Shown here one piece after another: positions 1 to 64,000 of a stretch of DNA of 64,000 bases (positions are counted from its first letter, which is position 1; each line of letters begins with the position of its first letter). The notes beneath the pieces are model-generated. The model was given only the letters and a program-made list of their open reading frames with translations. It did no database searches and had not been told where the DNA came from. A program made the translations under genes and the position numbers. Where the stretch lies: positions 163,934 through 227,933 of the forward strand of contig NZ_JONM01000001.1 of NCBI RefSeq assembly GCF_000711875.1, written 5' to 3'. Origin of the DNA: Andreprevotia chitinilytica DSM 18519. GTDB lineage: Bacteria; Pseudomonadota; Gammaproteobacteria; Burkholderiales; Chitinibacteraceae.

Positions 1-213
1 ATTCCCGCTTGTCATAAATTCACGCGCTTTCAGAAGGCTTGGCCGTGGATTTGTCATTGGATTCGCGCCCGCATGCGCTCCCTGATGTGCTCCCAGATGT
101 GATCAGTCCGGAGCGCCGAGTGGAGTGTCTTGTCAGCTTGCAGCTGACAAAAAAACACGAGGGGCGCATTGCTGCGGGATTGCCTAACGGCAAGGGCCTG
201 CTTGGGGACTGCG

Positions 214-1380
214 ATGAAGATTCTTTCCATATTTGGTACTCGCCCGGAGGCGATCAAGATGGCGCCGCTGGTGCGTGCGCTGGGCCACACAGCCGGCATC
301 GAATCGGTGGTGTGCACCACCGGCCAGCATCGCAGCATGCTGGAACAGGTGATGGGGATGTTCGATATCCAGGCCCATCACGATCTGGATGTCATGGTCG
401 CCAATCAAAGCCTCAATGGCCTGTGCGAGCGCCTGTTTGCCAAGATCGATCCGATGCTGGATGCCGTTCGCCCGGATCGGGTGCTGGTGCATGGCGATAC
501 CAGCACGGCGATGGTGGCCGCGATGGCCGCGTTCCAGCGCCGCATTCCGGTGGCTCACGTTGAGGCGGGTCTGCGTACCGGTGATCTCTCCCAACCGTGG
601 CCGGAAGAGATGAACCGCCGCGTGATCGACGTGGTGAGCGACTACCTGTTCGCACCCACAGCCGGATCGCGTGACAACCTGCTGGAAGAAAACCTCGCCG
701 GCCGCATCGTCGTCACCGGCAACACCGTGATCGATGCGCTACGCCACACCGCCACCCGCATCGAACGTGATCCGAAGCTGTGCGCCAAGCTCGATTCCTA
801 CCTGCCATTCCGGCCGCGCAATCGCAAGATGCTGCTGGTCACCGGCCACCGCCGCGAGAATTTCGGCGCGGGTTTTGCGCAGATTTGCGATGCGCTGGCT
901 CATCTGTCGCGCCGGCCGGATATCGATATTGTCTACCCGCTGCACCTCAACCCGAACGTACGCGGCCCAGTCCGCGCCACCTTGGCCGGGCTGCCCAATG
1001 TGCACCTGATCGAACCGCTGGATTACCTGAGCTTCGTGCGGCTGATGCAGCAAGCCCACGTGATCCTGACCGACTCGGGCGGCGTGCAGGAAGAAGCGCC
1101 GTCGCTGGGCAAACCGGTGCTGGTGATGCGCGATGTGACCGAACGCCCGGAAGCGGTTGCGGCCGGCACGGTGCGCCTCGTCGGCACCGACAGCGCCCGC
1201 ATCGTCGCCGCCGTCAACGAGTTGTACGACCAGCCCGACGTGCATCAGCAATTCGCTACGGTGCGCAATCCCTACGGCGATGGCCATGCCTCGGCTCGCA
1301 TCATCGCGGCCCTCACTGGCCAGCCCTTCGACGAATTCGGTAGCCCACAGCACAGCGATGCAACGTGCCAGCCCGCCTGA
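214..1380 (+). CDS. wecB: UDP-N-acetylglucosamine 2-epimerase (non-hydrolysing)
   Basis: ATG at 214 inside TTG-initiated ORF 169..1380; N-terminus MKILSIFGTRPEAIKMAPLV and HGDTSTAM / TGNTVIDAL motifs typical of WecB/MnaA family. Confidence 0.9.
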   Translation: MKILSIFGTRPEAIKMAPLVRALGHTAGIESVVCTTGQHRSMLEQVMGMFDIQAHHDLDVMVANQSLNGLCERLFAKIDPMLDAVRPDRVLVHGDTSTAMVAAMAAFQRRIPVAHVEAGLRTGDLSQPWPEEMNRRVIDVVSDYLFAPTAGSRDNLLEENLAGRIVVTGNTVIDALRHTATRIERDPKLCAKLDSYLPFRPRNRKMLLVTGHRRENFGAGFAQICDALAHLSRRPDIDIVYPLHLNPNVRGPVRATLAGLPNVHLIEPLDYLSFVRLMQQAHVILTDSGGVQEEAPSLGKPVLVMRDVTERPEAVAAGTVRLVGTDSARIVAAVNELYDQPDVHQQFATVRNPYGDGHASARIIAALTGQPFDEFGSPQHSDATCQPA

Positions 1381-1417
1381 TTCAGCCCGACTCCTTTTCA
1401 TTTGCGCGGACGAAAAC

Positions 1418-3649
1418 ATGACACCCTCTTTCAGGACTACCCCCAGTGCTACGGCATTGCGGCGCGATATCTCCGTACTCGGGCTGATTGCCTATTTGAC
1501 CCTTACCGGCTCCGCCTGGGCGGCCAGCGGCGCGGCACAGCAATTCCAGCAATGGGCGGACGATCACTGGGTTAGCCGGCAGGTCAGCCTCGCCGAACTG
1601 GGCTTTGTGCGCCCGACGGTGCTCACCGGCTCGGACAAACAAAGCGAAATCTATCTACCCGTGCCGGCCGGTGTGCCGCTGGCGGATGCCACGCTGCAGT
1701 TCAACGCCAAGTACCTGCGTGCCGACGGTGGCCGCACTTCGATGACGCTGGCGGTAGATGGCTACCCGGTGGCCGCCCGCAGCCTGACCGAAGCGCAAGG
1801 CGATGCCAGCCAGTCGGTCGGCATCGACGGCCTGCCGCGTGCCGGTGGTTTTGTCCGCTTCGGCATCACGTGGTCGTCGATCGTGTCCGAGCTGATGTGC
1901 ACCGATCAACGCGCACCCGGCAACTCGCTGCAAGTCGCGCCGGATTCGCGTTTCAGCTACCGCTACGACCGCAACGCGATCAAAACGCTGACGACGGCCT
2001 GGAGCGCGCTGCCGCCTGCGCCGGTATTGCTGGTCGCTGCGGGGGCACTTGCGCCGGCGTCGTATGACACCGCATGGCGCGTTGGCGTGACGTTGGAACG
2101 CGCCGGCAAGCGGGTGCAGTTGCGGGCGCTGCCAGCCGTTGGCGATACGGTCAATCTGAGCAAGCTCAACGTACCGGCCAGCTTGCGCAGCATCCCGGCC
2201 TTTGCCGCGCTGGCGAGCGGCGAAGCGCAGCACCACATCAAGAACGATGCCGAGCGGGGCGCGCTGATTGCCTTGGGGAATCAAGGCCCGCTGCGTGCCG
2301 ATCTGGTCGTCAACGACCAAGCCTTGCAGGACGGCCTACGCAAGTCGCTGGATGCGCTGAATACCGAGATCAAAGCATCCGCCCCGGATGCCGCTGCGGC
2401 CTACACCGCTTGGCAAGCCAGCGCCTCGCCTTTGTTGGGGCAACTGCCCGGCAAGGATCAAGTGCAGTTGTCGGCGCTGGCCGGCAACCCGGTGATCGCT
2501 GTTGCCGGTGATGCGGGTGCCAAGGTGGCCGGGCTGTTCGGCAACCTGTGGCGGCCGGTAGCGCAGGGCAAGGCGTTGACGATCAACGCGGCCACCGCGC
2601 CAGAAAAGGGCGATGCCACGGTGTTGTTGTCTCAGTTCGGTGGCACCGCCGGCACGCTGGACGTGATCGCCCGCGCCGACCGCAGCGCCACCTTCGATAT
2701 CGGTGCCTTGGGCGCGGATGGCAGCTTGCCGACCGAGATCGTCTTCGATGTCTCCGCCGCGCCGAATACCGGTGGCGAAGCGCCTGTGGCCTCGATCTTC
2801 CTGAACGACTTTCTGCTGGGGGCCGAACACCTGCGCGCCGATGGCCGCCCGCAACGGATTTCCGCCGTGATCCCGCGCTATGCCCTGGCTGCCCGTAATG
2901 AAATCCGCATCGCCTTCTTGCGCCAGCCGACGCAACTGCGCTGCCACGATCAGCCGACGGCTTTCCCGGTGTCGCTGCTACCCAGCAGCCATCTGCGCCT
3001 GAAGAAAATCGCCGCTGGCAATGATTTCGTCGGCATGGCCGGCCGGTATGCCGGTGACAGCAGCGTGTTGGTGCCGGCCGGTTGGTTGAACAGCTCGGCC
3101 ACCAGTTTGCCGCTGGTGATCCGGCTGGCCGATGCCGCTGGCGTTTCGCCGGAACGCGCCGCGTTGCAGCTGGCAAAAGCCGGCGAGGAGGCCAAGCCTG
3201 AACACGCCTTCCTGGCCTTCGATACCGCCCTGGCCGACGTGAAACCCGCCGTGACTGCCCGCAACGGCAGCCTGGTTTTGACGGCGGAAGCCAAGGAGCC
3301 GGTGCTGTCGCTGAACGGGCTGGATCGGGTCGCGACGGTTGAAGTCGTCACCGCCGCAGGCGAGACCGGCATCCTTTACCGCACCGTCGGCCAGGCCGCG
3401 CCAACGCTGGATCAACCGTTCCGCCTGACGCATGGCAACGTGGCTGTATTAGGTGACGGCGGCCCGGTATCGCAGCTGGATACCAACGACCCGACCGGCA
3501 GCAAGCTCGCCAAGGAGGGCAACCCGCAGTCGCTGTGGGAAAGCCATATGACCTTGTGGCTGGTGATTATGGGGGTGGTGGCGTTCGTGTTGATTGCGGC
3601 TCGGGTGGCGCAGGTTCGGCGGCGCAAGGCGGGTGGGGAAGGGCATTAA
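1418..3649 (+). CDS. BcsB-like periplasmic polysaccharide-synthase subunit (N-terminal signal/anchor, C-terminal TM helix + RRRK tail)
   Basis: ATG at 1418 in frame of ORF 1157..3649 just after wecB stop; signal-like ISVLGLIAYLTLTGSAWAA; C-terminus SHMTLWLVIMGVVAFVLIAARVAQVRRRK matches BcsB architecture; family assignment from memory, not a search. Confidence 0.55.
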   Translation: MTPSFRTTPSATALRRDISVLGLIAYLTLTGSAWAASGAAQQFQQWADDHWVSRQVSLAELGFVRPTVLTGSDKQSEIYLPVPAGVPLADATLQFNAKYLRADGGRTSMTLAVDGYPVAARSLTEAQGDASQSVGIDGLPRAGGFVRFGITWSSIVSELMCTDQRAPGNSLQVAPDSRFSYRYDRNAIKTLTTAWSALPPAPVLLVAAGALAPASYDTAWRVGVTLERAGKRVQLRALPAVGDTVNLSKLNVPASLRSIPAFAALASGEAQHHIKNDAERGALIALGNQGPLRADLVVNDQALQDGLRKSLDALNTEIKASAPDAAAAYTAWQASASPLLGQLPGKDQVQLSALAGNPVIAVAGDAGAKVAGLFGNLWRPVAQGKALTINAATAPEKGDATVLLSQFGGTAGTLDVIARADRSATFDIGALGADGSLPTEIVFDVSAAPNTGGEAPVASIFLNDFLLGAEHLRADGRPQRISAVIPRYALAARNEIRIAFLRQPTQLRCHDQPTAFPVSLLPSSHLRLKKIAAGNDFVGMAGRYAGDSSVLVPAGWLNSSATSLPLVIRLADAAGVSPERAALQLAKAGEEAKPEHAFLAFDTALADVKPAVTARNGSLVLTAEAKEPVLSLNGLDRVATVEVVTAAGETGILYRTVGQAAPTLDQPFRLTHGNVAVLGDGGPVSQLDTNDPTGSKLAKEGNPQSLWESHMTLWLVIMGVVAFVLIAARVAQVRRRKAGGEGH

Positions 3650-3667
3650 GCACCACCGCACCGCATT

Positions 3668-3712
3668 GCTCCCCTCGCCCGCTTGCGGGAGAGGGGCCGG
3701 GGGAGAGGGCAA
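3668..3712. repeat. REP-like palindrome, family A (ctcccctcgccc..gggagaggggccggggg)
   Basis: motif recurs at ~8363, 24835, 33058, 56468. Confidence 0.6.
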
Positions 3713-3810
3713 TCTGCTCCTTATTCGCGGCGGAGTCCCGAGTCACATTGCCCGATGGGTTATGGCCGTTGGCCTAACCCATCCTATGCGCAGGCGCATT
3801 ACCAACTCCG

Positions 3811-3881
3811 TAGCCCGGACGGCTTGCCGGCCGGGGTGACGCCGGTGGAAAGCCCCCGGCCGGCAAGCCGTCCGGGCTACG
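3811..3881. repeat. REP-like hairpin, family C (tagcccggacggcttgccggccgggg ... ccccggccggcaagccgtccgggctac)
   Basis: long perfect inverted repeat; same arms recur at ~26712, 30496, 54350. Confidence 0.65.
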
Positions 3882-3951
3882 GGATGTGCGACACGCGAGC
3901 AGTTTCCGACATCACAAACGCCGCAAAGAAAACCCAAACAGGCCCCAAATC

Positions 3952-6114
3952 ATGGATCAGATCACCGCCCAACCCTGGCAAATCTACTTCGCCCACTACT
4001 ACAGTGCGCTGGAATCGTTCGCTGCCGTTGCAGCGGTGTTGATCCTGATTTCCAGCCTCGATGACCTGTTCATCGACGCCTGGTACTGGACCCGCGAGAT
4101 CTACCGCAAGCTCACGGTGAAGCGGGCCAACAGCTACAAGCCGCTCACCGCTGCGCAACTCAAGGCGCGGGCCGAGCAGCCGCTGGCGATCATGGTGCCG
4201 GCGTGGCTCGAATACGATGTGATCGCGCAGATGATCGAGAACATGGTCACCGTGCTCGACTACCGCAGCTATGTCGTCTTCGTCGGCACCTACGTGAATG
4301 ACGCCGCCACCATCGCCGAAGTCGAGCGCATGCGTCGCCGCTATCGCCAGCTCAAGCGCGTGGAAGTGCCGCATCCGGGCCCGACCTGCAAGGCGGACTG
4401 CCTCAACTGGATCATCCAGGCCATCTTCCTGCACGAGCAGGAAAACAACATGGAATTCGCCGGGGTGATCTTGCACGACAGCGAAGACGTGCTGCACCCG
4501 ATGGAGCTGCAGTTCTTCAATTACCTGCTGCCCCGCAAGGACATGATCCAGTTGCCCGTCACCTCGCTGGAGCGCGAGTGGTACGAGCTGGTGGCCGGCA
4601 CTTACATGGATGAGTTCGCCGAATGGCACGCCAAGGATCTGGTGGTGCGCGAGAGCGTGTCCGGCATGGTGCCGTCGGCCGGGGTGGGCACGTGCTTCTC
4701 GCGCCGGGCGCTCAAGGCGCTGTCGGATCAGACCAATAACCAACCCTTCAATACCGAGAGTCTGACCGAAGACTACGACGTCGGCGCACGCTTGGCCGAG
4801 CTGGGTATGAACTCGATCTTTGCCCGCTTCCCGGTGCAGTTCCGCGCCCTGCGCAGCAGCTGGTTCGGCTTTGGCCGCACGCGTGAACTGACGCTGGATA
4901 TGGCGCTGTGCGTGCGCGAATACTTCCCGGATACCTTTCGCACCGCCTACCGGCAAAAGGCGCGCTGGGTGCTCGGCATCGGGCTGCAGAGCTGGGAGCA
5001 CTTGGGCTGGCGCGGTTCGCTCGCCACCAAGTACCTGTTGTTTCGCGATCGCAAAGGCATCATCACCTCGTTCGTGAGCATCTTTGCTTATCTGCTGTTC
5101 TTCCAGTTCATGCTGCTGTACGTCGCCACCCTGACGGGGGTGTGGACGATGCGTTTTCCGCCGATCTTCGCACCCGGCAGCTGGCTGATGGCCGTCGCCA
5201 CATTCACCGCCGTGGCGCTGGGCTTGCGCGTGGTGCAGCGCTTTTACTTCGTTACCAAGCTCTATGGCTGGGAACACGGGCTGATGTCGATCCCGCGCAT
5301 GGTGGTCGGCAACGTGATCAATTTCATGGCCGTGGCGCGGGCGTGGCGCATGTTCCTGGCGTATCTGTTGTTCGGTAAACGCATGGTGTGGGACAAAACC
5401 ATGCACGACTTTCCATCCTCATCCCAACTGGCGCAAAAGCGGCAACGGCTGGGTGAATTGCTGCTGGCGTGGCAAGCCGTGGATGCCGACAAACTCGAAG
5501 CCGCGCTGGTCGATCAGGCGCAGCACAAAGCGCCGCTCGGCCGCATCTTGCTGGCCAAAGGCTGGCTGGATGACGAAACGCTGGCCGAGGCGATTTCCTT
5601 TCAGGCTGAGCTGCCCCGCGCGCAAGTCGATGCCGAGCAACTGCGCGCCAATGCCGAGCTGCTGCCGGAAGAATATTGCGTGCGCTGGCGTACCTTGCCG
5701 ATTGGCCAGTCGGACGACGGATTGCTGCAGCTCGCCGTTGCCAACCCGCTATCCGACGAAGCCATCGAACAGATTCGCACCGCCACGGGGTGCGATATCG
5801 CCCAGCACATCGCCCGGGAAAGCGAAATCGGCGCCGGCCTGCGCCTGCTGCGTGGCAGCGAGACGGTATTTGAAGCGATCGGCAGGCCGTTAATTGGTGA
5901 TGTGCTGATCGAACACAACCTCATCAGCCGCGAGCAGTTCGACGATGCGCTGGTGGCCTACCGCCCGGATCGGGATGGCCGCATTGGCGATTATCTCGTC
6001 CAGCGCGGTGTGGTTTCGCGGGCATCGATCGAGCTGGCGATCAAGGAACAGCAGGCGAGGGCGGTTGCGCCGCAGCTCGTCCGCTTCGATGACGAGGAAC
6101 CGCTGCCGGTATGA
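3952..6114 (+). CDS. nfrB: NfrB-like GT2 glycosyltransferase/synthase with C-terminal tandem MshEN (c-di-GMP-binding) domains
   Basis: ATG at 3952 (MDQITAQPW). ISGLDDxFID, LAIMVPAW, PGPTCKADCLN, ILHDSEDV, SAGVGTCFSRRAL, VREYFPDTF and KARWVLGI align with E. coli NfrB from memory. C-terminal RLGELLLAWQAVDADKLEAAL and LGRILLAKGWLDDETLAEAI fit the MshEN RLGxxLLxxGxLxxxxLxxAL consensus; two further degenerate copies follow. Confidence 0.85.
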   Translation: MDQITAQPWQIYFAHYYSALESFAAVAAVLILISSLDDLFIDAWYWTREIYRKLTVKRANSYKPLTAAQLKARAEQPLAIMVPAWLEYDVIAQMIENMVTVLDYRSYVVFVGTYVNDAATIAEVERMRRRYRQLKRVEVPHPGPTCKADCLNWIIQAIFLHEQENNMEFAGVILHDSEDVLHPMELQFFNYLLPRKDMIQLPVTSLEREWYELVAGTYMDEFAEWHAKDLVVRESVSGMVPSAGVGTCFSRRALKALSDQTNNQPFNTESLTEDYDVGARLAELGMNSIFARFPVQFRALRSSWFGFGRTRELTLDMALCVREYFPDTFRTAYRQKARWVLGIGLQSWEHLGWRGSLATKYLLFRDRKGIITSFVSIFAYLLFFQFMLLYVATLTGVWTMRFPPIFAPGSWLMAVATFTAVALGLRVVQRFYFVTKLYGWEHGLMSIPRMVVGNVINFMAVARAWRMFLAYLLFGKRMVWDKTMHDFPSSSQLAQKRQRLGELLLAWQAVDADKLEAALVDQAQHKAPLGRILLAKGWLDDETLAEAISFQAELPRAQVDAEQLRANAELLPEEYCVRWRTLPIGQSDDGLLQLAVANPLSDEAIEQIRTATGCDIAQHIARESEIGAGLRLLRGSETVFEAIGRPLIGDVLIEHNLISREQFDDALVAYRPDRDGRIGDYLVQRGVVSRASIELAIKEQQARAVAPQLVRFDDEEPLPV

Positions 6115-8330
6115 CCCGCTTATCCACTTACACCCGAACTCAATCGCGCCATCTGGTGGGCTGCCTGTTCGCCCTGACCGTAGCCAGCGCATTTGCCGAT
6201 GAACTGCCACTGACCGGGCCGGCGTATCAGGTTGCCAACGAGGCTTACCAAGCCTACGACCGGGGTGATTACCCGACCGCGATTCAGAACGCCCGCGAAG
6301 CCATCCGCCTGCGGCCTGACGTGGCGCGGCTCAAGGTCTTGCTGCGCAATGCACAGGCGGCAGCGAACAAGCGCTCGGTACGCAAGGCCGTGAAACCCGT
6401 CCAGCCTTCGACCGCGCCGCAGCTGGTATCACCGGTGCAAGCCAAGCTGGCAGAGATCATCCGCCTGCAGCACGCCGGCCAATTCGACGATGCTTTGCGC
6501 TTAGCCGACGAAACGCTCGCCAGCGACGGCCCGAATGACGCGGTGAGCGCGCAACGCGATCTGCTGCGCCGGCAATTGGCACTGGCCGCCGCCGGACGTG
6601 CGTATGAGGCGCTGTCAAAACAAGTCTGGCCGGAGGCGGCTACCGCAGCGAAGGCCGCCATCGATTACGCGCCGGGCGTGATGTCCTACCGTTTGCTATT
6701 GATCGATGCGCTGTTGCGCGATCAACAGAACCCGGCTGCCGAAGCCGCCGCCACGGCCGCCATCGAACGAGACGGCAACGACATCACCCCGCTGCTGATG
6801 CGCGCCTATGCCAAACAAGCGCAAGGCAATCGCGCCGGGGCGAAGGACGACTATGTGCTGGCAGGCAACCGCCAACTGGATGCAAAAGCCAGCCGCAATC
6901 TCTCCCTGATCATGGCCGACGCTGCCTTGGCGGCGGGTGAGGGCGCAACAGCGCTGGATGCCTTGCTGGCGATCGATTCACCCGATGCCGATGTAGCCGA
7001 ACGCCGCAAACTGGCCGAGCTACAGGTGGTCAACCCTGGCGACAATGCACTGCACACGGCCCTCGTGCCGCCAACGCTCAATTGCAAGACCGTGGCCGAC
7101 GCGACCGAGTGCACGGCGCGGCTTGCCAGCAATCCGCAATATTCGCTCGCCGCCGCAGCGTACAAAGCGATGGCCGCGCGCGATTACGCCGAAGCGGTCG
7201 CCAAAGCGCGTGCCTTGGTGATGATCGCGCCGGATAACGGCAGCTACCTGCAGTTGCTGATCAGCGCCTTGGCGGCGAACAGCGAGCAAGCCGAATCCCG
7301 CCGCTATGCCCGCGCTGCACTCGCCCGTTTTACCGATCTATCAGACGTGGAACGTGCCTATCTGGCCTTGGCCGCCGACGACACAGCGGCCGCCCATCAA
7401 GCCTTTAACCGCGCTGATGCTGCCCAGCAATTGCCGGCCAAAGCGCTGCTGGATGCCGCCTACACCGCGCAACGGGCCGAGGCGCTGCCGGACGCCAGCC
7501 ATTACTTCCGCGAGGCGATTGATGCGAATGACGCAGGCAGCCTGGAATTCGCGCCGCAAGCCCTGTTCGATACCCGCCGTGCCGTCGCCGATCTGGAACG
7601 CCGCTGGGGGGCGTATACCTCCCTCAGTTATCGTGGTGCGGGCGGCTTGACCGGCGTCGCCCCGACCAATCCACAAAGCGACAGCCTGTATTGGGGCGGG
7701 GAAGTGTTCTGGCGTCCGCTCGCACTCGCCGGCAACGGGACTTACGTTGATTTCTACGCCCGCCTGTTCGATTCGCTCTACAGCAAGGCTGGCTACGCCA
7801 CCGGCTCGGCCAGCCTGCAAGGCGCAGTCGGTGCGCGCTGGAAGCCGCTGACCGAGCAAAACCTCACCTTCGCGTTCGAACGCCTGATCCGCCTTGGCGA
7901 TGCCAGCCAATCCGATTGGCTGGCGCGGGTCGGCTATTCGCTCGGCGAAGGTACTGATTTGCGTGTGGATGCGGCGTCGTGGTGGACAGCAGACGTAAAT
8001 GCCGAAGCCGGCCATTACTTCGAAGCCGGCACCCGCTACGCCACATCCGAATGGCGTGCCGGCCGCAGCTACCGTATGCCCGTCATCGACATCGGTTCCG
8101 CCAAAGCCGTGGTCTGGCCGCATGCCGTGCTCGGTATCGACTACAGCTCCGCCTTTGCTACCCGGCAGGCGATTGGCGCGGGCGTCGGCGTGAACGTGCG
8201 CTACTGGTTCCGTGAGGATCACTACACCGCACCGCGTTCGTACTTTGATCTTTCGATGCACTACCGCATCAAGGTGTCTGGTGATGAGCGAGGGAGCGGG
8301 TTCTTTTTGCGGGGGATTTTTTATTATTGA
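6111..8330 (+). CDS. nfrA: NfrA-like outer-membrane TPR / beta-barrel polysaccharide export protein
   Basis: ATGA overlap with nfrB stop; signal peptide; Ala-rich TPR-like body; C-terminal beta-barrel-like segment ends in aromatic residues (RGIFYY) and resembles NfrA/BcsC/PgaA C-termini. Confidence 0.75.
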   Translation: MTRLSTYTRTQSRHLVGCLFALTVASAFADELPLTGPAYQVANEAYQAYDRGDYPTAIQNAREAIRLRPDVARLKVLLRNAQAAANKRSVRKAVKPVQPSTAPQLVSPVQAKLAEIIRLQHAGQFDDALRLADETLASDGPNDAVSAQRDLLRRQLALAAAGRAYEALSKQVWPEAATAAKAAIDYAPGVMSYRLLLIDALLRDQQNPAAEAAATAAIERDGNDITPLLMRAYAKQAQGNRAGAKDDYVLAGNRQLDAKASRNLSLIMADAALAAGEGATALDALLAIDSPDADVAERRKLAELQVVNPGDNALHTALVPPTLNCKTVADATECTARLASNPQYSLAAAAYKAMAARDYAEAVAKARALVMIAPDNGSYLQLLISALAANSEQAESRRYARAALARFTDLSDVERAYLALAADDTAAAHQAFNRADAAQQLPAKALLDAAYTAQRAEALPDASHYFREAIDANDAGSLEFAPQALFDTRRAVADLERRWGAYTSLSYRGAGGLTGVAPTNPQSDSLYWGGEVFWRPLALAGNGTYVDFYARLFDSLYSKAGYATGSASLQGAVGARWKPLTEQNLTFAFERLIRLGDASQSDWLARVGYSLGEGTDLRVDAASWWTADVNAEAGHYFEAGTRYATSEWRAGRSYRMPVIDIGSAKAVVWPHAVLGIDYSSAFATRQAIGAGVGVNVRYWFREDHYTAPRSYFDLSMHYRIKVSGDERGSGFFLRGIFYY

Positions 8331-8362
8331 TCGGTTGGCGTTCTCAAACGCCCTCGGGTTTT

Positions 8363-8500
8363 CTCCCCTCGCCCACTTGTGGGAGAGGGGCCGGGGGTGA
8401 GGGTCGTGCAACCTTCAATGACCTTGCTGGCACCCTCTCTCTAACCCTCTCCCACTGTCCCTGAACAAGGCAAAGCCTTGCACGGGATGTGAGAGGGGAG
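8363..8500. repeat. composite REP/MITE-like element (family A head + conserved ~90-bp tail)
   Basis: near-identical ~140-bp composite also at 33058..33200 (same order: REP, gtgca..caatg, ccctctc..tgtccctgaa.aaggc.aaagccttgcacggga). Confidence 0.6.
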
Positions 8501-8654
8501 AAAACCCCAACGTCGCGCGACTCTTTCCTTTCGCCTTCGTGTGCAAGGTTTTAACTTTGCCCTGCTATGGCCGGAAGAGGTCTCGGGGCGAGGGCGCAAC
8601 ACGCAATTGCGCTAAGCTGCCAAACACCTACTCGCGCATCCCCCATTCCCGCTC

Positions 8655-9503
8655 ATGCCAAACCGCCTGCTTGCCCTGTGTTGCCTCATGGTGAGCTCCC
8701 TCTCGCTCTCCGCCTGCCAAACCCCACCCCATGCCCCGGTACACATCGCTGGCATCGCATGGCAACCCGACAACGCAACCGCCAATCCCAAAGGCACATG
8801 GGATCGGCTCGGCGCGCATACCTTATTGGTGCAATGGACTACAGTCAGCGGCAGTGCCTTTATTGCAGGCTGCGGCGGCGCGCCGGTACCGGTACTGCCA
8901 GATTGGCAACGCATCGCCCAAGAACCTTGGGCGCAGGATGTCATTCTCGGGCTGGCTGGCAAGTTCGACGAGGCAGAAGCCCGCAATTCACTGGATAGCC
9001 TGATCGCCCAATCGCGTTGCCTTGCCGCGCAGCCCACGCCGCTGCATGTGGTTGGTTGGTATTTCCCGGTCGAAGTCGATCCCACCTGGCAAGACGCCAG
9101 CAAACTCGGCCCGCTTCTGGCACAACTGCCACGTCCGCTGTGGATCAGTGCCTACGACAGTGCCAACCTCGGCCCCGCCGAACTCGGCAACTTTCTAGCG
9201 ACATGGCTGCCGGCGGATGTCGGCGTGTTCTTTCAGGATGGCGTTGGTGTTTACGCTCGCGAACCCCGCGTTGCGCTCGACTACGTGAATGCGCTGGAAA
9301 AACGCCTTGGCAAAGCCCGCCTCCGCCTCATCGCCGAAGCCTTCCGCCCGCAAATCGGCGGCGGTTTCCGGGCGGCAACGCCAGCCGAACTCACGGCGCA
9401 GCTTGCCAACTATGGCGGTCGGGATGTGTATCTGTTCGATGGGCCGCATTACGTGAGCGACGAAACTGTTGAAGTGCTGCGGGCATCGCTGCAGCTTCCT
9501 TGA
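8655..9503 (+). CDS. hypothetical lipoprotein (lipobox LSAC); possible polysaccharide-active TIM-barrel hydrolase by context only
   Basis: ATG at 8655, signal+LSAC lipobox; no motif recognised. Confidence 0.5.
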   Translation: MPNRLLALCCLMVSSLSLSACQTPPHAPVHIAGIAWQPDNATANPKGTWDRLGAHTLLVQWTTVSGSAFIAGCGGAPVPVLPDWQRIAQEPWAQDVILGLAGKFDEAEARNSLDSLIAQSRCLAAQPTPLHVVGWYFPVEVDPTWQDASKLGPLLAQLPRPLWISAYDSANLGPAELGNFLATWLPADVGVFFQDGVGVYAREPRVALDYVNALEKRLGKARLRLIAEAFRPQIGGGFRAATPAELTAQLANYGGRDVYLFDGPHYVSDETVEVLRASLQLP

Positions 9504-9605
9504 TCAGTATGACCCAGCGTATTTCGGAGGACGGGTATAGCAAGCCCAACTCGTCCTCCGGATCATGATGCTGGTGGCATCGCCTGCAAATGCGATGCCA
9601 TCAGG

Positions 9606-10376
9606 TCAGGCATCAACCAGCACAGCTACGTTATTCGTGCCGGAGTGTGCCGCGACCGAAAAGAAATATTTCATCTCAACCGTTCTGTCATCGTCACCAC
9701 GCTGAGGCTGATTTGCCGGGTTATCAGCAATGTTGAAATCGTCATTAACAAACCCAAGAAAATAGGCAATCAGTTTTGCATGCGCTGGTTGCAGGCTGCC
9801 GACACCGAAAGCCATATGCAGAATCTGGCTTGAGGTAATTCTTGTCTTCCCCGAAAAGAAACCACCCCATTTCCGCTCCAGCGGCTTGCCGGCTTCATAC
9901 AGTTCTTTGCGGTTGCGGGCGGCATCAATATCGGCGCCGTCGAAGCCAAAATCGGCAATTGCCCGAATGAGCAATTGGCCCGGCGCGGAGTTCAAGTCAT
10001 CAGGAAGTCGCGACAACAACCAACGCTCGGCCTGCGCCGTAATGGGGTAATGAATGCCACCACCACAGCCAAAATCAGCCGAGCGGACATTGGCCGGGCA
10101 GTTGGCGCAGTGGCCGGCCAACGCTTCCAACGGCGCAGCCTCGGCAAGCAAGTCGGCAATTCGCATCTCGGTTTCTTGCGGCCCGTTTGGCCCCAGCACG
10201 ACAGCTTTGAAAGTCCACTCCGATTCCGGTTTGTCCGTGGCGGTCTGTGGATTGTTGCGCATCAAGTCCAGCACTGCGTTGGCTCGATTGCGGGCCTTCT
10301 CCATTCTGAGTAGATCAGCATCGGAGATCGTCTCGCGAACCTTGCAGGGGAACAGACCGTAGTAATCAATTGCCAT
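9606..10376 (-). CDS. hypothetical protein with Cys cluster (CANCPAN..CGGG)
   Basis: ATG confirmed at 10376; no recognisable family. Confidence 0.5.
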   Translation of the reverse strand: MAIDYYGLFPCKVRETISDADLLRMEKARNRANAVLDLMRNNPQTATDKPESEWTFKAVVLGPNGPQETEMRIADLLAEAAPLEALAGHCANCPANVRSADFGCGGGIHYPITAQAERWLLSRLPDDLNSAPGQLLIRAIADFGFDGADIDAARNRKELYEAGKPLERKWGGFFSGKTRITSSQILHMAFGVGSLQPAHAKLIAYFLGFVNDDFNIADNPANQPQRGDDDRTVEMKYFFSVAAHSGTNNVAVLVDA

Positions 10377-10656
10377 TGAAAATCCTTTGTAACGATCAGG
10401 GAAGGGTAGTCGATGCCTAATGTATTAGAGGGGGGCGATTGTGGATAGCCCAGCCCGTAGGGCGTAATCCCCGCAGGGCATTGCGCCGCGTTATTGCCTG
10501 GAATAAAAATGGCTGATTGGCTACCCAGAGGGCCGATCATTCTGCCATGCGAAGCATATACTTGATGCCCCAATTGACGGTAATGAAGTCGCCTTTGCCT
10601 TTCATTACGATGATCGAGCTGCGGCGCAATGCCCTGCGGGGATTGCGCCCTACGAG

Positions 10657-11043
10657 TTATGGGCTTTCTGCAAAATTCAGCTCGACCCCATTGCCTGCCG
10701 GGTCAGAGCAGAATATTTGATGTTGACCAGTTAACGGTACAAGGCCACTTTGGTAGCTGATATTGAATTCACTTAAACGAGTTTCAAATGCTGGTAAGTC
10801 AGTGCATGAAAATGCGACATGATCGAATGTGTTGAGCATATTTATCAGACGCTTTTCATCTGGTCCCGCTTCAGTAAGGTGAAGTACATCTTGGTGTCCG
10901 ATATAGAGCCAATAGCCGAAGCTACTGAACGGCGGCCGATAGCCAAGGTGCAAGCCAATTATATTCACGTAGAAATCGCAGAGCACATCAAGCATCGGGC
11001 GGTCTGCGCGAAGGTTGTAGTGATTGAATCCGGTAATGGGCAT
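10657..11043 (-). CDS. VOC-family (glyoxalase/bleomycin-resistance/dioxygenase) protein
   Basis: ATG at 11043; 128 aa with paired beta-alpha-beta-beta-beta modules typical of VOC fold (HYNLRAD.., HVAFSCTD..). Confidence 0.6.
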   Translation of the reverse strand: MPITGFNHYNLRADRPMLDVLCDFYVNIIGLHLGYRPPFSSFGYWLYIGHQDVLHLTEAGPDEKRLINMLNTFDHVAFSCTDLPAFETRLSEFNISYQSGLVPLTGQHQIFCSDPAGNGVELNFAESP

Positions 11044-11051
11044 GGCGTGAT

Positions 11052-11849
11052 TTAGGTCGCTTGGTCATCTTCGGGAAGGTAGAACCAATCCCGGTTTAGA
11101 TCATCCGATTGAAGAGATTGCTCATCAATGATTAGATCAAAAGGCAAAACGCCCTGTTTTGCAAGAAGGGTATATGCCTCTAACGCATACTTGTGCGCAT
11201 AATCTTCTTTCTCTGTTCGAGTTTTTTGATCCCATTCATCTTCGGTACTGCGCTGGTAGTCGACATGATGCCCGAGCTCATGCAGTAGTGTGCGATACAA
11301 GGCAGTGTTGCGTAATGAAGTCGGCGTCACGCGGATTTCCAGACCTCGTCGCGTATTGCGAACTTCGTGTCCATCTCGACGTAACCGTTCAAGCTCGCGA
11401 GTCAGTTCAGGATCGATTGATTTTCCCCATCCAATTGGACTAAGGTCTTGCGCCTCAATAACAATTGCCGGGCCGCTGTATTGATTGATATCGAAGAAAA
11501 AAATTGCACGTCCCCAAACAGGACTCAGGATGCGCTGCTTGCGAGTCGGCTGGCGCATAACGATGAGATCAAATGCAGCAAGCGCTTCAGGAGGGCAATG
11601 CGACAGTACCTTGCAAATGTCGTCTACGGTACATGGATAAAACCAATCGGGCTTCGTTGGCTCGATGAAGAAATGGAAATCACGCTCAGCAATTGTGCGA
11701 GTAATCACTTTGAACGCGTTTAGGTTCTCATAGAATCGTTTAGGTTGATGCCATGATTCAGGAATGGTCAGCTTATTGTTTGATCCATACCCTTGCGCTT
11801 TCGTGCCAATATTCCTGTTTCTGCGAGTTGGGTTCCAGCCTGGGCGCAT
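11052..11849 (-). CDS. HExxH-motif protein (putative zinc metallopeptidase-like), function unknown
   Basis: ATG at 11849 chosen because the longer TTG ORF (to 12245) overlaps upstream gene end; LLHELGHHVDY motif. Confidence 0.5.
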   Translation of the reverse strand: MRPGWNPTRRNRNIGTKAQGYGSNNKLTIPESWHQPKRFYENLNAFKVITRTIAERDFHFFIEPTKPDWFYPCTVDDICKVLSHCPPEALAAFDLIVMRQPTRKQRILSPVWGRAIFFFDINQYSGPAIVIEAQDLSPIGWGKSIDPELTRELERLRRDGHEVRNTRRGLEIRVTPTSLRNTALYRTLLHELGHHVDYQRSTEDEWDQKTRTEKEDYAHKYALEAYTLLAKQGVLPFDLIIDEQSLQSDDLNRDWFYLPEDDQAT

Positions 11850-12040
11850 GTGGTTATCCAGAAATTTGGTTACTGATTCATTTTGTCCGCTTGGGACTGG
11901 CGATGCGTTATGAATGCGAGTCAGGTGAAGAGCGGCAATCAGCTTCGATTCAATGGTATGCAATATACGGGAGTCTCCGGGCAAAACAAAACCGCTCCCG
12001 AATTCGGGAGCGGTTCTGCCACCAAGCTGCAGTGCCTGCC

Positions 12041-13801
12041 TTACCAGCCCAGGTAGTAAGTCCGATTCAGCCAGCTTGGCCACGCCATATCGAACCATTC
12101 TTGCAACATCAGTTCGGTGACGCAGAACGCGCCTTCCACCCAGCCTTGCGCATCGGAATAGGCCTCGCCGGTGATATGGATGCTCTCCGTCGGTTTGGGG
12201 CGGCGCATGTACGGCATGATGTCTTTCACCGACACGTGCGCGCACCAGGCGTGGTAGCCGCCGCCGTACGGGTCTTCGGTCCAGTCTTGCAGGCGGGCGA
12301 TGTAGGGGTCGGGAATCTGGTTTTGCGGGCCGTGCAGTTCACGCACTTGTCGCATGGCTTCTTCCACCATGGCCTTGGGCACCGGGTCGCCCGGCAGGCG
12401 GGTTTGGCCGTGCCAGCTGGTGATTTGCGCTTGCGAGACCAGCCGGGTGGGGCGGGTTTCGTAGGTGGCGAGTGTGGCGCGGTTGCGCATCAGCACTTGC
12501 CAGAACGGCACGGTGCGCATGTCGTTGTAGCTGGAGAGGAACAGCGAGTGGCTGTTCTTGGGGTCGACGCCGAAGTAGTAGCACTGCCGCATCGGCAGAT
12601 CGGTGACGGATTCGCCGGAGGTCGCACCGAAGTCTTCTGTCCACCACGGTTCATCGAAGCCCATCAGCAGCTTGAACGACGGCTCCATGATCACCGAGGC
12701 GATGTTCTTCTGCAGTTCCCTGGCGGTTTCCTTGTGGAAGAAGAAGTTCTGCTGGTCCAGCAGTTCCAGCGAGCGGCGCGGCATGGCCAGTACGATGGTG
12801 TTGGCGCGTACGTGCCAGTGATATTTGCCCTGCTCGTTCCAGAAGGTGAGCTGGTAACGGTAGCCGGTGTCGTCCGCGCGTGTGAAGGTTTCCAGGCGGT
12901 TTTCCAGCCACAGTTGCGAGCCGGATAGTCCGGTATAAGCCTGCGCCAGCGCGTAGGCGATCTGGTCGTAGCCATCCTTGATGGTGCGGTATTCGGTGCC
13001 GGCGTTGGAGAAGTCCCCGACCATGTACGGGAAGGCTTCGGCGGCGTTCCAGTTGATGGTGTTGGAGTAATAGCCGCCAGCATCGGCGAGGAAATCATAG
13101 GCATCCTGGCCGACCCGGTCGTTGATCAGGTTCCAGAAACCGATGTTGTTGACCTTCATGCCGTTGAACGGGCTGTCGGCAAAACAGTAGGTCAGCTCGG
13201 GCTTGATCTCATTCCATTGCCGGCTGGTGAGGCGGAAGTTGTAGATGTATTCGCCATCCTTTTGCACGAAGGACGAATAGTTCTCGGCGAACCACGGGTC
13301 GGCCATCAGCACGTCGTAAACGATCTTGTTGAAGAGCTGATCCGGGCTGAAGCCGTCCTGCCCCGGCTTGAAGGTGTAGCGCACCGGGAATTTCTCGCCC
13401 TTGGCCTGGGCATCGGTCCACGCATCGGCGTGGAAGCGCTGGCAGCGCAGGTAGAAATACAGATCGGCCGGATCACCCATCGGGAAGTCGTCGTAGGGGA
13501 GCTTGAAGACGTTCTGGATCAGCGAGGTGACCATTTCCTGCGAGGTCATGTAGCGCATGCCGCCCAGCTCGCCGATCACATCCATGCCCGGCAGTTTGAT
13601 CGACAGCAGCCGCCCGCCGATCCGGTCGGCCAGATCGAATACGTGCACGCTGGCAGGGCGTTGGCCGTCCGGTTTGAACTCGCCGCCGAGCAGCCGCCAG
13701 CCGGTGTACAGGCCGGATACGCCTGCGCCGATCACGGCGACGTCGATTTCCAGATTCGGCTGGCTGCCGGTGCTGTGAGGGATGTCGTTGAGCGTGATCA
13801 T
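12041..13801 (-). CDS. flavin-containing amine oxidase family protein (L-amino-acid/tryptophan-oxidase-like)
   Basis: ATG at 13801 (MITLNDIP); dinucleotide fold VAVIGAGVSGLYTGWRL, RIGGRLLS, GELGGMRY motifs. Confidence 0.7.
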   Translation of the reverse strand: MITLNDIPHSTGSQPNLEIDVAVIGAGVSGLYTGWRLLGGEFKPDGQRPASVHVFDLADRIGGRLLSIKLPGMDVIGELGGMRYMTSQEMVTSLIQNVFKLPYDDFPMGDPADLYFYLRCQRFHADAWTDAQAKGEKFPVRYTFKPGQDGFSPDQLFNKIVYDVLMADPWFAENYSSFVQKDGEYIYNFRLTSRQWNEIKPELTYCFADSPFNGMKVNNIGFWNLINDRVGQDAYDFLADAGGYYSNTINWNAAEAFPYMVGDFSNAGTEYRTIKDGYDQIAYALAQAYTGLSGSQLWLENRLETFTRADDTGYRYQLTFWNEQGKYHWHVRANTIVLAMPRRSLELLDQQNFFFHKETARELQKNIASVIMEPSFKLLMGFDEPWWTEDFGATSGESVTDLPMRQCYYFGVDPKNSHSLFLSSYNDMRTVPFWQVLMRNRATLATYETRPTRLVSQAQITSWHGQTRLPGDPVPKAMVEEAMRQVRELHGPQNQIPDPYIARLQDWTEDPYGGGYHAWCAHVSVKDIMPYMRRPKPTESIHITGEAYSDAQGWVEGAFCVTELMLQEWFDMAWPSWLNRTYYLGW

Positions 13802-15000
13802 TTGCGTTCTCCGGTTGCGGTGATGTCGGATGGCGGGATTGCGAATGGGGCGATGGGGTAGGCGGTCTGGCCGGTGAGGGCGAGCTGCACGCAAATCTTG
13901 CCGAGCAGCGGCACCAGCTTGGCGGCCCAGCCGGTGGTGAACAGCACGATGTTCGGATAGCCCGGCAGGGTATCGAGGATGAATTGCTGGTCGCCGGCCG
14001 GCAGCGCGACCATGCAGGACGAGGTGAAGTCCGGCTCGGGTGAGAGGCCGCTCATATGGTTGGCCACCCAGGCGCTGGTGCCGGCGAAATCCTCCGGCGT
14101 CGGCGGTACGCGCTGGCTGGGTTCATCGATGATCTGGTACGGATAATCCGGCGCGACGCGGATATAGCCGGGGTGCGACCAGTCGGCCTCCGGGAAGCCG
14201 TAATAGAGGTTGGCATTGGCGGCGTTGGCTTTCTGGAAGGCGAACCAGGTCGGGTAATCGATATCGGCGCGGGTCTTGCGGAAGTAGGCCGACACCATGT
14301 TCCAGATCGACAGGTTGATCTGCACGCCAAGCGGCTCCAGCAAGGTGTTGGCATATGCGCCGGTGGTCAGCACCAGCTTCTTGCCGTGATAAGTGCCTTG
14401 ATCGGTGATGACGGTGACTTCTTTGCCGTCCGATTCGATCTTGAGGACTTTGTGATGCGCTTTCAGGTGCACGCCGTGGTTGTGGGCGATGTTGAACATG
14501 GCTTGCAGGGTGGCCGGCACGTTGATGATGCCGCCACCGGGCTGGAAGAAACCGCTGTAATTGCCGGGCAGATTGCGAAAGCCGTACCACTCTTCCAGCT
14601 CGCGACAGTTGAGCCGCTGGAAGGGCACGCCCAGGCGGGTCATGGTTTCCATCGCCGGCTTGATGCCGCCTTCCGTCGTGGGCGTATCAGGGTCGCCAAA
14701 CCAGAGACAGCCGACATTGGGGATCAGCTCGGTGACGGTCTGCTTTTGCAGCATGGCCCACTCCGGCACCGCCGCCATCACCAGCTGCGTCATGTATTCC
14801 TCGGAATACTGAAAGCGGAATTGCCGCGATGCGCCGGCCGTGCTGCCGCGCTGGTTGAAAAAGGCGTCTTGCTCCAGCACCAGCACTTTTTCGCCGTCCA
14901 GTACCGGATGCCCGCCGTACGGGCTGACCGCGTTATAGGCCGTGGATAGGCCAATCAAGCCGCCACCGACGACGATTAAATCATATGAAGCCATGTCCAT
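13798..15000 (-). CDS. FAD-dependent oxidoreductase, monomeric sarcosine oxidase / N-methyltryptophan oxidase-like (DAO family)
   Basis: ATG at 15000 with GAGGA RBS (MDMASYDLIVVGGGLIG); YYGFPE motif as in MSOX/MTOX; stop overlaps downstream start (ATGA). Confidence 0.65.
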   Translation of the reverse strand: MDMASYDLIVVGGGLIGLSTAYNAVSPYGGHPVLDGEKVLVLEQDAFFNQRGSTAGASRQFRFQYSEEYMTQLVMAAVPEWAMLQKQTVTELIPNVGCLWFGDPDTPTTEGGIKPAMETMTRLGVPFQRLNCRELEEWYGFRNLPGNYSGFFQPGGGIINVPATLQAMFNIAHNHGVHLKAHHKVLKIESDGKEVTVITDQGTYHGKKLVLTTGAYANTLLEPLGVQINLSIWNMVSAYFRKTRADIDYPTWFAFQKANAANANLYYGFPEADWSHPGYIRVAPDYPYQIIDEPSQRVPPTPEDFAGTSAWVANHMSGLSPEPDFTSSCMVALPAGDQQFILDTLPGYPNIVLFTTGWAAKLVPLLGKICVQLALTGQTAYPIAPFAIPPSDITATGERK

Positions 15001-15236
15001 TCCTCTGTCTGTTTTGGTTCTGGATTCGCTCTCGGCAAACGTACTTGTTTGGGAAAGCACTTACTCGCTCCGAAGCAAAACTTAGTTTGGATATGAACCC
15101 ATTTCAAACTGTTTTAGAAAGAAATATTTATTAAATAAGAAAGAAATTGATAATAAATTCACTTACTAAGCTGACAATTTTGTGTGTTATTTTGCTCGGC
15201 AAAGCACATCGGCCAATCAGCGAAGGCGGCACAAAG

Positions 15237-16181
15237 ATGAAAATCCTCTACACCCTCTTGCTCACCCTGACGGTTGTGCTGGGCACCAGTCACGCCGCGC
15301 TTGCTTGCACGGTGCCGCCGCCGCTGCAATCGATCGATCCGCCCGGCTTTTACGACGACCCCGCCGGCTACGAGCAGGCGGTGAAGCCCATGCGTGCTTT
15401 CATCGATCAACTCAACAAGGCGGCAGATGCCAGGCAGTGGACTTGCGTACTCGACCTGCTGGAAGGTTGGGCACGCGCCGATGCTTTGATGGGGCCGATC
15501 AGCGGATATCAGGGCTACTACGAGCGCTCCTGGGCCGGGACGGATTTCGCGTTCGTGCTGTTACGTCTGCTTAAAGACGGGCAAGGGGAGGGCGCGAATC
15601 GCCTTGCTGCCATCACCCCGTGGCTGACCCGCATCGCCATCGCAACGCGTGATGCCGATGCCATCAACCATTTGCACAACAATCTGGTCTACTGGGCCGG
15701 GCTGAATCTGGTCGCGATCGGTACGGTGGCGCAGCAGCAGGATCTGATCGACGCCGGAATTGCACGGGCGCGTGAAGGGATTCACGACATCGGCCCGCAT
15801 GGCGAATTGCAACGGGAACTCAAGCGCGGCGAACGGGCGCTGCACTATCACGTCTTCTCATTGCTGCCACTGGTTTTCACGGCTGAATTGGTGCAGCGGC
15901 AAGGCATCGATCTCTATGCCGAGAATCAAAATGCCATCGGCCGTCTGGCCAATCTGGTGATCAATGCGGTGCAGAACCCGGCCAGCTTTGCAACGGTCTC
16001 GCCGGTCGCGCAGACGCTGTTCCCCTGGACATTTCAAGATGAACTCGCGTGGGTGGAGCCCTATTACACGCGTACCGGCGACAGCCGCTTGCCGCCGCTC
16101 ATGGCACCGCGCCGCCCTTTTAGCGAATGGCGGCTTGGCGGCAATGTCACTGCGGCTTGGGGCGGCACCTTGCCGCATTGA
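15237..16181 (+). CDS. polysaccharide lyase family 5 (AlgL-like alginate lyase) periplasmic protein
   Basis: ATG at 15237 with signal peptide; HNNLVYWAGL matches PL5 NNHSYW catalytic motif. Confidence 0.65.
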   Translation: MKILYTLLLTLTVVLGTSHAALACTVPPPLQSIDPPGFYDDPAGYEQAVKPMRAFIDQLNKAADARQWTCVLDLLEGWARADALMGPISGYQGYYERSWAGTDFAFVLLRLLKDGQGEGANRLAAITPWLTRIAIATRDADAINHLHNNLVYWAGLNLVAIGTVAQQQDLIDAGIARAREGIHDIGPHGELQRELKRGERALHYHVFSLLPLVFTAELVQRQGIDLYAENQNAIGRLANLVINAVQNPASFATVSPVAQTLFPWTFQDELAWVEPYYTRTGDSRLPPLMAPRRPFSEWRLGGNVTAAWGGTLPH

Positions 16182-16296
16182 CTCGATGTTGATTGCACAA
16201 CGCGCCGCTTGAAGTGGTGGTGCATCACTGCAATGTATCTGGCCTTCGGTGGTCACCGGATTTGCACATTCACCGGCACATTCAACAGGAGCATCC

Positions 16297-16794
16297 ATGT
16301 CCCGCTACGAACTCGCCCAACTGAACATCGCCATCATGAAAGAACCGCTGGATTCGCCGGTCATGGCGGATTTCGTGGCGAACCTCGACCGCATCAACGC
16401 GTTGGCGGAAGCATCACCCGGCTTTGTGTGGCGTTTGCAATCCGATGAGGGTGATGCCACTGCGCTACGACCGATGGGCGACAGCACACTGGTCAATATG
16501 TCGGTATGGCAGGATGTGGCCTCGCTCAACGAGTACGTCTACAAGTCGGCCCACGTCGAAATCCTGCGGCGGCGCAAGGAGTGGTTCGAGCGTGTGGCTG
16601 AGGCGGTCTTCGTGTTGTGGTGGGTGCCCAAGGGCCATCGACCGGATGTGGCAGAGGCAGAAGCCAAACTGATGCAATTGCGCGAACACGGCCCGAGTGC
16701 GGCGGCGTTCACCTTCCGCCATGCATTCCCGGCCCCGGATGCCGAGCCAAGCGATGCGCCGATTGAACTTGGCGATGTTTGCCCGGCTGCTTGA
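16297..16794 (+). CDS. DUF3291-like protein
   Basis: ATG at 16297; 165 aa MSRYELAQLNIAIMKEPLDSPVMADFVANLD.. typical DUF3291 start. Confidence 0.5.
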   Translation: MSRYELAQLNIAIMKEPLDSPVMADFVANLDRINALAEASPGFVWRLQSDEGDATALRPMGDSTLVNMSVWQDVASLNEYVYKSAHVEILRRRKEWFERVAEAVFVLWWVPKGHRPDVAEAEAKLMQLREHGPSAAAFTFRHAFPAPDAEPSDAPIELGDVCPAA

Positions 16795-16813
16795 GTGTTG
16801 CGTCGATAGATCG

Positions 16814-17803
16814 CTATTGCTTCACCCGCTTGGTCTTGCTCTTCCATTTGCCATTGACCAGCGTTTCTTCGGTCACGACCACGGTGTCTCCGTCGCCATT
16901 GCGCATGTCCTCAATCCGGCGGGCGACGGCGACCGGCTCATTATTGACGACCGCGTATTCGGTGAATTCGTGATAGCAGCAGCCGTCCTTGGCCATGGTG
17001 GCCAAGCGCTTGCGCTTGGGGTCGACCTGGAAAAACCCCAGCGTGGATTCAATCAAACTACTGAACGAATCGTTGTATTCAAATTTCTTCGTTTTGGTCG
17101 AGAACAGATAAACGTCGTAACTCGGGCCGCTATATGAGCCGTTATTGCCGTTCTGGATCGCGATATCTTCCTGTCCGTCGAAATTGAAATCGCCGACATT
17201 GATCACGCCTTGGTAGTCATACATCGCAGCGCTATTGGTCAATGGCTGTTTCGATTTGGAAAAGCTGACGTAGATGTTGTCCATATTGATGGTTTGCAGT
17301 GGCGATTTACCGCCCTTGGCATAAATCTGCACCTGTCCGGGGCCTTCGCACGTGCCGTCGTCCGCTTGGGTGGGCGGATCGCATTTATCTCGCATCCTCA
17401 ACACGAAATCGTATTGTTTCGAGGCGTTGCCGATATTGAATTTCGAGCCGGTATAGGTCGTACCGGTTGCCAGGGCGACGCTCGTGTTATCGAGTTCCTT
17501 GATCCGCTCTGTATAGCGGCCCTTCAGGCAATCGATGCCATTGCGGCATTCATTGCTTAAATCCTTCAACCAGGCTCGCTGACCGGCCCTGAGCTTGGCG
17601 GGGCTATCGCCAGCCCGTGTCAGCGCTTGCTTGTAGGCGTGGGTCAACTGTTCGTCCAGTGCGGAAAGCGTTTTATCGGCACAGATGGCTTTCTCGGTCG
17701 GGGTGGCGGCCTTGTTGCAATCAAAACTGGCTGCGTGGGCGGCAAACCCGGCTGAGAATATCCCGGCTGCGAAAACAACGAGACCTGCAAGCAATGGCTT
17801 CAA
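16814..17803 (-). CDS. secreted protein with N-terminal LprI-like (DUF1311, lysozyme-inhibitor-like) domain
   Basis: TTG start (no in-frame ATG); signal peptide; FDCNKAATPTEKAICADKTLSALDEQLTHAYKQAL...AGQRAWLK DUF1311 pattern. Confidence 0.55.
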   Translation of the reverse strand: MKPLLAGLVVFAAGIFSAGFAAHAASFDCNKAATPTEKAICADKTLSALDEQLTHAYKQALTRAGDSPAKLRAGQRAWLKDLSNECRNGIDCLKGRYTERIKELDNTSVALATGTTYTGSKFNIGNASKQYDFVLRMRDKCDPPTQADDGTCEGPGQVQIYAKGGKSPLQTINMDNIYVSFSKSKQPLTNSAAMYDYQGVINVGDFNFDGQEDIAIQNGNNGSYSGPSYDVYLFSTKTKKFEYNDSFSSLIESTLGFFQVDPKRKRLATMAKDGCCYHEFTEYAVVNNEPVAVARRIEDMRNGDGDTVVVTEETLVNGKWKSKTKRVKQ

Positions 17804-18048
17804 TTCATTCCCCGATTGGTATTGGCATTTGCCAACGGTGTTTATTGTTCTGCATCTTAGGTTAAGACCGGCTGAAGCTGTCGCTTGTTTTACAAGTTGT
17901 TTGTGTTGGTTGGGCAGATGAAAGGCATGGTGAAAAAATATGGATACACCCGGTTACATACTGCAACGTTACGTGCGCCGCACCTTGAAAACCCACTCCC
18001 ATACTGCAGCTACACGCTCATGGAAGCGCGGATTCCAGGAGAAACACC

Positions 18049-18267
18049 ATGCTTAAAGTTGTATCTGTAGCGGTCGCAACCGTATTTGCTGCGACATCGC
18101 TCTTTGCGATGGGTGATAACGCGATGGGTGGCGGCGATAAGGCACCAAATCCGGATGCGCCACCGGCGAAAACACACATGAAAAAGGCCAAGATGCACAA
18201 GATGCACAAGCCGATGGCCTCTTCGCCCGTCACGCAAAAAGCGCCGGAGAATCCGGATAAGAAGTAG
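18049..18267 (+). CDS. small secreted Lys/His/Met-rich protein
   Basis: AGGAG RBS + ATG 18049, signal peptide, followed by rho-independent terminator. Confidence 0.5.
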   Translation: MLKVVSVAVATVFAATSLFAMGDNAMGGGDKAPNPDAPPAKTHMKKAKMHKMHKPMASSPVTQKAPENPDKK

Positions 18268-18288
18268 CCGGGGTCGGTCACGCTCCGG

Positions 18289-18322
18289 CATCACTAAAAA
18301 CCCCGCTTGCAAACGCGGGGTT
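18289..18322 (+). terminator. rho-independent terminator
   Basis: aaaaaccccgcttgcaaacgcggggttttgtttt. Confidence 0.8.
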
Positions 18323-18350
18323 TTGTTTTATGCCGTTTGAGCGGGGCTGA

Positions 18351-19970
18351 TCAACTCGTCCCCAACACCTGCTGTGCCAGCGCTTCCGCCACCTTGATGC
18401 CATCCACGCCCGCCGAAAGAATCCCGCCTGCGTAACCCGCACCTTCACCCGCCGGGAACAGCCCGCGCACGTTCAAGCTTTGGCAATCTTCGCCACGTGT
18501 AATACGCAATGGCGATGAGGTTCGCGTTTCCACACCGGTGAGCACCGCATCGTGCATCGCAAAGCCCTTGATCTGGCGATCGAAGGCCGGGAAGGCTTCG
18601 CGCATGGCGGTGATGGCGTATTCCGGCAGGCTGGGGGCCAGACTGCCGAGCTTCACGCCCGGTTTGTACGACGGTTCGACCGAGCCGAGTTGGGTCGAGG
18701 GTTTGCCGGCCACGAAATCGCCAACCAGCTGGCCCGGCGCTTCATAAGTGCCGCCGCCCAGTTCGAACGCCTTCGATTCCAGCGCACGCTGGAAAGCGAT
18801 GCCGGCCAGCGGGCCACCGGGGTAATCGGCCGGCGTGATGCCGACCACGATGCCGGCGTTGGCGTTGCGCTCATTCCGCGAGTACTGGCTCATGCCGTTG
18901 GTGACGACGCGGTTTTCTTCGGATGTCGCGGCGACCACCGTGCCGCCCGGGCACATGCAGAAGCTGTACACCGAGCGGCCATTGGCGGCGTGGTGCACCA
19001 GCTTGTAATCGGCGGCGCCCAGCAGCGGGTGGCCGGCATATTTGCCGAGCCGCGCCCGGTCGATCAGTGATTGCGGGTGCTCGACGCGGAAACCGATCGA
19101 GAACGGTTTGGCCTCCAGAAACACGCCGCGCTCGTGCAGCATCTCGAAGGTATCGCGGGCGCTATGGCCCAGCGCCAATACCACGTGATCGCTGCGCAGT
19201 GCTTCACCACTGGCGAGCTTCACGCCGCGTACTTGCTTGTGGCCGTCTGAGCCGTCTTCCAGCAGCAAGTCCGTCACGCGTTGCTGAAAGCGGATTTCGC
19301 CGCCCAGCGATTCGATCTCGGCGCGCATGGTTTCCACCATGCCCACCAAGCGGAAGGTGCCGATGTGCGGCTTGCTCACGTAGAGGATTTCTTCCGGCGC
19401 GCCGGCCTTCACGAATTCGGTCAGCACTTTGCGGCCGAGGTGCTTGGGGTCTTTGATCTGGCTGTAGAGCTTGCCATCCGAGAACGTACCCGCGCCGCCT
19501 TCGCCGAATTGCACGTTCGATTCCGGGTTGAGGATGTTCTTGCGCCACAGGCCCCAAGTGTCTTTGGTGCGCTCGCGCACTTCCTTGCCGCGCTCCAGCA
19601 CGATCGGGCGGAAGCCCATTTGCGCCAGGATCAGCGCGGCGAAGATGCCGCACGGGCCGAAGCCGATGACGATGGGGCGGTGCGGCAGGTTGGCCGGAGC
19701 CTGGCCGACGAAGTGGTAGCCGGTATCCGGCGTGGGCATCACATTGCGGTCGTCGGCGAATTTTTTCAGCAGGCCGGCTTCGTTTTTCACGTCCAGATCG
19801 AGCGTGTAGATCAGCAGCATCGGTTTGCCCTTGCGGGCATCGTAACTGCGCTTGAATACCGTACAGCCCAGCAGGTCGGCGGCCGGAATGCGCAGCTTTT
19901 GCAAGATGGCGGCGGTGAGTTCTTCCGGAGTGTGATCGAGCGGCAGGCGCAGTTCGGTGATTCGCAACAT
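18351..19970 (-). CDS. FAD-dependent dehydrogenase (COG2509-type NAD(FAD)-utilising dehydrogenase)
   Basis: ATG at 19970; IVIGFGPCGIFAALILA dinucleotide fold, 539 aa. Confidence 0.7.
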   Translation of the reverse strand: MLRITELRLPLDHTPEELTAAILQKLRIPAADLLGCTVFKRSYDARKGKPMLLIYTLDLDVKNEAGLLKKFADDRNVMPTPDTGYHFVGQAPANLPHRPIVIGFGPCGIFAALILAQMGFRPIVLERGKEVRERTKDTWGLWRKNILNPESNVQFGEGGAGTFSDGKLYSQIKDPKHLGRKVLTEFVKAGAPEEILYVSKPHIGTFRLVGMVETMRAEIESLGGEIRFQQRVTDLLLEDGSDGHKQVRGVKLASGEALRSDHVVLALGHSARDTFEMLHERGVFLEAKPFSIGFRVEHPQSLIDRARLGKYAGHPLLGAADYKLVHHAANGRSVYSFCMCPGGTVVAATSEENRVVTNGMSQYSRNERNANAGIVVGITPADYPGGPLAGIAFQRALESKAFELGGGTYEAPGQLVGDFVAGKPSTQLGSVEPSYKPGVKLGSLAPSLPEYAITAMREAFPAFDRQIKGFAMHDAVLTGVETRTSSPLRITRGEDCQSLNVRGLFPAGEGAGYAGGILSAGVDGIKVAEALAQQVLGTS

Positions 19971-20089
19971 GGGTGTTCCAATCCGATACAGAAATGCAAA
20001 GTCGCCGGTTAAGGCGACTTTGGCGTGGGTTCAATGCCCGTATTGTAAATGCGTTCCCCGAATCACCCCAAAATCAATGTACGAGGTTT

Positions 20090-20163
20090 TTGTGGGAGCG
20101 AGCTTGCTCGCGATAGCGACGGTTGATATAGGGTCATCGCGAGCCAGCTCACTCCTACAGAAA
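20090..20163. repeat. REP-like palindrome, family D (gtaggagcgagcttgctcgcgat ... atcgcgagc.agctc.ctcctac)
   Basis: copies also at 44985..45058, 57785..57860, half copies ~24788 and ~26650; resembles Pseudomonas-type REP. Confidence 0.65.
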
Positions 20164-20190
20164 ATCGTGGAATCGTCCGCGTTGAATGCA

Positions 20191-21396
20191 TCAAGACACC
20201 GTCCGCACCTGTCTGGCCACCCAGATCGCCAGCACGCCGAACACGCAGCTCAGCACGCCCACCCAGCCGAAGTTGAGCAGCTTGCCGCTGGCGTCTTGCG
20301 ACAGGATCAGCCCCGCTATCAGCGCAGCGGCACCGCCGGCAAAATTCTGGATCGCTGAATTGAACGCCATCAGCCGGCCGCGCATGCGCGATTCGGTGGC
20401 GCTCGTGACCAGCGCCGTCGCGGGGATGAAGCGGCCACTCACGAAGATGAAGAACAGCGATGAAATCACCAGTTGCCCGAGCAACGGGAACGGCAAGGTC
20501 AACGACACCAGCATGATCGGCACGAAGCTGGCCAACACCAGCCATGCCAACACATGCGCGCGCGGATGCTTGTCCGTCATGCCGCCGATCCACGGCCGGG
20601 TCAGCAGCGTCACCGCGCCACCCGCCAGATAGACATACATCAGGTCGTGCGGCGAGATGCCGACGTTGGCCACCAGCGATGGCGAGATATACGGAATGAT
20701 GGTGAAACCGGACAGCATCAGGCAGGCCGTGATCAGGCAAGCCCACCAGTGGTTTGGCACGGCCAGCAATTCGCGGTAGCTGGTGAACATGCTGACGGGC
20801 GGTCGCTTGGCTTGATCCACCAGATGGCCGCGCACGGCCGGCACCAAGCGCCACCCCACCAGCCAGATCAGCGCACATGATGCCGCCAGCACGCCAAACG
20901 GCCAGCGCCAGTTGGTGTGGCTGGCAATCAAGAGGCCCGCCGGCACGCCGAACACGGCCGATAGCGAGAAGCCCAGCATCACCCAGCTCATGGCCTGACC
21001 ACGCCGCTCGTTGGGTACCACATCCCCGACGATGGCAAAGCAGATCGACCCCAGCACGCCGCCAAACAAGCCGGCAATGCAGCGCCCCAGCAACAGCGTG
21101 TAAAAACTGCTGGCCGCCGCGCAGGCGAGCGTGGCGACGATCAGGCCTGCATAGCAAGCCAGCAAGGCATGGCGGCGATCGAAGCGGTCGGCCAGCGATG
21201 TCGCCAGCAGCGACGACACCCCCGCCGTCAATGAGTACGCCGACACCAGAATGCCGAACGTAGCGGGGGTGACGTGCATTTCCGCCATCAGGAACGGCGA
21301 CAGTGGCATCAGGATCATGAAGTCGACGATGGTGGTGAACATCACCAGCATCAGCACAATCAGCAGTGACTTTTCTTTTTCCGGGGAGAGAGACAT
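20191..21396 (-). CDS. MFS transporter
   Basis: ATG at 21396; 12-TM-like hydrophobic profile, DRFDRR loop motif. Confidence 0.8.
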   Translation of the reverse strand: MSLSPEKEKSLLIVLMLVMFTTIVDFMILMPLSPFLMAEMHVTPATFGILVSAYSLTAGVSSLLATSLADRFDRRHALLACYAGLIVATLACAAASSFYTLLLGRCIAGLFGGVLGSICFAIVGDVVPNERRGQAMSWVMLGFSLSAVFGVPAGLLIASHTNWRWPFGVLAASCALIWLVGWRLVPAVRGHLVDQAKRPPVSMFTSYRELLAVPNHWWACLITACLMLSGFTIIPYISPSLVANVGISPHDLMYVYLAGGAVTLLTRPWIGGMTDKHPRAHVLAWLVLASFVPIMLVSLTLPFPLLGQLVISSLFFIFVSGRFIPATALVTSATESRMRGRLMAFNSAIQNFAGGAAALIAGLILSQDASGKLLNFGWVGVLSCVFGVLAIWVARQVRTVS

Positions 21397-21604
21397 AGCA
21401 AGCGCTCGGGGCAGGGTAACTCAGTAGTGTACCGGAGCATTCTTTCTGGTATGTAACATTGTTGTGACTATTAGCGTAAACAAGATCGGGTGACTACTGC
21501 TGTCAACGTCAGATTTACCATTTTTCGCTGCATTGCTTCATGACAATGGATTAACTGCGCGTCGCATGATAACGGCATCAATCACGCTTTCGGAGGCACC
21601 CCAA

Positions 21605-22918
21605 ATGCTCTGGCTCGAATTTGCAGTTGTTCTTGCGGCGATCTTGATCGGCGCACGTTTGGGGGGGATCGGGCTCGGCGTGATGGGCGGCCTGGGGCTG
21701 GCGGTGCTGACCTTCGTCTTTGGCCTGCGCCCCGCATCGGCTCCCATCGACGTGATGCTGATGATCGTCGCCGTCATCACCGCCGCCGGGTGTCTGCAGG
21801 CCGCCGGCGGCATGGATTATCTGGTGCGCGTGGCGGAAAAACTGCTGCGCCGCCATCCCAAGCGGATCACCTGGTTCGCGCCGCTGATCACCTACACCTT
21901 CACCTTGTTTGCCGGCACCGGCCACGTGGCCTATTCGGTACTGCCGGTGATCGCCGAAGTCGCCCGCGAATCCGGCGTGCGGCCAGAGCGGCCGTTATCG
22001 ATCAGCGTGATCGCCTCGCAAGCCGGCATCACCGCCAGCCCGATTTCCGCCGCCACGGTGGCCTTGCTGGCGCTGCTGTCGCCCAGCGGCATCCATCTGG
22101 GCCAGATTCTGATGATCGCGATTCCCGCCACCCTGATCGGCACGCTGGCCGGTGCACTGGTCGCTTGCCGGCTCGGCGTCGAACTCGATCAGGATGCGAT
22201 TTACCAGCAGAAACTGGCCAATGGCGAGGTGCAAGTGCGCTCCGGCGCGGCCCGTCCTGACCTGCCCAAGAGCGCCAAGTATTCGGTATGGCTGTTTCTG
22301 GCAGCGGCGTTTTCGGTGGTGCTGCTCGGCTCGTTCCCATCGCTGCGCCCCACATGGCTGGTCGACGGCAAGATCGAGCAACTGGACATGGCCCCGGCCA
22401 TCAAGATCGTGATGCTGAGCGCCTCCGCACTGATCCTGCTGCTGAGCCGGGTCAACCCGGAGCAAGTGGTGAAGGGCAGCGTGTTCCGTGCCGGTGCGGC
22501 GGCGGTGATCGGCATCTTCGGCATTGCGTGGATGGGCGATACCTTCATCCAGAGCAATATGGCCTTCTTTGCCAATAACATTCAATCCGCCATCACCACT
22601 GCACCGTGGCTGTTCGCGCTGGCGCTGTTTGCCATGTCCATCTTGCTGTATTCCCAAGCCGCCACCATCCGCGCCCTGATGCCGCTGGGCATTGCGCTCG
22701 GCCTGCCGGTGCCGGCGCTGATCGCCATGTTCCCCAGCGTGAACGGCTACTTCTTCATCCCCAATTACCCGACGGTGATTGCCGCGATCAACTTCGACCA
22801 GACCGGCACCACGCGCATTGGTAAATGGCTGTTGAACCACAGCTTCATGCTGCCGGGGCTGGCGAGTTCGTTCTTTAGCGTGGCGAGCGGGTTTTTGCTG
22901 GTGAAGGTGTTGATGTAG
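21605..22918 (+). CDS. dcuA: anaerobic C4-dicarboxylate transporter DcuA/DcuB family
   Basis: ATG at 21605 (MLWLEFAVVLAAILIGARLGGIGLGV...) strongly resembles Dcu family N-terminus. Confidence 0.8.
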   Translation: MLWLEFAVVLAAILIGARLGGIGLGVMGGLGLAVLTFVFGLRPASAPIDVMLMIVAVITAAGCLQAAGGMDYLVRVAEKLLRRHPKRITWFAPLITYTFTLFAGTGHVAYSVLPVIAEVARESGVRPERPLSISVIASQAGITASPISAATVALLALLSPSGIHLGQILMIAIPATLIGTLAGALVACRLGVELDQDAIYQQKLANGEVQVRSGAARPDLPKSAKYSVWLFLAAAFSVVLLGSFPSLRPTWLVDGKIEQLDMAPAIKIVMLSASALILLLSRVNPEQVVKGSVFRAGAAAVIGIFGIAWMGDTFIQSNMAFFANNIQSAITTAPWLFALALFAMSILLYSQAATIRALMPLGIALGLPVPALIAMFPSVNGYFFIPNYPTVIAAINFDQTGTTRIGKWLLNHSFMLPGLASSFFSVASGFLLVKVLM

Positions 22919-22932
22919 GGATTTGCGATCAG

Positions 22933-22963
22933 GAAAAAGGCCACGCGGGTACGTGGCCTTTTG
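22933..22963 (+). terminator. rho-independent terminator
   Basis: aaaaaggccacgcgggtacgtggcctttt. Confidence 0.75.
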
Positions 22964-23099
22964 TAATACCTCAACCAGGTATCGTCGCTGCGCTCAATTT
23001 CTAATTGAATAGAAAGGAAGAAACGCATCCCGGTATTGGTTTGGACAATTAAGACTATTGGTTTGGGCAGTTAATATTGTTGGGATTCCGGGTGCATTC

Positions 23100-23933
23100 T
23101 CATTCGGGTTTGAATTGAAGGCCAACTGACTCCCCAACGATCGTTGCAAGGAATAAAGCAAATTCAGCCTTGGTCGCAGTTGCATCGATCACATTAATGC
23201 TCACGCCAACCAGCCCGCTGCCAAGTGCATTCGCGCTGCCGCTTAAGATGAGATGAACCGGATTATGGGCGATGGTGACATTGTGCGTGTTGAGGCCGGT
23301 GACGACGAGCTCGTTAAGGATCAGGCTTCCTGATACGGGAACCGTAACCGGGATGCCGGCCAGATTGATGCCCACGTTCAAGCCAGTTAAGGCAATGGTG
23401 TAATTCAACGGAATCGGTTGCGCAGGAATCGAGATTGGCGATCCGTTGACGGTAGTCGTGCCAAGGGTGGTTGCAGCAGTGCAATTGAGCGTCGAGGAGC
23501 CGCTGACCGCCGTGCATGTGACCTGGCCGGCAACATCCGTGCTTTGCACCAACCCTTGTACCAAGCTCAGGCCTGATTCGCCTGCCGTGCCAGTCAGGAT
23601 TGTTTTGTTTGCCACGCTGTTGTCGTACTTGGCATCGCCAAACGGCGCGGTTACCCCCGCGACATTGCTAAGGGCCGTTACGCCAACCGTAGTGGTATTG
23701 ACGGCTGAGTTTTTATTCTCGCCCGGTGCCGGTTCATCGGTCGGATTGGCGCAACCCAGGTCATCCAGATAATTCACCCCAGCGATGGTGATCGTCACGC
23801 TGCCTTTGATATTGCAGGTCTTGACGTCGGCCGAGACGATATCGGTATCCGTCGCCGCAGCGAATTGCGCGCACATCAACCCCCCACCCAGAATCAGCAG
23901 GCTGCTTGCGGCTTTTAGCATGGTTTGCTTCAT
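23100..23933 (-). CDS. secreted Thr/Gly/Val-rich protein (possible surface/adhesin-like), unknown
   Basis: ATG at 23933, signal peptide, low-complexity beta-rich. Confidence 0.5.
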   Translation of the reverse strand: MKQTMLKAASSLLILGGGLMCAQFAAATDTDIVSADVKTCNIKGSVTITIAGVNYLDDLGCANPTDEPAPGENKNSAVNTTTVGVTALSNVAGVTAPFGDAKYDNSVANKTILTGTAGESGLSLVQGLVQSTDVAGQVTCTAVSGSSTLNCTAATTLGTTTVNGSPISIPAQPIPLNYTIALTGLNVGINLAGIPVTVPVSGSLILNELVVTGLNTHNVTIAHNPVHLILSGSANALGSGLVGVSINVIDATATKAEFALFLATIVGESVGLQFKPE

Positions 23934-24439
23934 GATTCGATCTCCTGAAGTTGGCGCGGAACGTGCCGTCGGGTTGTGTGTCGTGATGGCACGTGCAGCG
24001 TGGCGCCGTCCGCTGCGAGTGGTGCACGGCCTCGGGGATCTGAGGGGATGAGCACCTCGGAATGGTATACGCCGTTACTTTCTAAAAATGAAATTAAATT
24101 TGTGTATTTTGTTGATAAATTTATTTATTTGTTTGTAAGAATTTGAAGCATAAGCCTATAGGCTTGCCGGCTGTGGTTTGCGGTGGGAGCAGTTAGTTCA
24201 AGCGAAACATTCGGCGACACGAACCCGCCGTTCGCCCTTCGAGCCTGGGGATACTCAACGTTGAAAGCCCGCTTCGGCGGGTTTTTGCATGGCGTTGCAT
24301 ACCCGGTGAATGAGCAGTGCAGGATCGGTGTTTGTCCTGCATGAATGTTGGTGATTGGACGACAGAGCAGGCCCTGTTTGAGGCGGAAACTGCAAAGCGG
24401 ATGTTTGTTGTTCAACCTATCACTCATCAGGAATTCACC

Positions 24440-24736
24440 ATGAACAAGATCCTCTCCGTATTGTTGGCAACGGGCCTCGCCATAGGCGCGAGCGCGGTGT
24501 ATGCCGCTGGTAGTCCAAATGGTGCATCGGGTAGTGCCGCGGGTGGCGCGGGTAATTTCGGGCTGCCCTATCTGATTACCCCGTTCGATACGCACCAAGC
24601 CAGGAAGGGTGGGGCGGCGTTGGATACGTCGACCCGTTTCAACGCAGCCAAGCAAGTCGACGATATGCAGCAACCCAAGGCCACGACCGATATCGTGCCT
24701 GCGCAGCCTGCACCGCAGCTGGATGACATGCAGTGA
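24440..24736 (+). CDS. small secreted protein
   Basis: ATG 24440, signal peptide MNKILSVLLATGLAIGASAVYA; terminator follows. Confidence 0.5.
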   Translation: MNKILSVLLATGLAIGASAVYAAGSPNGASGSAAGGAGNFGLPYLITPFDTHQARKGGAALDTSTRFNAAKQVDDMQQPKATTDIVPAQPAPQLDDMQ

Positions 24737-24754
24737 TGTGCGCCAGTTGAAGAA

Positions 24755-24785
24755 AAAGCCCGCTTCGGCGGGCTTTTTCGTGGGT
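24755..24785 (+). terminator. rho-independent terminator
   Basis: aaaaagcccgcttcggcgggcttttt. Confidence 0.8.
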
Positions 24786-24787
24786 GG

Positions 24788-24880
24788 TTGATATTCGTAG
24801 GAGCGAGCTTGCAAAGGAAGCTGCATGTTGCATGACCCTCTCCCCCGGCCCCTCTCCCACAAGTGGGCGAGGGGAGTCGT
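24788..24880. repeat. REP cluster (family D half-copy + family A copy)
   Basis: tcgtaggagcgagcttgc ... accctctcccccggcccctctcccacaagtgggcgaggggag. Confidence 0.55.
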
Positions 24881-24899
24881 TTTGCTGACGCCGAATCCG

Positions 24900-26495
24900 T
24901 TAGAAGCCAAGATCCGACAAGAACGCCTTGGTAAAGCCCAGCCGGCCTGCCTGACCATAGGAATTGCAGGTCGGTGACGCAGAGCCGGGTGCGCAATCGT
25001 TGTCGCGATCGAGCGACCAGATGTGGACGCCGGCCAGTCCGTTCTGTTTGGCAAAATTCGACACCGTCGCCACATCGGCCAAGGTGAACGTCTCGCCTGC
25101 CGAATCGTTGCCACCGATCATCGGTGTCACTTCGATCTGGCTATAAGGGACGCCGTACTGATTGTGCAGATCGATGACCGCCTGATTCGCCGACGAGCCC
25201 ATCTGGCATTGGCCGCTGCTGTCCGTGATGCAGTTACCACCGCCAGGGCTGCCGTAATCCATCGCCATCAGGTTGATGTAGTAATTCTTCAGGCCATAGG
25301 TCTGGATCGCGTTCATCACCTCGACCCCAAAAGTCCCGAGGCTCGGGCTGACGTTGCCGCCCAGCGTTGCGACGGTAAAGCTGAAGCGCAGGTTCGGATG
25401 ATTCTGCTGCGCCACAATCACGCGTTGCACCAGGTTGTTGATATCGGCTTGGCTCTGACCCGCTTCGATATCGAAATCGATACCGACGAGGTTGGCTGAG
25501 TTGTAGGTGTTGATGAAGGTCGCAAAATTCGCGTCACTGGTACAAGTGAACGAACCGGCCGCGCCGCCCGTCGAGATGATGTACTTCTTGCCGGCCTGTA
25601 CCCAGGCATTGACGTTTGCCGCGGCAATGGATGCGCCCAAGAGGCCACCCCAGTTCTCGCTACCGCAGCTGCCCGTTGCAAATGCCCAGGTCAGCGTGCT
25701 GTCGTTGCCAGGCATGGCGGACACCGCCGATTGCGTGGTTCCGGTCACGTTCGTAGTGATCACGTTCGTGTTCCAGTTCAGATTGATCGTGACATCCTTG
25801 TACGGACTGAACAGCAAACCACTCGGTGTCGGCGTTGGTGTTGGTTGGGAGCCGGACGACTGGACGGGCAGGCCGGGCACATAGCAGTGTTTGGCGTTGC
25901 CCGGGCTGGGGTCGCCAAAGGTGCCGTTATTGCAGGCTGCGCCGTCGGTCAGGCTCTTGGTGGTATAGCTGCCGTTGGCGCCATACAAGACGATCTGCGT
26001 GCCCGAAAAACTGCATTGTCCGTTCTCGGCACTGCACTGGGTCCAGGTGGTTGGCGCGGCATCGCAATGCTTGGCAATACCCGGATCGGGGTCGCCGAAC
26101 ACGGAGTTGTTACAGCCTTCGCCACCGGTGACGACGTTCGCGTTGTAAGTGGTGCCTGCGCCATATCGGACCGTTTCGGTATCCGAAAAACTGCAAGTCC
26201 CGTTTTCGCTGGCGCATGAATTCCAGCTATTGCTGACCTCGCAATGCTTGGCGACACCCGGCACCGGATCACCAAAGGCCGCGTTGTTGCAGGATGCGCC
26301 CCATGCCAGCGTTTGCGTGACGAAGGTCGTCCCCGCGCCATAGCGGACGGTCTGCGTGCCGGTGAAAATGCAATTTCCGTTTTCCGCGGCGCAGTAACTC
26401 CAATCGCCGGTGGTCGCGCTCAGCGCTGCCGAGGCGGTCAGCAGCGAACCGCCGCTCAAGAGGAGAATCGTTAAGTTCCTGATCATTCTTTTCAT
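24900..26495 (-). CDS. GH18 chitinase with three N-terminal Cys-rich ~45-aa repeat modules
   Basis: ATG at 26495 (MKRMIRN, signal peptide); GIDFDIE DxDxE catalytic motif; triple repeat C.AENG.C.F.GTQ.V.YGA.G...CNN..FGDP.PG.AKHC. Confidence 0.8.
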   Translation of the reverse strand: MKRMIRNLTILLLSGGSLLTASAALSATTGDWSYCAAENGNCIFTGTQTVRYGAGTTFVTQTLAWGASCNNAAFGDPVPGVAKHCEVSNSWNSCASENGTCSFSDTETVRYGAGTTYNANVVTGGEGCNNSVFGDPDPGIAKHCDAAPTTWTQCSAENGQCSFSGTQIVLYGANGSYTTKSLTDGAACNNGTFGDPSPGNAKHCYVPGLPVQSSGSQPTPTPTPSGLLFSPYKDVTINLNWNTNVITTNVTGTTQSAVSAMPGNDSTLTWAFATGSCGSENWGGLLGASIAAANVNAWVQAGKKYIISTGGAAGSFTCTSDANFATFINTYNSANLVGIDFDIEAGQSQADINNLVQRVIVAQQNHPNLRFSFTVATLGGNVSPSLGTFGVEVMNAIQTYGLKNYYINLMAMDYGSPGGGNCITDSSGQCQMGSSANQAVIDLHNQYGVPYSQIEVTPMIGGNDSAGETFTLADVATVSNFAKQNGLAGVHIWSLDRDNDCAPGSASPTCNSYGQAGRLGFTKAFLSDLGF

Positions 26496-26649
26496 TACTT
26501 CCTCCAGTAGTTCTGTTTGTTCAACACGAAGATGTGTCGTTCGCTTTTTGAAAGCGCTTTCAATCCTAGGAAAAGAAGATTCGCTTAACAATTCATGCGC
26601 TCAGAAAACCGACGGAAGGATGGAAGTGCATATCGCGATGTCTCCGCCC

Positions 26650-26812
26650 AACCTGGGCGAGCTTGCTCGCGATTGCAGCGCTTGAATCACAGCTATCGCT
26701 TGCGCAGACCCGTAGCCCGGACGGCTTGCCGGCCGGGGTTGGTGCAGCGCATCCATGCCGGATGCAACTTGCCCGCATTGCTACCCCGGCCGGCAAGCCG
26801 TCCGGGCTACGA
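26650..26812. repeat. REP cluster (family D half-copy + family C hairpin)
   Basis: gcgagcttgctcgcgat ; cgtagcccggacggcttgccggccgggg...ccccggccggcaagccgtccgggctacg. Confidence 0.6.
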
Positions 26813-27105
26813 GCTAACACGCCGAGCTTGCGGCCTTGACCGGGTCGAAGCGGCTGCGGAATACTTCGTCTCGTTGCGCGGTCGCGCAATCAGGATTGGC
26901 GTCCTGGATTAAGTACAGGCAGACAGCCGCTGCCCAGCGGCATTTTCATGTCTGCAACACCCGTGGTGCGTCTTCAATGGCGAGCCTGGGTGGGGGCATC
27001 TTCGGATGCACCGGTTCCCTGTACGCCGGCACGCCAACCCTGCCCAGTGCTTGCCACCTCCGATTGGCGTTGGAATGGTGAGCCATAACCTGTACAGGAG
27101 ACGCT

Positions 27106-27402
27106 ATGTCTAATCCGCAAGGCACCCCAGCACCACCCCCACGTCCTATCCCTCGTTTCGCCCGCGCTTCACCGACGCGAACCGGCCACACTTACGACGA
27201 GATCGCCCAATATGGCATGGATAGCGTGGCCGAATTAGGCCGGCTGTTCCAGATCGTGGCCGCCTTGGTCGAACCGGCATCCGCTGCGTATCAACTTGCG
27301 CAGTCGGGGATTGCGGTTGCATCAGAGCGGCGGGCGGCGATTGACTTCGCCCGCGGGTCTGCGAAGGATTTGAAGGAATTCAGGGAGCGGGACAAGAAGT
27401 AA
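27106..27402 (+). CDS. hypothetical small protein
   Basis: ATG at 27106 preceded by GGAG; 98 aa. Confidence 0.4.
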   Translation: MSNPQGTPAPPPRPIPRFARASPTRTGHTYDEIAQYGMDSVAELGRLFQIVAALVEPASAAYQLAQSGIAVASERRAAIDFARGSAKDLKEFRERDKK

Positions 27403-27467
27403 TGGGTTTTAGAGCCTGTTCAAAGTCTCGCAAACTGCCAACTTGAAGCGCTGCAGGGTTTTACCTC

Positions 27468-27565
27468 CCCCTTTTCGAAGGGGGATTGAGGGGGATTTCG
27501 ACGTCGGTAGATGTTGAGATGGCGCAGAAATCCCCCCTAGCCCCCCTTCAAAAAGGGGGGATGGC
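27468..27565. repeat. REP/MITE-like element, family B (ccccctt..gaaggggg ; gggggatttc...gaaatccccc)
   Basis: paired copy at 51703..51830. Confidence 0.6.
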
Positions 27566-27665
27566 AGCGTGACCCGTTGCCACAAAAAGACTTTGAACAA
27601 GCTCACGGATAGCAAAAAGCCAGCACTTGGATGGGTGCTGGCTTTTTTACGCGTACCGCGCCGGA

Positions 27666-28871
27666 CTACAACAACGCAATCGACCCCGGTCTGGCCCCCG
27701 GAAACACCTTGTCCAACTGGCTGCCATTCAAGCCGTAATACCGCTGGAACACGCTGCCGAACAGGCCGCGATATTCATTGAGCACCGGGAAATCGCGGTT
27801 CTGGAACAAGGTCGCCTCCGACACGCGCATCTGCTCGCCCAGCACCCTGCCGCCACGCACCGCACCGCCCAGCGCCCAATACACGCTGCCGTGGCCGTGG
27901 TCGGTGCCTTTGTTGCCGTTCTCGCGGAAGGTGCGGCCGAATTCGGAGACGACGATGACGACGGTGTTCTTCCACACCGGCTGCATTTCCTGCGCAAAGG
28001 CATTCAAGCCACGGCCGAGATTGCCGAGCGCATTGGCGAGCTGGCCGGTCGCGCCGCCTTCATAGATATGGGTATCCCAGCCGCCGACATCGACAAAGCC
28101 GATCTTGTATTGCTCGCGCATCAGCTTGCCCATGCGCCGCGCCTCTTGCTCGAAGCCATTGGCCGAGACCGCGCCGCGATTGGCCGCCTGCATTTCGTCG
28201 GCGAACATCTTGGCGACACCTTGGCGCATCTGCAGCCCTTCCTGCACGCGCTCTTCCAGCGTCTGGCCGCGATAGAGGCTGACCAGCAATTGCGACTGAC
28301 GCTCGTCGAACGGGGCCTTGCTCACGTCCCGCAGCGACAGATTGGGGATTGCTGCGCCGCCCGTGGCGATGGTCGGCAGGTTGCCGGTGAAGGTGATGGC
28401 GGGCGGGCCGCCGAGCACTTGCACCAGCCGGCCGATGAAGCCGCTGCGATCCGCCTGGCCGGCATCGTCCGGCAGGCCCAGCTCGATGCGGTCCTGGGTT
28501 TCGAAGTGGCTGCGGGTGAGGTCGTTGGTGCCGGCGAAAGGCACGAAGGCCAGCTCGCCGCGTTGCCAGAACGGGTAGAGCGAATCCTTCAGCGCCGGGT
28601 GCAAGGCCCAGTCGCTATCCAGCGGCAAGGCCGCGTTGACGTTGGCGGCGTCCGGCCGGGCAATGGCGATGCTGGGGCGCAGGCGGTAGTAGTCGTCGCT
28701 GGTGTAGGGCACCAGCAGGTTGGCGGCGTCGTAACCACCGCGCAGGAAGACGACCAGCACGCGGGGCACCTCGGCGGGCACGGCCCAGAGCTGCGATGAC
28801 CACGACATGGCCAGCGTACCGGCGCCGAGCGCGGCGGATTGCAGGAAACGGCGGCGGGATAGATCAGTCAT
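27666..28871 (-). CDS. DUF1501 domain protein (Tat-signal, sulfatase-like fold)
   Basis: MTDLSRRRFLQSAALGAG Tat motif; classic DUF1800/DUF1501 pair partner. Confidence 0.75.
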   Translation of the reverse strand: MTDLSRRRFLQSAALGAGTLAMSWSSQLWAVPAEVPRVLVVFLRGGYDAANLLVPYTSDDYYRLRPSIAIARPDAANVNAALPLDSDWALHPALKDSLYPFWQRGELAFVPFAGTNDLTRSHFETQDRIELGLPDDAGQADRSGFIGRLVQVLGGPPAITFTGNLPTIATGGAAIPNLSLRDVSKAPFDERQSQLLVSLYRGQTLEERVQEGLQMRQGVAKMFADEMQAANRGAVSANGFEQEARRMGKLMREQYKIGFVDVGGWDTHIYEGGATGQLANALGNLGRGLNAFAQEMQPVWKNTVVIVVSEFGRTFRENGNKGTDHGHGSVYWALGGAVRGGRVLGEQMRVSEATLFQNRDFPVLNEYRGLFGSVFQRYYGLNGSQLDKVFPGARPGSIALL

Positions 28872-30384
28872 TCATCATCTCCGGTGAGGCCAGATACAAG
28901 AGATTCCACTCCTGCGCGCTGTTGGCGCGGTCGAGCGTTTCCCGCGTGGCGGGGCTCAGGGTGGGTTCCAGCAGGCTGTAGTAAATCGGGCGCTGGATCA
29001 GCGGGAAGCCGATGATGCCCACGCCATTCATGCCCATCGGGGTGCTGCCATCCGGGTCGAACAGGCCGGCGTTGTTGCTGCCGATGGCGCGGGCGATTTC
29101 AAAGCGTTTCACCAGTTGGCCGGAGCCGTTCCACGCTGCCGAGGTCAGGCCGTAGCCATCCGGGCTCAGGCGGCCGTAGAGCGGCTCGCCCAGCTGATTC
29201 AGCCAGTTGAACACCGGCCGCAGATTGCTCACCGGTTTGCCGTCGTAGGCGAGCCGCATGGCGGCGACGGTGTAGCGGAACGGATCGCGCAGATTGGGCG
29301 TGGGGCTGTGGCTGGCGGGCGATTCGAATAGCGTGCGCACCACGGCGGCGATGTCGCCATCGCTGCGCTGGAAGGTCTTCGCCATCTTCTCGACCAGTGC
29401 ATCGGGCGGGTTGTCGCCGAGGAAGTAGGTGGCGAGCTTGCGGCTGACAAAGCGGGCGGTGGCGGGCTGTTTGCAGATCAGGTCGACTGCTTGTTCGACT
29501 TCGGCAAAACCGCTGCCCTTGATGGTGGCGCCGAGCAGTTGTTTGTCGCCGAAATCATGCCGCTGCGGGTTGAATTCGAACGCGCCATTGCGGATCACGT
29601 ATTGCTGCAGCTCGGCTTTCACCTTCACCGTCGGGTTGTTGTAGTTCACGCCCACGCCGGTGAGGATGCGCGCCAGTTCCTGCACATCTTGTTGCGTATA
29701 GCCGCTGCCGACGCCGAGGGTATGCAGCTCCATCAGCTCGCGGGCGTAGTTCTCGTTGATGTGGCCGGCTGCGTTTTGCGTGTTGTCGAGGTAAGCCAGC
29801 ATCGCCGGGTGCTTGAGGGTGGCGAGCACCAGATCGCGGAAGTGACCGAGCGCATACGGGCGCACGGCTTTTTCTTCGTAATCGGGAATGGTCAGCCGCA
29901 GATTGGCTTTGTAAGCGTAGACGCTGAAGTGATTCATCCAGAACCAGGTGAGCTTTTCCTGCAGCTGGTTCGGGGAGTAGATGGCTCGCCACAGGTGGCG
30001 GCGCATCGCGTCTTGCATGGCCTGATTGGTGAAATCGCCTTCCGCTTTGCTGAGTTGCTTCTTGTCTTCTTCCGTCGTGGCGGCGTTGACCTGCCGCTTC
30101 ATGTCTTCGTCTTGGGCGACGAATTCGGGGATGGTTTTCTGGGTGATGGGCAGGGCTTCGATGCGCGCCTGAATGTCGATGGGCATGTCGCCCTTGGCGC
30201 GCAGCTGCTCATCCAGAAAGGCCCGGTCACCCAGTTGTTTGTCGCGGGCGACGAGGTCGCTGGTCACGCCGAACGACAGACGATTGAGCCAGTGTAGATC
30301 GGGTTGTTTCTCTGCGGCATAGGTCATGCAGGAAAGCAGGAGCAGGGCGCAGGTGGCAGTGCGGTAACGCAGCCGATGGGGCAT
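28864..30384 (-). CDS. DUF1800 domain protein
   Basis: ATG at 30384; overlaps downstream DUF1501 gene by 8 nt. Confidence 0.7.
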   Translation of the reverse strand: MPHRLRYRTATCALLLLSCMTYAAEKQPDLHWLNRLSFGVTSDLVARDKQLGDRAFLDEQLRAKGDMPIDIQARIEALPITQKTIPEFVAQDEDMKRQVNAATTEEDKKQLSKAEGDFTNQAMQDAMRRHLWRAIYSPNQLQEKLTWFWMNHFSVYAYKANLRLTIPDYEEKAVRPYALGHFRDLVLATLKHPAMLAYLDNTQNAAGHINENYARELMELHTLGVGSGYTQQDVQELARILTGVGVNYNNPTVKVKAELQQYVIRNGAFEFNPQRHDFGDKQLLGATIKGSGFAEVEQAVDLICKQPATARFVSRKLATYFLGDNPPDALVEKMAKTFQRSDGDIAAVVRTLFESPASHSPTPNLRDPFRYTVAAMRLAYDGKPVSNLRPVFNWLNQLGEPLYGRLSPDGYGLTSAAWNGSGQLVKRFEIARAIGSNNAGLFDPDGSTPMGMNGVGIIGFPLIQRPIYYSLLEPTLSPATRETLDRANSAQEWNLLYLASPEMMND

Positions 30385-30495
30385 GGCGTCCTCCGGTCAA
30401 GGTTGGGGGCGGCAACTGAATAATGATCCACCGGGCGCTTGCGAGGACAACGGCATGTTGTTGATGGGTAACGGATTGTCTTGGTGTGCATCATG

Positions 30496-30660
30496 TAGCC
30501 CGGACGCTTTGCGGCCGGGGGGCTGCGGTATCTGGTGCCACCCCGGCCGGCGAAGCCGTCCGGGCTACGTGTTGTGGCATGCGAACCAGTCGTAGGGCTT
30601 TCCGCCGTACACGGTAACCGGCGGAACACCCTTTGCAGGGTGATCCGCCCTACGAAGTTT
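30496..30660. repeat. REP cluster (family C hairpin + family E cgtagggcg/gcgccctacg palindrome)
   Basis: tagcccggacgctttgcggccgggg..ccccggccggcgaagccgtccgggctacg ; cgtagggctttccgccgtacacggtaaccggcggaacaccctttgcagggtgatccgccctacg. Confidence 0.55.
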
Positions 30661-31009
30661 CAGGGGCAGGGTTCTTGGTTGCGGTGCAGCAGAAATGCGC
30701 TTGTTCTGGCGGTGGGTGTGCGCCGCTGTCCCGCAGTGATTCACGGCTTCATATGGGCAAATACAAAATATTTGTGTTGCATCGCAACATAACCTATACC
30801 CCAGTTACGGCTCAGCAAGAGCCGGATAAACGTCGCCCTTGAGGCGAAGCGAGCGACCCGGGGATACACCCGGGCCCCTGGAAAAAGAAGGTACGGGTGT
30901 ACCGGATTGATCCAAGCACCGCACGCATTAGAAGCAGCCCGCACAAAGCATCGCCCGCTGATTTCGAGACGCGCAGTAGCCCGAAGGCGACGTCTGTTGG
31001 AGACAACAC

Positions 31010-32992
31010 ATGTCGAGTTATGCCTGGGCCATTTCTGCAGCTGTGGCCGTCTTGGTTGTGGTTTTGATCCGTATCTCCCGTGCCATCGTCTATGTGCCGA
31101 ACAACCGCATCGGCATCCGCGAAAAGTTATGGAGCACCGCCGGTTCGATCCAGTCCGGCCTGATTGCGCTCAAGGGCGAGGCGGGCTTTCAGCCTGAAGT
31201 GCTGCGCGGTGGGTTTCACTTCATGGTGCCGTTTCAGTTCGCCATCCACTTCGGCGATCTGGTCACGATTCCGCAAGGGCGGATTGGTTACGTGTTTGCG
31301 CGGGATGGCCTGGTGCTGGGCACATCGCAAACCTTGGGCGACAACAGCCGCGCCAACCAGTTTGAAGATGTGCGCGCCTTCCTCGCTGCCGGCGGCCAAA
31401 AAGGCCCGCAACGCAAGGTGCTGCGCGAGGGCGTGTATGCCATCAATCTGGCGCAATTCGTCGTCATCACGCCGGACAAGATTTTTGCGCACGGCCTGGG
31501 CCAGCATGACAACGCGGTGATCCAGTCCATGCATGAGCTGATCGCCAGCCGCGAGGGCTTCACACCGGTGGTGATCAATGGCTCCCGCGATTTGATGGGG
31601 GTGGTGACAGTGCATGACGGCCCGTCGCTGCCGGATGGCCAGATCATTGCCCCGACCGTGGGCGGCACCGATGTCCGCGCCGTGCTGTATCACAACAACT
31701 TTCAGGAACCGGAACGCTTCCTTGCCGCCGGTGGTTATCGCGGTCGCCAATTGCAGGTGCTGGTGGAGGGGACTTACTACCTGAACCGCCTGTTCGCGAC
31801 GGTGGAAGGCGTGCCAAAAACGGTGATCGAAGTCGGCTTCGTCGGCGTGGTGGTGTCGTACAACGGCACGCCGGGCCAGGATGTGTCCGGCGCGGATTAC
31901 CAGCATGGCGAGCTGGTCGCCACCGGGCAGCGCGGGGTATGGAGCGAGCCGCTGCTGCCGGGCAAATACGCCTTCAACACCTATGCCGGCCACATCATCA
32001 AGGTGCCGACCACCAACTTCATCCTGAAATGGGAAGCGGCCACCGCTGGCAGTCAGTTCGACCAGAACCTGAAGGAAGTTTCTCTGATCACCAAGGATGC
32101 GTTCGAGCCGAACCTGCCGCTGTCGGTGGTGGTGCACATTGACTACAAGAAAGCGCCGATGGTGGTGCAGCGCTTTGGCGATATCCAGAAGCTGGTAGAG
32201 CAGACGCTTGATCCGATGGTGAGTGCCTACTTCAAGAACATTGCGCAGACCAAGACGCTGATCGAGTTGCTGCAGCATCGCAGTGATATCCAGACCTTGG
32301 CTGCCAACGAAATGAAGGAGCGCTTTGGCCTCTACAACCTGGAGCTGCAAGAGGTGCTGATCGGCACGCCGAAATCGACGGCGGGCGACAACGAGATCGA
32401 AAACATCCTGACTCAGTTGCGCCTGCGCCAGATCGCGCTGGAGCAGATCGATACCTACAAGCGCCAGCAGGAATCGGCCCACACCGAGCGCGAATTGCGC
32501 GAGGCGGAAGCCAAGGCCAAGCAGCAGACCACGCTGACGCAGTCATCCATTGCCATCGAGATCGCGCAGAACGAGGGTAAAGCCGCCGCGATGAAGGCCG
32601 AGCAGAAAGCCAACGAAATCCGTGCGCTGGCCAAGGGCGACGCCGACCGCGTGACCATCGAGGCCGAAGCGCATGCACGCCAGATCAACTTGCTGGCCGA
32701 AGCCGACGCCAACCGGGTCGGCAAGGTGGGTAAGGCCACCGCCGAAGCCGCCCAGTTGCAAGTCGATGCCTACGGTGGCCCGGATTACCGTTTGGCGCAG
32801 GAACTCGGCCAGGCCTTTGCCAAGGCGATCCAGGAAGCCAAGTTGCCGATCGTGCCGCAGGTGAATGTGGGCGGGGAGGCCAATGCGTTGGGGCTGTTGC
32901 AGGCGTTGATGGGTTCGTCGTTGCGTGATGCGCTGAAAGGTTCGGTCGCGGCGCCGGAGTTGTTGACCAAGGGGGTTGAGACGATTTCTTGA
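31010..32992 (+). CDS. flotillin-like SPFH/band-7 domain protein
   Basis: ATG 31010; N-terminal TM, SPFH core, long Ala/Glu/Lys-rich coiled-coil (EAEAKAKQQ..AEQKANEIRALAKG). Confidence 0.75.
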   Translation: MSSYAWAISAAVAVLVVVLIRISRAIVYVPNNRIGIREKLWSTAGSIQSGLIALKGEAGFQPEVLRGGFHFMVPFQFAIHFGDLVTIPQGRIGYVFARDGLVLGTSQTLGDNSRANQFEDVRAFLAAGGQKGPQRKVLREGVYAINLAQFVVITPDKIFAHGLGQHDNAVIQSMHELIASREGFTPVVINGSRDLMGVVTVHDGPSLPDGQIIAPTVGGTDVRAVLYHNNFQEPERFLAAGGYRGRQLQVLVEGTYYLNRLFATVEGVPKTVIEVGFVGVVVSYNGTPGQDVSGADYQHGELVATGQRGVWSEPLLPGKYAFNTYAGHIIKVPTTNFILKWEAATAGSQFDQNLKEVSLITKDAFEPNLPLSVVVHIDYKKAPMVVQRFGDIQKLVEQTLDPMVSAYFKNIAQTKTLIELLQHRSDIQTLAANEMKERFGLYNLELQEVLIGTPKSTAGDNEIENILTQLRLRQIALEQIDTYKRQQESAHTERELREAEAKAKQQTTLTQSSIAIEIAQNEGKAAAMKAEQKANEIRALAKGDADRVTIEAEAHARQINLLAEADANRVGKVGKATAEAAQLQVDAYGGPDYRLAQELGQAFAKAIQEAKLPIVPQVNVGGEANALGLLQALMGSSLRDALKGSVAAPELLTKGVETIS

Positions 32993-33057
32993 TGAAGTAG
33001 CTTGTTGGATTGCAGTTCTACAAAGCCGCCTTCGGGCTAATGCCACTCGCTTAACGA

Positions 33058-33200
33058 CTCCCCTCGCCCACTTGTGGGAGAGGGGCCGGGGGTGAGGGTT
33101 GTGCCACGAGCAATGTCGTTGCAAGCACCCTCTCCCTAGCCCTTTCCCGCTGTCCCTGAATAAGGCTAAAGCCTTGCACGGGAGGGCGAGGGGACGATTT
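33058..33200. repeat. composite REP/MITE-like element (second copy of 8363..8500)
   Basis: near-identical order of sub-motifs. Confidence 0.6.
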
Positions 33201-33533
33201 CCTTAAGTGAGCGGCATTAGTCCAAAAGGCGGCTTTGTGTATTTTTCACCCGGATTCCAATCGGCTGAATTTGAGATTTCATTGATAAATGGTGAAGCCG
33301 TTTGGCGAAAACATTAAGTTAATGCTGATTGACCATGGGTGCGTATCTTTAAAAATCAGCGTTGCAAGGCGTAAACGATATCTTTTCTCGTGATTGGATT
33401 CGTGCTTTGGAATTCGTGCGGATTTTTCAATGCCATTTTGAGTGGGAATCTGATCTCCAATTCGGTGTATCTACTTCAGGCCGCGCTGTGTACGCGATTG
33501 ATCAAGCAACAACACCGAACAAGGAGAATCAAA

Positions 33534-34274
33534 TTGGATCATTCATCCGACGAGCCATCGCGCCGTCGCTTCCTCAAGGCATCGCTCAGCGTCGTACCGC
33601 TGGTGGCCCTTGGGGCATGCGGACGGCCACCGGAACAAGGCCAGGCAAGCGTGATCTCCGGCAGCGCTGGCGCCACATCAAGCAACACCGCTAGCAAGTA
33701 CATCCCCCAGTTTTTCACCGACCCCGAATGGCGCTTCATCAACGCCGCCTGTGATCGATTGATTCCTGCCGATGACGTCGGCCCCGGCGCAGTGGAATCC
33801 GGCGTGCCGGAATTCATCGATCGGCAAATGCTGGCCGCCTTTGGTCTGGCCGCCAATTGGTATATGCAAGGGCCGTATCTGCCGGCCTCGCCGCTATTTG
33901 GCTATCAAGGCAAACAACCCCCGCGTGAGGTCTATCGTGCCGGTATTGCGGCTACCGATGATTACTGCAAAAAACAATTCGGCGGAAAAATATTTACCGA
34001 GTTGAACCATTCGCAGCAAGAGCAGGTATTGACCGGGTTGGAAAAAGGCCAGATTCAATTCGATGCAACCAGCGCAACGGATTTCTTCGCTTTTCTGCTG
34101 CAAAACACCAAGGAAGGCTATCTGGCTGATCCGATTCACGGCGGCAACAAAAATATGGGGAGCTGGAAGATGATCGGCTTCCCCGGCGCACGCGCCGATT
34201 TCATCGATTGGGTGAGCCGGCACGGCGAGCAGTATCCGCTCGGCCCGGTCAGCATCAGCGGTCAGGCGGGGTAA
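33534..34274 (+). CDS. gluconate 2-dehydrogenase gamma-subunit family protein (Tat signal)
   Basis: TTG start 7 nt after AAGGAG; SRRRFLKASLSVVPLVALGACG Tat/lipobox-like; precedes GMC flavoprotein and cytochrome c. Confidence 0.55.
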   Translation: MDHSSDEPSRRRFLKASLSVVPLVALGACGRPPEQGQASVISGSAGATSSNTASKYIPQFFTDPEWRFINAACDRLIPADDVGPGAVESGVPEFIDRQMLAAFGLAANWYMQGPYLPASPLFGYQGKQPPREVYRAGIAATDDYCKKQFGGKIFTELNHSQQEQVLTGLEKGQIQFDATSATDFFAFLLQNTKEGYLADPIHGGNKNMGSWKMIGFPGARADFIDWVSRHGEQYPLGPVSISGQAG

Positions 34275-34279
34275 ACGAC

Positions 34280-36058
34280 ATGGCACATATCAAAAAGAAA
34301 CCCGTGGATGCGGTCATCATCGGCTTTGGCTGGACTGGCGCGATCATGGGCATGGAACTCACCGATGCCGGGCTGGATGTGGTGGCGCTGGAACGCGGCG
34401 AAAACCGCGATACCAATCCCGATTTCGCCTACCCGCGCATTGCCGACGAACTCACCTACGGCATGCGCTACAAGCTGTTCCAGAATCTGGCGACCGAGAC
34501 CGTCAGCGTGCGGCATGCAATTGGCGATACCGCTGTGCCATATCGCCAGCTTGGCTCCTTCCTGCCGGGCAACGGTGTTGGCGGCGCGGGCGTGCACTGG
34601 AATGGCGCGCACTGGCGCGTATTGCCAGAAGAGCTGCGTTTGCGCAGCCACGTGATCGAGCGCTACGGCAAATCCTTCATTCCATCCAATATGACGATCC
34701 AGGATTTCGGTGTCTCGTATGAAGAACTAGAGCCGTACTTTTCTTTCTTCGAGCGGGTGGCCGGGGTCTCGGGCAAGGCGGGCAATCTGAACGGCGAGAT
34801 CATGCTGAACAGTGGCGGCAATCCGCTGGAAGGCTTCCGTTCCACTGAATTCCCGCTGCCGCCGCTCGCGGATGTCTATGGCGCGAGCCTATTCGCCAAG
34901 GCAGCGACCGAGCTGGGCTATCACCCGTTCTCGATGCCTGCTGCCAATGCTTCACAGCCGTATACCAATCCCTACGGCGTGCAGATGGGCCCATGCAATT
35001 TCTGTGGCTTCTGCGAGCGTTTCGGTTGTTACAACTATTCCAAGGCATCGCCGCAAACGACCATCCTGCCAGTGCTGCTCAAGCGGCCGAATTTCGAGCT
35101 GCGGGCGCAATCGCAGGTGATGAAGATCAATCTGGCGAGTGATGGCAAACGCGCCACTGGCGTGACGTATATCGATGCACAGGGCAACACGGTGGAGCAA
35201 CCGGCTGATCTGGTCATTCTCTCCGCTTTCCAGATGCACAACGTGCGCATGCTGCTGCTGTCCGGCATCGGCAAGCCGTATGACCCGATCACCGGCAAAG
35301 GCGTGGTCGGCAAGAACTACGCGTACCAGATGATGGGCGGCGTATCGGCATTCTTTAACGAAGACGTGCCGATCAACCCGTTCATTGGCGCAGGCGGCGG
35401 CGGGCAGATCATCGACGATCTGAATGGCGACCACTTCGACCACGGCCCGCTCGGTTTCATCGGTGGCGCGTATGTGATGGTGAACCAGAGCGGCGGCCGG
35501 CCGATCCAGCAAATGAGCGTGCCGCCCGGTACGCCTGCATGGGGCGCAGGCTGGAAGCACGCGATCAAGAAACACTATGGCCACACGGTGAACATCGCCA
35601 CGCACGGCTCGGTGATGTCCTACCGCGATGCGTATTTCGACCTCGATCCGACCTACCGCGATGCCTACGGCCAGCCCTTGCTGCGCATGACCTTCGATTG
35701 GCACGACAACGATATCCGTATGAGCCAATACGTGACCGGCAAGACGGCCGATATCGCCCGGGCGATGAAGCCGGAGTCGATCGGCATCAATGTGAAAAAG
35801 CTCGGCGACCACTACGACGTGCGCCCGTACCAGACCACCCATACCGTGGGCGGTGCGATCATGGGCGAGCGGCCGGATAGCAGCGTGCTCAACAAGTATC
35901 TGCAGAGCTGGGATGTGCACAACGTGTTCGTGATGGGCGCGAGCGCCTTCCCGCAGAACATCGGCTACAACCCGACCGGGCTGGTCGGCGCGTTGGCGTA
36001 TTGGTCGGCAAACGCGATCCGCGAGCGCTATCTGAAAAACCCTGGGCCGTTGGTTTGA
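34280..36058 (+). CDS. GMC-family FAD flavoprotein dehydrogenase (gluconate 2-dehydrogenase alpha-subunit-like)
   Basis: ATG 34280; AVIIGFGWTGAIMGMEL FAD fold. Confidence 0.8.
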   Translation: MAHIKKKPVDAVIIGFGWTGAIMGMELTDAGLDVVALERGENRDTNPDFAYPRIADELTYGMRYKLFQNLATETVSVRHAIGDTAVPYRQLGSFLPGNGVGGAGVHWNGAHWRVLPEELRLRSHVIERYGKSFIPSNMTIQDFGVSYEELEPYFSFFERVAGVSGKAGNLNGEIMLNSGGNPLEGFRSTEFPLPPLADVYGASLFAKAATELGYHPFSMPAANASQPYTNPYGVQMGPCNFCGFCERFGCYNYSKASPQTTILPVLLKRPNFELRAQSQVMKINLASDGKRATGVTYIDAQGNTVEQPADLVILSAFQMHNVRMLLLSGIGKPYDPITGKGVVGKNYAYQMMGGVSAFFNEDVPINPFIGAGGGGQIIDDLNGDHFDHGPLGFIGGAYVMVNQSGGRPIQQMSVPPGTPAWGAGWKHAIKKHYGHTVNIATHGSVMSYRDAYFDLDPTYRDAYGQPLLRMTFDWHDNDIRMSQYVTGKTADIARAMKPESIGINVKKLGDHYDVRPYQTTHTVGGAIMGERPDSSVLNKYLQSWDVHNVFVMGASAFPQNIGYNPTGLVGALAYWSANAIRERYLKNPGPLV

Positions 36059-36071
36059 GGAGGACCGCGCG

Positions 36072-37460
36072 ATGAAAAAGCAATTATTGATCGCCAGCGG
36101 TCTGGTGCTGGTGGCGGCGACTGTGGTCGCGCTGAATGTCGAATCGGTCGAGGTGATGAAGCCGCAGCTCACCGAGGCGCTGGGGACTGAGGCCAAAGCC
36201 AAGGCAGCCGGCACGCCAGCCAAGATCGATCAAGCCTTGATCGAGAAGGGCGCATATGTGGCGAAGCTGGGCGATTGTGCCGCTTGCCATACTGCGCCGG
36301 GCGGCAAACCGCTGGCTGGTGGGCTGGGCATGGGCTCGCCATTTGGCACCATCTATTCGACCAACATCACGCCAGACCCGACCTTTGGCATCGGCAATTA
36401 CACGCTGGCGGATTTCAAACGCGCCATGCGGGAGGGCAAGGCCAAGGACGGGCACAACCTGTATCCGGCCATGCCATATCCGTCGTTCAGCAAGATCAAT
36501 GATGACGATATGGCGGCGTTGTATGCCTACATGATGCATGGCGTGGCCCCGGTGGCGGAGCAGCCGGCGCAGACCGCGCTGGGTTTCCCGTTCAACCAGC
36601 GCTGGGGGATTTCGCTGTGGAATACGGCGTTCCTGCCGTCTGGCGTTTACCGGCCGGACGACACGAAATCCGTCCGCTGGAATCGCGGTGCGTATCTGGT
36701 GCAGGGGCTGGAGCATTGCGGTTCGTGTCACACGCCACGCGGTATTGGCGCACAGGAAAAGTCCTACTCGGAAACGGACGGTAAGCATTTCCTGGGCGGC
36801 GCAGCGCTGGATGGCTGGTTCGCGCCGGCGCTGGTCGGCGAGCAGGGCAGCCTGCGCAGCTGGAGCGAGGCGGAAATCGTCGACTACCTGAAAACCGGCC
36901 GTTCCGAGCGGACGGCAGTGTTCGGCGCGATGGCGGATGTGGTGGCGCACAGCACGCAGCATCTGACCGACGAGGATCTGGGCGCGATGGCGGCGTACCT
37001 GAAATCGCAAACGCCAGCATCCAGGCCGGCGTATTCGGTGGCCGCACTGGCAGCCACGGCAGCCAGCAGCCCGGCGGCCAAGGCGTTGATGGCAGGGGAT
37101 ATCTCAGCCCGTGGCGCGCCGGAATATCTGGATAACTGCAGCGGCTGCCATCGCTCCAGCGGCAATGGTGCAGCCCGCACCTTCCCGCCCTTGGCCGGCA
37201 ATAGCGTGGTCAATACCCAAGACCCGACCTCACTGATCCATATCGTGTTGACAGGCAGCACAATGCCCGCAACGCAAAAAGCGCCGACGCCGCTCGCCAT
37301 GCCGGGGTTCGACTGGCGTCTGAGCGATCAGCAAGTGGCGGATGTGGTGACGTTCATTCGCGGCAGTTGGGGCAACAATGCCCCGGCAGTCTCGTCCAAG
37401 GAGGTTGCCAAGGTTCGCAAGGCGGTGAAGGCGAGTTCGCCGGCAGTGGCTGCCCGGTAA
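36072..37460 (+). CDS. tri-haem cytochrome c subunit of membrane-bound dehydrogenase
   Basis: three CxxCH: CAACH, CGSCH, CSGCH. Confidence 0.85.
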   Translation: MKKQLLIASGLVLVAATVVALNVESVEVMKPQLTEALGTEAKAKAAGTPAKIDQALIEKGAYVAKLGDCAACHTAPGGKPLAGGLGMGSPFGTIYSTNITPDPTFGIGNYTLADFKRAMREGKAKDGHNLYPAMPYPSFSKINDDDMAALYAYMMHGVAPVAEQPAQTALGFPFNQRWGISLWNTAFLPSGVYRPDDTKSVRWNRGAYLVQGLEHCGSCHTPRGIGAQEKSYSETDGKHFLGGAALDGWFAPALVGEQGSLRSWSEAEIVDYLKTGRSERTAVFGAMADVVAHSTQHLTDEDLGAMAAYLKSQTPASRPAYSVAALAATAASSPAAKALMAGDISARGAPEYLDNCSGCHRSSGNGAARTFPPLAGNSVVNTQDPTSLIHIVLTGSTMPATQKAPTPLAMPGFDWRLSDQQVADVVTFIRGSWGNNAPAVSSKEVAKVRKAVKASSPAVAAR

Positions 37461-37484
37461 TTCCGGTTCGCATGCTGTAAATGG

Positions 37485-37520
37485 AGAAGCCCCGGTGCAG
37501 TAATGCCGGGGCTTTTCCAT
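37485..37520. terminator. rho-independent terminator (bidirectional between convergent genes)
   Basis: gaagccccggtgcagtaatgccggggcttttcc. Confidence 0.7.
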
Positions 37521-37550
37521 GTCAATTCGGCTTAGTGCAAAATGCGCCAA

Positions 37551-38315
37551 TCATTGCATCTCTGCGGTAATGCCATAAGCAGATCTTAATTTGGCGATTT
37601 CACCGTTTTCATCCCGCAAAAAACGATTGAATTGGGCAATGACCTCGGGGTGTTTGGTGGTGGCCAAAGAAAACACGGTCGTTATATAAGGCGATGATTT
37701 GTCGAGAACTAAATGTTCTTGCGACGCGGGTTGGTGCTTCTGGAAATATTTGACGGCAAATGCATTGGTATAGATGCCATCCACCCGTTCGACCATGCTC
37801 ATCTGGAACAAGCTGGAAAAACTGTTGGTCGTGTAGACCGTCAACTGGCCCGATTCGATCAATGGCAGGTAGGGCGTCGGCGTGAAGCCGGCGATGGTGG
37901 CGATGTATTTGATGTTTCGCTTCCCCGGTTTGACGCGCTTTTCCGGGATGAAAAGCCCTTCTGTCAGCGTGATGACCGGGTCGCTATAGACGATGGTTTT
38001 GTTTTTCCTGGTGGCATCTTGCCATGCCGGGTTGTCGGGGAACTTGAAATCGTATTTCCCTTCCATATAAAACTCGGCAAACAGCCGGTTGACCGGTAGT
38101 GGCTGATATTTGAATGTGTGTTTGTAGCGTTTTCCAAACAAATCCAATAAGTCCCTGGCAAAGCCGTGATAGGCATTGGATTTGCTGCCATCGTAAAGCG
38201 GCATGTAATCCAGCGCTTCGACGGCGACGACGTAATCATTCGCGTATGCAGTCAATGGTGGCGATATCAGCCCGATGCAGAAGCAAATCATCCATTTGAA
38301 TCGGGTTTTATTCAT
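37551..38315 (-). CDS. periplasmic solute-binding protein (family 3 / amino-acid ABC-type), orphan, low GC
   Basis: ATG at 38315, signal peptide; gene GC clearly lower (~48-50%) than surroundings. Confidence 0.6.
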   Translation of the reverse strand: MNKTRFKWMICFCIGLISPPLTAYANDYVVAVEALDYMPLYDGSKSNAYHGFARDLLDLFGKRYKHTFKYQPLPVNRLFAEFYMEGKYDFKFPDNPAWQDATRKNKTIVYSDPVITLTEGLFIPEKRVKPGKRNIKYIATIAGFTPTPYLPLIESGQLTVYTTNSFSSLFQMSMVERVDGIYTNAFAVKYFQKHQPASQEHLVLDKSSPYITTVFSLATTKHPEVIAQFNRFLRDENGEIAKLRSAYGITAEMQ

Positions 38316-38538
38316 TGGTATGGACTTGGCAGCAGTTCATGAACGACTGATCCTGAAATTTGACGCGCATAGGAAACAATAGACTAGAATTCGCCGCTTA
38401 TCGGGGTACCGCTGACCATCGTTCGACTGAGTCTGAGTTTGCGAACGAGCATTGCGCTCAGCTGGCAGCCGGCTCAGCGACGCGCTGGCACCACGCGCTC
38501 GTGCATCAATAAATCAAATCTGTTTTTAAGGACACACC

Positions 38539-39297
38539 ATGCCATTCATCGGTCTTGGCCTGCATCTGCTCGTTGCTTTGTACTTTGCTGTTCACGCGGT
38601 TCGAACCGGACAGCAGATGTACTGGCTGCTGATTCTGTTTTCGTTCCCGCTGCTGGGCAGCATTGTTTATGGCTTCGCCATTTACCTGCCTAGCTCCCGC
38701 CTTGAGCATGGTGCGAAGAAAGTCGTCAAAGCGGCGACCAAGGTGCTCGACCCGACCCGCGAATTGCGTGAAGCACGTGCGGCGTTCGAATACACCCCGA
38801 CCGCGCAAAACCAGATGCGCCTTGCCGCTGCCATGCTGGATGCCGGCCTTGCCGAAGACGCCGCCACAAATTATGAAGCTTGCCTGAAAGGCCCGTTCGC
38901 TTCGGATCCGGATATCCGTTTTGGCGCGGCGCGGGCATTTGTGGAATGCAAACGCTATGAGCAGGCGATTTCGTACCTGCAAGTCATCCGCACAAACGAG
39001 CCGGGATATCGCGCGGAGCAAATCACGCTGCTGCTGGCCCGGGCCTTGAGTGGTGCTGGCCGCAATACCGAAGCGAAAGCCGAATTCGAGTCCGCCGTAC
39101 AGCGGTTCGGGAGTTTTGAAGCACGGGCGGAATATGCCATTTGGGCGGCGACTTCTGGCGAGTGGCAGGTGGCGGCGCAGTTGAAGGCCGAGATCGAGAA
39201 GTCCACCAAGCACTGGTCACGCCACAATCGCGAATTGAATGCATCGCTGTTGCGGCGGTTATCCGTAGCGTATGCGGCGACCGGAAAGAGTGCTTGA
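38539..39297 (+). CDS. membrane protein with TPR-like domain
   Basis: ATG 38539; two N-terminal TM helices then TPR-like helical repeats. Confidence 0.5.
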   Translation: MPFIGLGLHLLVALYFAVHAVRTGQQMYWLLILFSFPLLGSIVYGFAIYLPSSRLEHGAKKVVKAATKVLDPTRELREARAAFEYTPTAQNQMRLAAAMLDAGLAEDAATNYEACLKGPFASDPDIRFGAARAFVECKRYEQAISYLQVIRTNEPGYRAEQITLLLARALSGAGRNTEAKAEFESAVQRFGSFEARAEYAIWAATSGEWQVAAQLKAEIEKSTKHWSRHNRELNASLLRRLSVAYAATGKSA

Positions 39298-39328
39298 TGG
39301 ATCGGGGCTTGGGCGGTGTGGTCGCCGC

Positions 39329-39544
39329 TCAGCCCCCGCGAAACACATACAGGCCCGCACATAACGCCACACCAATCAGATACAGCATCCACGTTTCTGG
39401 CACGAAGTAGGGATAGACCATCAGCGCAATGCCGATGATCATCGTCTTCATTTGTTGCTGCTTCTTGCCGTAGCGAAACGCGATGAAGCCAATCAGGCTG
39501 AACAGGAAGCCGGCGAATAGAACGGCGGGGCTGGGGAGTTCCAT
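39329..39544 (-). CDS. small two-TM membrane protein
   Basis: ATG at 39544; 71 aa. Confidence 0.4.
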   Translation of the reverse strand: MELPSPAVLFAGFLFSLIGFIAFRYGKKQQQMKTMIIGIALMVYPYFVPETWMLYLIGVALCAGLYVFRGG

Positions 39545-39631
39545 GGGGCTTTAGGGAAAGTGGCTCACCAAGCCATTCTAATGACTTGCTCCACCGTGGC
39601 TATCGCGAACAAATTGAATGTTGCCAGCCAA

Positions 39632-40099
39632 TCAGCCTTTCTTCGGCGATACCCACATCGTCACCACGGCGCGAAAGACCACCTGATTGGCGGCATCGAG
39701 CACTTCTACCGGCACGGGCACATCGGTAGCAGCGCCAAAGGTCGGAACTGGCTCCAGCTTCGCCACGGCGCGCAAATTGGTTTCGGCCTTCTTCACATAC
39801 TCGACCTGCATGCCCTTGGGAATCCATCGGTGTGAGTTGGGCAGGGTGAAATCAACCATCGTACCGGCTGCCAGCTCCGCCATATTGCACATGGCAATCG
39901 CGTGCACGGTGCCGATGTGATTGAGCACGGCGCGGCGTTTGTTGATGCGCAATTCGCAATAGCCGGCGCGCAGCTCGACAAAACGCGGGTGAATGCTGGC
40001 GAAGTAAGGCGCTTTCAGGCACACCAGCTTGGAAAACAGCCATTTGCCGGCAGGTTTGGGGGCGAGTTTCTTCCAGATTGATTTGACGGCGCTGCTCAT
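39632..40099 (-). CDS. hotdog-fold thioesterase-like protein (DUF4442-like)
   Basis: ATG 40099; 155 aa. Confidence 0.5.
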   Translation of the reverse strand: MSSAVKSIWKKLAPKPAGKWLFSKLVCLKAPYFASIHPRFVELRAGYCELRINKRRAVLNHIGTVHAIAMCNMAELAAGTMVDFTLPNSHRWIPKGMQVEYVKKAETNLRAVAKLEPVPTFGAATDVPVPVEVLDAANQVVFRAVVTMWVSPKKG

Positions 40100-40211
40100 C
40101 GCTTTTTCTCCTCTTGGTGGTCAGCGCATCAAAGCAAGCACGTTGGCGAGCGTCAATTCGGCGTATTCAGCAATCCGGCCGTATCAAACATCATAAAAAC
40201 GCTCGACGCGC

Positions 40212-41837
40212 CTAAGGCTGATACGCCCCTTGTGAGACCAGCGATGTGGACAGGCGCGGATTGCCAGCAAAATCCACCGTACCCAACAGAACCGAGCCGA
40301 GGTTGTTGCCGGCGTTGACGGCCGGGGAGAAGGCGGCGATGTGCAGGTCTGGTGCGACGAGGTCGGCGAACTGCGGGTCGGCGAACTGGCTATGCGCATC
40401 CCGGCCGGATGCACTCTTGTAGGCCGTGAAGCCGGTCTTGCTGCTGTTTTTCCATACCCACTGGCTTTGGCTGGCGCCGGTGGCCGTGTAATAGAGGTTG
40501 TAGTCGAGGGTGCCGGGCGTCAGCGTGCTATCGATGTGGTTGATCAGCAAACCTTGGCTGTTGGCATACAGCACGTTGTTTTCGATCAGGTTGGAGGTGG
40601 CGTGGTACTGGATCTGCAACTCGCCCGAGCCGGTGCGCTGGGTGTCGTTGCCGAACAACGTATTGCCGACCACGCTCACATAGCTTGTCCCGCCGACGCT
40701 GCTCGCATACCCGCCGAGCGAGATGCCGGTGAGGTTATTGAAGTAGGAAAGATTGTTGCGGGCGATGACCTGGTGCGTGGTCTTGCCGTAGTTTTCGCTC
40801 GCCAGCTCGATGCCCAAGTCGGTCTGATAGACCCGGTTGCGCTCGATCACGATCTGCGTGCCGCCATCGATATAGATGCCATCCGCGCCATAGCTGCCGC
40901 CATAGGCCGGGTTGTTGATCGACGTGATGTTGTAGACGGTGTTGCCAGCAATCAGCCCGTTGCGCGCCTGGTCATAAGCGGTCTGGGGCGAGGTGCCGAA
41001 GTAGCCGGCTGCATCAATGCCGATGTTGTTGTTGTCGTGCACAACGTTGTTGGTCACTTGCCAGTACTGCACGTTGCCATCCAGCGCCAGCGATTCGCTC
41101 GAACCGGTGGTCAGATGGTCGACTTCATTGCCGTCGATCACCACGTTGGTCAGCCCGGCTGGCGCCTGATTGCCGTAGATGACGATGCCGTAGGCGTTGC
41201 CGGGCGTGGTGGTAGTGGCGATGTGGTGGACGTGGTTGTTGCGCAGTTCGATGTGATTACCGGCACCGCTCACGAAAATACCGACCGGGATATCGCTGCC
41301 GCTGGCCGAATAGTTGCGCAGCTCGAAACCGATCACCCGCACATAGCTGCGGCTGACCAGCGAGAACAAGCCCTGCACCCCGCCCGAAACGGCAAGCCCG
41401 CTGCCATCGAGGACGACTGCTTCGCCGGGCACATTGCGGAAGGTGATATAGCCGGCACTGGCCGAGCCCGAAGTCGGAACGGTCACGGTTTCGTTATAAA
41501 CGCCGGCGTGCACATAAACCGTATCGCCAGCCTGAACGACGTTGGCGGCGTGCTGAATGGTTTTCCAGGGATGGTCTGCCGCGCCGGTATCGGTGTCGTT
41601 GCCGGTGGTGGCAACGTAATACACCGCGCCGGTTGGCACGGCGGCGGGGTCGGAAACATTGGTGGCCCCATACGCAAAGCTGGTGCCACTTCCGACGGAG
41701 CCGGCACTGGTTTGTGCCGCGACAGTGGTAGAGGCGAGGGTTGCGTTATCGGCACTGGTTTGACCGCCACCCCCACCGCAGCTGGCCAGGATCAACATTG
41801 CCGAAGCTGCTAAAGCAATTGTCTTGAAGTCCACCAT
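40212..41837 (-). CDS. right-handed parallel beta-helix lipoprotein (pectate-lyase-fold polysaccharide lyase/hydrolase-like)
   Basis: lipobox ILASCGGGG; repeated NN..HDN/NNIGID beta-helix rungs. Confidence 0.6.
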   Translation of the reverse strand: MVDFKTIALAASAMLILASCGGGGGQTSADNATLASTTVAAQTSAGSVGSGTSFAYGATNVSDPAAVPTGAVYYVATTGNDTDTGAADHPWKTIQHAANVVQAGDTVYVHAGVYNETVTVPTSGSASAGYITFRNVPGEAVVLDGSGLAVSGGVQGLFSLVSRSYVRVIGFELRNYSASGSDIPVGIFVSGAGNHIELRNNHVHHIATTTTPGNAYGIVIYGNQAPAGLTNVVIDGNEVDHLTTGSSESLALDGNVQYWQVTNNVVHDNNNIGIDAAGYFGTSPQTAYDQARNGLIAGNTVYNITSINNPAYGGSYGADGIYIDGGTQIVIERNRVYQTDLGIELASENYGKTTHQVIARNNLSYFNNLTGISLGGYASSVGGTSYVSVVGNTLFGNDTQRTGSGELQIQYHATSNLIENNVLYANSQGLLINHIDSTLTPGTLDYNLYYTATGASQSQWVWKNSSKTGFTAYKSASGRDAHSQFADPQFADLVAPDLHIAAFSPAVNAGNNLGSVLLGTVDFAGNPRLSTSLVSQGAYQP

Positions 41838-41934
41838 GGAATGAGCTCGCCCGCTAAATGTGTTCTGTACATTAATGTTTTCTTATATGCCTTTGTATTT
41901 TAGAGCAGACAGGGCGAGAGCGGGGCGCAAACAA

Positions 41935-41967
41935 TAAAAAAAGGCCGATCGAGTCGGCCTTTTTGTT
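41935..41967 (-). terminator. rho-independent terminator
   Basis: aaaaaaggccgatcgagtcggccttttt. Confidence 0.75.
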
Positions 41968-41984
41968 GCAGCGAAGCAGCAGGA

Positions 41985-42266
41985 TCAGAGATCGTGCGGC
42001 ACCGCGGCGTTGGCAAAGCGAACCAGGCTTTCAGTTTGGGCCTGTGGAGTGACGTTGGCGCTCGATTGCGTCGGCACGATCGCGCTGCCGATGAACTGGA
42101 CCAGGCCTTCCGACGAATTTTGGGTCGTGGTGGCTTTGACCGAGTTGGCCGTTGCAGCGTGTTGGCCGTTTTGCAGCTGGAAGTTTTCACCCAGCGCACC
42201 GGCTTGAGCTGCGCCCATGGCGCCCAGGAAACCAACGGTAGCGATAACAGTAGCAAGCTTTTTCAT
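41985..42266 (-). CDS. small secreted peptide, copy 1 (93 aa; signal MKKLATVIATVGFLGAMGAAQA)
   Basis: ATG after AAAGGA RBS; first ~60 aa and ~140-nt upstream leader identical to copy at 45392. Confidence 0.6.
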   Translation of the reverse strand: MKKLATVIATVGFLGAMGAAQAGALGENFQLQNGQHAATANSVKATTTQNSSEGLVQFIGSAIVPTQSSANVTPQAQTESLVRFANAAVPHDL

Positions 42267-42620
42267 GATGATGATCCTTTCTGTCTTGTGGTCAGAGCGC
42301 GTGATGCCGAGATGAGAGGCGGTTGGCCGTTGACTTGGCATCACGTGAAGGATGTCGTTCGGTTGTGTTGCAATGCGACATCGATGGACGTACTTTATTG
42401 GCATTCGTTTGGTTGATAAATGGTGGATATGTAGATGATTTAATTCCTTGATATTGATAATAATGTGGTTGTTGACTATTGACTTTGCTATTATTTTCTA
42501 TGTTTGTAATTATTTGTTGGCAGTTGGAAAGATGGTGTAGTGACGTCAACGTGTCAGTACCGTCGCCGCGCCGACGCAGTGCCGATCAGCGACGACTTCG
42601 AAAGAACGAAACATGGATGG

Positions 42621-43547
42621 ATGAACGGAATGGATAGCTTACTCAGCATGCGGGTTTTCAATCAGGTCGTGACCAACGGCAGTTTTGTCGGTGCGGCGGA
42701 TCGGCTTGGCATGTCCACTGCCATGGTCAGCAAACACATCAAGCATCTGGAAAGCAAACTGGGCATCCGGCTGTTGAACCGCACCACGCGTGCGCTCAGT
42801 CTCACCGGGCCGGGCGGGGTGTATTTCGAGCGTTGCCAGCATGTGCTGGCAGATCTGGACGAGCTGGAACACGCGGTCGGCCAGTCCACCATCAAGCCGC
42901 GTGGCACGCTCAAGGTCAGCGTGCCAGTCACCTTTGCGGTGAACTACCTCTGCCCGGTGCTCGCCGACTATTACGCCCGCTATCCGGAAATGAAGGTTGA
43001 TCTGCAATTGTCGGATCGGGTGATCGATCTGGTCGACGAAGGCATCGATCTGGGCATCCGTATCTCGGCTGATCCCAACCCGTCGCTGGTGGCGCGGCGG
43101 CTCAGCCCGATCCGCTTCGTGATGGTGGCGTCGCCCGAATACCTGGAGCGCAACGGCACGCCGCAGACGCCGGACGATCTGGTCGATCACTCCTGCATTA
43201 CTTATGCCTATTCCAACAACGGTACGGCCTGGAGTTTCACCGGGCCGGATGGCGCCATTACCGTGAACATCCAGCCCAAGCTGCGGGTGAACAACGGCGA
43301 AATGGCCGCAAAGGCCGCGCTGGCAGGCTTGGGGCTGACGATTCAGCCGCTGATCCTCACCCAGCAATATCTGAAAAGTGGTGAACTGGTGCCAATCTTG
43401 CAGGACTTTCCGCGTCCTGAAGTCTGGGTGTATGCCGTTTACCCGAATCGCAGCTATCTACCGGCTAAAACACGGGCCTTCATCGATCTGCTGGTCGAAC
43501 ACTTTGGCGAAACGCCGCCGTGGGGCAATACCGGCGGCTGCTGTTAG
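42621..43547 (+). CDS. LysR-family transcriptional regulator
   Basis: HTH SLLSMRVFNQVVTNGSFVGAADRLGMSTAMVSKHIKHLESKLG. Confidence 0.85.
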   Translation: MNGMDSLLSMRVFNQVVTNGSFVGAADRLGMSTAMVSKHIKHLESKLGIRLLNRTTRALSLTGPGGVYFERCQHVLADLDELEHAVGQSTIKPRGTLKVSVPVTFAVNYLCPVLADYYARYPEMKVDLQLSDRVIDLVDEGIDLGIRISADPNPSLVARRLSPIRFVMVASPEYLERNGTPQTPDDLVDHSCITYAYSNNGTAWSFTGPDGAITVNIQPKLRVNNGEMAAKAALAGLGLTIQPLILTQQYLKSGELVPILQDFPRPEVWVYAVYPNRSYLPAKTRAFIDLLVEHFGETPPWGNTGGCC

Positions 43548-43592
43548 GAATCTGTTCACGATCTTCTGAGAAGTCGATTCACTGAACAGATG

Positions 43593-43660
43593 CGGCGCAA
43601 TGCCCTTCGGGGATTGCGCCCTACGACACTGCCAGGGTGTTCCCCCTCCCGCGAAGGGGG
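43593..43660. repeat. REP-like palindromes (family E + family B fragment)
   Basis: gcgcaatgcccttcggggattgcgccctacg ; ccccctcccgcgaagggggc. Confidence 0.5.
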
Positions 43661-43985
43661 CTCGATACATGAAAAGATCGTAGACAGGCGCCAAGGCGGA
43701 TTCAATCCGGCGATGTTGACTGCACCATGAACCGCATCGCCGCCTTTCAACAAGCAAATGTGATCCTGAACACACGGCTGCCAATGGCATGATTCCGTAC
43801 GTCAGCTTCTCGTTTCGCATCGCAACAAAGCATCCCAGAATGCAATCCTCAAAATCGGCGCCCGGCGGCATGCCCGGGCGGCACGGTTGCTGGTTCGCGC
43901 TATTGGCGGGTTAGGGCGTGGGACTGTGCAAGCGCAGATTACGCAGCCATGCTGGCACGACCAGCGGCAGCAAAAGAGGGCAGAA

Positions 43986-44966
43986 GTGGACACGCTACGC
44001 CTGATGTTGTTTGGCCATCTGGCCGCAAGCCTGGGCCGGCCGCTGGCAGAGCGGCAGGTCAAGTTGCCGTATTCCTTGGGGGCACTGCTCGCCTTGCTGG
44101 TGCTCGCACGCGGCAAACTGGTCGCGCGCAGTGTGCTGGCGGCGCAGCTCTGGAGCGAGCGTGCCGGAGATGCCAGCGGTAGCCTGAATACGGCCCTGTG
44201 GCGTTTGCGCAAACTGGTGGAACCTGCGCCGATGCTGGCGGGGTCGGTGATCAAGTCCAACTCGCGCGGCGATGTCGGCTTCAATTTCGACGGGCCGTGC
44301 TGGGTGGATATCGACATCTTCGAAAGCCAGCTCGGCCGCCTGCTCAACAAACCGATCCACAAGCTGGATGTGGCCGAGATCGCTGAACTGAACGATGCGC
44401 TTGAACTCTACCGCGCCGACGTGCTGGCCAATTATCAGGAAGACTGGGCCTTGCGCGAGCGCGAGCGGATGCGGCGGTTGTACCTTGATGCGCTTGGCCG
44501 GCTGGTCGAATACGCCACCGTCCGCACCGAATACGCCTGCGGTATCCGCTATGCCCACCGTATTCTCGATGCCGATCCGCTGCGCGAGGATGTACACCGC
44601 GATCTGATGCGGCTGTATATGCAGAACGGCCAGCGTGCGCTGGCTTTGCGCCAGTTCGAAGCTTGTCGTGACTTGCTGCGGCACGAGCTGGCAATCCCGC
44701 CGATGGCGGAAACGATCCAGCTGTATCGCCGCATCGCTGATGAAACAGCCAACGCTGCCGTCAAGCCAGCGCCGCCTGCTGCGGTTCCGCCCTCCACGGA
44801 CGTGGAACCCGCCTCGGATGCGTTTCCAACCGACGACCCGCTCGTGCTGCGTGCGCAGCTGCAGCAACAGCTGGTGCAGGTACGCGAATCGCTGCGCGTG
44901 GCAGAAGGCAGGATTGCGCAGAGTTTGCTGTTGCTGGAGAAGAAGGCCGGAAGCGCGCCTTTCTAG
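43986..44966 (+). CDS. SARP-family regulator (OmpR-type winged helix + BTAD domain)
   Basis: GTG start chosen (MDTLRLMLFGHL..); AfsR/DnrI/RedD-like layout with BTAD helices (ELYRADVLANYQEDWALRERERMRRLYLDALGRL). Confidence 0.65.
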   Translation: MDTLRLMLFGHLAASLGRPLAERQVKLPYSLGALLALLVLARGKLVARSVLAAQLWSERAGDASGSLNTALWRLRKLVEPAPMLAGSVIKSNSRGDVGFNFDGPCWVDIDIFESQLGRLLNKPIHKLDVAEIAELNDALELYRADVLANYQEDWALRERERMRRLYLDALGRLVEYATVRTEYACGIRYAHRILDADPLREDVHRDLMRLYMQNGQRALALRQFEACRDLLRHELAIPPMAETIQLYRRIADETANAAVKPAPPAAVPPSTDVEPASDAFPTDDPLVLRAQLQQQLVQVRESLRVAEGRIAQSLLLLEKKAGSAPF

Positions 44967-44984
44967 GTGCCAACCATGCCCTGT

Positions 44985-45058
44985 TGTAGGAGCGAGCTTG
45001 CTCGCGATGGCAATGGTGGATGACACGATGCAATCGCGAGCAAGCTCGCTCCTACAGA
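44985..45058. repeat. REP-like palindrome, family D
   Basis: ttgtaggagcgagcttgctcgcgatgg..atcgcgagcaagctcgctcctacag. Confidence 0.65.
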
Positions 45059-45082
45059 GGCAGCGGTGGTGTCACCCTTTGC

Positions 45083-45162
45083 CACACCTCACACCTCACA
45101 CCTCACACCTCACACCTCACACCTCACACCTCACACCTCACACCTCACACCTCACACCTCAC
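45083..45162. repeat. tandem heptanucleotide microsatellite (CACCTCA)n, ~11 copies
   Basis: perfect head-to-tail repeats read directly. Confidence 0.9.
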
Positions 45163-45391
45163 ATTCCCCCAAGGCCAACGCGGAAACATCGTTGTAATTA
45201 TCAATAAATAAGAATCAAATAATCTACAAATTGATTATTTTTTTGCGAAGCGTGTGTGGCTAAAGTACGTCCATCGATGTCGCATTGCAACACAACCGAA
45301 CGACATCCTTCACGTGATGCCAAGTCAACGGCCAACCGCCTCTCATCTCGGCATCACGCGCTCTGACCACAAGACAGAAAGGATCATCATC

Positions 45392-45595
45392 ATGAAAAAG
45401 CTTGCTACTGTTATCGCTACCGTTGGTTTCCTGGGCGCCATGGGCGCAGCTCAAGCCGGTGCGCTGGGTGAAAACTTCCAGCTGCAAAACGGCCAACACG
45501 CTGCAACGGCCAACTCGGTCAAAGCCACCACGACCCAAAATTCGTCGGAAGGCCTGGTCCAGTTCATCGGCAGCGCCGTGGTGCCGAACCGCTAA
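45392..45595 (+). CDS. small secreted peptide, copy 2 (67 aa)
   Basis: identical leader/RBS/first 60 aa to 41985..42266 in inverted orientation. Confidence 0.6.
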   Translation: MKKLATVIATVGFLGAMGAAQAGALGENFQLQNGQHAATANSVKATTTQNSSEGLVQFIGSAVVPNR

Positions 45596-45639
45596 GGAAA
45601 CGGCATCACGCCGCTTCACCAACGCACTTCCTCGCAAAA

Positions 45640-45672
45640 AAGGCCGACTCGTTCGGCCTTTTTTGTTGCTCG
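45640..45672 (+). terminator. rho-independent terminator
   Basis: aaaaaggccgactcgttcggcctttttt. Confidence 0.75.
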
Positions 45673-45942
45673 CTCGCTGTATTCCATACACGGCCACCCT
45701 CGGCCGCAACAGTATCCGGGCTACTTCCCCCGTCACTTCTCGCCCACATTCTCAGTAACTGTCGAATGCATACGTGATTCGACAGTGATGGCTGCCATTT
45801 TCTATCTGAAAACTTACATATGTGTGATGTTGTGGTGATCGTGATGTGAGCAGACTGTGACAGTGCCCGCACATACTTCCGTCAGACAAAGACTGAAAGT
45901 GGGGTGCCTGTCGGCACAGGTAACCCGGCAAGCGAGCTCGGG

Positions 45943-46206
45943 ATGGCAAAGCGTCTGCAAGACCAAACGGCGGTGTTCATCGTGCGGATCTGGTGCGAGG
46001 AGCGCGAAATCGAAAATGCCGCCGGTGAATGGCGTGGCGTTGTCGAGCATGTGCGTTCCAATCAGCGCATGTTTTTCCGCACGCTGGAAGGTATGTCGGC
46101 CTTCATGCAGCCCTTTCTTGAGGAAGTCGGCATCGCGCCGCAGGACCGCTGGTGGGAAGGGGTGGAAGACAGCCTTTCGCTGCCGCCGGGCGAGCAGGTG
46201 GAGTGA
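45943..46206 (+). CDS. hypothetical small protein (first gene of protease-rich cluster)
   Basis: ATG 45943 inside GTG ORF 45904..46206. Confidence 0.4.
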   Translation: MAKRLQDQTAVFIVRIWCEEREIENAAGEWRGVVEHVRSNQRMFFRTLEGMSAFMQPFLEEVGIAPQDRWWEGVEDSLSLPPGEQVE

Positions 46207-46224
46207 TCGCAAGTCATTGAATGA

Positions 46225-49200
46225 ATGACTGTTGCCCAGCAGGAGATTGGCATGGCACTGATTCGCGCAAACCGGGAAACGGTTGATGACCGTTTCTCCA
46301 TCGTCGGCTTCACCGTCCGCACCGGGCCCAATCCTCTGTTCGAGGTAGCGGTCGCCAGCGACCCGGAGCTGTTCAAGCCCGAAAACCGTGCCAAGCGCGG
46401 TCGCAACAATTTCTATTCCAGCCGGGCCGCCGGTGCGATGCGCGCCCGCCGTGGCGAGGCGGTCTATCTGATTCCGCCCGATGTGCTCACGCATTTCGTG
46501 GGGAACAAGCGGCTTTACTTCGGTTTGGCGACCTATGCGGAAGGCAATCGCGCCGAGCCGACCTCGGTACAGGCCCCCACCACCGGTAGTCCGTTCATCA
46601 ATATCGCCGGGCTGACTGGCCGTGGCCTGCGGCGTTTGACATCGAGCCCGACCGACGTGTCGTCGAGTTACGGCGCAGCACGCGGTGAAGATTCCAGTCT
46701 GGCTTGGGGCGGTGATCGGGGTGGTGCCCAAGGCGGCAATGTCCCCACAACGGCGAGCCCCGATACACGTCGTGCAGCGGCAGATGGCCGGGCTGCGCAG
46801 AGCCCCGCCAATGGCGCAGTCAACGGCAGCTCCGCGGTCAACGGCCATACGGCGAGCAGCGCCGCGTCTCGTACCACACCGTCCGCGCCCGACGCGCACT
46901 ACGACGATGGCTTCGATCATCGGCTCTGGCAACAAGCACCGCAGCAAGCACCGCAACAGTCACCAACCCAGCAAGCGCCAGCCCCGGCCCCGACCGCTTC
47001 GGCCCCGGCTGCGCCAACGGCAAGTTCGTCCGCACCTGGGCCGGCTCACGCGCAAAGCCTTGCCTATAACGGCAAGCCCACCGCCCGGCCGCTTGATCTG
47101 ATCGTGCCGTCCAACCAGCCAACATTGTGGGATCAGCTCGGTTTCCTGCGCGATAGCTTGTCCTGGTTCTTCGGCGTCACCGACACCACCGTCTACCCGC
47201 AACACGCCATCTGCCAGATTCGCCGGCCGACGGCGGGCGGGGGGGATGAGCATGTCGGCACGGCGTTCTATGTTGGCCGCAATCGCTTGCTGACCGCCGC
47301 GCACGTGGTCGAGGGCGAAACCAATCTGATCGTCGTGCCCGGCCGCAACGACACCGCCGAGCCCTTCGGTCGCTATACCGTTGCCGCCAGCAGTTTCCGC
47401 ATTCCGGCCAGCCGCAACACCGCCAACCACGATTTCGATATCGCCGTGCTGGACAACACGCCGCAGGCCGCGCCGAACGGTCGTTGGTTCGATTTGATGG
47501 AAGAGCTGCTCACCTCGCAGCCCAGCCCGATCATCGTTTGCGGCTATTCATCGCAATCGCGCCGCGTGCCGCAGATCAACAACCTGATCAACGAAAACAA
47601 GCAGCACCTGCATTCCGGCCGCATCCAGACCGTGCAGGACAACACCTTTTCCTACGATATCCAGACGCTGGCCGGGGCCAGTGGCGCGCCGGTGTACTAC
47701 ATCACCGACAACGGCGGCCAGCCGCAAATCCACCTCGTTGGCGTGCACGTCAGCGGCCTATCCGATACCGAAAACCAAGGCACGCGCCTGACTGAAGCCA
47801 AGATCGCCTGGATCGAAGGCCGCACCACCACGCTTGGGCTGGCAACGGCTCGTGCGCAAAGCATTCCGCTTGATCCCGGCGCGGGCGGCCAGTCGATCGG
47901 CGTAGCCGCGCTGCAGGCCGGCGACATCATCGTGTCCACCACCGACCACGCCACGTCGTACCTGATCCGTGGCGGCAGCATCTCGGCGGTTAGCCACGCC
48001 ATGCTTTATATCGGTGACGGCAAGGTGGTCGAAGCAGTCGGGCAGGGCGTGATCGAGCATCCGCTGGCCGATGCGATCAGCGATGCCATCCTCGCCGTGG
48101 CCTTCCGCTATCCGAATCTGGACGATATGCATCGCCAAGCCGTCGTCAGCTATGCCCGCAGCCAGGTCGGCTTGCCCTACAACTACGCCGGCGCAGCCTA
48201 TGCCGGTTACCGCATCTGGAACCCGATTACCCGCATTGGCGAATGGATCGGCCAGCGGCTGTCGGTTGCGCCGGAAAACGCCGGTTCGTTCTATTGCTCG
48301 CAACTGGTGCTGGAAGCTTATGCCCGTGCCGGCGTGGCCCTCACCACCGAAGCGCCGGATGTCAGCACGCCGGGCGATATCGTCCAGCTCACGCATAGCG
48401 TGCTGAGCTATGTCGGCCATCTGGTCGCCAGCGATTCGTCGTTCGCACTGGCGCTTGCTACCACCGATCCCATCCAACCCAGCCCCTACCGTCGGCGCAT
48501 TCGCCACCCGGCCAGAGCATTGGATGACAGCTCGTTCCGTGTGTATTGGGGCGATGTGCCGTTCCAGCAGCAAAGCAGCACTGGCTCGTGCTGGGCGGCG
48601 GCGGCGGCCATGATCGTCGGTTGGCGCGACAGCACCTGCATCAGCGATCAGGACATTGCTGCCAAGGTGCCGGTGGTGGATGCCTACCTCAATGGCCTGT
48701 GGCCACAGGATCGGCATGTGCTGGCGGATGTGTGGAATCTGGTGGCCGAGCCGCCACAGTCGTACACGCTCGATGGCTTCCGGCAGTTGCTCGCCAACAG
48801 CGGCCCGCTGTGGGTCGCCACCCGCACCCGCTCCGGCGGCGGTCACATCCTGCTGGTCATCGGGATGGAAAGCGATGGCGCGGCGGATGGCTCCGATACC
48901 AATGTGCTGATCTATGATCCGTGGCCCGGCTCGGCGGGTCGCCAGCGCATGCGTTGGCTTGACTTCATCACCCGTTATGAAGGCCGTGCCACCAGCACAG
49001 GTGGCGTGATGCAACCCCAGATCCTGCACGCCGACGGCACGCAGGGCCGCCAGCAAGCGACGGCCGCACCATTCGGGCTGGTCTCGGCGCTGGGCACGCC
49101 GTTCTCGGTGTTCTGGAGCGATGTGCCGTACACGGCGCAGACCAGTGGTATGTCGTGCTGGGCGGCTTCGGCTTCGATGGTGGTGGGCTGGCGTGACCGG

Positions 49201-50283
49201 ATTTCGATCAGTGATCAGGATATTGCCGCCAAGGTGCCGGCCATCGATGCCTACCGCAACGGCCTGTGGCCGCGTGACCGGCAACCGCTGGCGGATGTGT
49301 GGAACCTGATTCCCGAGCCGCCGCAAAGCTACACGCTGGATGGTTTCCGGCAATTGCTCGCCAGCAGCGGCCCGCTGTGGGTCGATTCGCAATTTCCACA
49401 AGGCGGGCACGTGGTCGTGGTGGTCGGGATCGAAAGCGGCGGGGCGGATGATGGTTCCGATACCACCGTCTACATCCATAACCCCGATCCCGGCTCTGGC
49501 CAGCGGGTGAAGATGTCGTGGCAGCAATTCGTGCAGTACTACGAAGGCCGCGTCAGTACCGAAGGCAGCACGCTCAGCGCGCAATTGCTCCATGCCAACG
49601 GTTTGGGCGGTCGCACGCCGGCCACGGTGGCACCGTTCGCGCTCACGCTATCGGCCAATCAGGCCAATACGCTGGACAAGACCCGGCATCAGCGCACCCG
49701 TCCCGCTCGTCCCCAGCAAACGCCACAATCGCCCCAGCATGGCGGGGCGCGGGTCAACGGTTTGACGGCAGCGGGCTTGACGGTGAGCGGCACGGATGCT
49801 GAAACGACGATTTCGCCGTCCCACGTGCCCGGCACGACCATGAGTGCGGTGACCGGCAGCGTTGGCAACTTGTCCTGGCGGCTGGAGCAGTTGCAGGGCT
49901 TCAAATCGCCAGCCGGCCAGCCGAGTGTCACCTCCGCCGCGCCGGATCACGCCGAAGTCCCGCTCGACGATTGGCCGCGCCTGTCCGATGGCCCGGTGCC
50001 GATCAAATTGGCAGTGCGCTGGCAGCACAACGGCAGCGCGCTCGGCAATGTCACGGTCGTGCGCACCGATCAGGCCGACAGCCTGCCGTACCAGCTGCAG
50101 GTGGAAGCCGCCATCGACGACGACACGCTGACCTATCCGCCGCAAGCCCCGCGCTATGCCGCGCTGAACGTGACCATCACCTACCGCTTCAGCAACCTGC
50201 CGGATGGCGCGGCGACTGCCGTCACGCAGCTCAAGCTGTATGGCAACGGCACGTTCGAACGCCACGGTTCCTGGCTGAAATAG
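46225..50283 (+). CDS. 1352-aa multi-domain protease
   Basis: Layout: N-terminal domain, P/A/Q linker, trypsin-like S1 (TAAHVV; GASGAPVYY), permuted papain/NlpC-like module (SFYCSQLVLEAY), two C39-like Cys-peptidase repeats (TGSCWAAAAAMIVGWRD; SGMSCWAASASMVVGWRD), C-terminal domain. Confidence 0.75.
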   Translation: MTVAQQEIGMALIRANRETVDDRFSIVGFTVRTGPNPLFEVAVASDPELFKPENRAKRGRNNFYSSRAAGAMRARRGEAVYLIPPDVLTHFVGNKRLYFGLATYAEGNRAEPTSVQAPTTGSPFINIAGLTGRGLRRLTSSPTDVSSSYGAARGEDSSLAWGGDRGGAQGGNVPTTASPDTRRAAADGRAAQSPANGAVNGSSAVNGHTASSAASRTTPSAPDAHYDDGFDHRLWQQAPQQAPQQSPTQQAPAPAPTASAPAAPTASSSAPGPAHAQSLAYNGKPTARPLDLIVPSNQPTLWDQLGFLRDSLSWFFGVTDTTVYPQHAICQIRRPTAGGGDEHVGTAFYVGRNRLLTAAHVVEGETNLIVVPGRNDTAEPFGRYTVAASSFRIPASRNTANHDFDIAVLDNTPQAAPNGRWFDLMEELLTSQPSPIIVCGYSSQSRRVPQINNLINENKQHLHSGRIQTVQDNTFSYDIQTLAGASGAPVYYITDNGGQPQIHLVGVHVSGLSDTENQGTRLTEAKIAWIEGRTTTLGLATARAQSIPLDPGAGGQSIGVAALQAGDIIVSTTDHATSYLIRGGSISAVSHAMLYIGDGKVVEAVGQGVIEHPLADAISDAILAVAFRYPNLDDMHRQAVVSYARSQVGLPYNYAGAAYAGYRIWNPITRIGEWIGQRLSVAPENAGSFYCSQLVLEAYARAGVALTTEAPDVSTPGDIVQLTHSVLSYVGHLVASDSSFALALATTDPIQPSPYRRRIRHPARALDDSSFRVYWGDVPFQQQSSTGSCWAAAAAMIVGWRDSTCISDQDIAAKVPVVDAYLNGLWPQDRHVLADVWNLVAEPPQSYTLDGFRQLLANSGPLWVATRTRSGGGHILLVIGMESDGAADGSDTNVLIYDPWPGSAGRQRMRWLDFITRYEGRATSTGGVMQPQILHADGTQGRQQATAAPFGLVSALGTPFSVFWSDVPYTAQTSGMSCWAASASMVVGWRDRISISDQDIAAKVPAIDAYRNGLWPRDRQPLADVWNLIPEPPQSYTLDGFRQLLASSGPLWVDSQFPQGGHVVVVVGIESGGADDGSDTTVYIHNPDPGSGQRVKMSWQQFVQYYEGRVSTEGSTLSAQLLHANGLGGRTPATVAPFALTLSANQANTLDKTRHQRTRPARPQQTPQSPQHGGARVNGLTAAGLTVSGTDAETTISPSHVPGTTMSAVTGSVGNLSWRLEQLQGFKSPAGQPSVTSAAPDHAEVPLDDWPRLSDGPVPIKLAVRWQHNGSALGNVTVVRTDQADSLPYQLQVEAAIDDDTLTYPPQAPRYAALNVTITYRFSNLPDGAATAVTQLKLYGNGTFERHGSWLK

Positions 50284-50304
50284 CCAGCTTGAGCGGCCCG
50301 AATC

Positions 50305-51423
50305 ATGAACCCGCGCCTCGTCCCGCCGCCACCACCCACCCAGGGTGGAGCGGCGACTGCGCAAGCCTTGAACGCCGTCGACATGCTGTCCCAGCGTCTG
50401 GGCGGCAGCCAGAGCGACGGCAGTAACAGCGCAGCTGCGCCAACGCCGAGCCCCGCAGCACCCGTACCCGCGCCGGCACCGACGCCAGCCACCACCACCT
50501 CGCCCAAGCAGCCGGCCACGGAAACCATCGCCCACCGCACTGGCGCAATGGTCAACGAGATCGATTTCCCCGGCTTTGTGGCCGGTCTGGTGCATGGCAC
50601 TTTCGATGCCATCGTCGATGCCTCGATCCGGCAGATGGAAAGCTTCTCCGGCCTGGTGTCGGCGGTCGCCAAGACCGTCGACCAGTTCACCGAGGAAAAC
50701 GTCACGCTCAATCAGGCGCGGGACTGGCTCACCAGCCACTATCCCGGCGACGTGCATCTGGTGCTGTCCAGCGACCCGGCCATCGGCCCGCAACTGGCTC
50801 CGGCGCGAGAAGGCTTGTCCCCGGCGTGGCTAGCGGACTTCGATCTCGAAGGGAACGAACTCACTACTGAGCTGTTGGAGAACCAGTTGCTGCCTATCGT
50901 GCGCAGCCGCACCGGTGCGGATCGCCAACAACTGCTGGCAACGATGGTGCTGCTCGGCATGAACCGCGTGGCGGTCAAGGATGGTTCGATTTCGGCCAAG
51001 GTGATGTTCCGCGCCAGTGCGGAGGATTCCGCCAAGGTGTCCTACGCCACCAGCAACGACCCGCAAGGCGTCGCCAATTGGGGCGAGCGGGGCAGCCTGT
51101 CTTATAGCGGCGGCGCCAGCACGATGGTGTCCACCCTGGGTGTGAACGCGCAGAACGATTCATCGATCAAGACCGATCTGCTGGGCGAAGTGAAGATCAA
51201 TTTCGTCAGCGAAACCTTGCCGCTCGACCGCCTGATGGATCAAGCCAAGATCGCGCTGCTGCAACGCAATTCCCGCGTGGCGGAAACCGCCAACCGGGGT
51301 TTGAATGCGCCTGCCCCAGCCGCCGCGCCAGCACCACAAGCCGCATTGCCACCGGCCGCTGCGCCGGTCGCAACACCGACCGCCCCGGCCCCCGCCGCAG
51401 TACATGAAGGGAGGCCAGCCTGA
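50305..51423 (+). CDS. unknown family, paralog A (372 aa): conserved helical core + beta segment + Pro/Ala-rich tail
   Basis: shares FPxFVxGL(I/V)xG(V/T)FxxIVx(S/A)SIxQMExxxxLV, RQQLLATMV(M/L)LGxNR(I/V)(V/A)VxDGxIxAKV, E(V/I)(K/R)(I/V)NF(K/V)S(D/E)(Y/T)LP(L/M) with 57983, 59369, 61717 genes. Confidence 0.7.
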   Translation: MNPRLVPPPPPTQGGAATAQALNAVDMLSQRLGGSQSDGSNSAAAPTPSPAAPVPAPAPTPATTTSPKQPATETIAHRTGAMVNEIDFPGFVAGLVHGTFDAIVDASIRQMESFSGLVSAVAKTVDQFTEENVTLNQARDWLTSHYPGDVHLVLSSDPAIGPQLAPAREGLSPAWLADFDLEGNELTTELLENQLLPIVRSRTGADRQQLLATMVLLGMNRVAVKDGSISAKVMFRASAEDSAKVSYATSNDPQGVANWGERGSLSYSGGASTMVSTLGVNAQNDSSIKTDLLGEVKINFVSETLPLDRLMDQAKIALLQRNSRVAETANRGLNAPAPAAAPAPQAALPPAAAPVATPTAPAPAAVHEGRPA

Positions 51424-51860
51424 TGATCCGCGAACTCTCCGCCGTGCTGCTGGAAATGCACAACGCGCTGCAGTCGGAACTCAACCTGGCTCGCGACGCT
51501 GGCGTGCCGCTGTTGCTCGATAGCGTCGAGCTGACCTTGCCGATGCAATTCCAGAACGTGTTTGCCGATGGCCAATGCCTGCTGTGCGCCGACGTGCCGC
51601 GCACGCTCGATCCGGGGGGCTTTGATTTGCCGCTGGGGCGGATGCATGCGCGGTGGGAGCGGGTGGATGGGGAAGATGAGGATTCAACACCCAGCTTGGG
51701 CATTCCCCCCTTCCTCGAAGGGGGGGGAGGGGGGATTTCTGCGCCTTCTCAAGTTGCCACTGCATCTGAACTTGGCACTGTGTCGAAATCCCCCCCACCC
51801 CCCTTCACAAAGGGGGGAGTAACAACGTTCGCTCCAGCAAGGAGGCCCGGCCATGAGTAA
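51423..51860 (+). CDS. hypothetical protein; 3' third of ORF is occupied by a REP/MITE copy
   Basis: ATGA overlap with upstream gene; REP family B 51703..51830 lies inside ORF so true C-terminus uncertain. Confidence 0.4.
   Translation: MIRELSAVLLEMHNALQSELNLARDAGVPLLLDSVELTLPMQFQNVFADGQCLLCADVPRTLDPGGFDLPLGRMHARWERVDGEDEDSTPSLGIPPFLEGGGGGISAPSQVATASELGTVSKSPPPPFTKGGVTTFAPARRPGHE
51703..51830. repeat. REP/MITE-like element, family B (second copy of 27468..27565)
   Basis: ccccccttcctcgaaggggggg ; ggggggatttct..gcgcc..tcgaaatccccccc. Confidence 0.6.
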
Positions 51861-52794
51861 TGCCATCCCTCCACTGTTGCAGCAACAAGGCGTGCCGTTC
51901 GATGTCTTCATCCAGTCGCTGACCGATCAGCTCGACAAGGCGCAGGCGTCGATGGCGCTCAAGGCGCGGGTCGGCAAGTTGCCGCTCACCTTCGCGGTCA
52001 AGGAATTGACGCTCGATCTGAAGGCCTATGTGCAGATCGTCGATGACGACATCTATTTCCGCCCGGCAGCACCCGGTGATACCGATGCCAGCACCGTCAA
52101 ATTCAGCCTCACCACCATCACCAAGCCGATGATCGAAGAGAACTCGGTCGATTTCGCCGCGCAGCAAAAGCACTTCGATGTCAGTCTCAAGGACGGGCTG
52201 GGCGACAGCATCAATGCCGATGAGCAACGCCGGCTGGAGCGCATGGGCGTGCAGACGATGTCGCAGCTCAATGATTTGCGCAGCCGCGCCGGCGATGACG
52301 TGATCGCCCGCATCACGCGCGTGCCGGTCAATCGCCTGCAAGCCGCATTGATGCGCGCCGCCGCGCCGCAGGTCATGCATGTCGAACCACACCTCAATGC
52401 GCCGAGCGGGGATGCGGCGATGGCGCCTGGCAATGGCCAACTCAATGGTTCATTGATGGGTTCCTCGGTGGGTCCAATGGTCTCTGCCAACCTTAACCCG
52501 CAATCCGTGCCGCCGAATTCGCCGCTGTTGCGTTTGCGTGGCCTCAATTTGCTGCGGGGCGGGCGGCCGCCGCAGGTGCAAGCCGCAGGCGGCAATGTGC
52601 CCGTGCTGGCCGCCAGCGACAGCGAATTGCTGATCTCGCCGCATGCCATGCAACTGGGCTGCGAAGCGGAGCTGACCTTTGATGACGGCGCACGCTGCAC
52701 GGCGCAGTTGCCGCCGCCGGTCCCGCCGCCGATCATTCAGCCCTCGGCACAAAGTCGCCCGCAATCCCCGTCACAGGGGGCTCGCCATGTTTAG
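51853..52794 (+). CDS. hypothetical protein (313 aa), Pro-rich C-terminus
   Basis: ATG 51853 (overlaps previous ORF end by 8 nt); overlapped at 3' end by S8 gene start. Confidence 0.5.
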   Translation: MSNAIPPLLQQQGVPFDVFIQSLTDQLDKAQASMALKARVGKLPLTFAVKELTLDLKAYVQIVDDDIYFRPAAPGDTDASTVKFSLTTITKPMIEENSVDFAAQQKHFDVSLKDGLGDSINADEQRRLERMGVQTMSQLNDLRSRAGDDVIARITRVPVNRLQAALMRAAAPQVMHVEPHLNAPSGDAAMAPGNGQLNGSLMGSSVGPMVSANLNPQSVPPNSPLLRLRGLNLLRGGRPPQVQAAGGNVPVLAASDSELLISPHAMQLGCEAELTFDDGARCTAQLPPPVPPPIIQPSAQSRPQSPSQGARHV

Positions 52795-54328
52795 CGACTA
52801 CGTGCCTTTTGACCCGATGCCCGAAGGCGGCCCGCACTTTGGCGGGCGGATGCGTCGCCGCCTGTTGCTGCGGCTGCCGCTGGGCGAAGTGCCGGATCAT
52901 CTGCCGACGTTCTCTGACTGCCTGCGCCGCATGACCAGCTTTGCCGACACCATCGATGGCGGCGTGGTCGACCGGCTGATCCGCCACCATTGCGGCGGGG
53001 CGCGCACCTGCCGGCTGCACAGTGCCGCGCGTTATGCCGGCTCCCACCTGCGTGTGCCGATGCCCGCACGGGCTTACGACGATCTCGAAATGCTGAGCGG
53101 TGTAGCGCGGGTGTTGCGGCTGGAATTGCAATCGGATGACGGATTCGAGGCGCTGGTCGATGCGCTGCGCCAGCTCGCCAGCGTGGAAGACGTCTCGCCC
53201 AACTATCTCTGCACGCTGTCGCTGGAAGTGCCGCAAGCCGCACCAGACACCCTGCGTGACGATGCCGGCTGGAGCACGCGCCGCATGATCCGCACTGCGG
53301 AAGCGCTCGGCTACGAGCCGGGCGATGAGGGCGTCATTGTCGGGCTGCTCGATACCGGCGTGGCCCAGCAACATCGCGAACTGGCCGGCAAGCTGCGGCG
53401 CGGCTTCGATGCCGTTGCGCTCGATGCCAGCGCCGTTGGCGGCGATTTGCGCCTGATCGGCCCGCATCACCCGGACAACGAGCCGGACGATGATGTCGGC
53501 CACGGCACCGGCTGCGCCGGCATCATCGGCGCATTGGGCGACAGCATGCCGCCGGGGTTGGCCGGGCAGAGCACCTTGCTACCCGTGCGCGTGCTGGGCA
53601 CGGCCGTTGGCAAGAACCACAAACCGGTCGGTATCGGCTCGATTGCCGATATCGATCGCGGCATGAAACGGCTGATCGATCTGGGCGCCAAGGTGATCAA
53701 CATGAGTTTTGGCACGCCGGAATCGATGCTGGGTGAACACGACCCGCCGCCGCATACCGAAGTGGTCAATTACGGCTTGGCACGCGGCTGCATCCTGGTG
53801 GCGGCCAGCGGTAATTCCGGCGCGACGGAGCGCTTTTTCCCGGCCGCACACCCCGGTGTGATCGCTGTCGGTGCCGTCGATGCCGATGGCCGGTTGAGCC
53901 ACTTCTCCACCCGTGGCGAGCACGTGGCGCTATGCGCACCGGGGGAGCGGATCGAGACCAGCGGGATCGTGGTCGTGGAGAGCGGCAACGCGGTTGGCGG
54001 CAGTCAAGACAGTGCACCGGTCTACCAATGGGCCACCGGCACCAGCTTTGCCGCGCCCTTTGTCACGGCGACGGCCGCGTTACTGGTGGCCCGCGCCGCT
54101 CGCCGCGCCTTGCCGCTCGACCCGGCTACCGCCCGCGATGTCCTCATCCGCTCGACCCGTCCCTTCGCGACTACCACCGATGGGGCCGGCAATGGCGTGC
54201 TCGATGCGCTGGCTGCGTTGCGTTTGCTCGATGACCAGCTCGATACGCTGCTGGATGAGGACGATGTGACGTGGGAAGACGTCGCGTCGCCAACGCCGGA
54301 TGAGAAAGGAGGGCGGCCCAATGTTTGA
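52787..54328 (+). CDS. subtilisin-like S8 serine peptidase with ~190-aa N-terminal extension
   Basis: ATG 52787; catalytic Asp LLDTGV, His GHGTGCAGII, Ser GTSFAAPFV. Confidence 0.85.
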   Translation: MFSDYVPFDPMPEGGPHFGGRMRRRLLLRLPLGEVPDHLPTFSDCLRRMTSFADTIDGGVVDRLIRHHCGGARTCRLHSAARYAGSHLRVPMPARAYDDLEMLSGVARVLRLELQSDDGFEALVDALRQLASVEDVSPNYLCTLSLEVPQAAPDTLRDDAGWSTRRMIRTAEALGYEPGDEGVIVGLLDTGVAQQHRELAGKLRRGFDAVALDASAVGGDLRLIGPHHPDNEPDDDVGHGTGCAGIIGALGDSMPPGLAGQSTLLPVRVLGTAVGKNHKPVGIGSIADIDRGMKRLIDLGAKVINMSFGTPESMLGEHDPPPHTEVVNYGLARGCILVAASGNSGATERFFPAAHPGVIAVGAVDADGRLSHFSTRGEHVALCAPGERIETSGIVVVESGNAVGGSQDSAPVYQWATGTSFAAPFVTATAALLVARAARRALPLDPATARDVLIRSTRPFATTTDGAGNGVLDALAALRLLDDQLDTLLDEDDVTWEDVASPTPDEKGGRPNV

Positions 54329-54349
54329 TTGCCGTGCCATCCGCAACCC

Positions 54350-54380
54350 CGTAGCCCGGACGACGCCGTCGGCCGGGGTT
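54350..54380. repeat. REP family C half-site
   Basis: cgtagcccggacgacgccgtcggccgggg. Confidence 0.45.
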
Positions 54381-54430
54381 TGCGCCACCAATCACGCCGC
54401 TGTACCTGCTGATATCGCCGGAGGTTCGTC

Positions 54431-56437
54431 ATGACCAACCCCAAAAAGAAACCGGGCGCAGACGCGGCAGAGAACACGCCGGCCAATGCCGATCCACCCT
54501 CCGCCGGGCCAGCGCCTCCAGCGGAACAGGTGCCCAGCGCGCCAGCCGCTGCAGCCAGTGCCACACCCGGCAGCAGCCAACCGAACGCCCCGCCCGGCGG
54601 GAAACCGCCGCCGGCAAGCCCGGCGGATCGCAGTAACAGCAATATGGAAACCCAAAGCGGTGGAGGGAATGGAATCATGGAAGCACCCAAACAAGTGTTG
54701 TTGTTCGTCGATCTGAGCCAGTCGGAATTTCTCGCCAGGGCGCGTTTGCGCGAGCGGCGGCAGCTGCTGGAGAACATTGCCACCCACCGCAAGGGCGGGT
54801 TGGGCAGCGATGAATCCGACGAATTGACGGAAAAGCGGTTGCTGCTGGGCAGCAATACCTCGGTCGATCCGTTCTTCCTCGCCATTGTGGACGGGCATGC
54901 CGGTTCGCAAGCCGAAGGCGAGAACGAAGCCAAGATGGTGCATGGCGTACTGCCGACTTCGCAGCCGCGCTGGTATCGCGAGCATCCGAACTGGAACGGC
55001 GAAATGATCCGGGTGCAAAACGGCCCCGATATCGCCGTGGCCGCGGCCGAGCTGGAACTGGTCGCGATTGCAGGCCTGATGGAGATGGACAACTTCCTTG
55101 ACCCGGCCAACCCGCGCTTCGTGCAGCAGGTTTCGGTGGCACAGGGGGAGTATCGCGCCAATCGGGCCTTGTTCCAGCGGGTGTTCGAGCTGCTGGTGCT
55201 CAACAGCGTGCCGGTGACGCTGGATAGCCAGATCGCGCTCAAGCTGGTCGATCCGGCCGCGACGGATGCGTTGCACAACGCCAATATCACTGCCGATATG
55301 CTCAAAGCAGTGATTGCGCTCAGCGCCAAGCAACTGGGGGCGGTGGTGCGGCAGATCGCCGCCGATGGCATGACCGCCAACGACCGCCAGTTGCCGGATC
55401 GCGTGCGGGTGGCGCTGGAGAACGTCTCCGGCATGGACCAGGGCGCGCCGCCGTCGGCGATCGAAATCGATTTGCCCGATCTGGAAGCCCAGTCGGACGT
55501 CGAGATCGTCGAATCCAATCTGCATGCGGTGCAGGCGCTGTATTTCTCCTACATGCTCGAAGAGCTGCGGCTGTTCCAGACGGTGGAGAAACTGGTCGAT
55601 CTGTTCCGTACCGGCATGCTGCCGATCGGCAAGGGCGGCGCGGGCGATTACCTCTACAGCTACCTGAAGCGTTCCAGCGAGCGGATGAACGAGAGCGAGC
55701 GGCGCGATCTGTATATGCGGGCCTTCGGTGCGCCCGGCGGCGATCCGAACACCAATATGCCCAATCGCGAGTTCAACGAGCTGTGGCTGCGTTTCGTCTC
55801 GGCCGTGTCGTCCTATGTGCGTCAGTTCACCGTCGACAACATGCTGCGCAGCCAGGCGCCCGGCATGGTCAGTCAGGAACAGGTACGCAAGGCCGGCCGC
55901 GATCTGGCCGCCAATCTGTCCTTGCACGGCTACGGCATCGCCTACTTCGCCGCCACCGAGCTGCAATCGACCATCCGCGAGTTCATCGGTGTGCTGTCGG
56001 ATCAGGACATCAAGGGCTCGTTCGGCGCCCGCGATATGTGGCAGGTGGTCGAGCAAGTCTCTGCCAGCTACCTGGGCGGCCCGCGCAACAGCGTGCGTTA
56101 CCGCACGCAGGCCCAGTCCGGCGCGGTGATCATCCGCTGGCTGGCCAAGAACGCCCGCAATCTGTCGTCCAGCTATGTGAACGACGTGATCGCCATCGAC
56201 GTGCTGCGCAGCCCGCAGCTACGCAGCCTCGGCGGCGGCAAGGCGACGGTGGACCCGACCGATTGGGATCTCGTCAACGCTTGCGAGCAATGGCTGGCCG
56301 TGGGCGGCATCCAGGAGGCGCGCATCGACGAGTACTCGCAGCCGACCGAAGCGCCGAATACCACCTCGAAGCCGATTGCCTTGCCATCGGTCGCGCAGGA
56401 TGTGCTCGATTCGGTGGGGATCAGTATTGGGGCGTAG
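54431..56437 (+). CDS. hypothetical protein (668 aa) with Pro/Ala-rich low-complexity N-terminus
   Basis: ATG 54431; no recognisable motif. Confidence 0.55.
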   Translation: MTNPKKKPGADAAENTPANADPPSAGPAPPAEQVPSAPAAAASATPGSSQPNAPPGGKPPPASPADRSNSNMETQSGGGNGIMEAPKQVLLFVDLSQSEFLARARLRERRQLLENIATHRKGGLGSDESDELTEKRLLLGSNTSVDPFFLAIVDGHAGSQAEGENEAKMVHGVLPTSQPRWYREHPNWNGEMIRVQNGPDIAVAAAELELVAIAGLMEMDNFLDPANPRFVQQVSVAQGEYRANRALFQRVFELLVLNSVPVTLDSQIALKLVDPAATDALHNANITADMLKAVIALSAKQLGAVVRQIAADGMTANDRQLPDRVRVALENVSGMDQGAPPSAIEIDLPDLEAQSDVEIVESNLHAVQALYFSYMLEELRLFQTVEKLVDLFRTGMLPIGKGGAGDYLYSYLKRSSERMNESERRDLYMRAFGAPGGDPNTNMPNREFNELWLRFVSAVSSYVRQFTVDNMLRSQAPGMVSQEQVRKAGRDLAANLSLHGYGIAYFAATELQSTIREFIGVLSDQDIKGSFGARDMWQVVEQVSASYLGGPRNSVRYRTQAQSGAVIIRWLAKNARNLSSSYVNDVIAIDVLRSPQLRSLGGGKATVDPTDWDLVNACEQWLAVGGIQEARIDEYSQPTEAPNTTSKPIALPSVAQDVLDSVGISIGA

Positions 56438-56467
56438 AGGGCCGCAACGAGACCGTGAACAGGCTCT

Positions 56468-56575
56468 TAGTCCCCTCGCCCCCTTTAGGGGGAGAGGGTT
56501 AGGGAGAGGGGGCGGTTGATCAACCAGCCACCCTCACCCCCAGCCCCTTTCCCAAAAATGGGCGAGGGGAGAAAA
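56468..56575. repeat. REP cluster family A (two copies)
   Basis: tcccctcgccccctttagggggagaggg ... ccctttcccaaaaatgggcgaggggag. Confidence 0.55.
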
Positions 56576-56606
56576 GCAGGATCGGCGGCTCACAGGAGAC
56601 TCAGCC

Positions 56607-57659
56607 ATGCCAGACCTCTACAACACCCGACAGCCAATGGCGCGTCATGTCGAGCGCTCCATCACCAATGCCGCGCGCCATTTGCACGTGAGCAATCCGC
56701 TCAATTTCGTGGGCGACATGGTGAAGCGCACCTTCGCGCTGCCGGACGACGATTCGTCCTACGGCAACAACGCGCTCACGCCCGGCGCAGTGCCGTTCGA
56801 GCCGTCGTTCTCGGAGCAAGAGCCGAACGCGCTGCGTTTCACCATTGAACCGCTGGGGCCGCACGCGTCGCCGTCATCGCGCCGCGACGAAGCCACCCGC
56901 GAAATGCGGCGGCTGATCAACGGCGTCTTCGGGCGCGATGCCTTGCGCTGGTTCGATACCCGCAGCGAAGAATGGCGCGGCATGAATGGCCTGAGCTGGA
57001 TGAACTACGGCGCGTGGTTCGGCAGCGCCTTCGATGAGGACGGCCTCTACGCCGCCAAGATTTACTACGAGCTGCTGCCGTCGCAAATCGATGCGCTGTC
57101 GCAAGGTACGGCGCGGATCACGCGTTTGGCCTGCGCGATCATGCCCAGCCTGATGCCGATCTTTACCTCGATTGGTTGCAAGCGCGAGGCCGGCAGCCAG
57201 CGCGTGACCTTTCTGCACCGGGGGCCGTTGTCGCTGACTGATCTCAGCCCGCTGATGAACCAGCTGGGCATCGGCCACCAGTTGCCAGGCCTGATGCGCG
57301 TGGTCGGGCTGGCGCTGGGCGGCCGCTTTGAATTGCCACATGGCACGGTGCTGCTTGGCCTGCGCGAGACGCACGAAGGGGTCGAGCTGAAACTGGAAAT
57401 CCTGCTTGCAGCGCTACCGGACGTGCCGGATGGTTTTCTCGATCTGGTGCGACTTGGTTTGGCGGAACGGCCACGCCAACTGGGGGCGCTGGAGCGCTGG
57501 CTGGATGCGTTCGGGGTGGATGAGGCGGGCACGGAAGGGAATTTCTCGGTGCTCAGCATCCGCGTCACGCCGCGGACTTCGGCGCGGATCAGTTTGTATG
57601 TGCGGCCGCTGGAGTTCGAGATTGGCGGGCAGATTGAGGAAAGCCGGCAGATGGCTTGA
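56607..57659 (+). CDS. hypothetical protein (350 aa)
   Basis: ATG 56607 after REP; no motif recognised. Confidence 0.5.
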   Translation: MPDLYNTRQPMARHVERSITNAARHLHVSNPLNFVGDMVKRTFALPDDDSSYGNNALTPGAVPFEPSFSEQEPNALRFTIEPLGPHASPSSRRDEATREMRRLINGVFGRDALRWFDTRSEEWRGMNGLSWMNYGAWFGSAFDEDGLYAAKIYYELLPSQIDALSQGTARITRLACAIMPSLMPIFTSIGCKREAGSQRVTFLHRGPLSLTDLSPLMNQLGIGHQLPGLMRVVGLALGGRFELPHGTVLLGLRETHEGVELKLEILLAALPDVPDGFLDLVRLGLAERPRQLGALERWLDAFGVDEAGTEGNFSVLSIRVTPRTSARISLYVRPLEFEIGGQIEESRQMA

Positions 57660-57784
57660 GCGGGCAACGGCAAAACCGCAAATCCTGAACCACAGAGGGC
57701 ACAGAGGTTCACAGAGAAAACCAACCTCAAATCACACGTAAGAACAAGGAGCGTGCGCAGAGAGCGGATGAAAAACGAGGTTTT

Positions 57785-57860
57785 CTGTAGGAGCGAGCTT
57801 GCTCGCGATGGGCGCGCATCAATTCACGATGCAATCGCGAGCAAGCTCGCTCCTACAGAA
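57785..57860. repeat. REP-like palindrome, family D
   Basis: ctgtaggagcgagcttgctcgcgatgg..atcgcgagcaagctcgctcctacag. Confidence 0.65.
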
Positions 57861-57982
57861 ACCTTCTTGCTGGCCGCTTGGTTTTCATCTGTGTTCTCTG
57901 TGCCCTCTGTGGTTCGAGGTTTGGGTTTTGAAATTTCGGTTTTTGCTTGAGTAATGCCCCGCATCGCGCAAGGAAACACATC

Positions 57983-59353
57983 ATGACCATGAATACCGCC
58001 GCCTCCCGCTATCCCGCGCCACCCGCACCAGCCCGGGCGCAGGCCGTCGCCGTCAGCCAGGAAACGCAGGATCAGGCCCGCATCAGCGTGCGCCAACTGC
58101 TGGAGCGCAGCCCGGCCTACGGCAGGCTCGATCACGGCACGCAACGGCAGCTGGCGCATGATCTGGTGAAAATCAGCAGCTATCTGGCCGAGCCGGAAGG
58201 GCAACGCCTCGCCCCAAGCCAGACCGCCCCGGCGGTGCGTGCGCTGGCCGAGAATGTCTCGATGCAAACCGATAGCAGCAATACCAACAGCGACGGCAAA
58301 TTCGTGGCGCAGGGCGCACGTGAAGGGGCGGCGGTGGCTGGCGCGTTGCTGAACGCGATCAACTTCCCCGAGTTCGTGTCTGGCCTCATCAATGGCGTGT
58401 TCCACTCCATCGTCACCTCGTCGATCCAGCAGATGGAGGCCTACGCCAAGCTGGTGGCGGATGTCTCCAAGAGCCTGAACCAGTTCCGCGATGACAACGT
58501 GTCGGACAATCAGGGGCGTGATCATCTGGTCGATCAGTATCCCGATCTGTTCCAGATCACCGTCAACAACGACTTCGGCGGCGGCTTCGGCAGCGATTCC
58601 GGTGGTCCGCCACCGGGGCCGCGTTGCACCCTGCGCGATGGCGTGGACGAGCAAAGCGCGCTGAGCCGCGTCAATCAGATGCCCATCGATGGCGGCCCGC
58701 TGCGCAGTCTGGACGACGACACCGTCGAGCAAAAGCTGGTGCCGGCCGCCCGTACACAACTGGCCACCAGCCGCCAGCAATTGCTGGCAACGATGGTGAT
58801 GATGGGCATCAACCGCATCGTGGTGACCGACGGCAAGATCTCCGCCAAGGTCATGTATGACTTCAAGGCGCAGGACAACATGAAGTTCCGCCAGAGCGCG
58901 CAGCGCTTCGATTACGGCGACCAGTACAGCACCACCAGCAGTGGCAACATGGAAAGCAATACCCAGGGCGCGCAAAGCTCCAGTTCGTCCGGCAGCGATG
59001 GCTCGTCGCAACAGAGCAATCGCGATGCGAGCTATTACTCGAAGGGCACCTACAACACCACCTCGCAGCCGGTGCTCAAGCTCGCCAGCGCCTCGCAGAC
59101 CGATATCAATGCCGACCTGAGCACCAAGGCATCGCTGTCCGGCGTGGTGGAAGTCAATTTCAAGAGCGATTACCTGCCGCTGGACAAGATGGCCGACCCG
59201 GCCGCGATTGCCGCCATCCAGATGAACGCCCAGCCGGGCATGGCGAAAACGACTGCCGGTACGCGCGCGCCTGCGCCCGCAGCAACCCCGGCTGCCGCAC
59301 CAGCACCCGTACCCGCGCCTGCCGCTACACCGGCCGCCCCGGCTGCGCACTGA
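57983..59353 (+). CDS. unknown family, paralog B (~456 aa)
   Basis: ATG after AAGGA RBS (MTMNTAAS) inside ORF 57947..59353; same conserved blocks as 50305 gene; S/Q/N-rich insert; ends PAAPAAH. Confidence 0.65.
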   Translation: MTMNTAASRYPAPPAPARAQAVAVSQETQDQARISVRQLLERSPAYGRLDHGTQRQLAHDLVKISSYLAEPEGQRLAPSQTAPAVRALAENVSMQTDSSNTNSDGKFVAQGAREGAAVAGALLNAINFPEFVSGLINGVFHSIVTSSIQQMEAYAKLVADVSKSLNQFRDDNVSDNQGRDHLVDQYPDLFQITVNNDFGGGFGSDSGGPPPGPRCTLRDGVDEQSALSRVNQMPIDGGPLRSLDDDTVEQKLVPAARTQLATSRQQLLATMVMMGINRIVVTDGKISAKVMYDFKAQDNMKFRQSAQRFDYGDQYSTTSSGNMESNTQGAQSSSSSGSDGSSQQSNRDASYYSKGTYNTTSQPVLKLASASQTDINADLSTKASLSGVVEVNFKSDYLPLDKMADPAAIAAIQMNAQPGMAKTTAGTRAPAPAATPAAAPAPVPAPAATPAAPAAH

Positions 59354-59368
59354 CGGAGGAACGGCATC

Positions 59369-60724
59369 ATGCACAGCGCCACGCCCGGTTATGGGCGGTC
59401 TGATCCCCCATTCGGTCCCCCCTCTGATCCCCCGTCTGATCCGAAGGGGAGGAGGAGCGAGCACCTGCCTGACCACCGGCCGGCGTGGCTGGATGACGAC
59501 ACGCTCGCTGTCGTGCGGCCACAGGTGCGCAAGTTGCTGGAAGCCTCGCCGGGTTTTCAGGCGCTGGCCGATGAAAAGAAGCGCGATATCGCCCGGCAGA
59601 TGGTCAATGTCGCCGCCTATATGGCGAACCCGGATGGCCTCGCCAAGCGCGAGCTGACGCCGGGCCAGAACGTGGTCGAGCAGCCCGGTGTGCTGGCCCG
59701 CCAACAGGATGCGGTGGACGATGCCAAGGCTGCCGCATCCAAGGAAGTCGGCAACTTTGCCGGCAAGGATTTCCAGGCCGGTGCGGTGCAGCAGGGTGTA
59801 CAGCAGTTCGGCGAGCTGGTGCAGAAGGTGGACTTCCCGCTGTTCGTGGCCGGGTTGATCCATAACGTGTTCGAGGCCATCGTCAATTCGTCCATCAAGC
59901 AGATGGAGGCCTACGGCAAGTTACTGGCGAGCGTGTCGCAATCGGTGGCCGATTTTGCCCGCGACAATATTTCGCAAAACAATGCGCGGGATTGGCTGAT
60001 GCAGAAATATCCGGATCAGCTCGGGCTGGATACCTCGTCGGCCGATAGCGGCGGCAGCAATGGCCAGCCTGCCACGCCACGCCTGACCGCCAGCGGTGAC
60101 GATCCGTCGACCTTCCTCAAGACGCTGAGCACCGAGTTCGGCATGAGCAAGCCGGTGGATGATCTATCCGACCCGGAGCAGGAAGGGATGCTGGTGCAGG
60201 CGGCACAGGTGCAGATCGCCAAGAGCCGGCAGCAGTTGCTGGCATCGATGGTGATGCTGGGCATCAACCGCATCGTCGTGACTGACGGCATGATCCACGC
60301 CAAGGTGATCTTCGACCTGAAGGCGAGCGATCAGGCGCAACGGCAGGCGCGGGCATCGTTGTATGACCGCAATGCCAGCCGCAACGTCAATACCAGTGTG
60401 GCCGGTGGCGGTTGGGGCTTCTTCGGTGCAGCGACCGCCAACCAGAATGTGCAGGACCACGTGACGACGGTGCAGTCGTCGGTGGACGAAACATCCGAAT
60501 CGAAGGCGGAAGTGAAAGCCAACCTGACCGGCGAGGTGCGGGTGAATTTCAAATCCGACTATCTGCCGATGGAAAAGATGGCGACGCCGCAGATGATCGC
60601 GTCGATCCAGGGCAATGCCACGCCGTACGATCCGAACAACCCGAACGCGCACAGGCCGGGTGCGGCACCTGCCGCTGCGCCAGCTGCAGCCGCCCCGGCA
60701 CCGCAACCGGCTGCCGCGCATTGA
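59369..60724 (+). CDS. unknown family, paralog C (451 aa)
   Basis: GGAGGA RBS + ATG 59369; conserved blocks; ends QPAAAH. Confidence 0.7.
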   Translation: MHSATPGYGRSDPPFGPPSDPPSDPKGRRSEHLPDHRPAWLDDDTLAVVRPQVRKLLEASPGFQALADEKKRDIARQMVNVAAYMANPDGLAKRELTPGQNVVEQPGVLARQQDAVDDAKAAASKEVGNFAGKDFQAGAVQQGVQQFGELVQKVDFPLFVAGLIHNVFEAIVNSSIKQMEAYGKLLASVSQSVADFARDNISQNNARDWLMQKYPDQLGLDTSSADSGGSNGQPATPRLTASGDDPSTFLKTLSTEFGMSKPVDDLSDPEQEGMLVQAAQVQIAKSRQQLLASMVMLGINRIVVTDGMIHAKVIFDLKASDQAQRQARASLYDRNASRNVNTSVAGGGWGFFGAATANQNVQDHVTTVQSSVDETSESKAEVKANLTGEVRVNFKSDYLPMEKMATPQMIASIQGNATPYDPNNPNAHRPGAAPAAAPAAAAPAPQPAAAH

Positions 60725-60736
60725 AGGCGGGTCGCT

Positions 60737-61720
60737 ATGGGCACGCAGATGCACCCCGACCACGACGACCGCATTGCCGCACGGCTGCATCGCGCCCTCG
60801 GCTTCGCGCAGTGGCGGCTTGGCTTGCGGCCCGCGCCGGCCGGTGCTCAGGCGCTGGATGCGCTCGACCCGGTGGATTTACCACCTGATGTCTCTGACCC
60901 GCAGCAGATCGCCTCGCTGGAAGCCGCCGGACCGTTGTATCTGGCGCGTGAACTCGAATCGGCTCAGCTTTTGCCGGCCGTGGAGCTGATTACCGGCTTG
61001 TTCACCGGCGGCACCATCAACCAGTCGCTCGGCAATGTCGGCCAGAAATTGCTCGGCTTCTGGCGCACCCGCCACCAGCGGCTTGGCCCGACCGAGCGGC
61101 AAACACTGTTCGCCCACGTATTCGAGGAGCCGGCGTTTACATCATTGATGCAGGCCCTGTGCACGCAAATGGCCAGCACGATGAACGCATGGCAGCCCCC
61201 CATCTGGCAGCCGCATGGCTATGGGCAGATTGGCGTCGGGCTGGCGGGGATTGGCGTATCGCAAGCGGCGCAGGCGGTGGCGGATTTTCTGGCGGGGCGG
61301 CTGGCCGGCATGGCGACCTACGCCGCCGGTGAATTGATACAGAACATCCGCGACGGGGTGGAAGTCCTGAAAGCGCCGGAAGTGCAGACTGCCTTCAACG
61401 TGCGCGGCATGTGGGCGCTGGTGGCCCTGGTGGCGAATCAGCGCGGGCTGGATGCCTCGCAAATCCATGCCCATGTCGAACGCGGGCAGGCAGGCCAGCT
61501 GATCCTGACCTGGTTGGCCCAGGCCGCCCACACCAACAACTACACGCTCGATCCGCACGATGCGCGGTCTCAGGCGGTGATCAATGCGGCGGCGACCTGG
61601 CTGGTGCAAGTGCCCGGTGATACTCAGGTCGGCAGCGCCCAGACCACGGTCACGACGAGCACCGCGCCCCCGCCCGCAGTGCCGGCCGTGCCGTCGATGG
61701 TGGGAAGCATCGGCGTATGA
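60737..61720 (+). CDS. hypothetical protein (327 aa)
   Basis: ATG 60737; ATGA overlap with paralog D start. Confidence 0.5.
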   Translation: MGTQMHPDHDDRIAARLHRALGFAQWRLGLRPAPAGAQALDALDPVDLPPDVSDPQQIASLEAAGPLYLARELESAQLLPAVELITGLFTGGTINQSLGNVGQKLLGFWRTRHQRLGPTERQTLFAHVFEEPAFTSLMQALCTQMASTMNAWQPPIWQPHGYGQIGVGLAGIGVSQAAQAVADFLAGRLAGMATYAAGELIQNIRDGVEVLKAPEVQTAFNVRGMWALVALVANQRGLDASQIHAHVERGQAGQLILTWLAQAAHTNNYTLDPHDARSQAVINAAATWLVQVPGDTQVGSAQTTVTTSTAPPPAVPAVPSMVGSIGV

Positions 61721-63141
61721 ACGCGCCGCTGCAGCCGGCCGGCATCGCTGCAACGCCGCCGGGGTGGCTGCGTCAGGCGGTGCGCGATCATTTGCAGAGT
61801 ACGAAAAGCTATCAGGACATGGCGGCGGACAAACGCCGTGAACTGGCGCATGCGATGGTGCGGGTGTCGCAAACGGCGGCGCAACTGATCGATGAAGAAC
61901 GCCGGGCGAGTGAACATATCGAGGCGCAGCAACCCCGCAAGCCGCCCCAACCGCTGGCACGTGCGCAAGACGCGCCGGGCTTCGGCGCGGCGACCGATCG
62001 TTTGGCATCGACCACGCAAAGCGTGCTGAACGCGGTGTCGTTTCCGCGCTTCGTCACCGACCTCATCAATGGCGTCTTCCGCGCCATGCTCGATTCCACC
62101 TCGCAGCAGATGCAGATGTATGTGCAACTGCTGAACAACGTCTCCGCCTCGCTGGATGGTTTTTCCGGTACCCAGTTCAGTAACGACGGGGCGCGGCATT
62201 GGCTGGCGGATCACTTCCCGGATGCATTCCAGATCGACAACGCCGATTCCACCGACCCGGACAATCCGCCCGAACTGAATTTGCGCGACGGGGGGCGCAT
62301 GCCGGATCAGGAGGCGCTGCGGACCGTATTCGGCATGGAGCCGACCGACACCATCGACGCTGGTAATCCGGAACAACTGGTGCCGCTGGCCCGCCGCCAG
62401 ATGGCGCGGCAACGGCAGCAGATGCTCTCCACGATGGTGATGATGGGCATGCAGCGCATCGTGGTGGATAGCGGCAAGATCAACGCCGCCATGCACTTCC
62501 ACATCGATACGCGCAGCGCAGCGCAGAACGATAGCAGCAACAGTTTCAATTTCCAGAACAAGGTGTCGGCCAGCGGCAGCTTCGGCGTCGGGCCGTGGGG
62601 GGCGAGCGCCTCGGTGGAAAACACCATCGGCTATGTCTCGACGCAGCGCTCGCAGAGCACCGAGGAGATGAACACCGATCTGGATCTGAGCTCGTCAGTG
62701 GAAATCAATTTCCGCAGCGATTACCTGCCGCTCAACCGCATGGCGGCACAGGCACAGGCTGACCGCATCCGCGCCAATACCATCAACCCGGATGCGGAAG
62801 CCGCAGCGTTGGCGACCGAGCGTCAGGCCCGGCATGCCTCGGACGTGCAGTCTGATACCGCGCGCCGGCAGACGCTCACCGATGCGAGCGCTGCGCCGCG
62901 GCCGTCGACGCCGCCACCACCGGCAGCAGGCGCGCCACGTCCAAGTCCTGCGACTACGGGCCCGACGCCGACACCAGCGGGTGGCCCCGCGCCAACGAGC
63001 GGACCACCGCCGACCGGCAGCCCAGCGTCAACCGGTGGCCCGACCCCGACGGGTAGCCCCTCAGCAACGCCCGCTCACTCGCCGACCAGCCCGTCGCCTA
63101 CGCCATCAGCAACGCCTGCGCCAGTGACGGGGGCGCATTGA
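61717..63141 (+). CDS. unknown family, paralog D (474 aa) with long Pro/Thr/Ser/Gly-rich tail
   Basis: conserved blocks FPRFVTDLINGVF, RQQMLSTMVMMGMQRIVVDSGKINA, EINFRSDYLPL; ends VTGAH. Confidence 0.7.
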   Translation: MNAPLQPAGIAATPPGWLRQAVRDHLQSTKSYQDMAADKRRELAHAMVRVSQTAAQLIDEERRASEHIEAQQPRKPPQPLARAQDAPGFGAATDRLASTTQSVLNAVSFPRFVTDLINGVFRAMLDSTSQQMQMYVQLLNNVSASLDGFSGTQFSNDGARHWLADHFPDAFQIDNADSTDPDNPPELNLRDGGRMPDQEALRTVFGMEPTDTIDAGNPEQLVPLARRQMARQRQQMLSTMVMMGMQRIVVDSGKINAAMHFHIDTRSAAQNDSSNSFNFQNKVSASGSFGVGPWGASASVENTIGYVSTQRSQSTEEMNTDLDLSSSVEINFRSDYLPLNRMAAQAQADRIRANTINPDAEAAALATERQARHASDVQSDTARRQTLTDASAAPRPSTPPPPAAGAPRPSPATTGPTPTPAGGPAPTSGPPPTGSPASTGGPTPTGSPSATPAHSPTSPSPTPSATPAPVTGAH

Positions 63142-63144
63142 GCA

Positions 63145-63537
63145 TTACCAAGTCACCCGTAAGCCGGGCACCAAGGCCAGCTGGCTATCCGCGCTGACCA
63201 GCGTGGCATCCAGTGTCATGGCCGTCGCGCCGATCAAGCGATCGGCCGGGTCGCCATGCGGGAACTGGCCCCCTTGTGCAAGGGCAGCAACGGCGGGTGA
63301 GATCGGCAAGACCTTTAGCTTGAGCGCATCGACCAGATCATCGAGGAATGCTTGAGTCGGAATCGGCAGCTGGATACGGCCTTTTTCGGTCAGCATGGCG
63401 ATTTCCCACAGACTGATGTCGGCGCATCCCAGCGTGCCATTCGCTTTGCCAACCTCAATGGTTTGTGCGGCCACGGGGGTGAGCCGATCCGGTGCCAGTG
63501 CCCAGAACACCAAGGCATGGGTATCACAGATGATCAT
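63145..63537 (-). CDS. vapC: PIN-domain toxin VapC-like
   Basis: ATG 63537 (MIICDTHALVFW..), acidic PIN residues; overlaps antitoxin stop. Confidence 0.7.
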   Translation of the reverse strand: MIICDTHALVFWALAPDRLTPVAAQTIEVGKANGTLGCADISLWEIAMLTEKGRIQLPIPTQAFLDDLVDALKLKVLPISPAVAALAQGGQFPHGDPADRLIGATAMTLDATLVSADSQLALVPGLRVTW

Positions 63538-63787
63538 CGGTGCTGCCCCAGCCCGCATCGATAGGAGCAAGCAAATCGCCAACAACGGCTTTTGTGCGCA
63601 AGACGGCCAGCCGCTCTAGCGCAGCTTCCGAGTGATCCACTTCCGGCATCAGTCTGGCGACGACTTTGCCGTGAATGGTGATCTGCACTTCTTCTCCCGC
63701 CTGCACTTTGCCCAGATACAGCGGCAGGTGCTGGCGCAGTTGAGTCACATTGATTTGAAGCACGGTATTCACTTTCGATATGTACAT
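63524..63787 (-). CDS. Phd/YefM-family antitoxin
   Basis: LRQHLPLYLGKVQAGEEVQITIHGKVVARLMP typical Phd/YefM fold signature; AT-rich palindromic promoter region upstream (63780-63800). Confidence 0.65.
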   Translation of the reverse strand: MYISKVNTVLQINVTQLRQHLPLYLGKVQAGEEVQITIHGKVVARLMPEVDHSEAALERLAVLRTKAVVGDLLAPIDAGWGSTDDHL

Positions 63788-63925
63788 AAATTATGTACAT
63801 ATTAGGGCGATTTTTTGTGAACGTAAATCGGCGTGCCCTGCTATCGTGAGCGGGCGTAAGCAAGAACGGCTGGCTATGCGTTAGTCAGAAGAGACCGTGG
63901 TGATTTGGAAAGATCGGTGGATCAG

Positions 63926-64000
63926 ATGCCTTTGAAACGAATACTCGACCCGTTAATGCCGGTGTTGCTACTGGCCTGCCTGTGCGCTGCAGCCCCGGCA
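63926..64000 (+). CDS. partial CDS (5' end only), signal-peptide-like start MPLKRILDPLMPVLLLACLCAAAPA
   Basis: ATG 63926, runs off window end. Confidence 0.3.
   Translation, partial: MPLKRILDPLMPVLLLACLCAAAPA

Follow-up and report, generated by a model that had tools for sequence, protein, structure and literature searches.

The NfrB-NfrA-YbcH system of Escherichia coli K-12, which makes the glycan that phage N4 uses as receptor (Junkermeier & Hengge 2021; Sellner et al. 2021), is related to the locus described here. E. coli NfrB binds c-di-GMP (Kd ~1 uM) and loses function when its MshEN motif is mutated (PMC8669469, PMC8669472), and the wecB gene of ECA is used in trans (PMC8669469). The PGR locus of Acinetobacter baumannii (PgrA-G; PMC12507263, 2025) encodes an NfrB-like synthase and a BcsB homologue, PgrD, required for the phage receptor glycan and for adsorption of phage StAb3, alongside PgrF (WecB), PgrE (PgaB-C-terminal-like) and PgrG (an outer-membrane porin). 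An nfr cluster with a BcsB homologue has been reported from Achromobacter xylosoxidans (Sellner et al. 2021, Fig. S5; PMC8669472). There, and in the Stenotrophomonas, Paraburkholderia and Pseudomonas variants, wecB, the BcsB homologue, nfrB and nfrA are clustered, with alginate-type O-acetylation genes (AlgF-, AlgX- and MBOAT-like). Further points of comparison are BcsA-BcsB-BcsC, the cellulose machinery, and PgaABCD, the PNAG machinery, whose receptor is the PgaC-PgaD interface, unlike MshEN. Listeria Pss makes a c-di-GMP-dependent ManNAc polymer through the receptor PssE, in a Gram-positive cell without an outer-membrane exporter.

A probable five-gene Nfr/PGR-type locus

We analysed a window of 64,000 nucleotides from Andreprevotia chitinilytica, the first 9.5 kb of which probably holds an intact five-gene synthase-dependent exopolysaccharide locus of the Nfr/PGR type. 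The gene order on the + strand is wecB, bcsB-like, nfrB, nfrA, ybcH-like:

214-1380, + strand: wecB, UDP-GlcNAc 2-epimerase (non-hydrolysing); TIGR00236, Pfam Epimerase_2
1418-3649, + strand: BcsB-fold periplasmic subunit (ORF2); Foldseek, Pfam BcsB (N-terminal part)
3952-6114, + strand: NfrB-family processive GT2 synthase with C-terminal MshEN, 720 aa; NF012033
6111-8330, + strand: NfrA-type outer-membrane exporter; Pfam NfrA_C
8655-9503, + strand: YbcH (DUF4434)-family lipoprotein, the fifth gene; BLASTP, hhalign, NF007404

Each of the five ORFs is intact and, set against its homologues, full length. The original prediction described a tightly linked four-gene unit at 214-8330. Its four ORFs are all present on the + strand at those coordinates and keep their assignments, but the locus runs on beyond this range to the fifth gene. 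Tight linkage describes wecB/ORF2 (37 nt) and nfrB/nfrA (-4 nt, a genuine ATGA overlap at 6111-6114) but not ORF2/nfrB, which lie 302 nt apart; nfrA and the ybcH-like gene are separated by 324 nt.

The locus shares with E. coli Nfr a GT2 synthase combining DxD/TED/QxxRW with MshEN and a second MshE-type motif pair, an NfrA_C barrel exporter, the nfrB/nfrA overlap, a YbcH/DUF4434 protein after nfrA and a predicted WecB dependence. Set side by side by description, A. baumannii PGR has the same parts list, in another gene order and with a degenerate GGDEF protein (PgrA); no GGDEF/EAL gene (diguanylate cyclase) was found among the larger ORFs scanned from 9.5 to 37 kb of the Andreprevotia window. 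The O-acetylation module of the Achromobacter, Stenotrophomonas, Paraburkholderia and Pseudomonas variants is absent from the Andreprevotia locus, so a polymer without O-acetylation is predicted.

WecB scores 463 bits on TIGR00236 (cutoff 210), matches Pfam Epimerase_2 at E 1.5e-115 and falls far under the cutoff of the NeuC model. This equivalog score upholds the predicted UDP-GlcNAc 2-epimerase, which, from its family, would convert UDP-GlcNAc to UDP-ManNAc. In a gene-order comparison of the 80 closest species loci, wecB is linked to nfrB in 66.

The synthase carries two MshE-type motif pairs

The synthase contains the Pfam domains Glyco_trans_2_3, Glyco_tranf_2_3 and MshEN, with hydrophobic segments at about aa 16-44, 369-399 and 405-428. 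Its score on NF012033 is 1160 bits (cutoff 537), as against 663 on the E. coli NfrB model NF008411 (cutoff 1170), which places it in a sister subfamily and not in the enterobacterial NfrB orthologue group. Identity to E. coli NfrB is 42% over 628 aa. A blastn search of nfrB against E. coli genomes gave no match because the sequences are too divergent; the E. coli K-12 nfr locus used for comparison was taken by coordinates. The processive GT2 signatures DxD, TED and QxxRW are represented by HDSEDV, TED and QKARW, aligned with E. coli D169, D267 and W330 and kept in the 80 relatives.

Neither Pfam nor NCBIfam profiles detect a PilZ domain in the synthase. Its C-terminus scores 49.6 bits on Pfam MshEN (cutoff 23.1) and 86 bits on NF053729 (cutoff 38); this profile search, with matches to MshE and PilF, agrees with the earlier proposal that MshEN stands in place of PilZ. 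Two motif pairs lie in this region:

5446-5604, + strand: MshE-type tandem 24-residue c-di-GMP motif pair 1, aa 499-551; NF053729
5890-6051, + strand: second MshE-type motif pair, aa 647-700; NF053729

Pair 1 consists of RLGELLLAWQAVDADKLEAALVDQ (aa 499-522) and PLGRILLAKGWLDDETLAEAISFQ (aa 528-551), the two motifs quoted originally, with a 5-residue spacer. By itself it scores 54.9 bits on NF053729 (cutoff 38); it matches the solved Vibrio cholerae MshE N-domain (5HTL, E 8.8e-7) and also PilF/PilB, and it aligns with the L490/G491 and G519 region of E. coli NfrB. The second pair, LIGDVLIEHNLISREQFDDALVAY and RIGDYLVQRGVVSRASIELAIKEQ joined by the spacer RPDRDG, reaches 43.8 bits on the same model by itself (cutoff 38) and is kept in the 80 relatives; the second pair of E. 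coli NfrB scores 47.9 bits (NF053729). With these domains and motifs in place, Andreprevotia NfrB would, by analogy with the E. coli protein, be activated by c-di-GMP. Judged from its sequence, the second pair (aa 647-700) could be a second c-di-GMP site, giving cooperative or two-threshold control.

An NfrA_C barrel exporter

NfrA opens with a signal peptide ending AFA (before DE) and a helical region, and closes with a barrel (aa 563-734) that scores 182 bits on Pfam NfrA_C (PF13283; cutoff 25). The C-terminus of E. coli NfrA is matched at 25% identity (E 8e-13), the full proteins being 739 aa in Andreprevotia and 990 aa in E. coli. These results fit the outer-membrane barrel exporter assigned to the fourth gene and, with the 42% identity of the synthase, the kinship of genes three and four to E. 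coli NfrB/NfrA. TPR signals are weak (TPR_11 E 0.009, below cutoff; CTPR3 E 0.09).

A BcsB-fold partner beside an NfrB-type synthase

A PDB profile search with the ORF2 family found no sequence-level match; for the ORF5 family (the ybcH-like product) there was likewise none, and the search with E. coli YbcH did not rise above noise. Both families therefore called for comparison of folds. The AF2 model of ORF2 (pLDDT 86.7, pTM 0.83) was searched against the PDB with Foldseek: the best 22 matches are all BcsB (E 2.6e-24 to 2e-14), over ~740 aligned columns with TM 0.5-0.58, and the first match after this set drops to E 3e-7 and TM 0.1. Full-length matches, which include 9FMT, 6YG8, 7L2Z and 4HG6, are to BcsB structures only. 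ORF2 thus has the four-domain periplasmic BcsB fold (CBD-FD-CBD-FD), together with a signal peptide and, at the C-terminus, one hydrophobic helix (aa 706-734) followed by RRRK, in keeping with the predicted BcsB-like subunit with a C-terminal TM anchor.

Identity to BcsB is only 10-14%. Pfam BcsB (PF03170) is matched at 29.1 bits (GA 21) over profile positions 4-140 of 606, the N-terminal part only, and the NCBIfam BcsB model gives 16 bits (cutoff 972). The ORF2 family comprises 657 representatives at 50% identity; NCBI names homologues of ORF2 'BcsB'. When distant family members were named in search of a link to A. baumannii PgrD, only alphaproteobacteria emerged (for example, Niveispirillum and Rhodovarius). 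The partner is not cellulose synthase BcsA: the adjoining synthase is of the NfrB type in 78 of the 80 loci, and for this reason we call ORF2 BcsB-like, not BcsB.

The locus has in common with BcsA-BcsB-BcsC an inner-membrane processive GT2, a subunit of BcsB fold anchored by a C-terminal TM helix, an exporter of the TPR/barrel kind (its TPR part putative in Andreprevotia) and c-di-GMP activation, here predicted. It could accordingly be read as a cellulose/beta-glucan (Bcs-like) synthase that uses MshEN for PilZ and makes a glucan, not a ManNAc polymer; the fold of ORF2, the NCBI name of its homologues and GT2 catalytic motifs common to BcsA would all suit such an enzyme. We consider this very unlikely. 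The synthase scores above the cutoff of NF012033, the NfrB-family equivalog, and has no PilZ; BcsC, BcsZ, BcsQ, BcsE and BcsG are all absent, the exporter being NfrA_C and not BcsC; wecB is the first gene and is linked in 66/80 loci; and ORF2 belongs to a clade of its own, small at 657 representatives. The Nfr/PGR-type assignment is thus retained, with UDP-ManNAc as the presumed substrate.

A YbcH homologue follows nfrA

The product of 8655-9503 is homologous to E. coli YbcH across the whole domain: BLASTP gives 28% identity over 227 aa (E 2e-9), hhalign a probability of 96.7% (E 4.5e-10, 218 columns) and NF007404 E 4.9e-13. On Pfam DUF4434, whose archetype is E. coli YbcH (235 bits), the Andreprevotia protein scores 21.9 bits, below the GA of 30; among its close homologues, many do receive the Pfam assignment. 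It has a lipobox (LSAC), whereas E. coli YbcH is described as signal-anchored. The AF2 model (pLDDT 91.6) is a TIM-barrel of glycoside-hydrolase-like fold, for which Foldseek returns 4H41 (E 1e-6, TM 0.64) and the PgaB C-terminal domain (GH153; E 5e-4, TM 0.52); the deacetylase domain of the Pga system has no counterpart in Andreprevotia. E140 and E228 are invariant and align with Glu in E. coli YbcH. Fold and conserved Glu pair are in place, and by analogy with the PgaB C-terminal domain the lipoprotein would bind or trim the chain in the periplasm; it could be more than a passive scaffold and act there as a glycoside hydrolase via E140/E228.

The gene lies directly downstream of nfrA, as it does in E. 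coli and in 26-44 of the 80 loci, and a ybcH-like gene occurs in 51/80 related loci overall. The proposal that a BcsB-like protein replaces YbcH is contradicted by this homologue, and with it falls the idea of a novel hybrid, an Nfr system whose YbcH gave way to a BcsB subunit of the cellulose type. That idea drew on the BcsB fold of ORF2 and on the E. coli nfr operon, which, unlike the Andreprevotia locus, lacks a bcsB-like gene. Against it, bcsB-like and ybcH-like genes occur together in at least 49 of the 80 related loci, and the bcsB-containing layout, already published, is the usual one: the bcsB-like gene adjoins nfrB in 78/80. We give the hybrid almost no credence.

The complete order wecB, bcsB-like, nfrB, nfrA, ybcH-like is found in 44/80 loci (26 identical and 18 with an O-acetylation insert). 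Pseudomonas brassicacearum has the same five genes; in Stenotrophomonas, wecB, bcsB-like, nfrB and nfrA keep this order with O-acetylation genes downstream, and no ybcH-like gene was detected in the cluster. It could be that the ancestral machine had the full five genes, bcsB-like included, and that the enterobacterial three-gene operon is a reduced form of it.

A predicted machine for ManNAc polymer export

The Andreprevotia locus is best described as an ordinary copy of a widespread machine, predicted to synthesize and export a sugar polymer when c-di-GMP is present. UDP-ManNAc from WecB would feed inner-membrane NfrB, which would polymerize and translocate a ManNAc-containing glycan only while c-di-GMP occupies its C-terminal MshEN module. 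The BcsB-fold protein, held by its C-terminal helix, would sit beside the synthase and guide the nascent chain with its periplasmic carbohydrate-binding and flavodoxin-like domains, a role proposed by analogy with BcsA-BcsB and A. baumannii PgrD; NfrA would export the chain through its C-terminal barrel.

About the type of system the locus says little that is new: hundreds of proteobacterial species have the same cluster, and publications have already noted it. What it offers is a clean and minimal set of five genes, free of an O-acetylation module, in which to study the roles of BcsB-like and YbcH-like subunits in Nfr-type machines, the nature of the ManNAc-type polymer and c-di-GMP binding by the second MshE-type pair. 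Phages of E. coli and Acinetobacter use such glycans as receptors, and the locus therefore predicts a c-di-GMP-gated determinant of phage sensitivity in a chitinolytic betaproteobacterium. Three points would go beyond the published record: a functional second motif pair, an active YbcH/DUF4434 hydrolase and an ancestral five-gene layout. We rate these readings as rather unlikely.

Dispersed repeats in two intergenic spacers

Hairpin-forming elements lie in the bcsB-like/nfrB and nfrA/ybcH-like spacers:

3666-3710, no strand assigned: dispersed repeat, hairpin-forming core CCCCTCGCCC.CTTG.GGGAGAGGGGCCGGGGG; 4 window copies
3754-3783, no strand assigned: local stem-loop (MFE fold); single occurrence in the window
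3808-3882, no strand assigned: perfect 29-nt inverted repeat with a 17-nt loop, second repeat type; arms 3808-3836/3854-3882
8362-8404, no strand assigned: dispersed repeat, second copy, nfrA/ybcH-like spacer; repeat alignment

The ~42-nt core at 3666-3710 has further copies at 8365, 24842 (- strand) and 33060 (4 in the window versus 0 expected), and the 29-nt inverted repeat has a second copy at 26710-26812 (arms 26710/26784; 0 expected by chance). The two hairpins noted earlier at 3668-3881 are thus real dispersed repeats. The ORF2/nfrB spacer folds with z = -6.3. In 77 related loci the bcsB-like/nfrB gap has a median of 6 nt, and the repeat hairpins widen this junction to 302 nt here.

The promoter scan of the locus found no promoter-like site on the + strand, the terminator scan no enrichment and Rfam no RNA family within 1-10 kb. 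With the 302-nt and 324-nt spacers and their strong hairpins, a single transcript for all five genes is only a possibility. Taken further, the repeats at 3650-3950 and 8330-8655 might have left a split or decaying cluster, its operon broken into units that are regulated separately or are partly silent, and a machine that is not stoichiometric. The widened gap would fit, as would a 29-bp perfect stem 70 nt ahead of the nfrB start and the weak Shine-Dalgarno there, but the five ORFs are intact and the 3808-3882 stem has no T-run after it and so is not a canonical intrinsic terminator. REP elements in E. coli operons, moreover, typically modulate mRNA stability and do not abolish expression. We judge a split cluster unlikely. 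For the intact Nfr/PGR-type locus, hairpins inserted in two intergenic spacers may make the messages on their upstream and downstream sides differ in stability. The nfrB start is ATG 3952; GTG 3886 was rejected, lying directly after the 3808-3882 hairpin, and the alignment of homologues begins with MDQ at 3952.

Five genes encode both a BcsB-like protein and a YbcH homologue

The first 9.6 kb of the window (1–9.6 kb, plus strand) holds five ORFs in a single orientation, separated in cluster order by 37 nt, 302 nt, −4 nt and 324 nt, with nfrB and nfrA overlapping by an ATGA at 6111–6114.

Genes of the cluster, with the basis of each assignment
214–1380, plus strand: wecB (gene 1); TIGR00236
1418–3649, plus strand: bcsB-like gene (ORF2); fold model and partial Pfam BcsB match
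3952–6114, plus strand, ATG at 3952: nfrB synthase (gene 3); Pfam and NCBIfam
6111–8330, plus strand: nfrA exporter (gene 4); NfrA_C domain
8655–9503, plus strand: ybcH-like gene (ORF5); homology to E. coli YbcH

The first four lie on the plus strand, at the place originally predicted; the fifth (8655–9503) falls beyond the 214–8330 range of that prediction. Gene 1 scores 463 bits against NCBIfam TIGR00236 (cutoff 210), which upholds its assignment as a UDP-GlcNAc 2-epimerase; it is a bona fide WecB. Gene 4 had been read as a TPR plus β-barrel exporter. The barrel is borne out by Pfam NfrA_C (182 bits), with E. coli NfrA aligning to the final ~290 residues; for the TPR portion the sequence matches are weak.

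The Pfam BcsB match of ORF2 is partial (profile positions 4–140 of 606), and the profile of its family (56 homologues) matched no PDB sequence. An AlphaFold2 model built on the alignment of this family (pLDDT 86.7, pTM 0.83) bears out the predicted structural similarity to BcsB: in a Foldseek search of the PDB, BcsB chains (9FMT, 6YG8, 7L2Z, 9B8I, 5EJ1 and 4HG6) take all of the top 22 places, with E values of 2.6e-24 to 2e-14 over ~740 aligned columns and TM scores of 0.5–0.58 to E. coli BcsB chains. The first non-BcsB match follows at E 3e-7 and TM 0.1. With a signal peptide and one C-terminal transmembrane helix (706–734) followed by RRRK, the modelled topology is BcsB-like. The family comprises 657 representatives at 50% identity (E ≤ 1e-3), and is a compact clade whose sequences set it apart from canonical BcsB.

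ORF5 sits after nfrA, the same place as ybcH in E. coli. Pfam DUF4434 has E. coli YbcH as its archetype (235 bits) and is called in many ORF5 homologues at 55–65% identity. ORF5 itself matches NF007404 (E 4.9e-13) and E. coli YbcH (BLASTP, 28% identity over 227 residues, E 2e-9), and profile-to-sequence hhalign of its family against E. coli YbcH gives a probability of 96.7% (E 4.5e-10, 218 columns); these matches identify ORF5 as a YbcH homologue. Its model is a TIM barrel (pLDDT 91.6), closest to 4H41 (BT_0435; E 1e-6, TM 0.64), with the glycoside-hydrolase-like C-terminal domain of PgaB at E 5e-4 and TM 0.52. Two invariant glutamates at strand ends, E140 (FPVEVD) and E228 (IAEAF), align with Glu of E. 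coli YbcH, and a lipobox (LSAC) predicts a lipoprotein. YbcH has therefore not been replaced by the BcsB-like protein, as had been proposed; the latter is a subunit additional to YbcH, not its substitute.

NfrB carries two MshE-type motif pairs

Gene 3, a GT2 synthase, contains Pfam Glyco_trans_2_3, Glyco_tranf_2_3 and MshEN domains and scores 1160 bits against the NCBIfam equivalog NF012033 (cutoff 537). It shares 42% identity over 628 residues with NfrB of E. coli K-12, and scores 663 against the E. coli NfrB equivalog NF008411, under its cutoff of 1170. The catalytic signatures HDSEDV, TED and QKARW are present, and are kept across the 80 relatives whose loci we examined.

Motif pairs of NfrB
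aa 499–551: pair 1, RLGELLLAWQAVDADKLEAALVDQ, 5-residue spacer, PLGRILLAKGWLDDETLAEAISFQ
aa 647–700 (window 5890–6051): pair 2, LIGDVLIEHNLISREQFDDALVAY, spacer RPDRDG, RIGDYLVQRGVVSRASIELAIKEQ

The anticipated match of the synthase C terminus to MshEN profiles was recovered. On the NCBIfam model for MshE-related c-di-GMP motifs (cutoff 38) the pair 1 segment alone reaches 54.9 bits. The solved N-domain of Vibrio cholerae MshE (5HTL) matches the C-terminal region at E 8.8e-7, and PilF and PilB match it too. Pair 2 is a complete tandem 24-residue MshE-type pair at the extreme C terminus, scoring 43.8 bits alone on the same model (cutoff 38). It is kept across the 80 relatives and is present in E. 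coli K-12 NfrB (aa ~656–720, 47.9 bits), a family-wide feature of NfrB. Junkermeier & Hengge 2021 (PMC8669469) and Sellner et al. 2021 (PMC8669472) discuss pair 1 and not pair 2.

The cluster is most probably a c-di-GMP-gated, synthase-dependent secretion system. Its domains, folds and synteny are observed here; c-di-GMP activation, a ManNAc substrate and the subunit roles are proposed by analogy with E. coli Nfr, Bcs, Pga and Acinetobacter genetics. WecB would provide UDP-ManNAc, and c-di-GMP in the MshEN module would lead NfrB to polymerise and translocate the chain; the BcsB-like subunit would escort it through the periplasm, NfrA would export it, and the YbcH-like TIM-barrel lipoprotein may bind or trim it.

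The BcsB-containing layout is widespread

Scanning a single genome for each species gave at least 524 NfrB relatives, of which we examined the closest 80 (56–71% identity) with 10-kb flanks each.

Gene content of the 80 loci
BcsB-like gene directly upstream of nfrB: 78/80
nfrA near nfrB: 78/80
wecB near nfrB: 66/80
ybcH-like gene near nfrB: 51/80

The exact order wecB, bcsB-like, nfrB, nfrA, ybcH-like recurs in 26 of the 80, and 18 more have this order with an insert between nfrA and the ybcH-like gene, encoding AlgF-, AlgX- and MBOAT-like O-acetylation proteins in the examples checked. The downstream genes of a Stenotrophomonas locus are instead AlgX, AlgX, MBOAT and one for a carrier protein. 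Pseudomonas brassicacearum shares all five genes with the window. O-acetylation modules follow nfrA in Pseudomonas, Paraburkholderia and Stenotrophomonas relatives (comparison loci L028, 14652–16288; L019, 14547–21475; L001, 16195–20214), with alginate-type AlgF-like, AlgX-like and MBOAT parts, and an AMP-binding enzyme or carrier protein added in some; O-acetylated versions of the polymer are thus predicted there. The window locus, unlike many relatives, is without such a module.

Related clusters have been described. A survey of NfrB homologues in 406 species linked them to wecB and alginate-like acetylation clusters and reported "full nfrBA-ybcH operons" in Pseudomonas (PMC8669469). In Achromobacter xylosoxidans "a homolog of BcsB" and O-acetyltransferases cluster with nfrA, nfrB and wecB (PMC8669472). 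The PGR locus of A. baumannii, defined in 2025 (PMC12507263), comprises PgrC (NfrB-like), PgrD (BcsB homologue), PgrE (PgaB-C-terminal-like), PgrF (WecB homologue) and PgrG (porin), and deletion of pgrD abolished adsorption of phage StAb3 (PMC12507263). With BcsB-containing Nfr clusters published, the supposed hybrid is therefore a known architecture, though biochemically uncharacterised. The original prediction stands as observation, is supported in part as interpretation and is unsupported in its claim of novelty.

Dispersed repeats occupy the spacers

Among 77 relatives the bcsB-like stop and nfrB start lie a median of 6 nt apart (mostly −4 to +28). The 302 nt in the window are occupied by two dispersed-repeat types, in agreement with the hairpins predicted inside the operon at 3668–3881.

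Repeats and stem-loops
3666–3710, 8362–8404, 24842–24874 (minus strand), 33060–33092: repeat 1, ~42-nt hairpin-forming core, CTCCCCTCGCCC.CTTG.GGGAGAGGGGCCGGGGG.GAGGG
3808–3882, second copy 26710–26812: repeat 2, perfect inverted repeat with 29-nt arms
3754–3783: unique stem-loop

All four copies of repeat 1 in the 64 kb are apparently intergenic, and one (8362–8404) lies in the nfrA/ybcH-like spacer. RNA of the bcsB-like/nfrB spacer folds far more stably than shuffled controls (z = −6.3). No T-tract follows the large stem (3808–3882), which is thus not a canonical terminator.

Surroundings of the cluster

At 130–165, ~60 nt 5′ of the wecB start, a perfect 8-bp palindrome (TGTCAGCT-TGC-AGCTGACA) precedes a run of A. 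It could be an operator or leader hairpin; a consensus scan found no sigma-70-like promoter. The larger ORFs scanned at 9.5–37 kb included no GGDEF/EAL gene.

The stretch at ~9500–12000 is of low GC (48–52% versus ~63–66% in the operon) and holds two ORFs without a Pfam match (9606–10376 and 11052–12245, both minus strand) and a small glyoxalase-family gene (10657–11043, minus strand). This DNA adjoining the EPS locus was possibly acquired horizontally. An alginate-lyase-family (PF05426) protein is encoded at 15147–16181 (plus strand), ~5.6 kb 3′ of the cluster. A C4 antisense RNA (Rfam RF01695, 69.6 bits, E 1.8e-11), of a family from P1/P7-type phages, lies at 26973–27061 (plus strand), with the second copy of repeat 2 ~160 nt away; the ORFs flanking the RNA (a GH18-like protein and DUF1501/DUF1800) look chromosomal. 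Finally, a 1352-aa ORF (46225–50283, plus strand) has an unusual multi-protease architecture, combining trypsin-like, C92 permuted-papain and two AvrRpt2-type (Peptidase_C70/C39-like) domains.

Follow-up and report, generated by a model that had tools for sequence, protein, structure and literature searches.

Several described systems bear on the locus analyzed here. The tufA and tufB genes of Salmonella and E. coli are inverted paralogues that undergo concerted evolution by gene conversion. The 5′-UTR of E. coli ompA is ~133 nt long and contains two mRNA-stabilizing stem-loops. The operators of SARP regulators, such as the targets of ActII-ORF4, DnrI and AfsR, are built from direct heptad repeats with an 11-bp periodicity that overlap the -35 region. 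Here, we compare with these systems a locus from Andreprevotia chitinilytica, located within a 64,000-nt stretch of contig NZ_JONM01000001.1 (the window, to which all positions refer), where two copies of a small gene lie in inverted orientation on either side of a LysR and a SARP regulator gene. We consider it probable (about 0.65) that a LysR-paired gene for a secreted repeat protein was duplicated and that the core of the two copies was homogenized by gene conversion.

The two copies (A and B) are contained in inverted arms of 391 nt (42071–42461 and 45197–45587), which are 93% complementary with a spacing of 2735 nt. This is the largest inverted repeat within the 64 kb window and it cannot be due to chance. 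The boundaries were set with a repeat finder. The inverted duplication of ~320 bp described in a previous reading of the same DNA (the sequence-only reading) is real: the longest exact match between the copies, from 42397 to 42082 on the minus strand (copy A core) and from 45261 to 45576 on the plus strand (copy B core), covers 316 bp at 100% identity and is only a few bases off the earlier limits (42086–42404 and 45257–45575). Near-identity of the copies, on which that description depended, thus extends to 316 bp without a difference. The core, also delimited by alignment, spans a -10-like TAAAGT box, the leader, the ribosome-binding site and codons 1–62 of a gene for a small protein with a Sec signal peptide. 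Upstream of it, weaker homology reaches a shared 37-nt promoter element that is ~81% identical by eye, and A and B are unalignable or contain indels in the -35 region and at the 3′ end of the coding sequence. The total homology amounts to ~525 bp, with a divergence that is very uneven along its length. A perfect heptamer tandem repeat, (CACACCT) x 11.6, is located just 5′ of promoter B (45083–45163, plus strand), and a REP-like palindrome follows the SARP stop codon (44985–45056; second copy at 57784–57857).

The gene in copy A encodes a protein of 93 aa (peptide A, WP_035051715.1; 41985–42266, minus strand) and was defined by its ORF, codon log-likelihood, family alignment and NCBI annotation. 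Its counterpart in copy B encodes 67 aa (peptide B, WP_035051720.1; 45392–45595, plus strand; ORF and NCBI annotation). The two products are identical through residue 62, in agreement with the earlier view that they diverge only at the C-terminus, and an AAAGGA ribosome-binding site, also recognized previously, precedes both genes. In peptide A, the Sec signal peptide is followed by a degenerate motif unit and then by two clear ones (EGLVQFIGSAIVP and ESLVRFANAAVP). Peptide B is shorter by 26 codons, which equals one motif unit in-frame, and its C-terminus (...GSAVVPNR*) shows the same layout as its orthologues in the family alignment, with the motif followed by 2–3 residues and the stop codon. 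The mature peptides, predicted from cleavage between AQA and G, are ~71 aa (A) and ~45 aa (B), which corrects the ~45–70 aa suggested before. In the peptide frame, the codon log-likelihood reaches 0.40 per codon, similar to real genes, and it is at most 0.09 in all other frames. This value and a dN/dS of ~0.2 (0.17–0.21 at dS 0.27–0.46) among three tandem paralogues of Andreprevotia sp. IGB-42 support the proposal that the ORF is truly coding, with a small Sec-exported protein as its product. A single-sequence AlphaFold model of the peptide is of low confidence (pLDDT 61). Each gene is followed by a strong intrinsic terminator, as had been noticed (A, 41938–41964, minus strand, -16.7 kcal/mol, z -5.5; B, 45637–45664, plus strand, -20.6 kcal/mol, z -5.1). 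The two terminators differ by one mismatch in 28 positions, loop included. The stem, GGCCG...CGGCC, is common to all orthologues, but the loops of the latter differ from the A/B loop. Terminator B would also insulate the putatively SARP-controlled operon downstream.

The gene for the LysR-family regulator (305 aa; 42630–43547, plus strand) is divergent from peptide A and was assigned by Pfam (HTH_1 PF00126, 6.7e-18; LysR_substrate PF03466, 1.8e-47), orthologues and synteny. Its best NCBIfam match is YafC, at 229 bits, far under the cut-off of 470. Promoter A (42392–42461, minus strand), defined by an alignment of the orthologous loci, contains a distal LysR-type site ATTATCAATATCAAGGAAT (42443–42461), an ATCTACA element (42427–42441), a proximal site TTTATCAACC (42411–42420) and the -10-like TAAAGT (42392–42397). 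This layout is kept in all orthologous loci (8 copies in the alignment), where the distal site, of the TTAT-N6-ATAA type, and the proximal TTTATCAAC site are conserved at the sequence level. Promoter B (45197–45266, plus strand) has the distal site (45197–45215), the ATCTACA element (45217–45231) and TAAAGT (45261–45266), and unrelated sequence replaces the proximal site. Based on their position and conservation, we infer LysR control and the assignment of the -10 box. The LysR protein most likely activates copy A, and would do so through the distal and the proximal TTATCAAC-type sites, which are placed like recognition and activation sites.

Sequence searches found no homologues of the peptide; these were found through synteny instead. 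We inspected four LysR orthologue loci, from Andreprevotia sp. IGB-42, two Silvimonas genomes and one metagenome contig, whose LysR proteins are 65–74% identical to that of the window. A small gene is present at all four, 115–205 bp upstream on the opposite strand. These small genes have no Pfam match, and their products share a signal peptide and 1–3 units of the motif G-L-[VA]-Q-[FY]-x-x-x-A-V-x-P, the first of which is degenerate in the window peptides. A family HMM gives E-values of 1e-13 to 1e-41. With 8 genes in 5 loci, including two inverted copies in A. chitinilytica and three tandem copies in IGB-42, they form an undescribed family, so far seen only in Andreprevotia and Silvimonas, that is paired with a divergent LysR gene. 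It is a small, hitherto unrecognized family of putatively secreted repeat proteins, strictly tied to LysR in chitinolytic Neisseriales. The product would be exported by Sec and carry 2–3 copies of the 12–14-aa motif joined by low-complexity linkers. As a best guess, the protein would be located in the periplasm or outside the cell, contain short helical motifs of amphipathic character and be induced by LysR.

The sequence-only reading had placed both regulators in one module with the peptides. Pfam confirms the two regulators between the copies, the second being a SARP with a wHTH and a BTAD domain (Trans_reg_C and BTAD; 44004–44966, plus strand; Pfam and synteny). The LysR gene is indeed the conserved partner of the peptide gene at four of four loci, but the SARP gene is separate. 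SARP, a small protein and a giant multi-peptidase operon form a conserved module in five of the six other loci examined, and the peptide gene was not found at five SARP-peptidase loci. A putative SARP operator (45824–45867, plus strand) lies downstream of copy B and upstream of a gene for an 87-aa protein and the giant peptidase operon. It consists of GTGATG, GTGATC, GTGAGC and GTGACA with an exact 11-nt period, followed after ~9 nt by CATACT. It is the only GTGA/11-nt array in the 64 kb, with 0 expected, and the same box architecture occurs at five homologous loci. The peptide promoter regions that were scanned (42267–42626 and 44967–45391) contain no such array. The SARP gene is therefore a neighbor outside the peptide module, and its product would regulate the operon downstream of it. 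SARPs of this clade are common among Gram-negative bacteria (e.g. Lysobacter, Marilutibacter and Thiodictyon), and the earlier notion of a regulator rare outside actinomycetes that signals a metabolite cluster does not hold; the SARP does not mark a secondary-metabolite cluster here.

Leader A (42267–42391, minus strand) and the identical leader B (45267–45391, plus strand) contain both of the hairpins described earlier; the length of ~140 nt given then is too long, since ~125–131 nt separate the -10-like box and the ATG. Hairpin 1 (GATGTCG/CGACATC; 42351–42382 in A, 45276–45307 in B) and hairpin 2 (CGTGATGCC/GGCATCACG; 42300–42345 in A, 45313–45358 in B) are followed by a conserved single-stranded block, CTGACCACAAGACAG (42281–42295 in A, 45363–45377 in B), and the AAAGGA site. 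Conservation of the structured leader, as previously proposed, may apply to the closest homologues, the Andreprevotia-like loci, where both hairpins hold their position with some compensatory changes, but hairpin 2 is absent from the short leaders of the Silvimonas orthologues (L011 and L012) in the promoter/leader alignment. When the leaders of three homologues (L010, L009b and L009a) were each folded independently by minimum free energy, hairpin 2 formed at the homologous position in all three and hairpin 1 was clear in two. In the consensus of five related leaders, 85% of cells pair, compared to at most 55% with the partners slid, for a structure derived from these same five. Seven pairs with double changes, counted on the structure-defining alignment, are reached in 7 of 500 shuffles; helix 2 has double changes in 6 of 10 pairs in the homologue comparison. 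Statistically, the leader structure is weak: the RNAalifold covariation term of the five-leader consensus is slightly unfavorable, and the folding z-score is -2.3 in the window compared to -0.75, -1.9 and 0.0 in three long-leader homologues (not significant). Rfam returned nothing in the region at the gathering threshold, and at E ≤ 10 noise alone, far below the cut-offs. We regard the leader as a candidate structured 5′ leader.

Could the two regulators and the two peptides nevertheless constitute a single autoregulated peptide-signal or bacteriocin-like module? The genes lie side by side, the peptides, which are Sec-exported, are short and repetitive, and two neighbors, a giant multi-peptidase of secreted type and an S8 protease, could process them. 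This is quite improbable, as the four orthologous LysR-peptide loci contain neither a SARP or peptidase gene nor one for a transporter or immunity protein, the SARP-peptidase loci mentioned above lack the peptide gene, the SARP-type array is absent at both peptide promoters, and Pfam, NCBIfam and PADLOC give no match. Single box-like matches in the leader are background (42 in 64 kb compared to ~20 expected; other parts of the window contain identical 11-mers). The bacteriocin part of the earlier proposal is not supported by the orthologous loci, which conserve no transporter, modifying enzyme or immunity gene. Hallmarks of a class II bacteriocin, a RiPP precursor or a signaling peptide were not found: C39 ABC, modifying and immunity neighbors as well as Pfam/NCBIfam matches are absent, and the peptide has a Sec signal peptide instead of a double-glycine or recognition leader. 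The box-like matches also raise the question of whether the hairpins are DNA operators, i.e. inverted repeats bound by a repressor or the SARP, rather than RNA structures. The hairpin-2 arms CGTGATGCC/GGCATCACG do resemble the SARP box GCGTGATG(T/C)C (PWM score 13.5), and a third copy is present at 45601–45611. However, the same 11-mer is also found at 15647 and 18833, hits of this strength are only ~2–4 fold above expectation across the window, and the box-like arms have no 11-nt phasing. In homologues, the arm sequence varies while pairing is kept, the opposite of what is expected for a protein-binding site, and we find operators highly improbable. Because the arm sequences drift while pairing persists, the hairpins most likely function in the mRNA, e.g. 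as 5′ stabilizers like those of ompA, and not as sites for protein binding.

The duplicated unit would be a complete small gene with its promoter, ~125-nt leader, ORF and terminator. Copy A, divergent from LysR and with the full conserved promoter, would be the ancestral gene, and copy B an older paralogue, inserted in inverted orientation between the unrelated SARP gene and the SARP operator with its target operon, which would have lost one motif unit (26 codons, in-frame) and the proximal promoter site. Recombinational conversion between the copies would then have produced the identical core within diverged flanks. We infer gene conversion because the flanks have diverged while the copies agree at all 316 bp between the -10 box and codon 62, with 0 differences (none synonymous) next to flanks that are ~81% identical or unalignable. 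For comparison, the tandem paralogues of IGB-42 have a dS of 0.27–0.46. It best explains this pattern, which is seen in one genome; among those examined, only A. chitinilytica carries the inverted pair. A very recent single copy of 316 bp would likewise show no differences, with the flank similarity reflecting convergence of generic LysR sites and terminators, and the terminator stem is indeed common to all orthologues. We judge this rather improbable, since the A/B terminators match including the loop that differs in orthologues, the upstream 37-nt element is still ~81% identical, and copy B retains the C-terminal layout of the family. The ~525 bp of very unevenly diverged homology is therefore the signature of conversion inside an older duplicate, and a recent patch copied into an older paralogue would in practice be a conversion event. 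The same repeats could invert the LysR-SARP segment and exchange the upstream regions of the two C-terminal variants. That the locus is a recombination switch, in which RecA-dependent inversion of the 2.9-kb segment swaps the upstream regions of the 3-unit and 2-unit variants and re-orients the regulators, is unlikely. Perfect inverted repeats of 316 bp are efficient substrates for homologous inversion, and the repeat begins exactly at the -10 box, leaving the differing -35/activator sites inside and the differing 3′ ends outside the invertible segment. Against this, ORFs and Pfam reveal no recombinase gene within the segment or next to it, one orientation is seen, in a single assembly, and inversion is an unavoidable by-product of any such repeat that does not require a function. 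A site-specific switch of the fimS/hin/gin type would require a dedicated recombinase gene and short inverted repeats, whereas only LysR and SARP lie between the repeats here and the repeats are 316–391 bp long. Inversion could readily use the inverted pair as its substrate, and duplication followed by gene conversion remains our preferred account of its origin.

The analysis separates two things that had been merged, the LysR-peptide family and the SARP-peptidase operon. Its value lies in a corrected annotation, a LysR regulon candidate and a candidate structured leader, and it does not overturn current understanding. Compared to known systems, the LysR gene and its target resemble the classic arrangement of the E. 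coli YafC/AaeR/TtdR-like subfamily, with HTH_1 and LysR_substrate domains and a conserved divergent target. The T-N11-A dyad-type sites between about -75 and -40, and a second site that overlaps the -35 region, are also as in LysR-type systems. The target differs, being a tiny secreted repeat protein instead of an enzyme or transporter operon. The array at 45824–45867 has exactly the heptad/11-bp architecture of SARP operators, but it precedes the 87-aa gene and the multi-peptidase operon rather than a secondary-metabolite cluster, and the host is a Gram-negative betaproteobacterium. The conserved Gram-negative SARP and multi-peptidase operon has, with this array, a putative operator of textbook 11-bp phasing.

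The Phr/RNPP systems of Firmicutes also pair a small Sec-exported precursor with a cytoplasmic transcription factor, and the short conserved units repeated between variable linkers in the family described here are as in multi-core precursors. However, the adjacent regulator is a LysR protein instead of a TPR/RNPP receptor, the host is Gram-negative, and any processing to an oligopeptide or Opp-dependent re-import would be hypothetical. By analogy, the repeat proteins might be Sec-exported multi-core pro-peptides whose 12–14-aa GLVQ[FY]xxxAVxP units are released by proteolysis between them and serve as diffusible signals that LysR senses, be it directly or indirectly, which we consider very doubtful. 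If true, Phr/RNPP quorum sensing would have a counterpart in a Gram-negative host that is based on LysR, where the signal dose would be tuned by the numbers of paralogues and units and the neighboring secreted multi-peptidase or S8 protease might process the precursors in A. chitinilytica. The predicted ~125-nt leader is similar to the ompA 5′-UTR: one stem-loop is predicted close to its 5′ end and another, longer than a simple hairpin turn, after it, and an unpaired stretch would precede the ribosome-binding site of a gene for an exported protein. The two have no sequence or Rfam relationship, and a stabilizing function is putative here. As in tufA/tufB, two inverted copies on one chromosome share a difference-free tract beside diverged flanks; here, a short tract of 316 bp extends over promoter, leader and 5′ coding sequence, and the copies are only 2.9 kb apart. 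The inverted pair would thus offer a compact example of concerted evolution, in which the tract is bounded by the promoter and an in-frame deletion of a repeat unit.

The small secreted-peptide gene is present as an inverted pair, copy A on the minus strand and copy B on the plus strand. The arms identified by the repeat finder (42071–42461 and 45197–45587) each span 391 nt, with 93% complementarity and 2735 nt between them, and constitute the biggest inverted repeat of the entire 64-kb window. Pairwise alignment and a longest-common-substring computation define an exact core of 316 bp, located at 42397→42082 in copy A (minus strand) and at 45261–45576 in copy B (plus strand). From 5′ to 3′, this core contains a −10-like TAAAGT, a two-hairpin leader of ~125 nt, the ribosome-binding site AAAGGA and codons 1–62 of the ORF. 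Hairpin 1 of leader B (GATGTCG...CGACATC) occupies 45276–45307 and hairpin 2 (CGTGATGCC...GGCATCACG) 45313–45358, both on the plus strand; the window leader folds at −33 kcal/mol (z = −2.3). The ORFs encode peptide A of 93 aa (41985–42266, minus strand) and peptide B of 67 aa (45392–45595, plus strand), each followed by a strong intrinsic terminator (z ~ −5), and the LysR (42630–43547) and SARP (44004–44966) regulator genes lie between the two copies. The sequence-only reading had described a near-identical inverted duplication with these same parts; since repeat, ORFs, hairpins, terminators and regulators were all located, and nucleotide alignment gives 100% identity over the core, that description is correct within a few bases; the interpretation drawn from it is supported in part.

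Searches with the 93-aa peptide by word index in 5.8 billion proteins, and exhaustively by HMMER in 1.84 billion representatives, returned the window's own two copies only, which form one two-member cluster; genome and metagenome contigs likewise yielded nothing beyond these copies. One candidate homologue, P0122 (E 4e-4), was rejected: it is a repeat protein rich in Cys, and its low-complexity match is unrelated. Relatives were reached by synteny, through LysR orthologues of 65–74% identity in Andreprevotia sp. IGB-42, in Silvimonas terrae, on a JGI metagenome contig, and in a complete genome with a small protein that NCBI lists under Silvimonas. A small gene without a Pfam match lies divergently and directly upstream of LysR at all four loci, with three tandem copies in IGB-42. 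The family products consist of a Sec signal peptide followed by 1–3 units of the form G-L-[VA]-Q-[FY]-x-x-x-A-V-x-P with A/T/Q/P-rich linkers, and most members stop 2–3 residues past the last unit. In IGB-42 such units read, for example, DGLVQYSQRATTPV, QGLVQFSQRARLDA and TSLVEFSQRAVMPLQ-stop; in the window peptides they read EGLVQFIGSAIVP and ESLVRFANAAVPHDL-stop, and the first unit is degenerate. Applied to the sequence examined, an HMM of the family alignment finds exactly eight genes (E 1e-13 to 1e-41; next match 0.22), and no family in Pfam, NCBIfam or PADLOC covers any of the eight members. A metagenome scan with a narrowed alignment, the full one being too variable for this purpose, gave no match. 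With no corresponding family in these databases, we conclude that the peptide is a member of an undescribed family of narrow distribution, of which the LysR regulator is the sole conserved partner.

Every one of the three IGB-42 genes (locus L009, 3686–5797; WXTX01000005.1), which are direct paralogues, has a separate promoter, leader and terminator, and a gene for a 179-aa GyrB C-terminal fragment is wedged between paralogues a and b. Copy-number expansion of the repeat-peptide gene has thus taken place more than once in the genus. The Silvimonas terrae orthologue (L012, 5656–5820) has just 54 aa, with one intact motif unit and a degenerate tail, and may be either decaying or a minimal one-unit form.

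Codon usage in the peptide frame gives a log-likelihood of 0.40 per codon, the same as for LysR and SARP, versus at most 0.09 in the other five frames; the long antisense ORFs are negative. Among the three paralogues of one related genome, IGB-42, dN/dS is 0.17–0.21 at dS 0.27–0.46, indicating purifying selection on the protein. In the NCBI annotation, both window peptides (WP_035051715.1 and WP_035051720.1) are hypothetical proteins of Andreprevotia chitinilytica. In-frame N-terminal extensions (ORFs of 139 and 113 aa) were rejected on four grounds: in IGB-42 paralogues b and c the frame opens just 24 nt before the ATG; a signal peptide has to sit at the N-terminus; the ribosome-binding site precedes MKK; and the NCBI start is also MKK. 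The N-terminus, MKKLATVIATVGFLGAMGAAQA/G, reads as a canonical Sec signal peptide, so that the gene product is predicted to be exported by Sec. The peptide contains neither Cys nor Trp and is built of short conserved units and variable linkers. In a single-sequence AlphaFold model, of low confidence (pLDDT 61, pTM 0.26), the motif units are helical, in keeping with short amphipathic helices.

When eight upstream regions of the family are aligned, the promoter elements fall in a conserved order. A distal site comes first, then an ATC(C/T)AC element and a proximal (G)TTTATCAAC that overlaps the −35 region, and last a −10 box reading TAAAGT or TATGAT. The distal site, ATTATCAAC-N5-AAGAAAC, contains a TTAT-N6-ATAA dyad of the T-N11-A type. 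Promoters controlled by LTTRs are expected to have recognition and activation sites of such position and form, and we infer from placement and shape that LysR binds the distal and proximal sites in these roles. Every conserved element is present in the copy A promoter (42392–42461). The copy B promoter keeps the distal part (45197–45231) and the −10 box, and its proximal site is replaced by unrelated sequence. The LysR protein is nearest to the YafC/AaeR-like group, yet far under every NCBIfam cut-off; plasmid searches returned generic LysR similarity only, with nothing pointing to a plasmid origin.

The SARP gene has other associations. It had been regarded as a member of a family rare outside actinomycetes, and as forming one module with LysR and the peptides; neither view is upheld. 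SARP homologues of 43–52% identity are common among Gram-negative bacteria (Lysobacter, Marilutibacter, Pseudoxanthomonas, Silanimonas, Thiodictyon, Ideonella), and the search of genome contigs gave a single Chloroflexia gene at 34% identity. Six other loci were examined. In five, a gene for a ~115-aa protein (absent in one locus) comes after the SARP gene, and then a giant multi-peptidase of 1273–1940 aa, whose recorded Pfam matches are to Trypsin, Amidase_2, C92 and C70 domains; the SARP context differs in the sixth, from Ideonella. Further genes of ~325, 85–98 and 257 aa are conserved downstream in the three loci with long flanks, an S8 protease coming next in one of them. The gene order in the window is the same, with an 87-aa gene (45943–46206) recognisably homologous to the small protein of the relative L005, the multi-peptidase gene (46252–50283), a 372-aa gene (50305–51423), a further gene (51853–52794) and an S8 protease (52679–54328). 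Four GTGA(T/G)(G/C) boxes at exact 11-nt spacing lie upstream of the small gene (6/6 loci, the window counted), the last ending about 40–75 nt before the start codon. Direct boxes spaced by 11 nt are the classic SARP operator architecture. The putative operator at 45824–45867 is the sole array of at least three boxes on both strands of the 64 kb (0 expected by chance), and neither peptide promoter has a GTGA/11-nt array. Given this association with the peptidase operon and the absence of the array from the peptide promoters, the SARP is, as far as sequence can tell, a neighbour of the peptide genes and not their partner. A SARP-box PWM built from 20 boxes of five other loci gave 42 matches of at least 10.5 in the window versus ~20 expected; strong matches occur at ~2–4 times expectation, without 11-nt phasing. 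The leader hairpin arms were considered as SARP boxes and rejected: the 11-mer GCGTGATGCCG scores 13.5, but equal matches exist elsewhere in the window.

The SARP–multi-peptidase module itself (44004–54328; relatives L002, L004, L005, L006 and L008 from Lysobacter, Marilutibacter, Thiodictyon and related bacteria) is conserved and apparently uncharacterised. Its small protein of about 87–118 aa carries the motif FIVR[IV]W...EWRG.VEHV, and its 1273–1940-aa protein combines two trypsin-like domains with Amidase_2, C92 and C70/AvrRpt2-like domains. A subtilase is present in the window and one relative, the other conserved genes have no Pfam match, and an HTH_3 gene divergent from SARP in 4/5 relatives is missing in the window. 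No system in PADLOC or NCBIfam matches the module. BTAD has been named a "shell" regulator of eCIS loci (preprint 10.1101/2020.09.22.308684); the window operon contains no eCIS core domains.

Downstream of the multi-peptidase operon are four diverged paralogous segments (50542–51021, 58340–58870, 59810–60325 and 62017–62511; 60–79% nucleotide identity), within ORFs at 50305–51423, 57947–59353 (plus strand; repeats direct), 59369–60724 and 61717–63141, which indicates a locally expanded gene family without a Pfam match. A REP-like palindrome (TGTAGGAGCGAGCTTGCTCGCGA...) lies directly 3′ of the SARP stop codon (44985–45056) and occurs a second time 12.7 kb downstream (57784–57857), with 81% complementarity over 74 nt. 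A second GC-rich palindromic repeat family (CTCCCCTCGCCC..TGGGAGAGGGGCCGGGGG) is intergenic and found in both orientations (3666–3709, 8360–8403, 24835–24876, 33055–33098 and 56467–56571). Rfam also identifies a C4 antisense RNA (RF01695), a P1/P7-type phage immunity RNA, at 26973–27061 on the plus strand (69.6 bits versus a gathering score of 45, E = 1.8e-11), which suggests a prophage or phage remnant ~15 kb upstream.

For the proposed conserved structured leader, the evidence points both ways. RNAalifold predicts the same two hairpins from five non-identical long leaders, with changes on both sides in 7/21 pairs. The consensus structure, itself taken from this five-sequence alignment, pairs 85% of cells versus at most 55% after sliding partners, and just 7 of 500 shuffles matched the seven compensatory pairs, again for five related leaders and a structure from the same alignment. 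Independent MFE folds of leaders from L010 and from IGB-42 paralogues a and b place hairpin 2 at the homologous position in all three, and clearly recover hairpin 1 in L010 and paralogue b. A 15-nt block 5′ of the ribosome-binding site, CTGACCACAAGACAG, is nearly invariant across the Andreprevotia-like loci. On the other side, the RNAalifold covariation term is slightly positive, which counts against functional structure, the homologue z-scores are unremarkable (−0.75, −1.9 and 0.0), the Silvimonas leaders are ~60 nt long and lack hairpin 2, and Rfam has no match for the leader. On balance, we slightly favor a functional RNA structure; by analogy with the ompA 5′ UTR, it could act as a 5′ stabilizer. 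As for the product, a peptide-signal or bacteriocin-like module had been proposed. The four orthologous loci show no transporter, modifying enzyme or immunity gene accompanying the peptide gene, which leaves a bacteriocin or RiPP role without support. A role as multi-core signalling pro-peptide is speculative and, in our estimate, very improbable.

The history of the pair is recorded in the uneven divergence of the copies. They are homologous over ~525 bp, starting at the distal promoter site and ending with the terminator: the distal element is ~81% similar, the −35 region unalignable, the 316-bp core 100% identical, the 3′ coding tail altered by a 26-codon length difference and further indels, and the terminator different at one of 28 positions. 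Copy B has a promoter and a terminator of its own and lies between the SARP stop codon and the SARP operator, and the intergenic span of the SARP operon is ~980 nt versus 235–575 nt in relatives; by position and span, copy B looks like an insertion into this region. The interval from the SARP gene to the copy B promoter holds a perfect tandem repeat of a heptamer, (CACACCT) x 11.6 (45083–45163), which is unique in the window. In the reading TCACACC it is similar to the inverted boxes that lie upstream of the SARP operator in relatives, such as GTCACACCTCCATCAC of L005, and may be a slippage-expanded box remnant or a hypermutable spacer affecting the copy B promoter. Peptide B is shorter by exactly 26 codons, equal to one motif unit and linker, and stops 2 residues past ...AVVP, like most orthologues. 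Its ending, GCC GTG GTG CCG AAC, as read from the sequences, matches the end of the third unit of A at 13/15 nt versus 10/15 for the second. An in-frame deletion by recombination between repeat units would fit both length and ending. The two inverted arms could invert the LysR–SARP segment, which would swap the upstream regulatory regions between the 3-unit and 2-unit variants; no recombinase is present, and the flanks of the LysR–peptide pair, being non-syntenic between the window and the four orthologous loci, are uninformative on this history.

In our working model, the gene product would be a LysR-induced periplasmic or extracellular repeat protein, represented in this species by two paralogues differing in unit number and promoter completeness. 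The identical tract between heterologies (the lost −35 region and the unit deletion) bears the mark of gene conversion acting on old paralogues, whereas the tandem paralogues of IGB-42 have diverged. Such a conversion pattern is known from tufA/tufB, in which an identical tract is likewise bounded by heterologies. Elements of known kinds, namely an LTTR with a divergent target, conversion of paralogues and a hairpin 5′ UTR, surround an undescribed small-protein family.

What the first reader, a model, noticed from the sequence alone, without database searches (positions are those of the whole stretch)
45083..45162. Perfect (CACCTCA)x~11 heptanucleotide microsatellite between the SARP gene and peptide copy 2
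The microsatellite is a candidate slipped-strand phase-variation site. Its length is not a multiple of 3 per unit, so copy-number changes alter spacing and reading frame. It lies ~20 bp downstream of a REP element, inside ORFs of doubtful coding value. Because it sits in the promoter-distal region of the duplicated peptide gene, copy-number variation could modulate expression or SARP binding. SARPs recognise direct heptameric repeats, although normally at 11-bp spacing.
Basis: partly seen in the sequence, partly recalled or inferred. Interest (0 to 1): 0.5.

Follow-up and report, generated by a model that had tools for sequence, protein, structure and literature searches.

The report
Heptanucleotide microsatellite made of SARP-box-like units
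A perfect 11.6-copy 7-bp DNA repeat sits in non-coding DNA beside a SARP regulator gene in Andreprevotia chitinilytica; each unit resembles that regulator's recognition motif at the wrong spacing, so it is probably a slippage-prone repeat with at most a weak tuning role, not a gene on/off switch.

Summary
Window 45083-45163 is a perfect (CACACCT)x11.6 tract, by far the strongest tandem repeat in the 64 kb.

It is intergenic, so the reading-frame argument does not apply. It lies 117 bp after the SARP stop codon, 26 bp after a REP hairpin and 229 bp before the ATG of peptide copy 2.

The window is Andreprevotia chitinilytica, known from a single genome. The locus is an orphan, so copy-number polymorphism could not be tested.

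SARP homologues at 44-50% identity revealed a conserved module: SARP, then a small protein, then a giant multi-peptidase. Its promoter is textbook SARP: four GTGA(T/G/C)NN heptamers at an exact 11-bp period, 8 bp, then a -10-like hexamer. The window has this operator at 45824-45877, about 660 bp downstream of the tract.

Read on the minus strand, each unit (GGTGTGAGGTG) scores like a genuine box. Only 0.4-0.8% of all heptamer arrays score as well. However, the boxes are at 7-bp phase, point the wrong way, have no -10 after them, and no homologous locus carries such a tract.

Best reading: a lineage-specific, slippage-generated microsatellite that grew from a box-like heptamer. It may be a weak, variable SARP decoy or auxiliary site. 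A neutral VNTR is nearly as likely.

The parts
45083..45163 (.). Perfect heptanucleotide microsatellite (CACACCT)x11.6. On the minus strand it reads (GTGAGGT)n, with 11-mer register GGTGTGAGGTG.
   Evidence: TRF score 162, 100% match. Unique in the window. No single-strand structure on either strand. The unit scores 7.8 bits on the direct-box PWM and 11.1 bits on the inverted-box PWM.
43986..44966 (+). AfsR/SARP-family regulator gene (326 aa by NCBI's start; other possible starts at 43887 and 44004).
   Evidence: Pfam BTAD 7e-23 and Trans_reg_C 7.7e-6. Identical to WP_156970496.1 of Andreprevotia chitinilytica. Next-best homologue is only 52% identical.
44985..45056 (.). REP-type palindrome (28-nt arms), 19 bp after the SARP stop codon and 26 bp before the tract.
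   Evidence: Inverted repeat I3, 96% complementary. The same element occurs at 20095-20155 and 57790-57853. It dominates the predicted RNA fold. No U-run follows it.
45197..45260 (+). AT-rich stretch, partly similar to the region upstream of peptide copy 1. Likely promoter region of peptide copy 2; promoter not mapped.
   Evidence: Alignment of the two copies. A -10-like TAAAGT at 45261-45266 is shared by both copies (read from the sequence; inference).
45261..45576 (+). 316-bp block 100% identical to 42082-42397 on the minus strand: leader plus the first 185 nt (61 codons plus 2 nt) of the peptide gene.
45392..45595 (+). Peptide copy 2 (67 aa) with a Sec-type signal-peptide-like N-terminus (MKKLATVIATVGFLGAMGAAQA).
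   Evidence: Identical to WP_035051720.1, a hypothetical protein of A. chitinilytica. No Pfam family. The only related protein in 5.8 billion sequences is its own paralogue.
45636..45664 (+). Terminator-like hairpin with a T-run after peptide copy 2. It is homologous to the one after copy 1.
   Evidence: D5/I2; sequence.
45824..45867 (+). Canonical SARP operator: GTGATGT, GTGATCG, GTGAGCA and GTGACAG at an exact 11-bp period.
   Evidence: The only 3x GTGA-at-11-bp site in the 64 kb. Same architecture in L128, L129, L132, L133, L134, L135 and L136.
45872..45877 (+). -10-like hexamer CATACT, 8 bp after the last heptamer.
   Evidence: Aligned with CACAGT/CAGAGT/CAGGCT/CAGACT/CAGCGT at the same offset in six homologous loci and TAGCCT in L136.
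45943..46206 (+). Conserved small protein (87 aa, FIVRIWCE...EWRG.VEH motif), first gene of the SARP-controlled operon.
   Evidence: 47-51% identity to the small genes that follow the SARP homologues. No Pfam family.
46225..50283 (+). Giant multi-peptidase (Trypsin_2, Peptidase_C92, 2x Peptidase_C70/AvrRpt2-like).
   Evidence: Pfam. Syntenic with peptidases of 1273-1940 aa (1609-1940 where a small gene intervenes) downstream of SARP homologues.
45311..45360 (.). Convergent pair of strong box-like sites in the peptide leader: CACGTGATGCC on the plus strand and CGCGTGATGCC on the minus strand. Duplicated at 42298-42347.
   Evidence: PWM scores of 12.2 and 15.0 bits. They pair as a stem in the predicted RNA fold.
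45602..45612 (-). Strong isolated box-like site GGCGTGATGCC just after the peptide-2 stop codon. Its context CATCACGCCGCTTCAC resembles the inverted boxes of L129.
   Evidence: 14.2 bits; compared with L129.
41985..42266 (-). Peptide copy 1 (93 aa). It has no microsatellite upstream and a divergent LysR gene at 42540..43547.

Best explanation
The tract is a lineage-specific, slippage-generated heptanucleotide microsatellite in non-coding DNA. It lies inside the regulatory spacer of a conserved module: SARP, then a small protein, then a multi-peptidase. In this strain a REP element and a secreted-peptide gene cassette have also lodged in that spacer.

Each unit, read on the minus strand (GGTGTGAGGTG), is a credible copy of the GTGA(T/G)G heptamer box that this SARP subfamily recognises. 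It has the orientation of the 'inverted' boxes that homologous loci carry upstream of their operators. The tract therefore most likely grew by replication slippage from a box-like heptamer.

A perfect 81-bp tract should gain and lose 7-bp units at high frequency. It cannot shift a reading frame.

Any effect would act at the DNA level. The tract presents a variable number (now about 11) of off-phase SARP half-sites, with units i and i+3 being 21 bp (two helical turns) apart. These sit about 100 bp upstream of the probable peptide-2 promoter. The tract would then be a weak decoy or auxiliary SARP site that tunes expression gradually. It is not the operator and not an on/off switch.

Shown: existence, perfection, intergenic position, box-likeness of the unit, the canonical operator elsewhere, and absence of the tract from homologues. 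Inferred: slippage origin, hypermutability, SARP binding and any regulatory effect.
For: - Perfect 11.6-copy tract, an outlier in the window.
- Intergenic position.
- Box motif defined independently from six homologous loci: four GTGA heptamers at 11 bp, then 8 bp, then a -10-like hexamer. The same is seen in L136 and in the window at 45824-45877.
- The tract unit scores 7.8 bits on the 24-site direct-box PWM (training range 7.6-14.9). Only 126 of 16384 heptamer arrays (0.77%) do as well.
- It scores 11.1 bits on the 14-site inverted-box PWM (range 7.3-14.5). Only 70 of 16384 (0.43%) do as well.
- The exact heptamer GTGAGGT is the fourth box of L132. TCACACCTC (L132) and TCACACCT (L133) occur in their inverted-box regions.
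- The strong inverted boxes of L128 and L129 are 21 bp apart, which equals 3 units.
- Three of the 18 sites scoring 12 bits or more in the 64 kb lie within 45311-45612, so the whole spacer is box-rich.
- Decoy arrays are known to titrate activators, including OmpR-family regulators (PMC3322331, PMC8599769).
Against: - Phasing is 7 bp, not the 11 bp strictly kept in all eight loci. SARP monomers bind cooperatively to heptamers with 4-nt spacers, at least two monomers are needed, and even a 3-nt spacer is worse (PMC5930380). Adjacent units overlap sterically.
- The boxes point toward the 3' end of the SARP gene, and no -10-like hexamer follows the last unit (read).
- No homologous locus has a 7-bp tract, so it is not a conserved part of the system.
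- The PWM is unspecific at this score, with 159 other hits of 7.5 bits or more in the window.
- The resemblance was noticed after looking, and common ancestry would explain it without any function.
- There are no polymorphism, binding or expression data.
Confidence: 0.45

Rival explanations
1. Neutral VNTR. The tract is an ordinary hypervariable intergenic microsatellite with no regulatory consequence. Its likeness to the SARP box is coincidence, or only a trace of the sequence it expanded from.
For: - It is absent from all homologous loci, and the locus is an orphan found in one genome.
- The same (CACACCT)n repeat occurs in at least 120 unrelated metagenome contigs and 5 viral contigs of every GC content, with up to 18 copies. 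None is related to this locus.
- It is off-phase for SARP binding (PMC5930380).
- It lies about 100 bp or more from any plausible -10.
Against: - The box-likeness is unlikely by chance (0.4-0.8% of heptamers).
- The tract sits exactly in the SARP's own regulatory spacer.
- A tract with no point mutations in 81 bp implies recent or ongoing turnover, which fits either view.
Confidence: 0.35
2. Spacing-type phase variation of peptide copy 2. Unit gains and losses would change the distance or helical phase between an upstream element and the peptide-2 promoter, or change the length of a transcribed leader, and so modulate transcription.
For: - The tract lies directly upstream of the AT-rich promoter-like region of a signal-peptide-bearing gene.
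- Precedents exist. H. influenzae hmw1A/hmw2A carry (TGAAAGA)13-38 at 69-106 bp upstream, and this modulates transcription (PMC2651432). The meningococcal nadA TAAA tract changes the spacing of distal promoter elements and NadR operators (PMC2791445).
- Seven bp equals a 240-degree rotation, so three phase states are possible.
Against: - No binding site was identified to the left of the tract whose phasing could matter. Only a REP hairpin and the end of the SARP gene lie there.
- The tract is not between -35 and -10. It ends 97 bp before the shared TAAAGT and 229 bp before the ATG.
- No promoter-like site was found upstream of it on the plus strand.
- Copy 1, which has the identical leader, functions without any tract.
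Confidence: 0.12
3. RNA-level element. If transcribed on the plus strand, the tract gives 11 unstructured CACCUC (anti-Shine-Dalgarno-like) repeats. On the minus strand it gives 11 GAGGUG (Shine-Dalgarno-like) repeats. Either could sequester ribosome-binding sites or 30S subunits.
For: - The tract is completely unstructured as a single strand.
- The REP hairpin after the SARP gene has no U-run, so read-through is possible.
- One weak minus-strand promoter-like site at 45262-45234 points into the tract.
Against: - The promoter-like count is no higher than in shuffles (1 versus 0.8).
- No Rfam family matches the tract.
- The tract is not conserved in homologous loci.
- The peptide's own SD (AAAGGA) is not complementary to the repeat.
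- The similarity to the 16S 3' end rests on general knowledge and was not checked for this organism.
Confidence: 0.04
4. Canonical SARP-dependent promoter or operator, or an assembly artefact.
For: The heptamer is box-like. Short-read assemblies can miscount repeats, and the Logan assembly of run SRR1588405 breaks in the adjacent REP.
Against: - Three of four defining features of a SARP operator are not met: 11-bp phase, 8 bp to a -10, and orientation toward a gene.
- An 81-bp perfect tract inside a 610-kb contig is within read length and has unique flanks. An artefact would alter the copy number, not create the tract.
Confidence: 0.04

Closest known systems
Haemophilus influenzae hmw1A/hmw2A upstream heptanucleotide SSR, (TGAAAGA/ATCTTTC)n
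   Same: It has a 7-nt unit and 13-38 perfect copies. It is intergenic, upstream of a gene for an exported protein, and acts on transcription level rather than reading frame (PMC2651432, citing Dawid et al. 1999).
   Different: The hmw tracts lie 69-106 bp from the ATG within the promoter/leader, are AT-rich, and are shown to vary among strains and to change expression. Here the tract is 229 bp from the ATG, C-rich, of unknown variability, and its unit resembles an activator's box.
Neisseria meningitidis nadA TAAA tract (NadR/IHF distal-element spacing)
   Same: It is an SSR upstream of the core promoter whose length alters regulator-dependent transcription (PMC2791445).
   Different: In nadA, defined NadR operators flank the tract and the unit is not itself a binding site. 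Here no flanking operator was found on the left, and the unit itself is box-like.
SARP operators (heptameric direct repeats at 11-bp spacing, overlapping -35)
   Same: The tract has a heptameric unit with the GTGA(T/G)G core used by this SARP subfamily. It sits next to the SARP gene and inside its regulatory spacer.
   Different: The period is 7 bp instead of 11 bp, the orientation is opposite, and no -10 lies 8 bp downstream. It has 11 copies instead of 2-4. The real operator is at 45824-45877 (PMC5930380).
Repeated decoy transcription-factor sites
   Same: These are tandem arrays of activator sites that could sequester the activator and reshape the dose-response (PMC3322331; bacterial OmpR-family example in PMC8599769).
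   Different: Those are synthetic arrays or dispersed genomic sites with proper site geometry. No natural bacterial microsatellite decoy is documented in the papers found here, and binding is untested.
Intergenic heptamer arrays of unknown role (TAACTGA repeats in Beggiatoaceae, cyanobacteria and Bacteroidetes; cyanobacterial STRR)
   Same: They are tandem heptanucleotide repeats in intergenic DNA, in arrays of up to tens of copies (PMC4679880; STRR from general knowledge).
   Different: Those occur at many loci per genome, mostly a few nucleotides before start codons. Here there is a single locus in 64 kb, far from any start codon.
E. coli K1 neuO poly-psi heptanucleotide tract
   Same: It is a heptanucleotide SSR that slips (PMC9659370).
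   Different: The neuO tract is inside the ORF and works by frameshift. The present tract is non-coding.

Membership tests
SSR contingency locus (phase-variable simple sequence repeat) | Long, uninterrupted tandem tract of short units. | tested here: met
   11.6 perfect copies of 7 nt, TRF score 162.
SSR contingency locus (phase-variable simple sequence repeat) | Tract lies inside an ORF or inside/adjacent to a core promoter or operator, so that unit changes switch expression. | tested here: inconclusive
   Not in a credible ORF. Not between -35 and -10. It ends 97 bp before the shared -10-like TAAAGT and 229 bp before the ATG. The promoter is unmapped.
SSR contingency locus (phase-variable simple sequence repeat) | Tract length differs among strains or within a culture. 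| not testable with these tools
   Only one genome carries the locus. There is no orthologous locus in genome contigs, no flank match in metagenomes, and the only independent assembly breaks in the REP.
SSR contingency locus (phase-variable simple sequence repeat) | Several such loci per genome, typically at surface or secreted-protein genes. | tested here: inconclusive
   It is the only such tract in 64 kb. The neighbouring gene has a signal-peptide-like N-terminus (read). The rest of the genome was not available.
SARP operator / SARP-dependent promoter | Heptamer matching the regulator's box. | tested here: met
   7.8 and 11.1 bits on PWMs from homologous loci, reached by 0.77% and 0.43% of all heptamer arrays.
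SARP operator / SARP-dependent promoter | Direct repeats at an 11-bp (or 22-bp) period on one face of the helix. | tested here: not met
   The period is 7 bp. All eight reference operators keep an exact 11 bp. Only every third unit (21 bp) returns to roughly the same face.
SARP operator / SARP-dependent promoter | 3'-most heptamer 8 bp upstream of a -10 element, reading toward a target gene. | tested here: not met
   On the minus strand the last unit is followed by GTGGCAAA and then GGGTGA, and it points into the REP and the SARP 3' end. The canonical site with CATACT is at 45824-45877.
SARP operator / SARP-dependent promoter | Conserved in orthologous or homologous loci. | tested here: not met
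   No 7-bp tract in L128, L129, L132-L137.
Known structured RNA family | Match to an Rfam covariance model. | tested here: not met
   Only sub-threshold hairpin matches to the REP; nothing on the tract.

The most novel reading that the evidence does not exclude
The tract could be a natural variable-valency decoy: a hypermutable microsatellite built from its neighbouring activator's own recognition heptamer. Slippage would change the number of SARP half-sites. That would heritably but reversibly tune how much free SARP reaches the canonical operator of the small-protein/multi-peptidase operon, and perhaps the adjacent secreted-peptide gene. The result would be population heterogeneity in a secreted protease system of a soil chitin degrader.
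Probability: 0.15. Interest if true: 0.75.

Novelty: new member of a known kind. Interest (0 to 1): 0.4.

Why it matters
SSR-driven variation is documented mainly in host-adapted pathogens. A functional example in an environmental chitinolytic betaproteobacterium, built from an activator's own box, would add a new way for microsatellites to tune a regulon: by titration rather than by frame or spacer length.

Independently of the tract, the comparison defines the operator (GTGA(T/G)NN x4 at 11 bp, then 8 bp, then a -10) and the target of a SARP subfamily in Gram-negative bacteria. That target is a conserved, uncharacterised operon of a small protein plus a multi-peptidase. This makes both the regulator and the tract directly testable by EMSA and reporter assays.

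If the tract proves neutral, it is simply a good VNTR marker.

Tried and rejected
- **Orthologous loci for copy-number comparison.** The search for related loci on genome contigs found only a 34%-identity Chloroflexi relative. Exact look-ups of peptide 2, P0001, LysR and P0121 found nothing. The metagenome scan with the right-flank junction gave 0 hits.
- **Independent assembly.** The Logan contig from SRR1588405 carrying the SARP gene stops 45 nt after the stop codon, inside the REP.
- **Generic (CACACCT)x4 scans.** These gave 5 viral and at least 120 metagenome contigs with GC 26-73% and 3-18 copies. None is homologous to this locus by blastn or tblastx, so they say nothing about this locus.
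- **Coding reading.** Rejected. The covering ORFs are out of frame with the SARP gene or start inside the REP, and the minus strand has TGA in every frame.
- **Structured RNA or DNA.** Rejected. The folding energy of both strands is 0 kcal/mol and Rfam finds nothing on the tract.
- **Sigma-70 promoter or terminator scan.** Not above chance.
- **Canonical SARP operator.** Rejected on phase, orientation and the missing -10.
- **Origin as part of the peptide duplication.** Rejected. The duplicated segment starts at 45197 (exact identity from 45261), and copy 1 has no tract.
- **G-quadruplex, Z-DNA or curvature.** Considered from the sequence only: GG runs of 2, interrupted CA alternation, no A-tracts. 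No tool was available and nothing pointed to them.

Full report
**Observation.**
Reading the window shows an uninterrupted run of CACACCT from 45083 to 45163. Tandem Repeats Finder gives period 7, 11.6 copies, 100% matches, no indels and score 162. The next-best array in the 64 kb scores 58. A 14-mer of two units, with up to two mismatches, occurs only inside the tract: 10 matches against 0.32 expected, and none of 100 shuffles reached 10. The REP palindrome it mentions is also real, with arms at 44985-45012 and 45029-45056 that are 96% complementary. It ends 26 bp before the tract, and related copies lie at 20095-20155 and 57790-57853.

**Setting.**
- The upstream gene (stop at 44966) has the SARP architecture, Pfam BTAD 7e-23 plus Trans_reg_C.
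- The downstream gene (ATG 45392, stop 45595) encodes a 67-aa protein with a Sec-type signal-peptide-like N-terminus and no Pfam family.
- The tract is therefore intergenic. It starts 117 bp after the SARP stop and ends 229 bp before the peptide ATG.
- The two mechanical ORFs that cover it are not credible. One overlaps the SARP gene out of frame and the other starts inside the REP.
- The plus strand is open in all frames (HTSHLTP repeats). The minus strand has TGA in all frames.
- Unit changes therefore cannot shift the frame of any real gene.
- The peptide gene is duplicated in inverted orientation. Its arms are 42071-42461 and 45197-45587, with 316 bp (45261-45576) 100% identical.
- The tract lies 34 bp outside the duplicated segment. 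Copy 1 has no tract and instead faces a divergent LysR gene.
- Both strands of the tract have zero predicted single-strand structure, and Rfam finds nothing on it.
- The promoter and terminator scan is at chance level.

**Source and comparability.**
Peptide 2, peptide 1, the SARP, the DUF1565 protein and the large peptidase are all identical to proteins of Andreprevotia chitinilytica, each seen on a single 610,461-bp contig. The peptide has no other relative among 5.8 billion proteins. The SARP's best non-self hit is 52% identical. No orthologous locus was found in species-representative genomes or in metagenomes, where a flank-junction pattern gave 0 hits. The one independent assembly breaks in the REP. 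Copy-number polymorphism, the key test of the phase-variation idea, cannot be tested with the available data. The bare repeat (CACACCT)x4 or longer occurs in 5 viral and at least 120 metagenome contigs of all GC contents. None is related to this locus, so these hits only show that the heptamer expands readily in many genomes.

**What the comparison did reveal.**
- Loci of SARP homologues at 44-50% identity come from Marilutibacter, Lysobacter, Ideonella, Thiodictyon and metagenomes.
- They share a gene order: SARP, then a small protein of 111-126 aa, then a giant multi-peptidase of 1609-1940 aa (Trypsin_2, Amidase_2, C92, C70).
- The Thiodictyon locus L136 lacks the small gene.
- The window has the same module. 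ORF 45943-46206 is 47-51% identical to the small proteins, and the 1352-aa peptidase follows.
- In front of the small gene, every homologous locus has four GTGA(T/G/C)NN heptamers at an exact 11-bp period.
- These are followed after 8 bp by a -10-like hexamer (CACAGT, CAGAGT, CAGGCT, CAGACT, CAGCGT), and preceded by one to three inverted boxes (TCAC) 20-43 bp upstream.
- L136 shows the same, with TAGCCT as the hexamer.
- This is the classical SARP promoter layout: heptamer plus 4-nt spacer equals 11 bp, on the same face, bound cooperatively (PMC5930380).
- The window has it at 45824-45867 (GTGATGT, GTGATCG, GTGAGCA, GTGACAG), with CATACT at 45872-45877.
- That is the only site of three GTGA at an 11-bp period in the 64 kb.
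- The four-box pattern occurs once in each of six homologous loci and in none of 129 unrelated loci.
- The SARP's canonical operator therefore lies about 660 bp downstream of the microsatellite and serves a different gene.
- The REP, the tract and the peptide-2 cassette sit inside what is normally a gene-free SARP-to-small-gene spacer (230-570 bp where the two genes are adjacent; L133 has Mla-like genes inserted).

**Relation of the tract to the box.**
- On the minus strand the tract reads (GTGAGGT)n, and its 11-mer register is GGTGTGAGGTG.
- Against a PWM built from the 24 direct boxes of the homologues (the window was excluded), the unit scores 7.8 bits. The training range is 7.6-14.9, and 126 of all 16384 heptamer arrays (0.77%) do as well.
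- Against a PWM of the 14 inverted boxes, it scores 11.1 bits. The range is 7.3-14.5, and 70 of 16384 arrays (0.43%) do as well.
- GTGAGGT is exactly the fourth box of L132.
- TCACACCTC and TCACACCT occur in the inverted-box regions of L132 and L133.
- The two strong inverted boxes of L128 and L129 are 21 bp apart, which equals three units.
- The spacer as a whole is box-rich. Three of the 18 sites in the window that score 12 bits or more lie at 45311, 45350 and 45602.
- The unit is therefore box-like beyond chance, and it has the orientation of the inverted boxes.
- The other defining features of a SARP operator fail. The phase is 7 bp rather than 11 bp, the boxes point toward the SARP 3' end, and the last unit is followed by GTGGCAAA and then GGGTGA rather than by a -10.
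- None of the eight homologous loci contains a 7-bp tract.
- Cooperative binding of SARP monomers needs the 4-nt spacer (PMC5930380), and adjacent units here overlap. Only non-cooperative occupancy, or occupancy of every third unit, is conceivable.

**Interpretation.**
The most economical account is that a box-like heptamer in the SARP regulatory spacer expanded by replication slippage in this lineage. A tract with no point substitution in 81 bp points to recent or continuing turnover. Tracts of this length and unit size are highly mutable in other bacteria (hmw in PMC2651432; nadA in PMC2791445; neuO in PMC9659370).

Its effect, if any, must be transcriptional. I favour a weak, copy-number-dependent interaction with the SARP, as a decoy or auxiliary site next to the peptide-2 promoter (decoy principle in PMC3322331 and PMC8599769), at confidence 0.45. 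This rests on sequence likeness alone.

The rivals are:
- A functionless VNTR is nearly as likely (0.35).
- A nadA/hmw-style spacing effect on peptide 2 (0.12) is weakened because no binding site was found to the left of the tract, and because copy 1 has the same leader without a tract.
- An RNA role is speculative (0.04). The plus-strand transcript would carry CACCUC anti-SD-like repeats and the minus-strand transcript GAGGUG SD-like repeats.
- A canonical operator or an assembly artefact is unlikely (0.04).

**Comparison and novelty.**
By kind, this is an intergenic heptanucleotide SSR like the hmw tracts. It differs in position, composition and the box-like unit. It is not a SARP operator, because three of four defining features were tested and not met. 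I rate it a new member of a known kind, with interest 0.4. The more novel reading is a natural, hypermutable decoy made of an activator's own box. The evidence does not exclude it (probability about 0.15), and it would be notable if true.

**Main limitations.**
There is a single genome and no reads, RNA or binding data. The resemblance was found after the fact and was tested with a low-specificity motif.

Noticed in passing
window 43986-50283; L128, L129, L132-L137: A conserved, uncharacterised module: SARP, then a small FIVRIWCE...EWRG.VEH protein with no Pfam family, then a giant multi-peptidase (Trypsin_2, Amidase_2/C92, C70 AvrRpt2-like). It occurs in Xanthomonadales, Burkholderiales and Chromatiales, usually with a divergent XRE/HTH_3 gene upstream. 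The window has a LysR gene there instead.
   Followed up: partly
window 45824-45877: A textbook SARP-dependent promoter in a Gram-negative bacterium: four GTGA heptamers at an 11-bp period, then 8 bp, then CATACT. It is conserved base-for-base in layout across eight loci. An extra pair, GTGATTC/GTGATGG, lies at about 45775-45792.
   Followed up: yes
window 42082-42397 (-) and 45261-45576 (+): A 316-bp inverted duplication at 100% identity covers the leader and the first 61 codons of two small secreted-peptide genes. Their 3' ends differ (93 versus 67 aa), but their terminator hairpins are again homologous. This suggests recent gene conversion. The peptides have no relatives outside this genome.
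   Followed up: partly
window 45311-45360 (duplicated at 42298-42347) and 45602-45620: Strong isolated SARP-box-like sites (12-15 bits). One is a convergent pair, GTGATGCC...GGCATCAC, in the peptide leader, which also forms a predicted RNA stem. Another, CATCACGCCGCTTCAC, lies right after the peptide-2 stop codon and closely resembles the inverted boxes of L129.
   Followed up: partly
window 20095-20155, 26654-26671, 44985-45056, 57790-57853: A REP-type palindromic element (GGAGCGAGCTTGCTCGCG arms) is repeated in the window, at 7 matches versus 0.22 expected. From memory its sequence resembles Pseudomonas REPs, although the genome is Andreprevotia.
   Followed up: no
window 57691-57716 and 57888-57911: Short CACAGAGG-type 9-bp repeats lie in inverted orientation on either side of the REP at 57790-57853. 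This suggests a larger composite repeat element.
   Followed up: no
window 50305-57659: Downstream of the multi-peptidase lies a run of same-strand genes, mostly without Pfam families, plus a Peptidase_S8 subtilase (52679-54328). They may belong to the same SARP-controlled system.
   Followed up: no
window 45078-45088 and 45248-45262: GCCACAC at the left edge of the tract is complementary to GTGTGGC just before the shared TAAAGT. In the predicted RNA fold the two pair and loop out the tract and the AT-rich region. This may be chance.
   Followed up: no
window 10001-12000 and 17001-18000: These stretches have lower GC (0.48-0.53) than the window average of about 0.61. They may be acquired DNA.
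   Followed up: no
L129 7040-7075 and 7285-7320: In this homologous locus the SARP-to-small-gene spacer also carries inserted repeat elements (two copies of CAGCAG(A/G)TCCCTCGCCTGCGGC(T/C)CGGGATG(G/A)CAG). This spacer therefore seems to be a recurrent landing site for small repeats.
   Followed up: no
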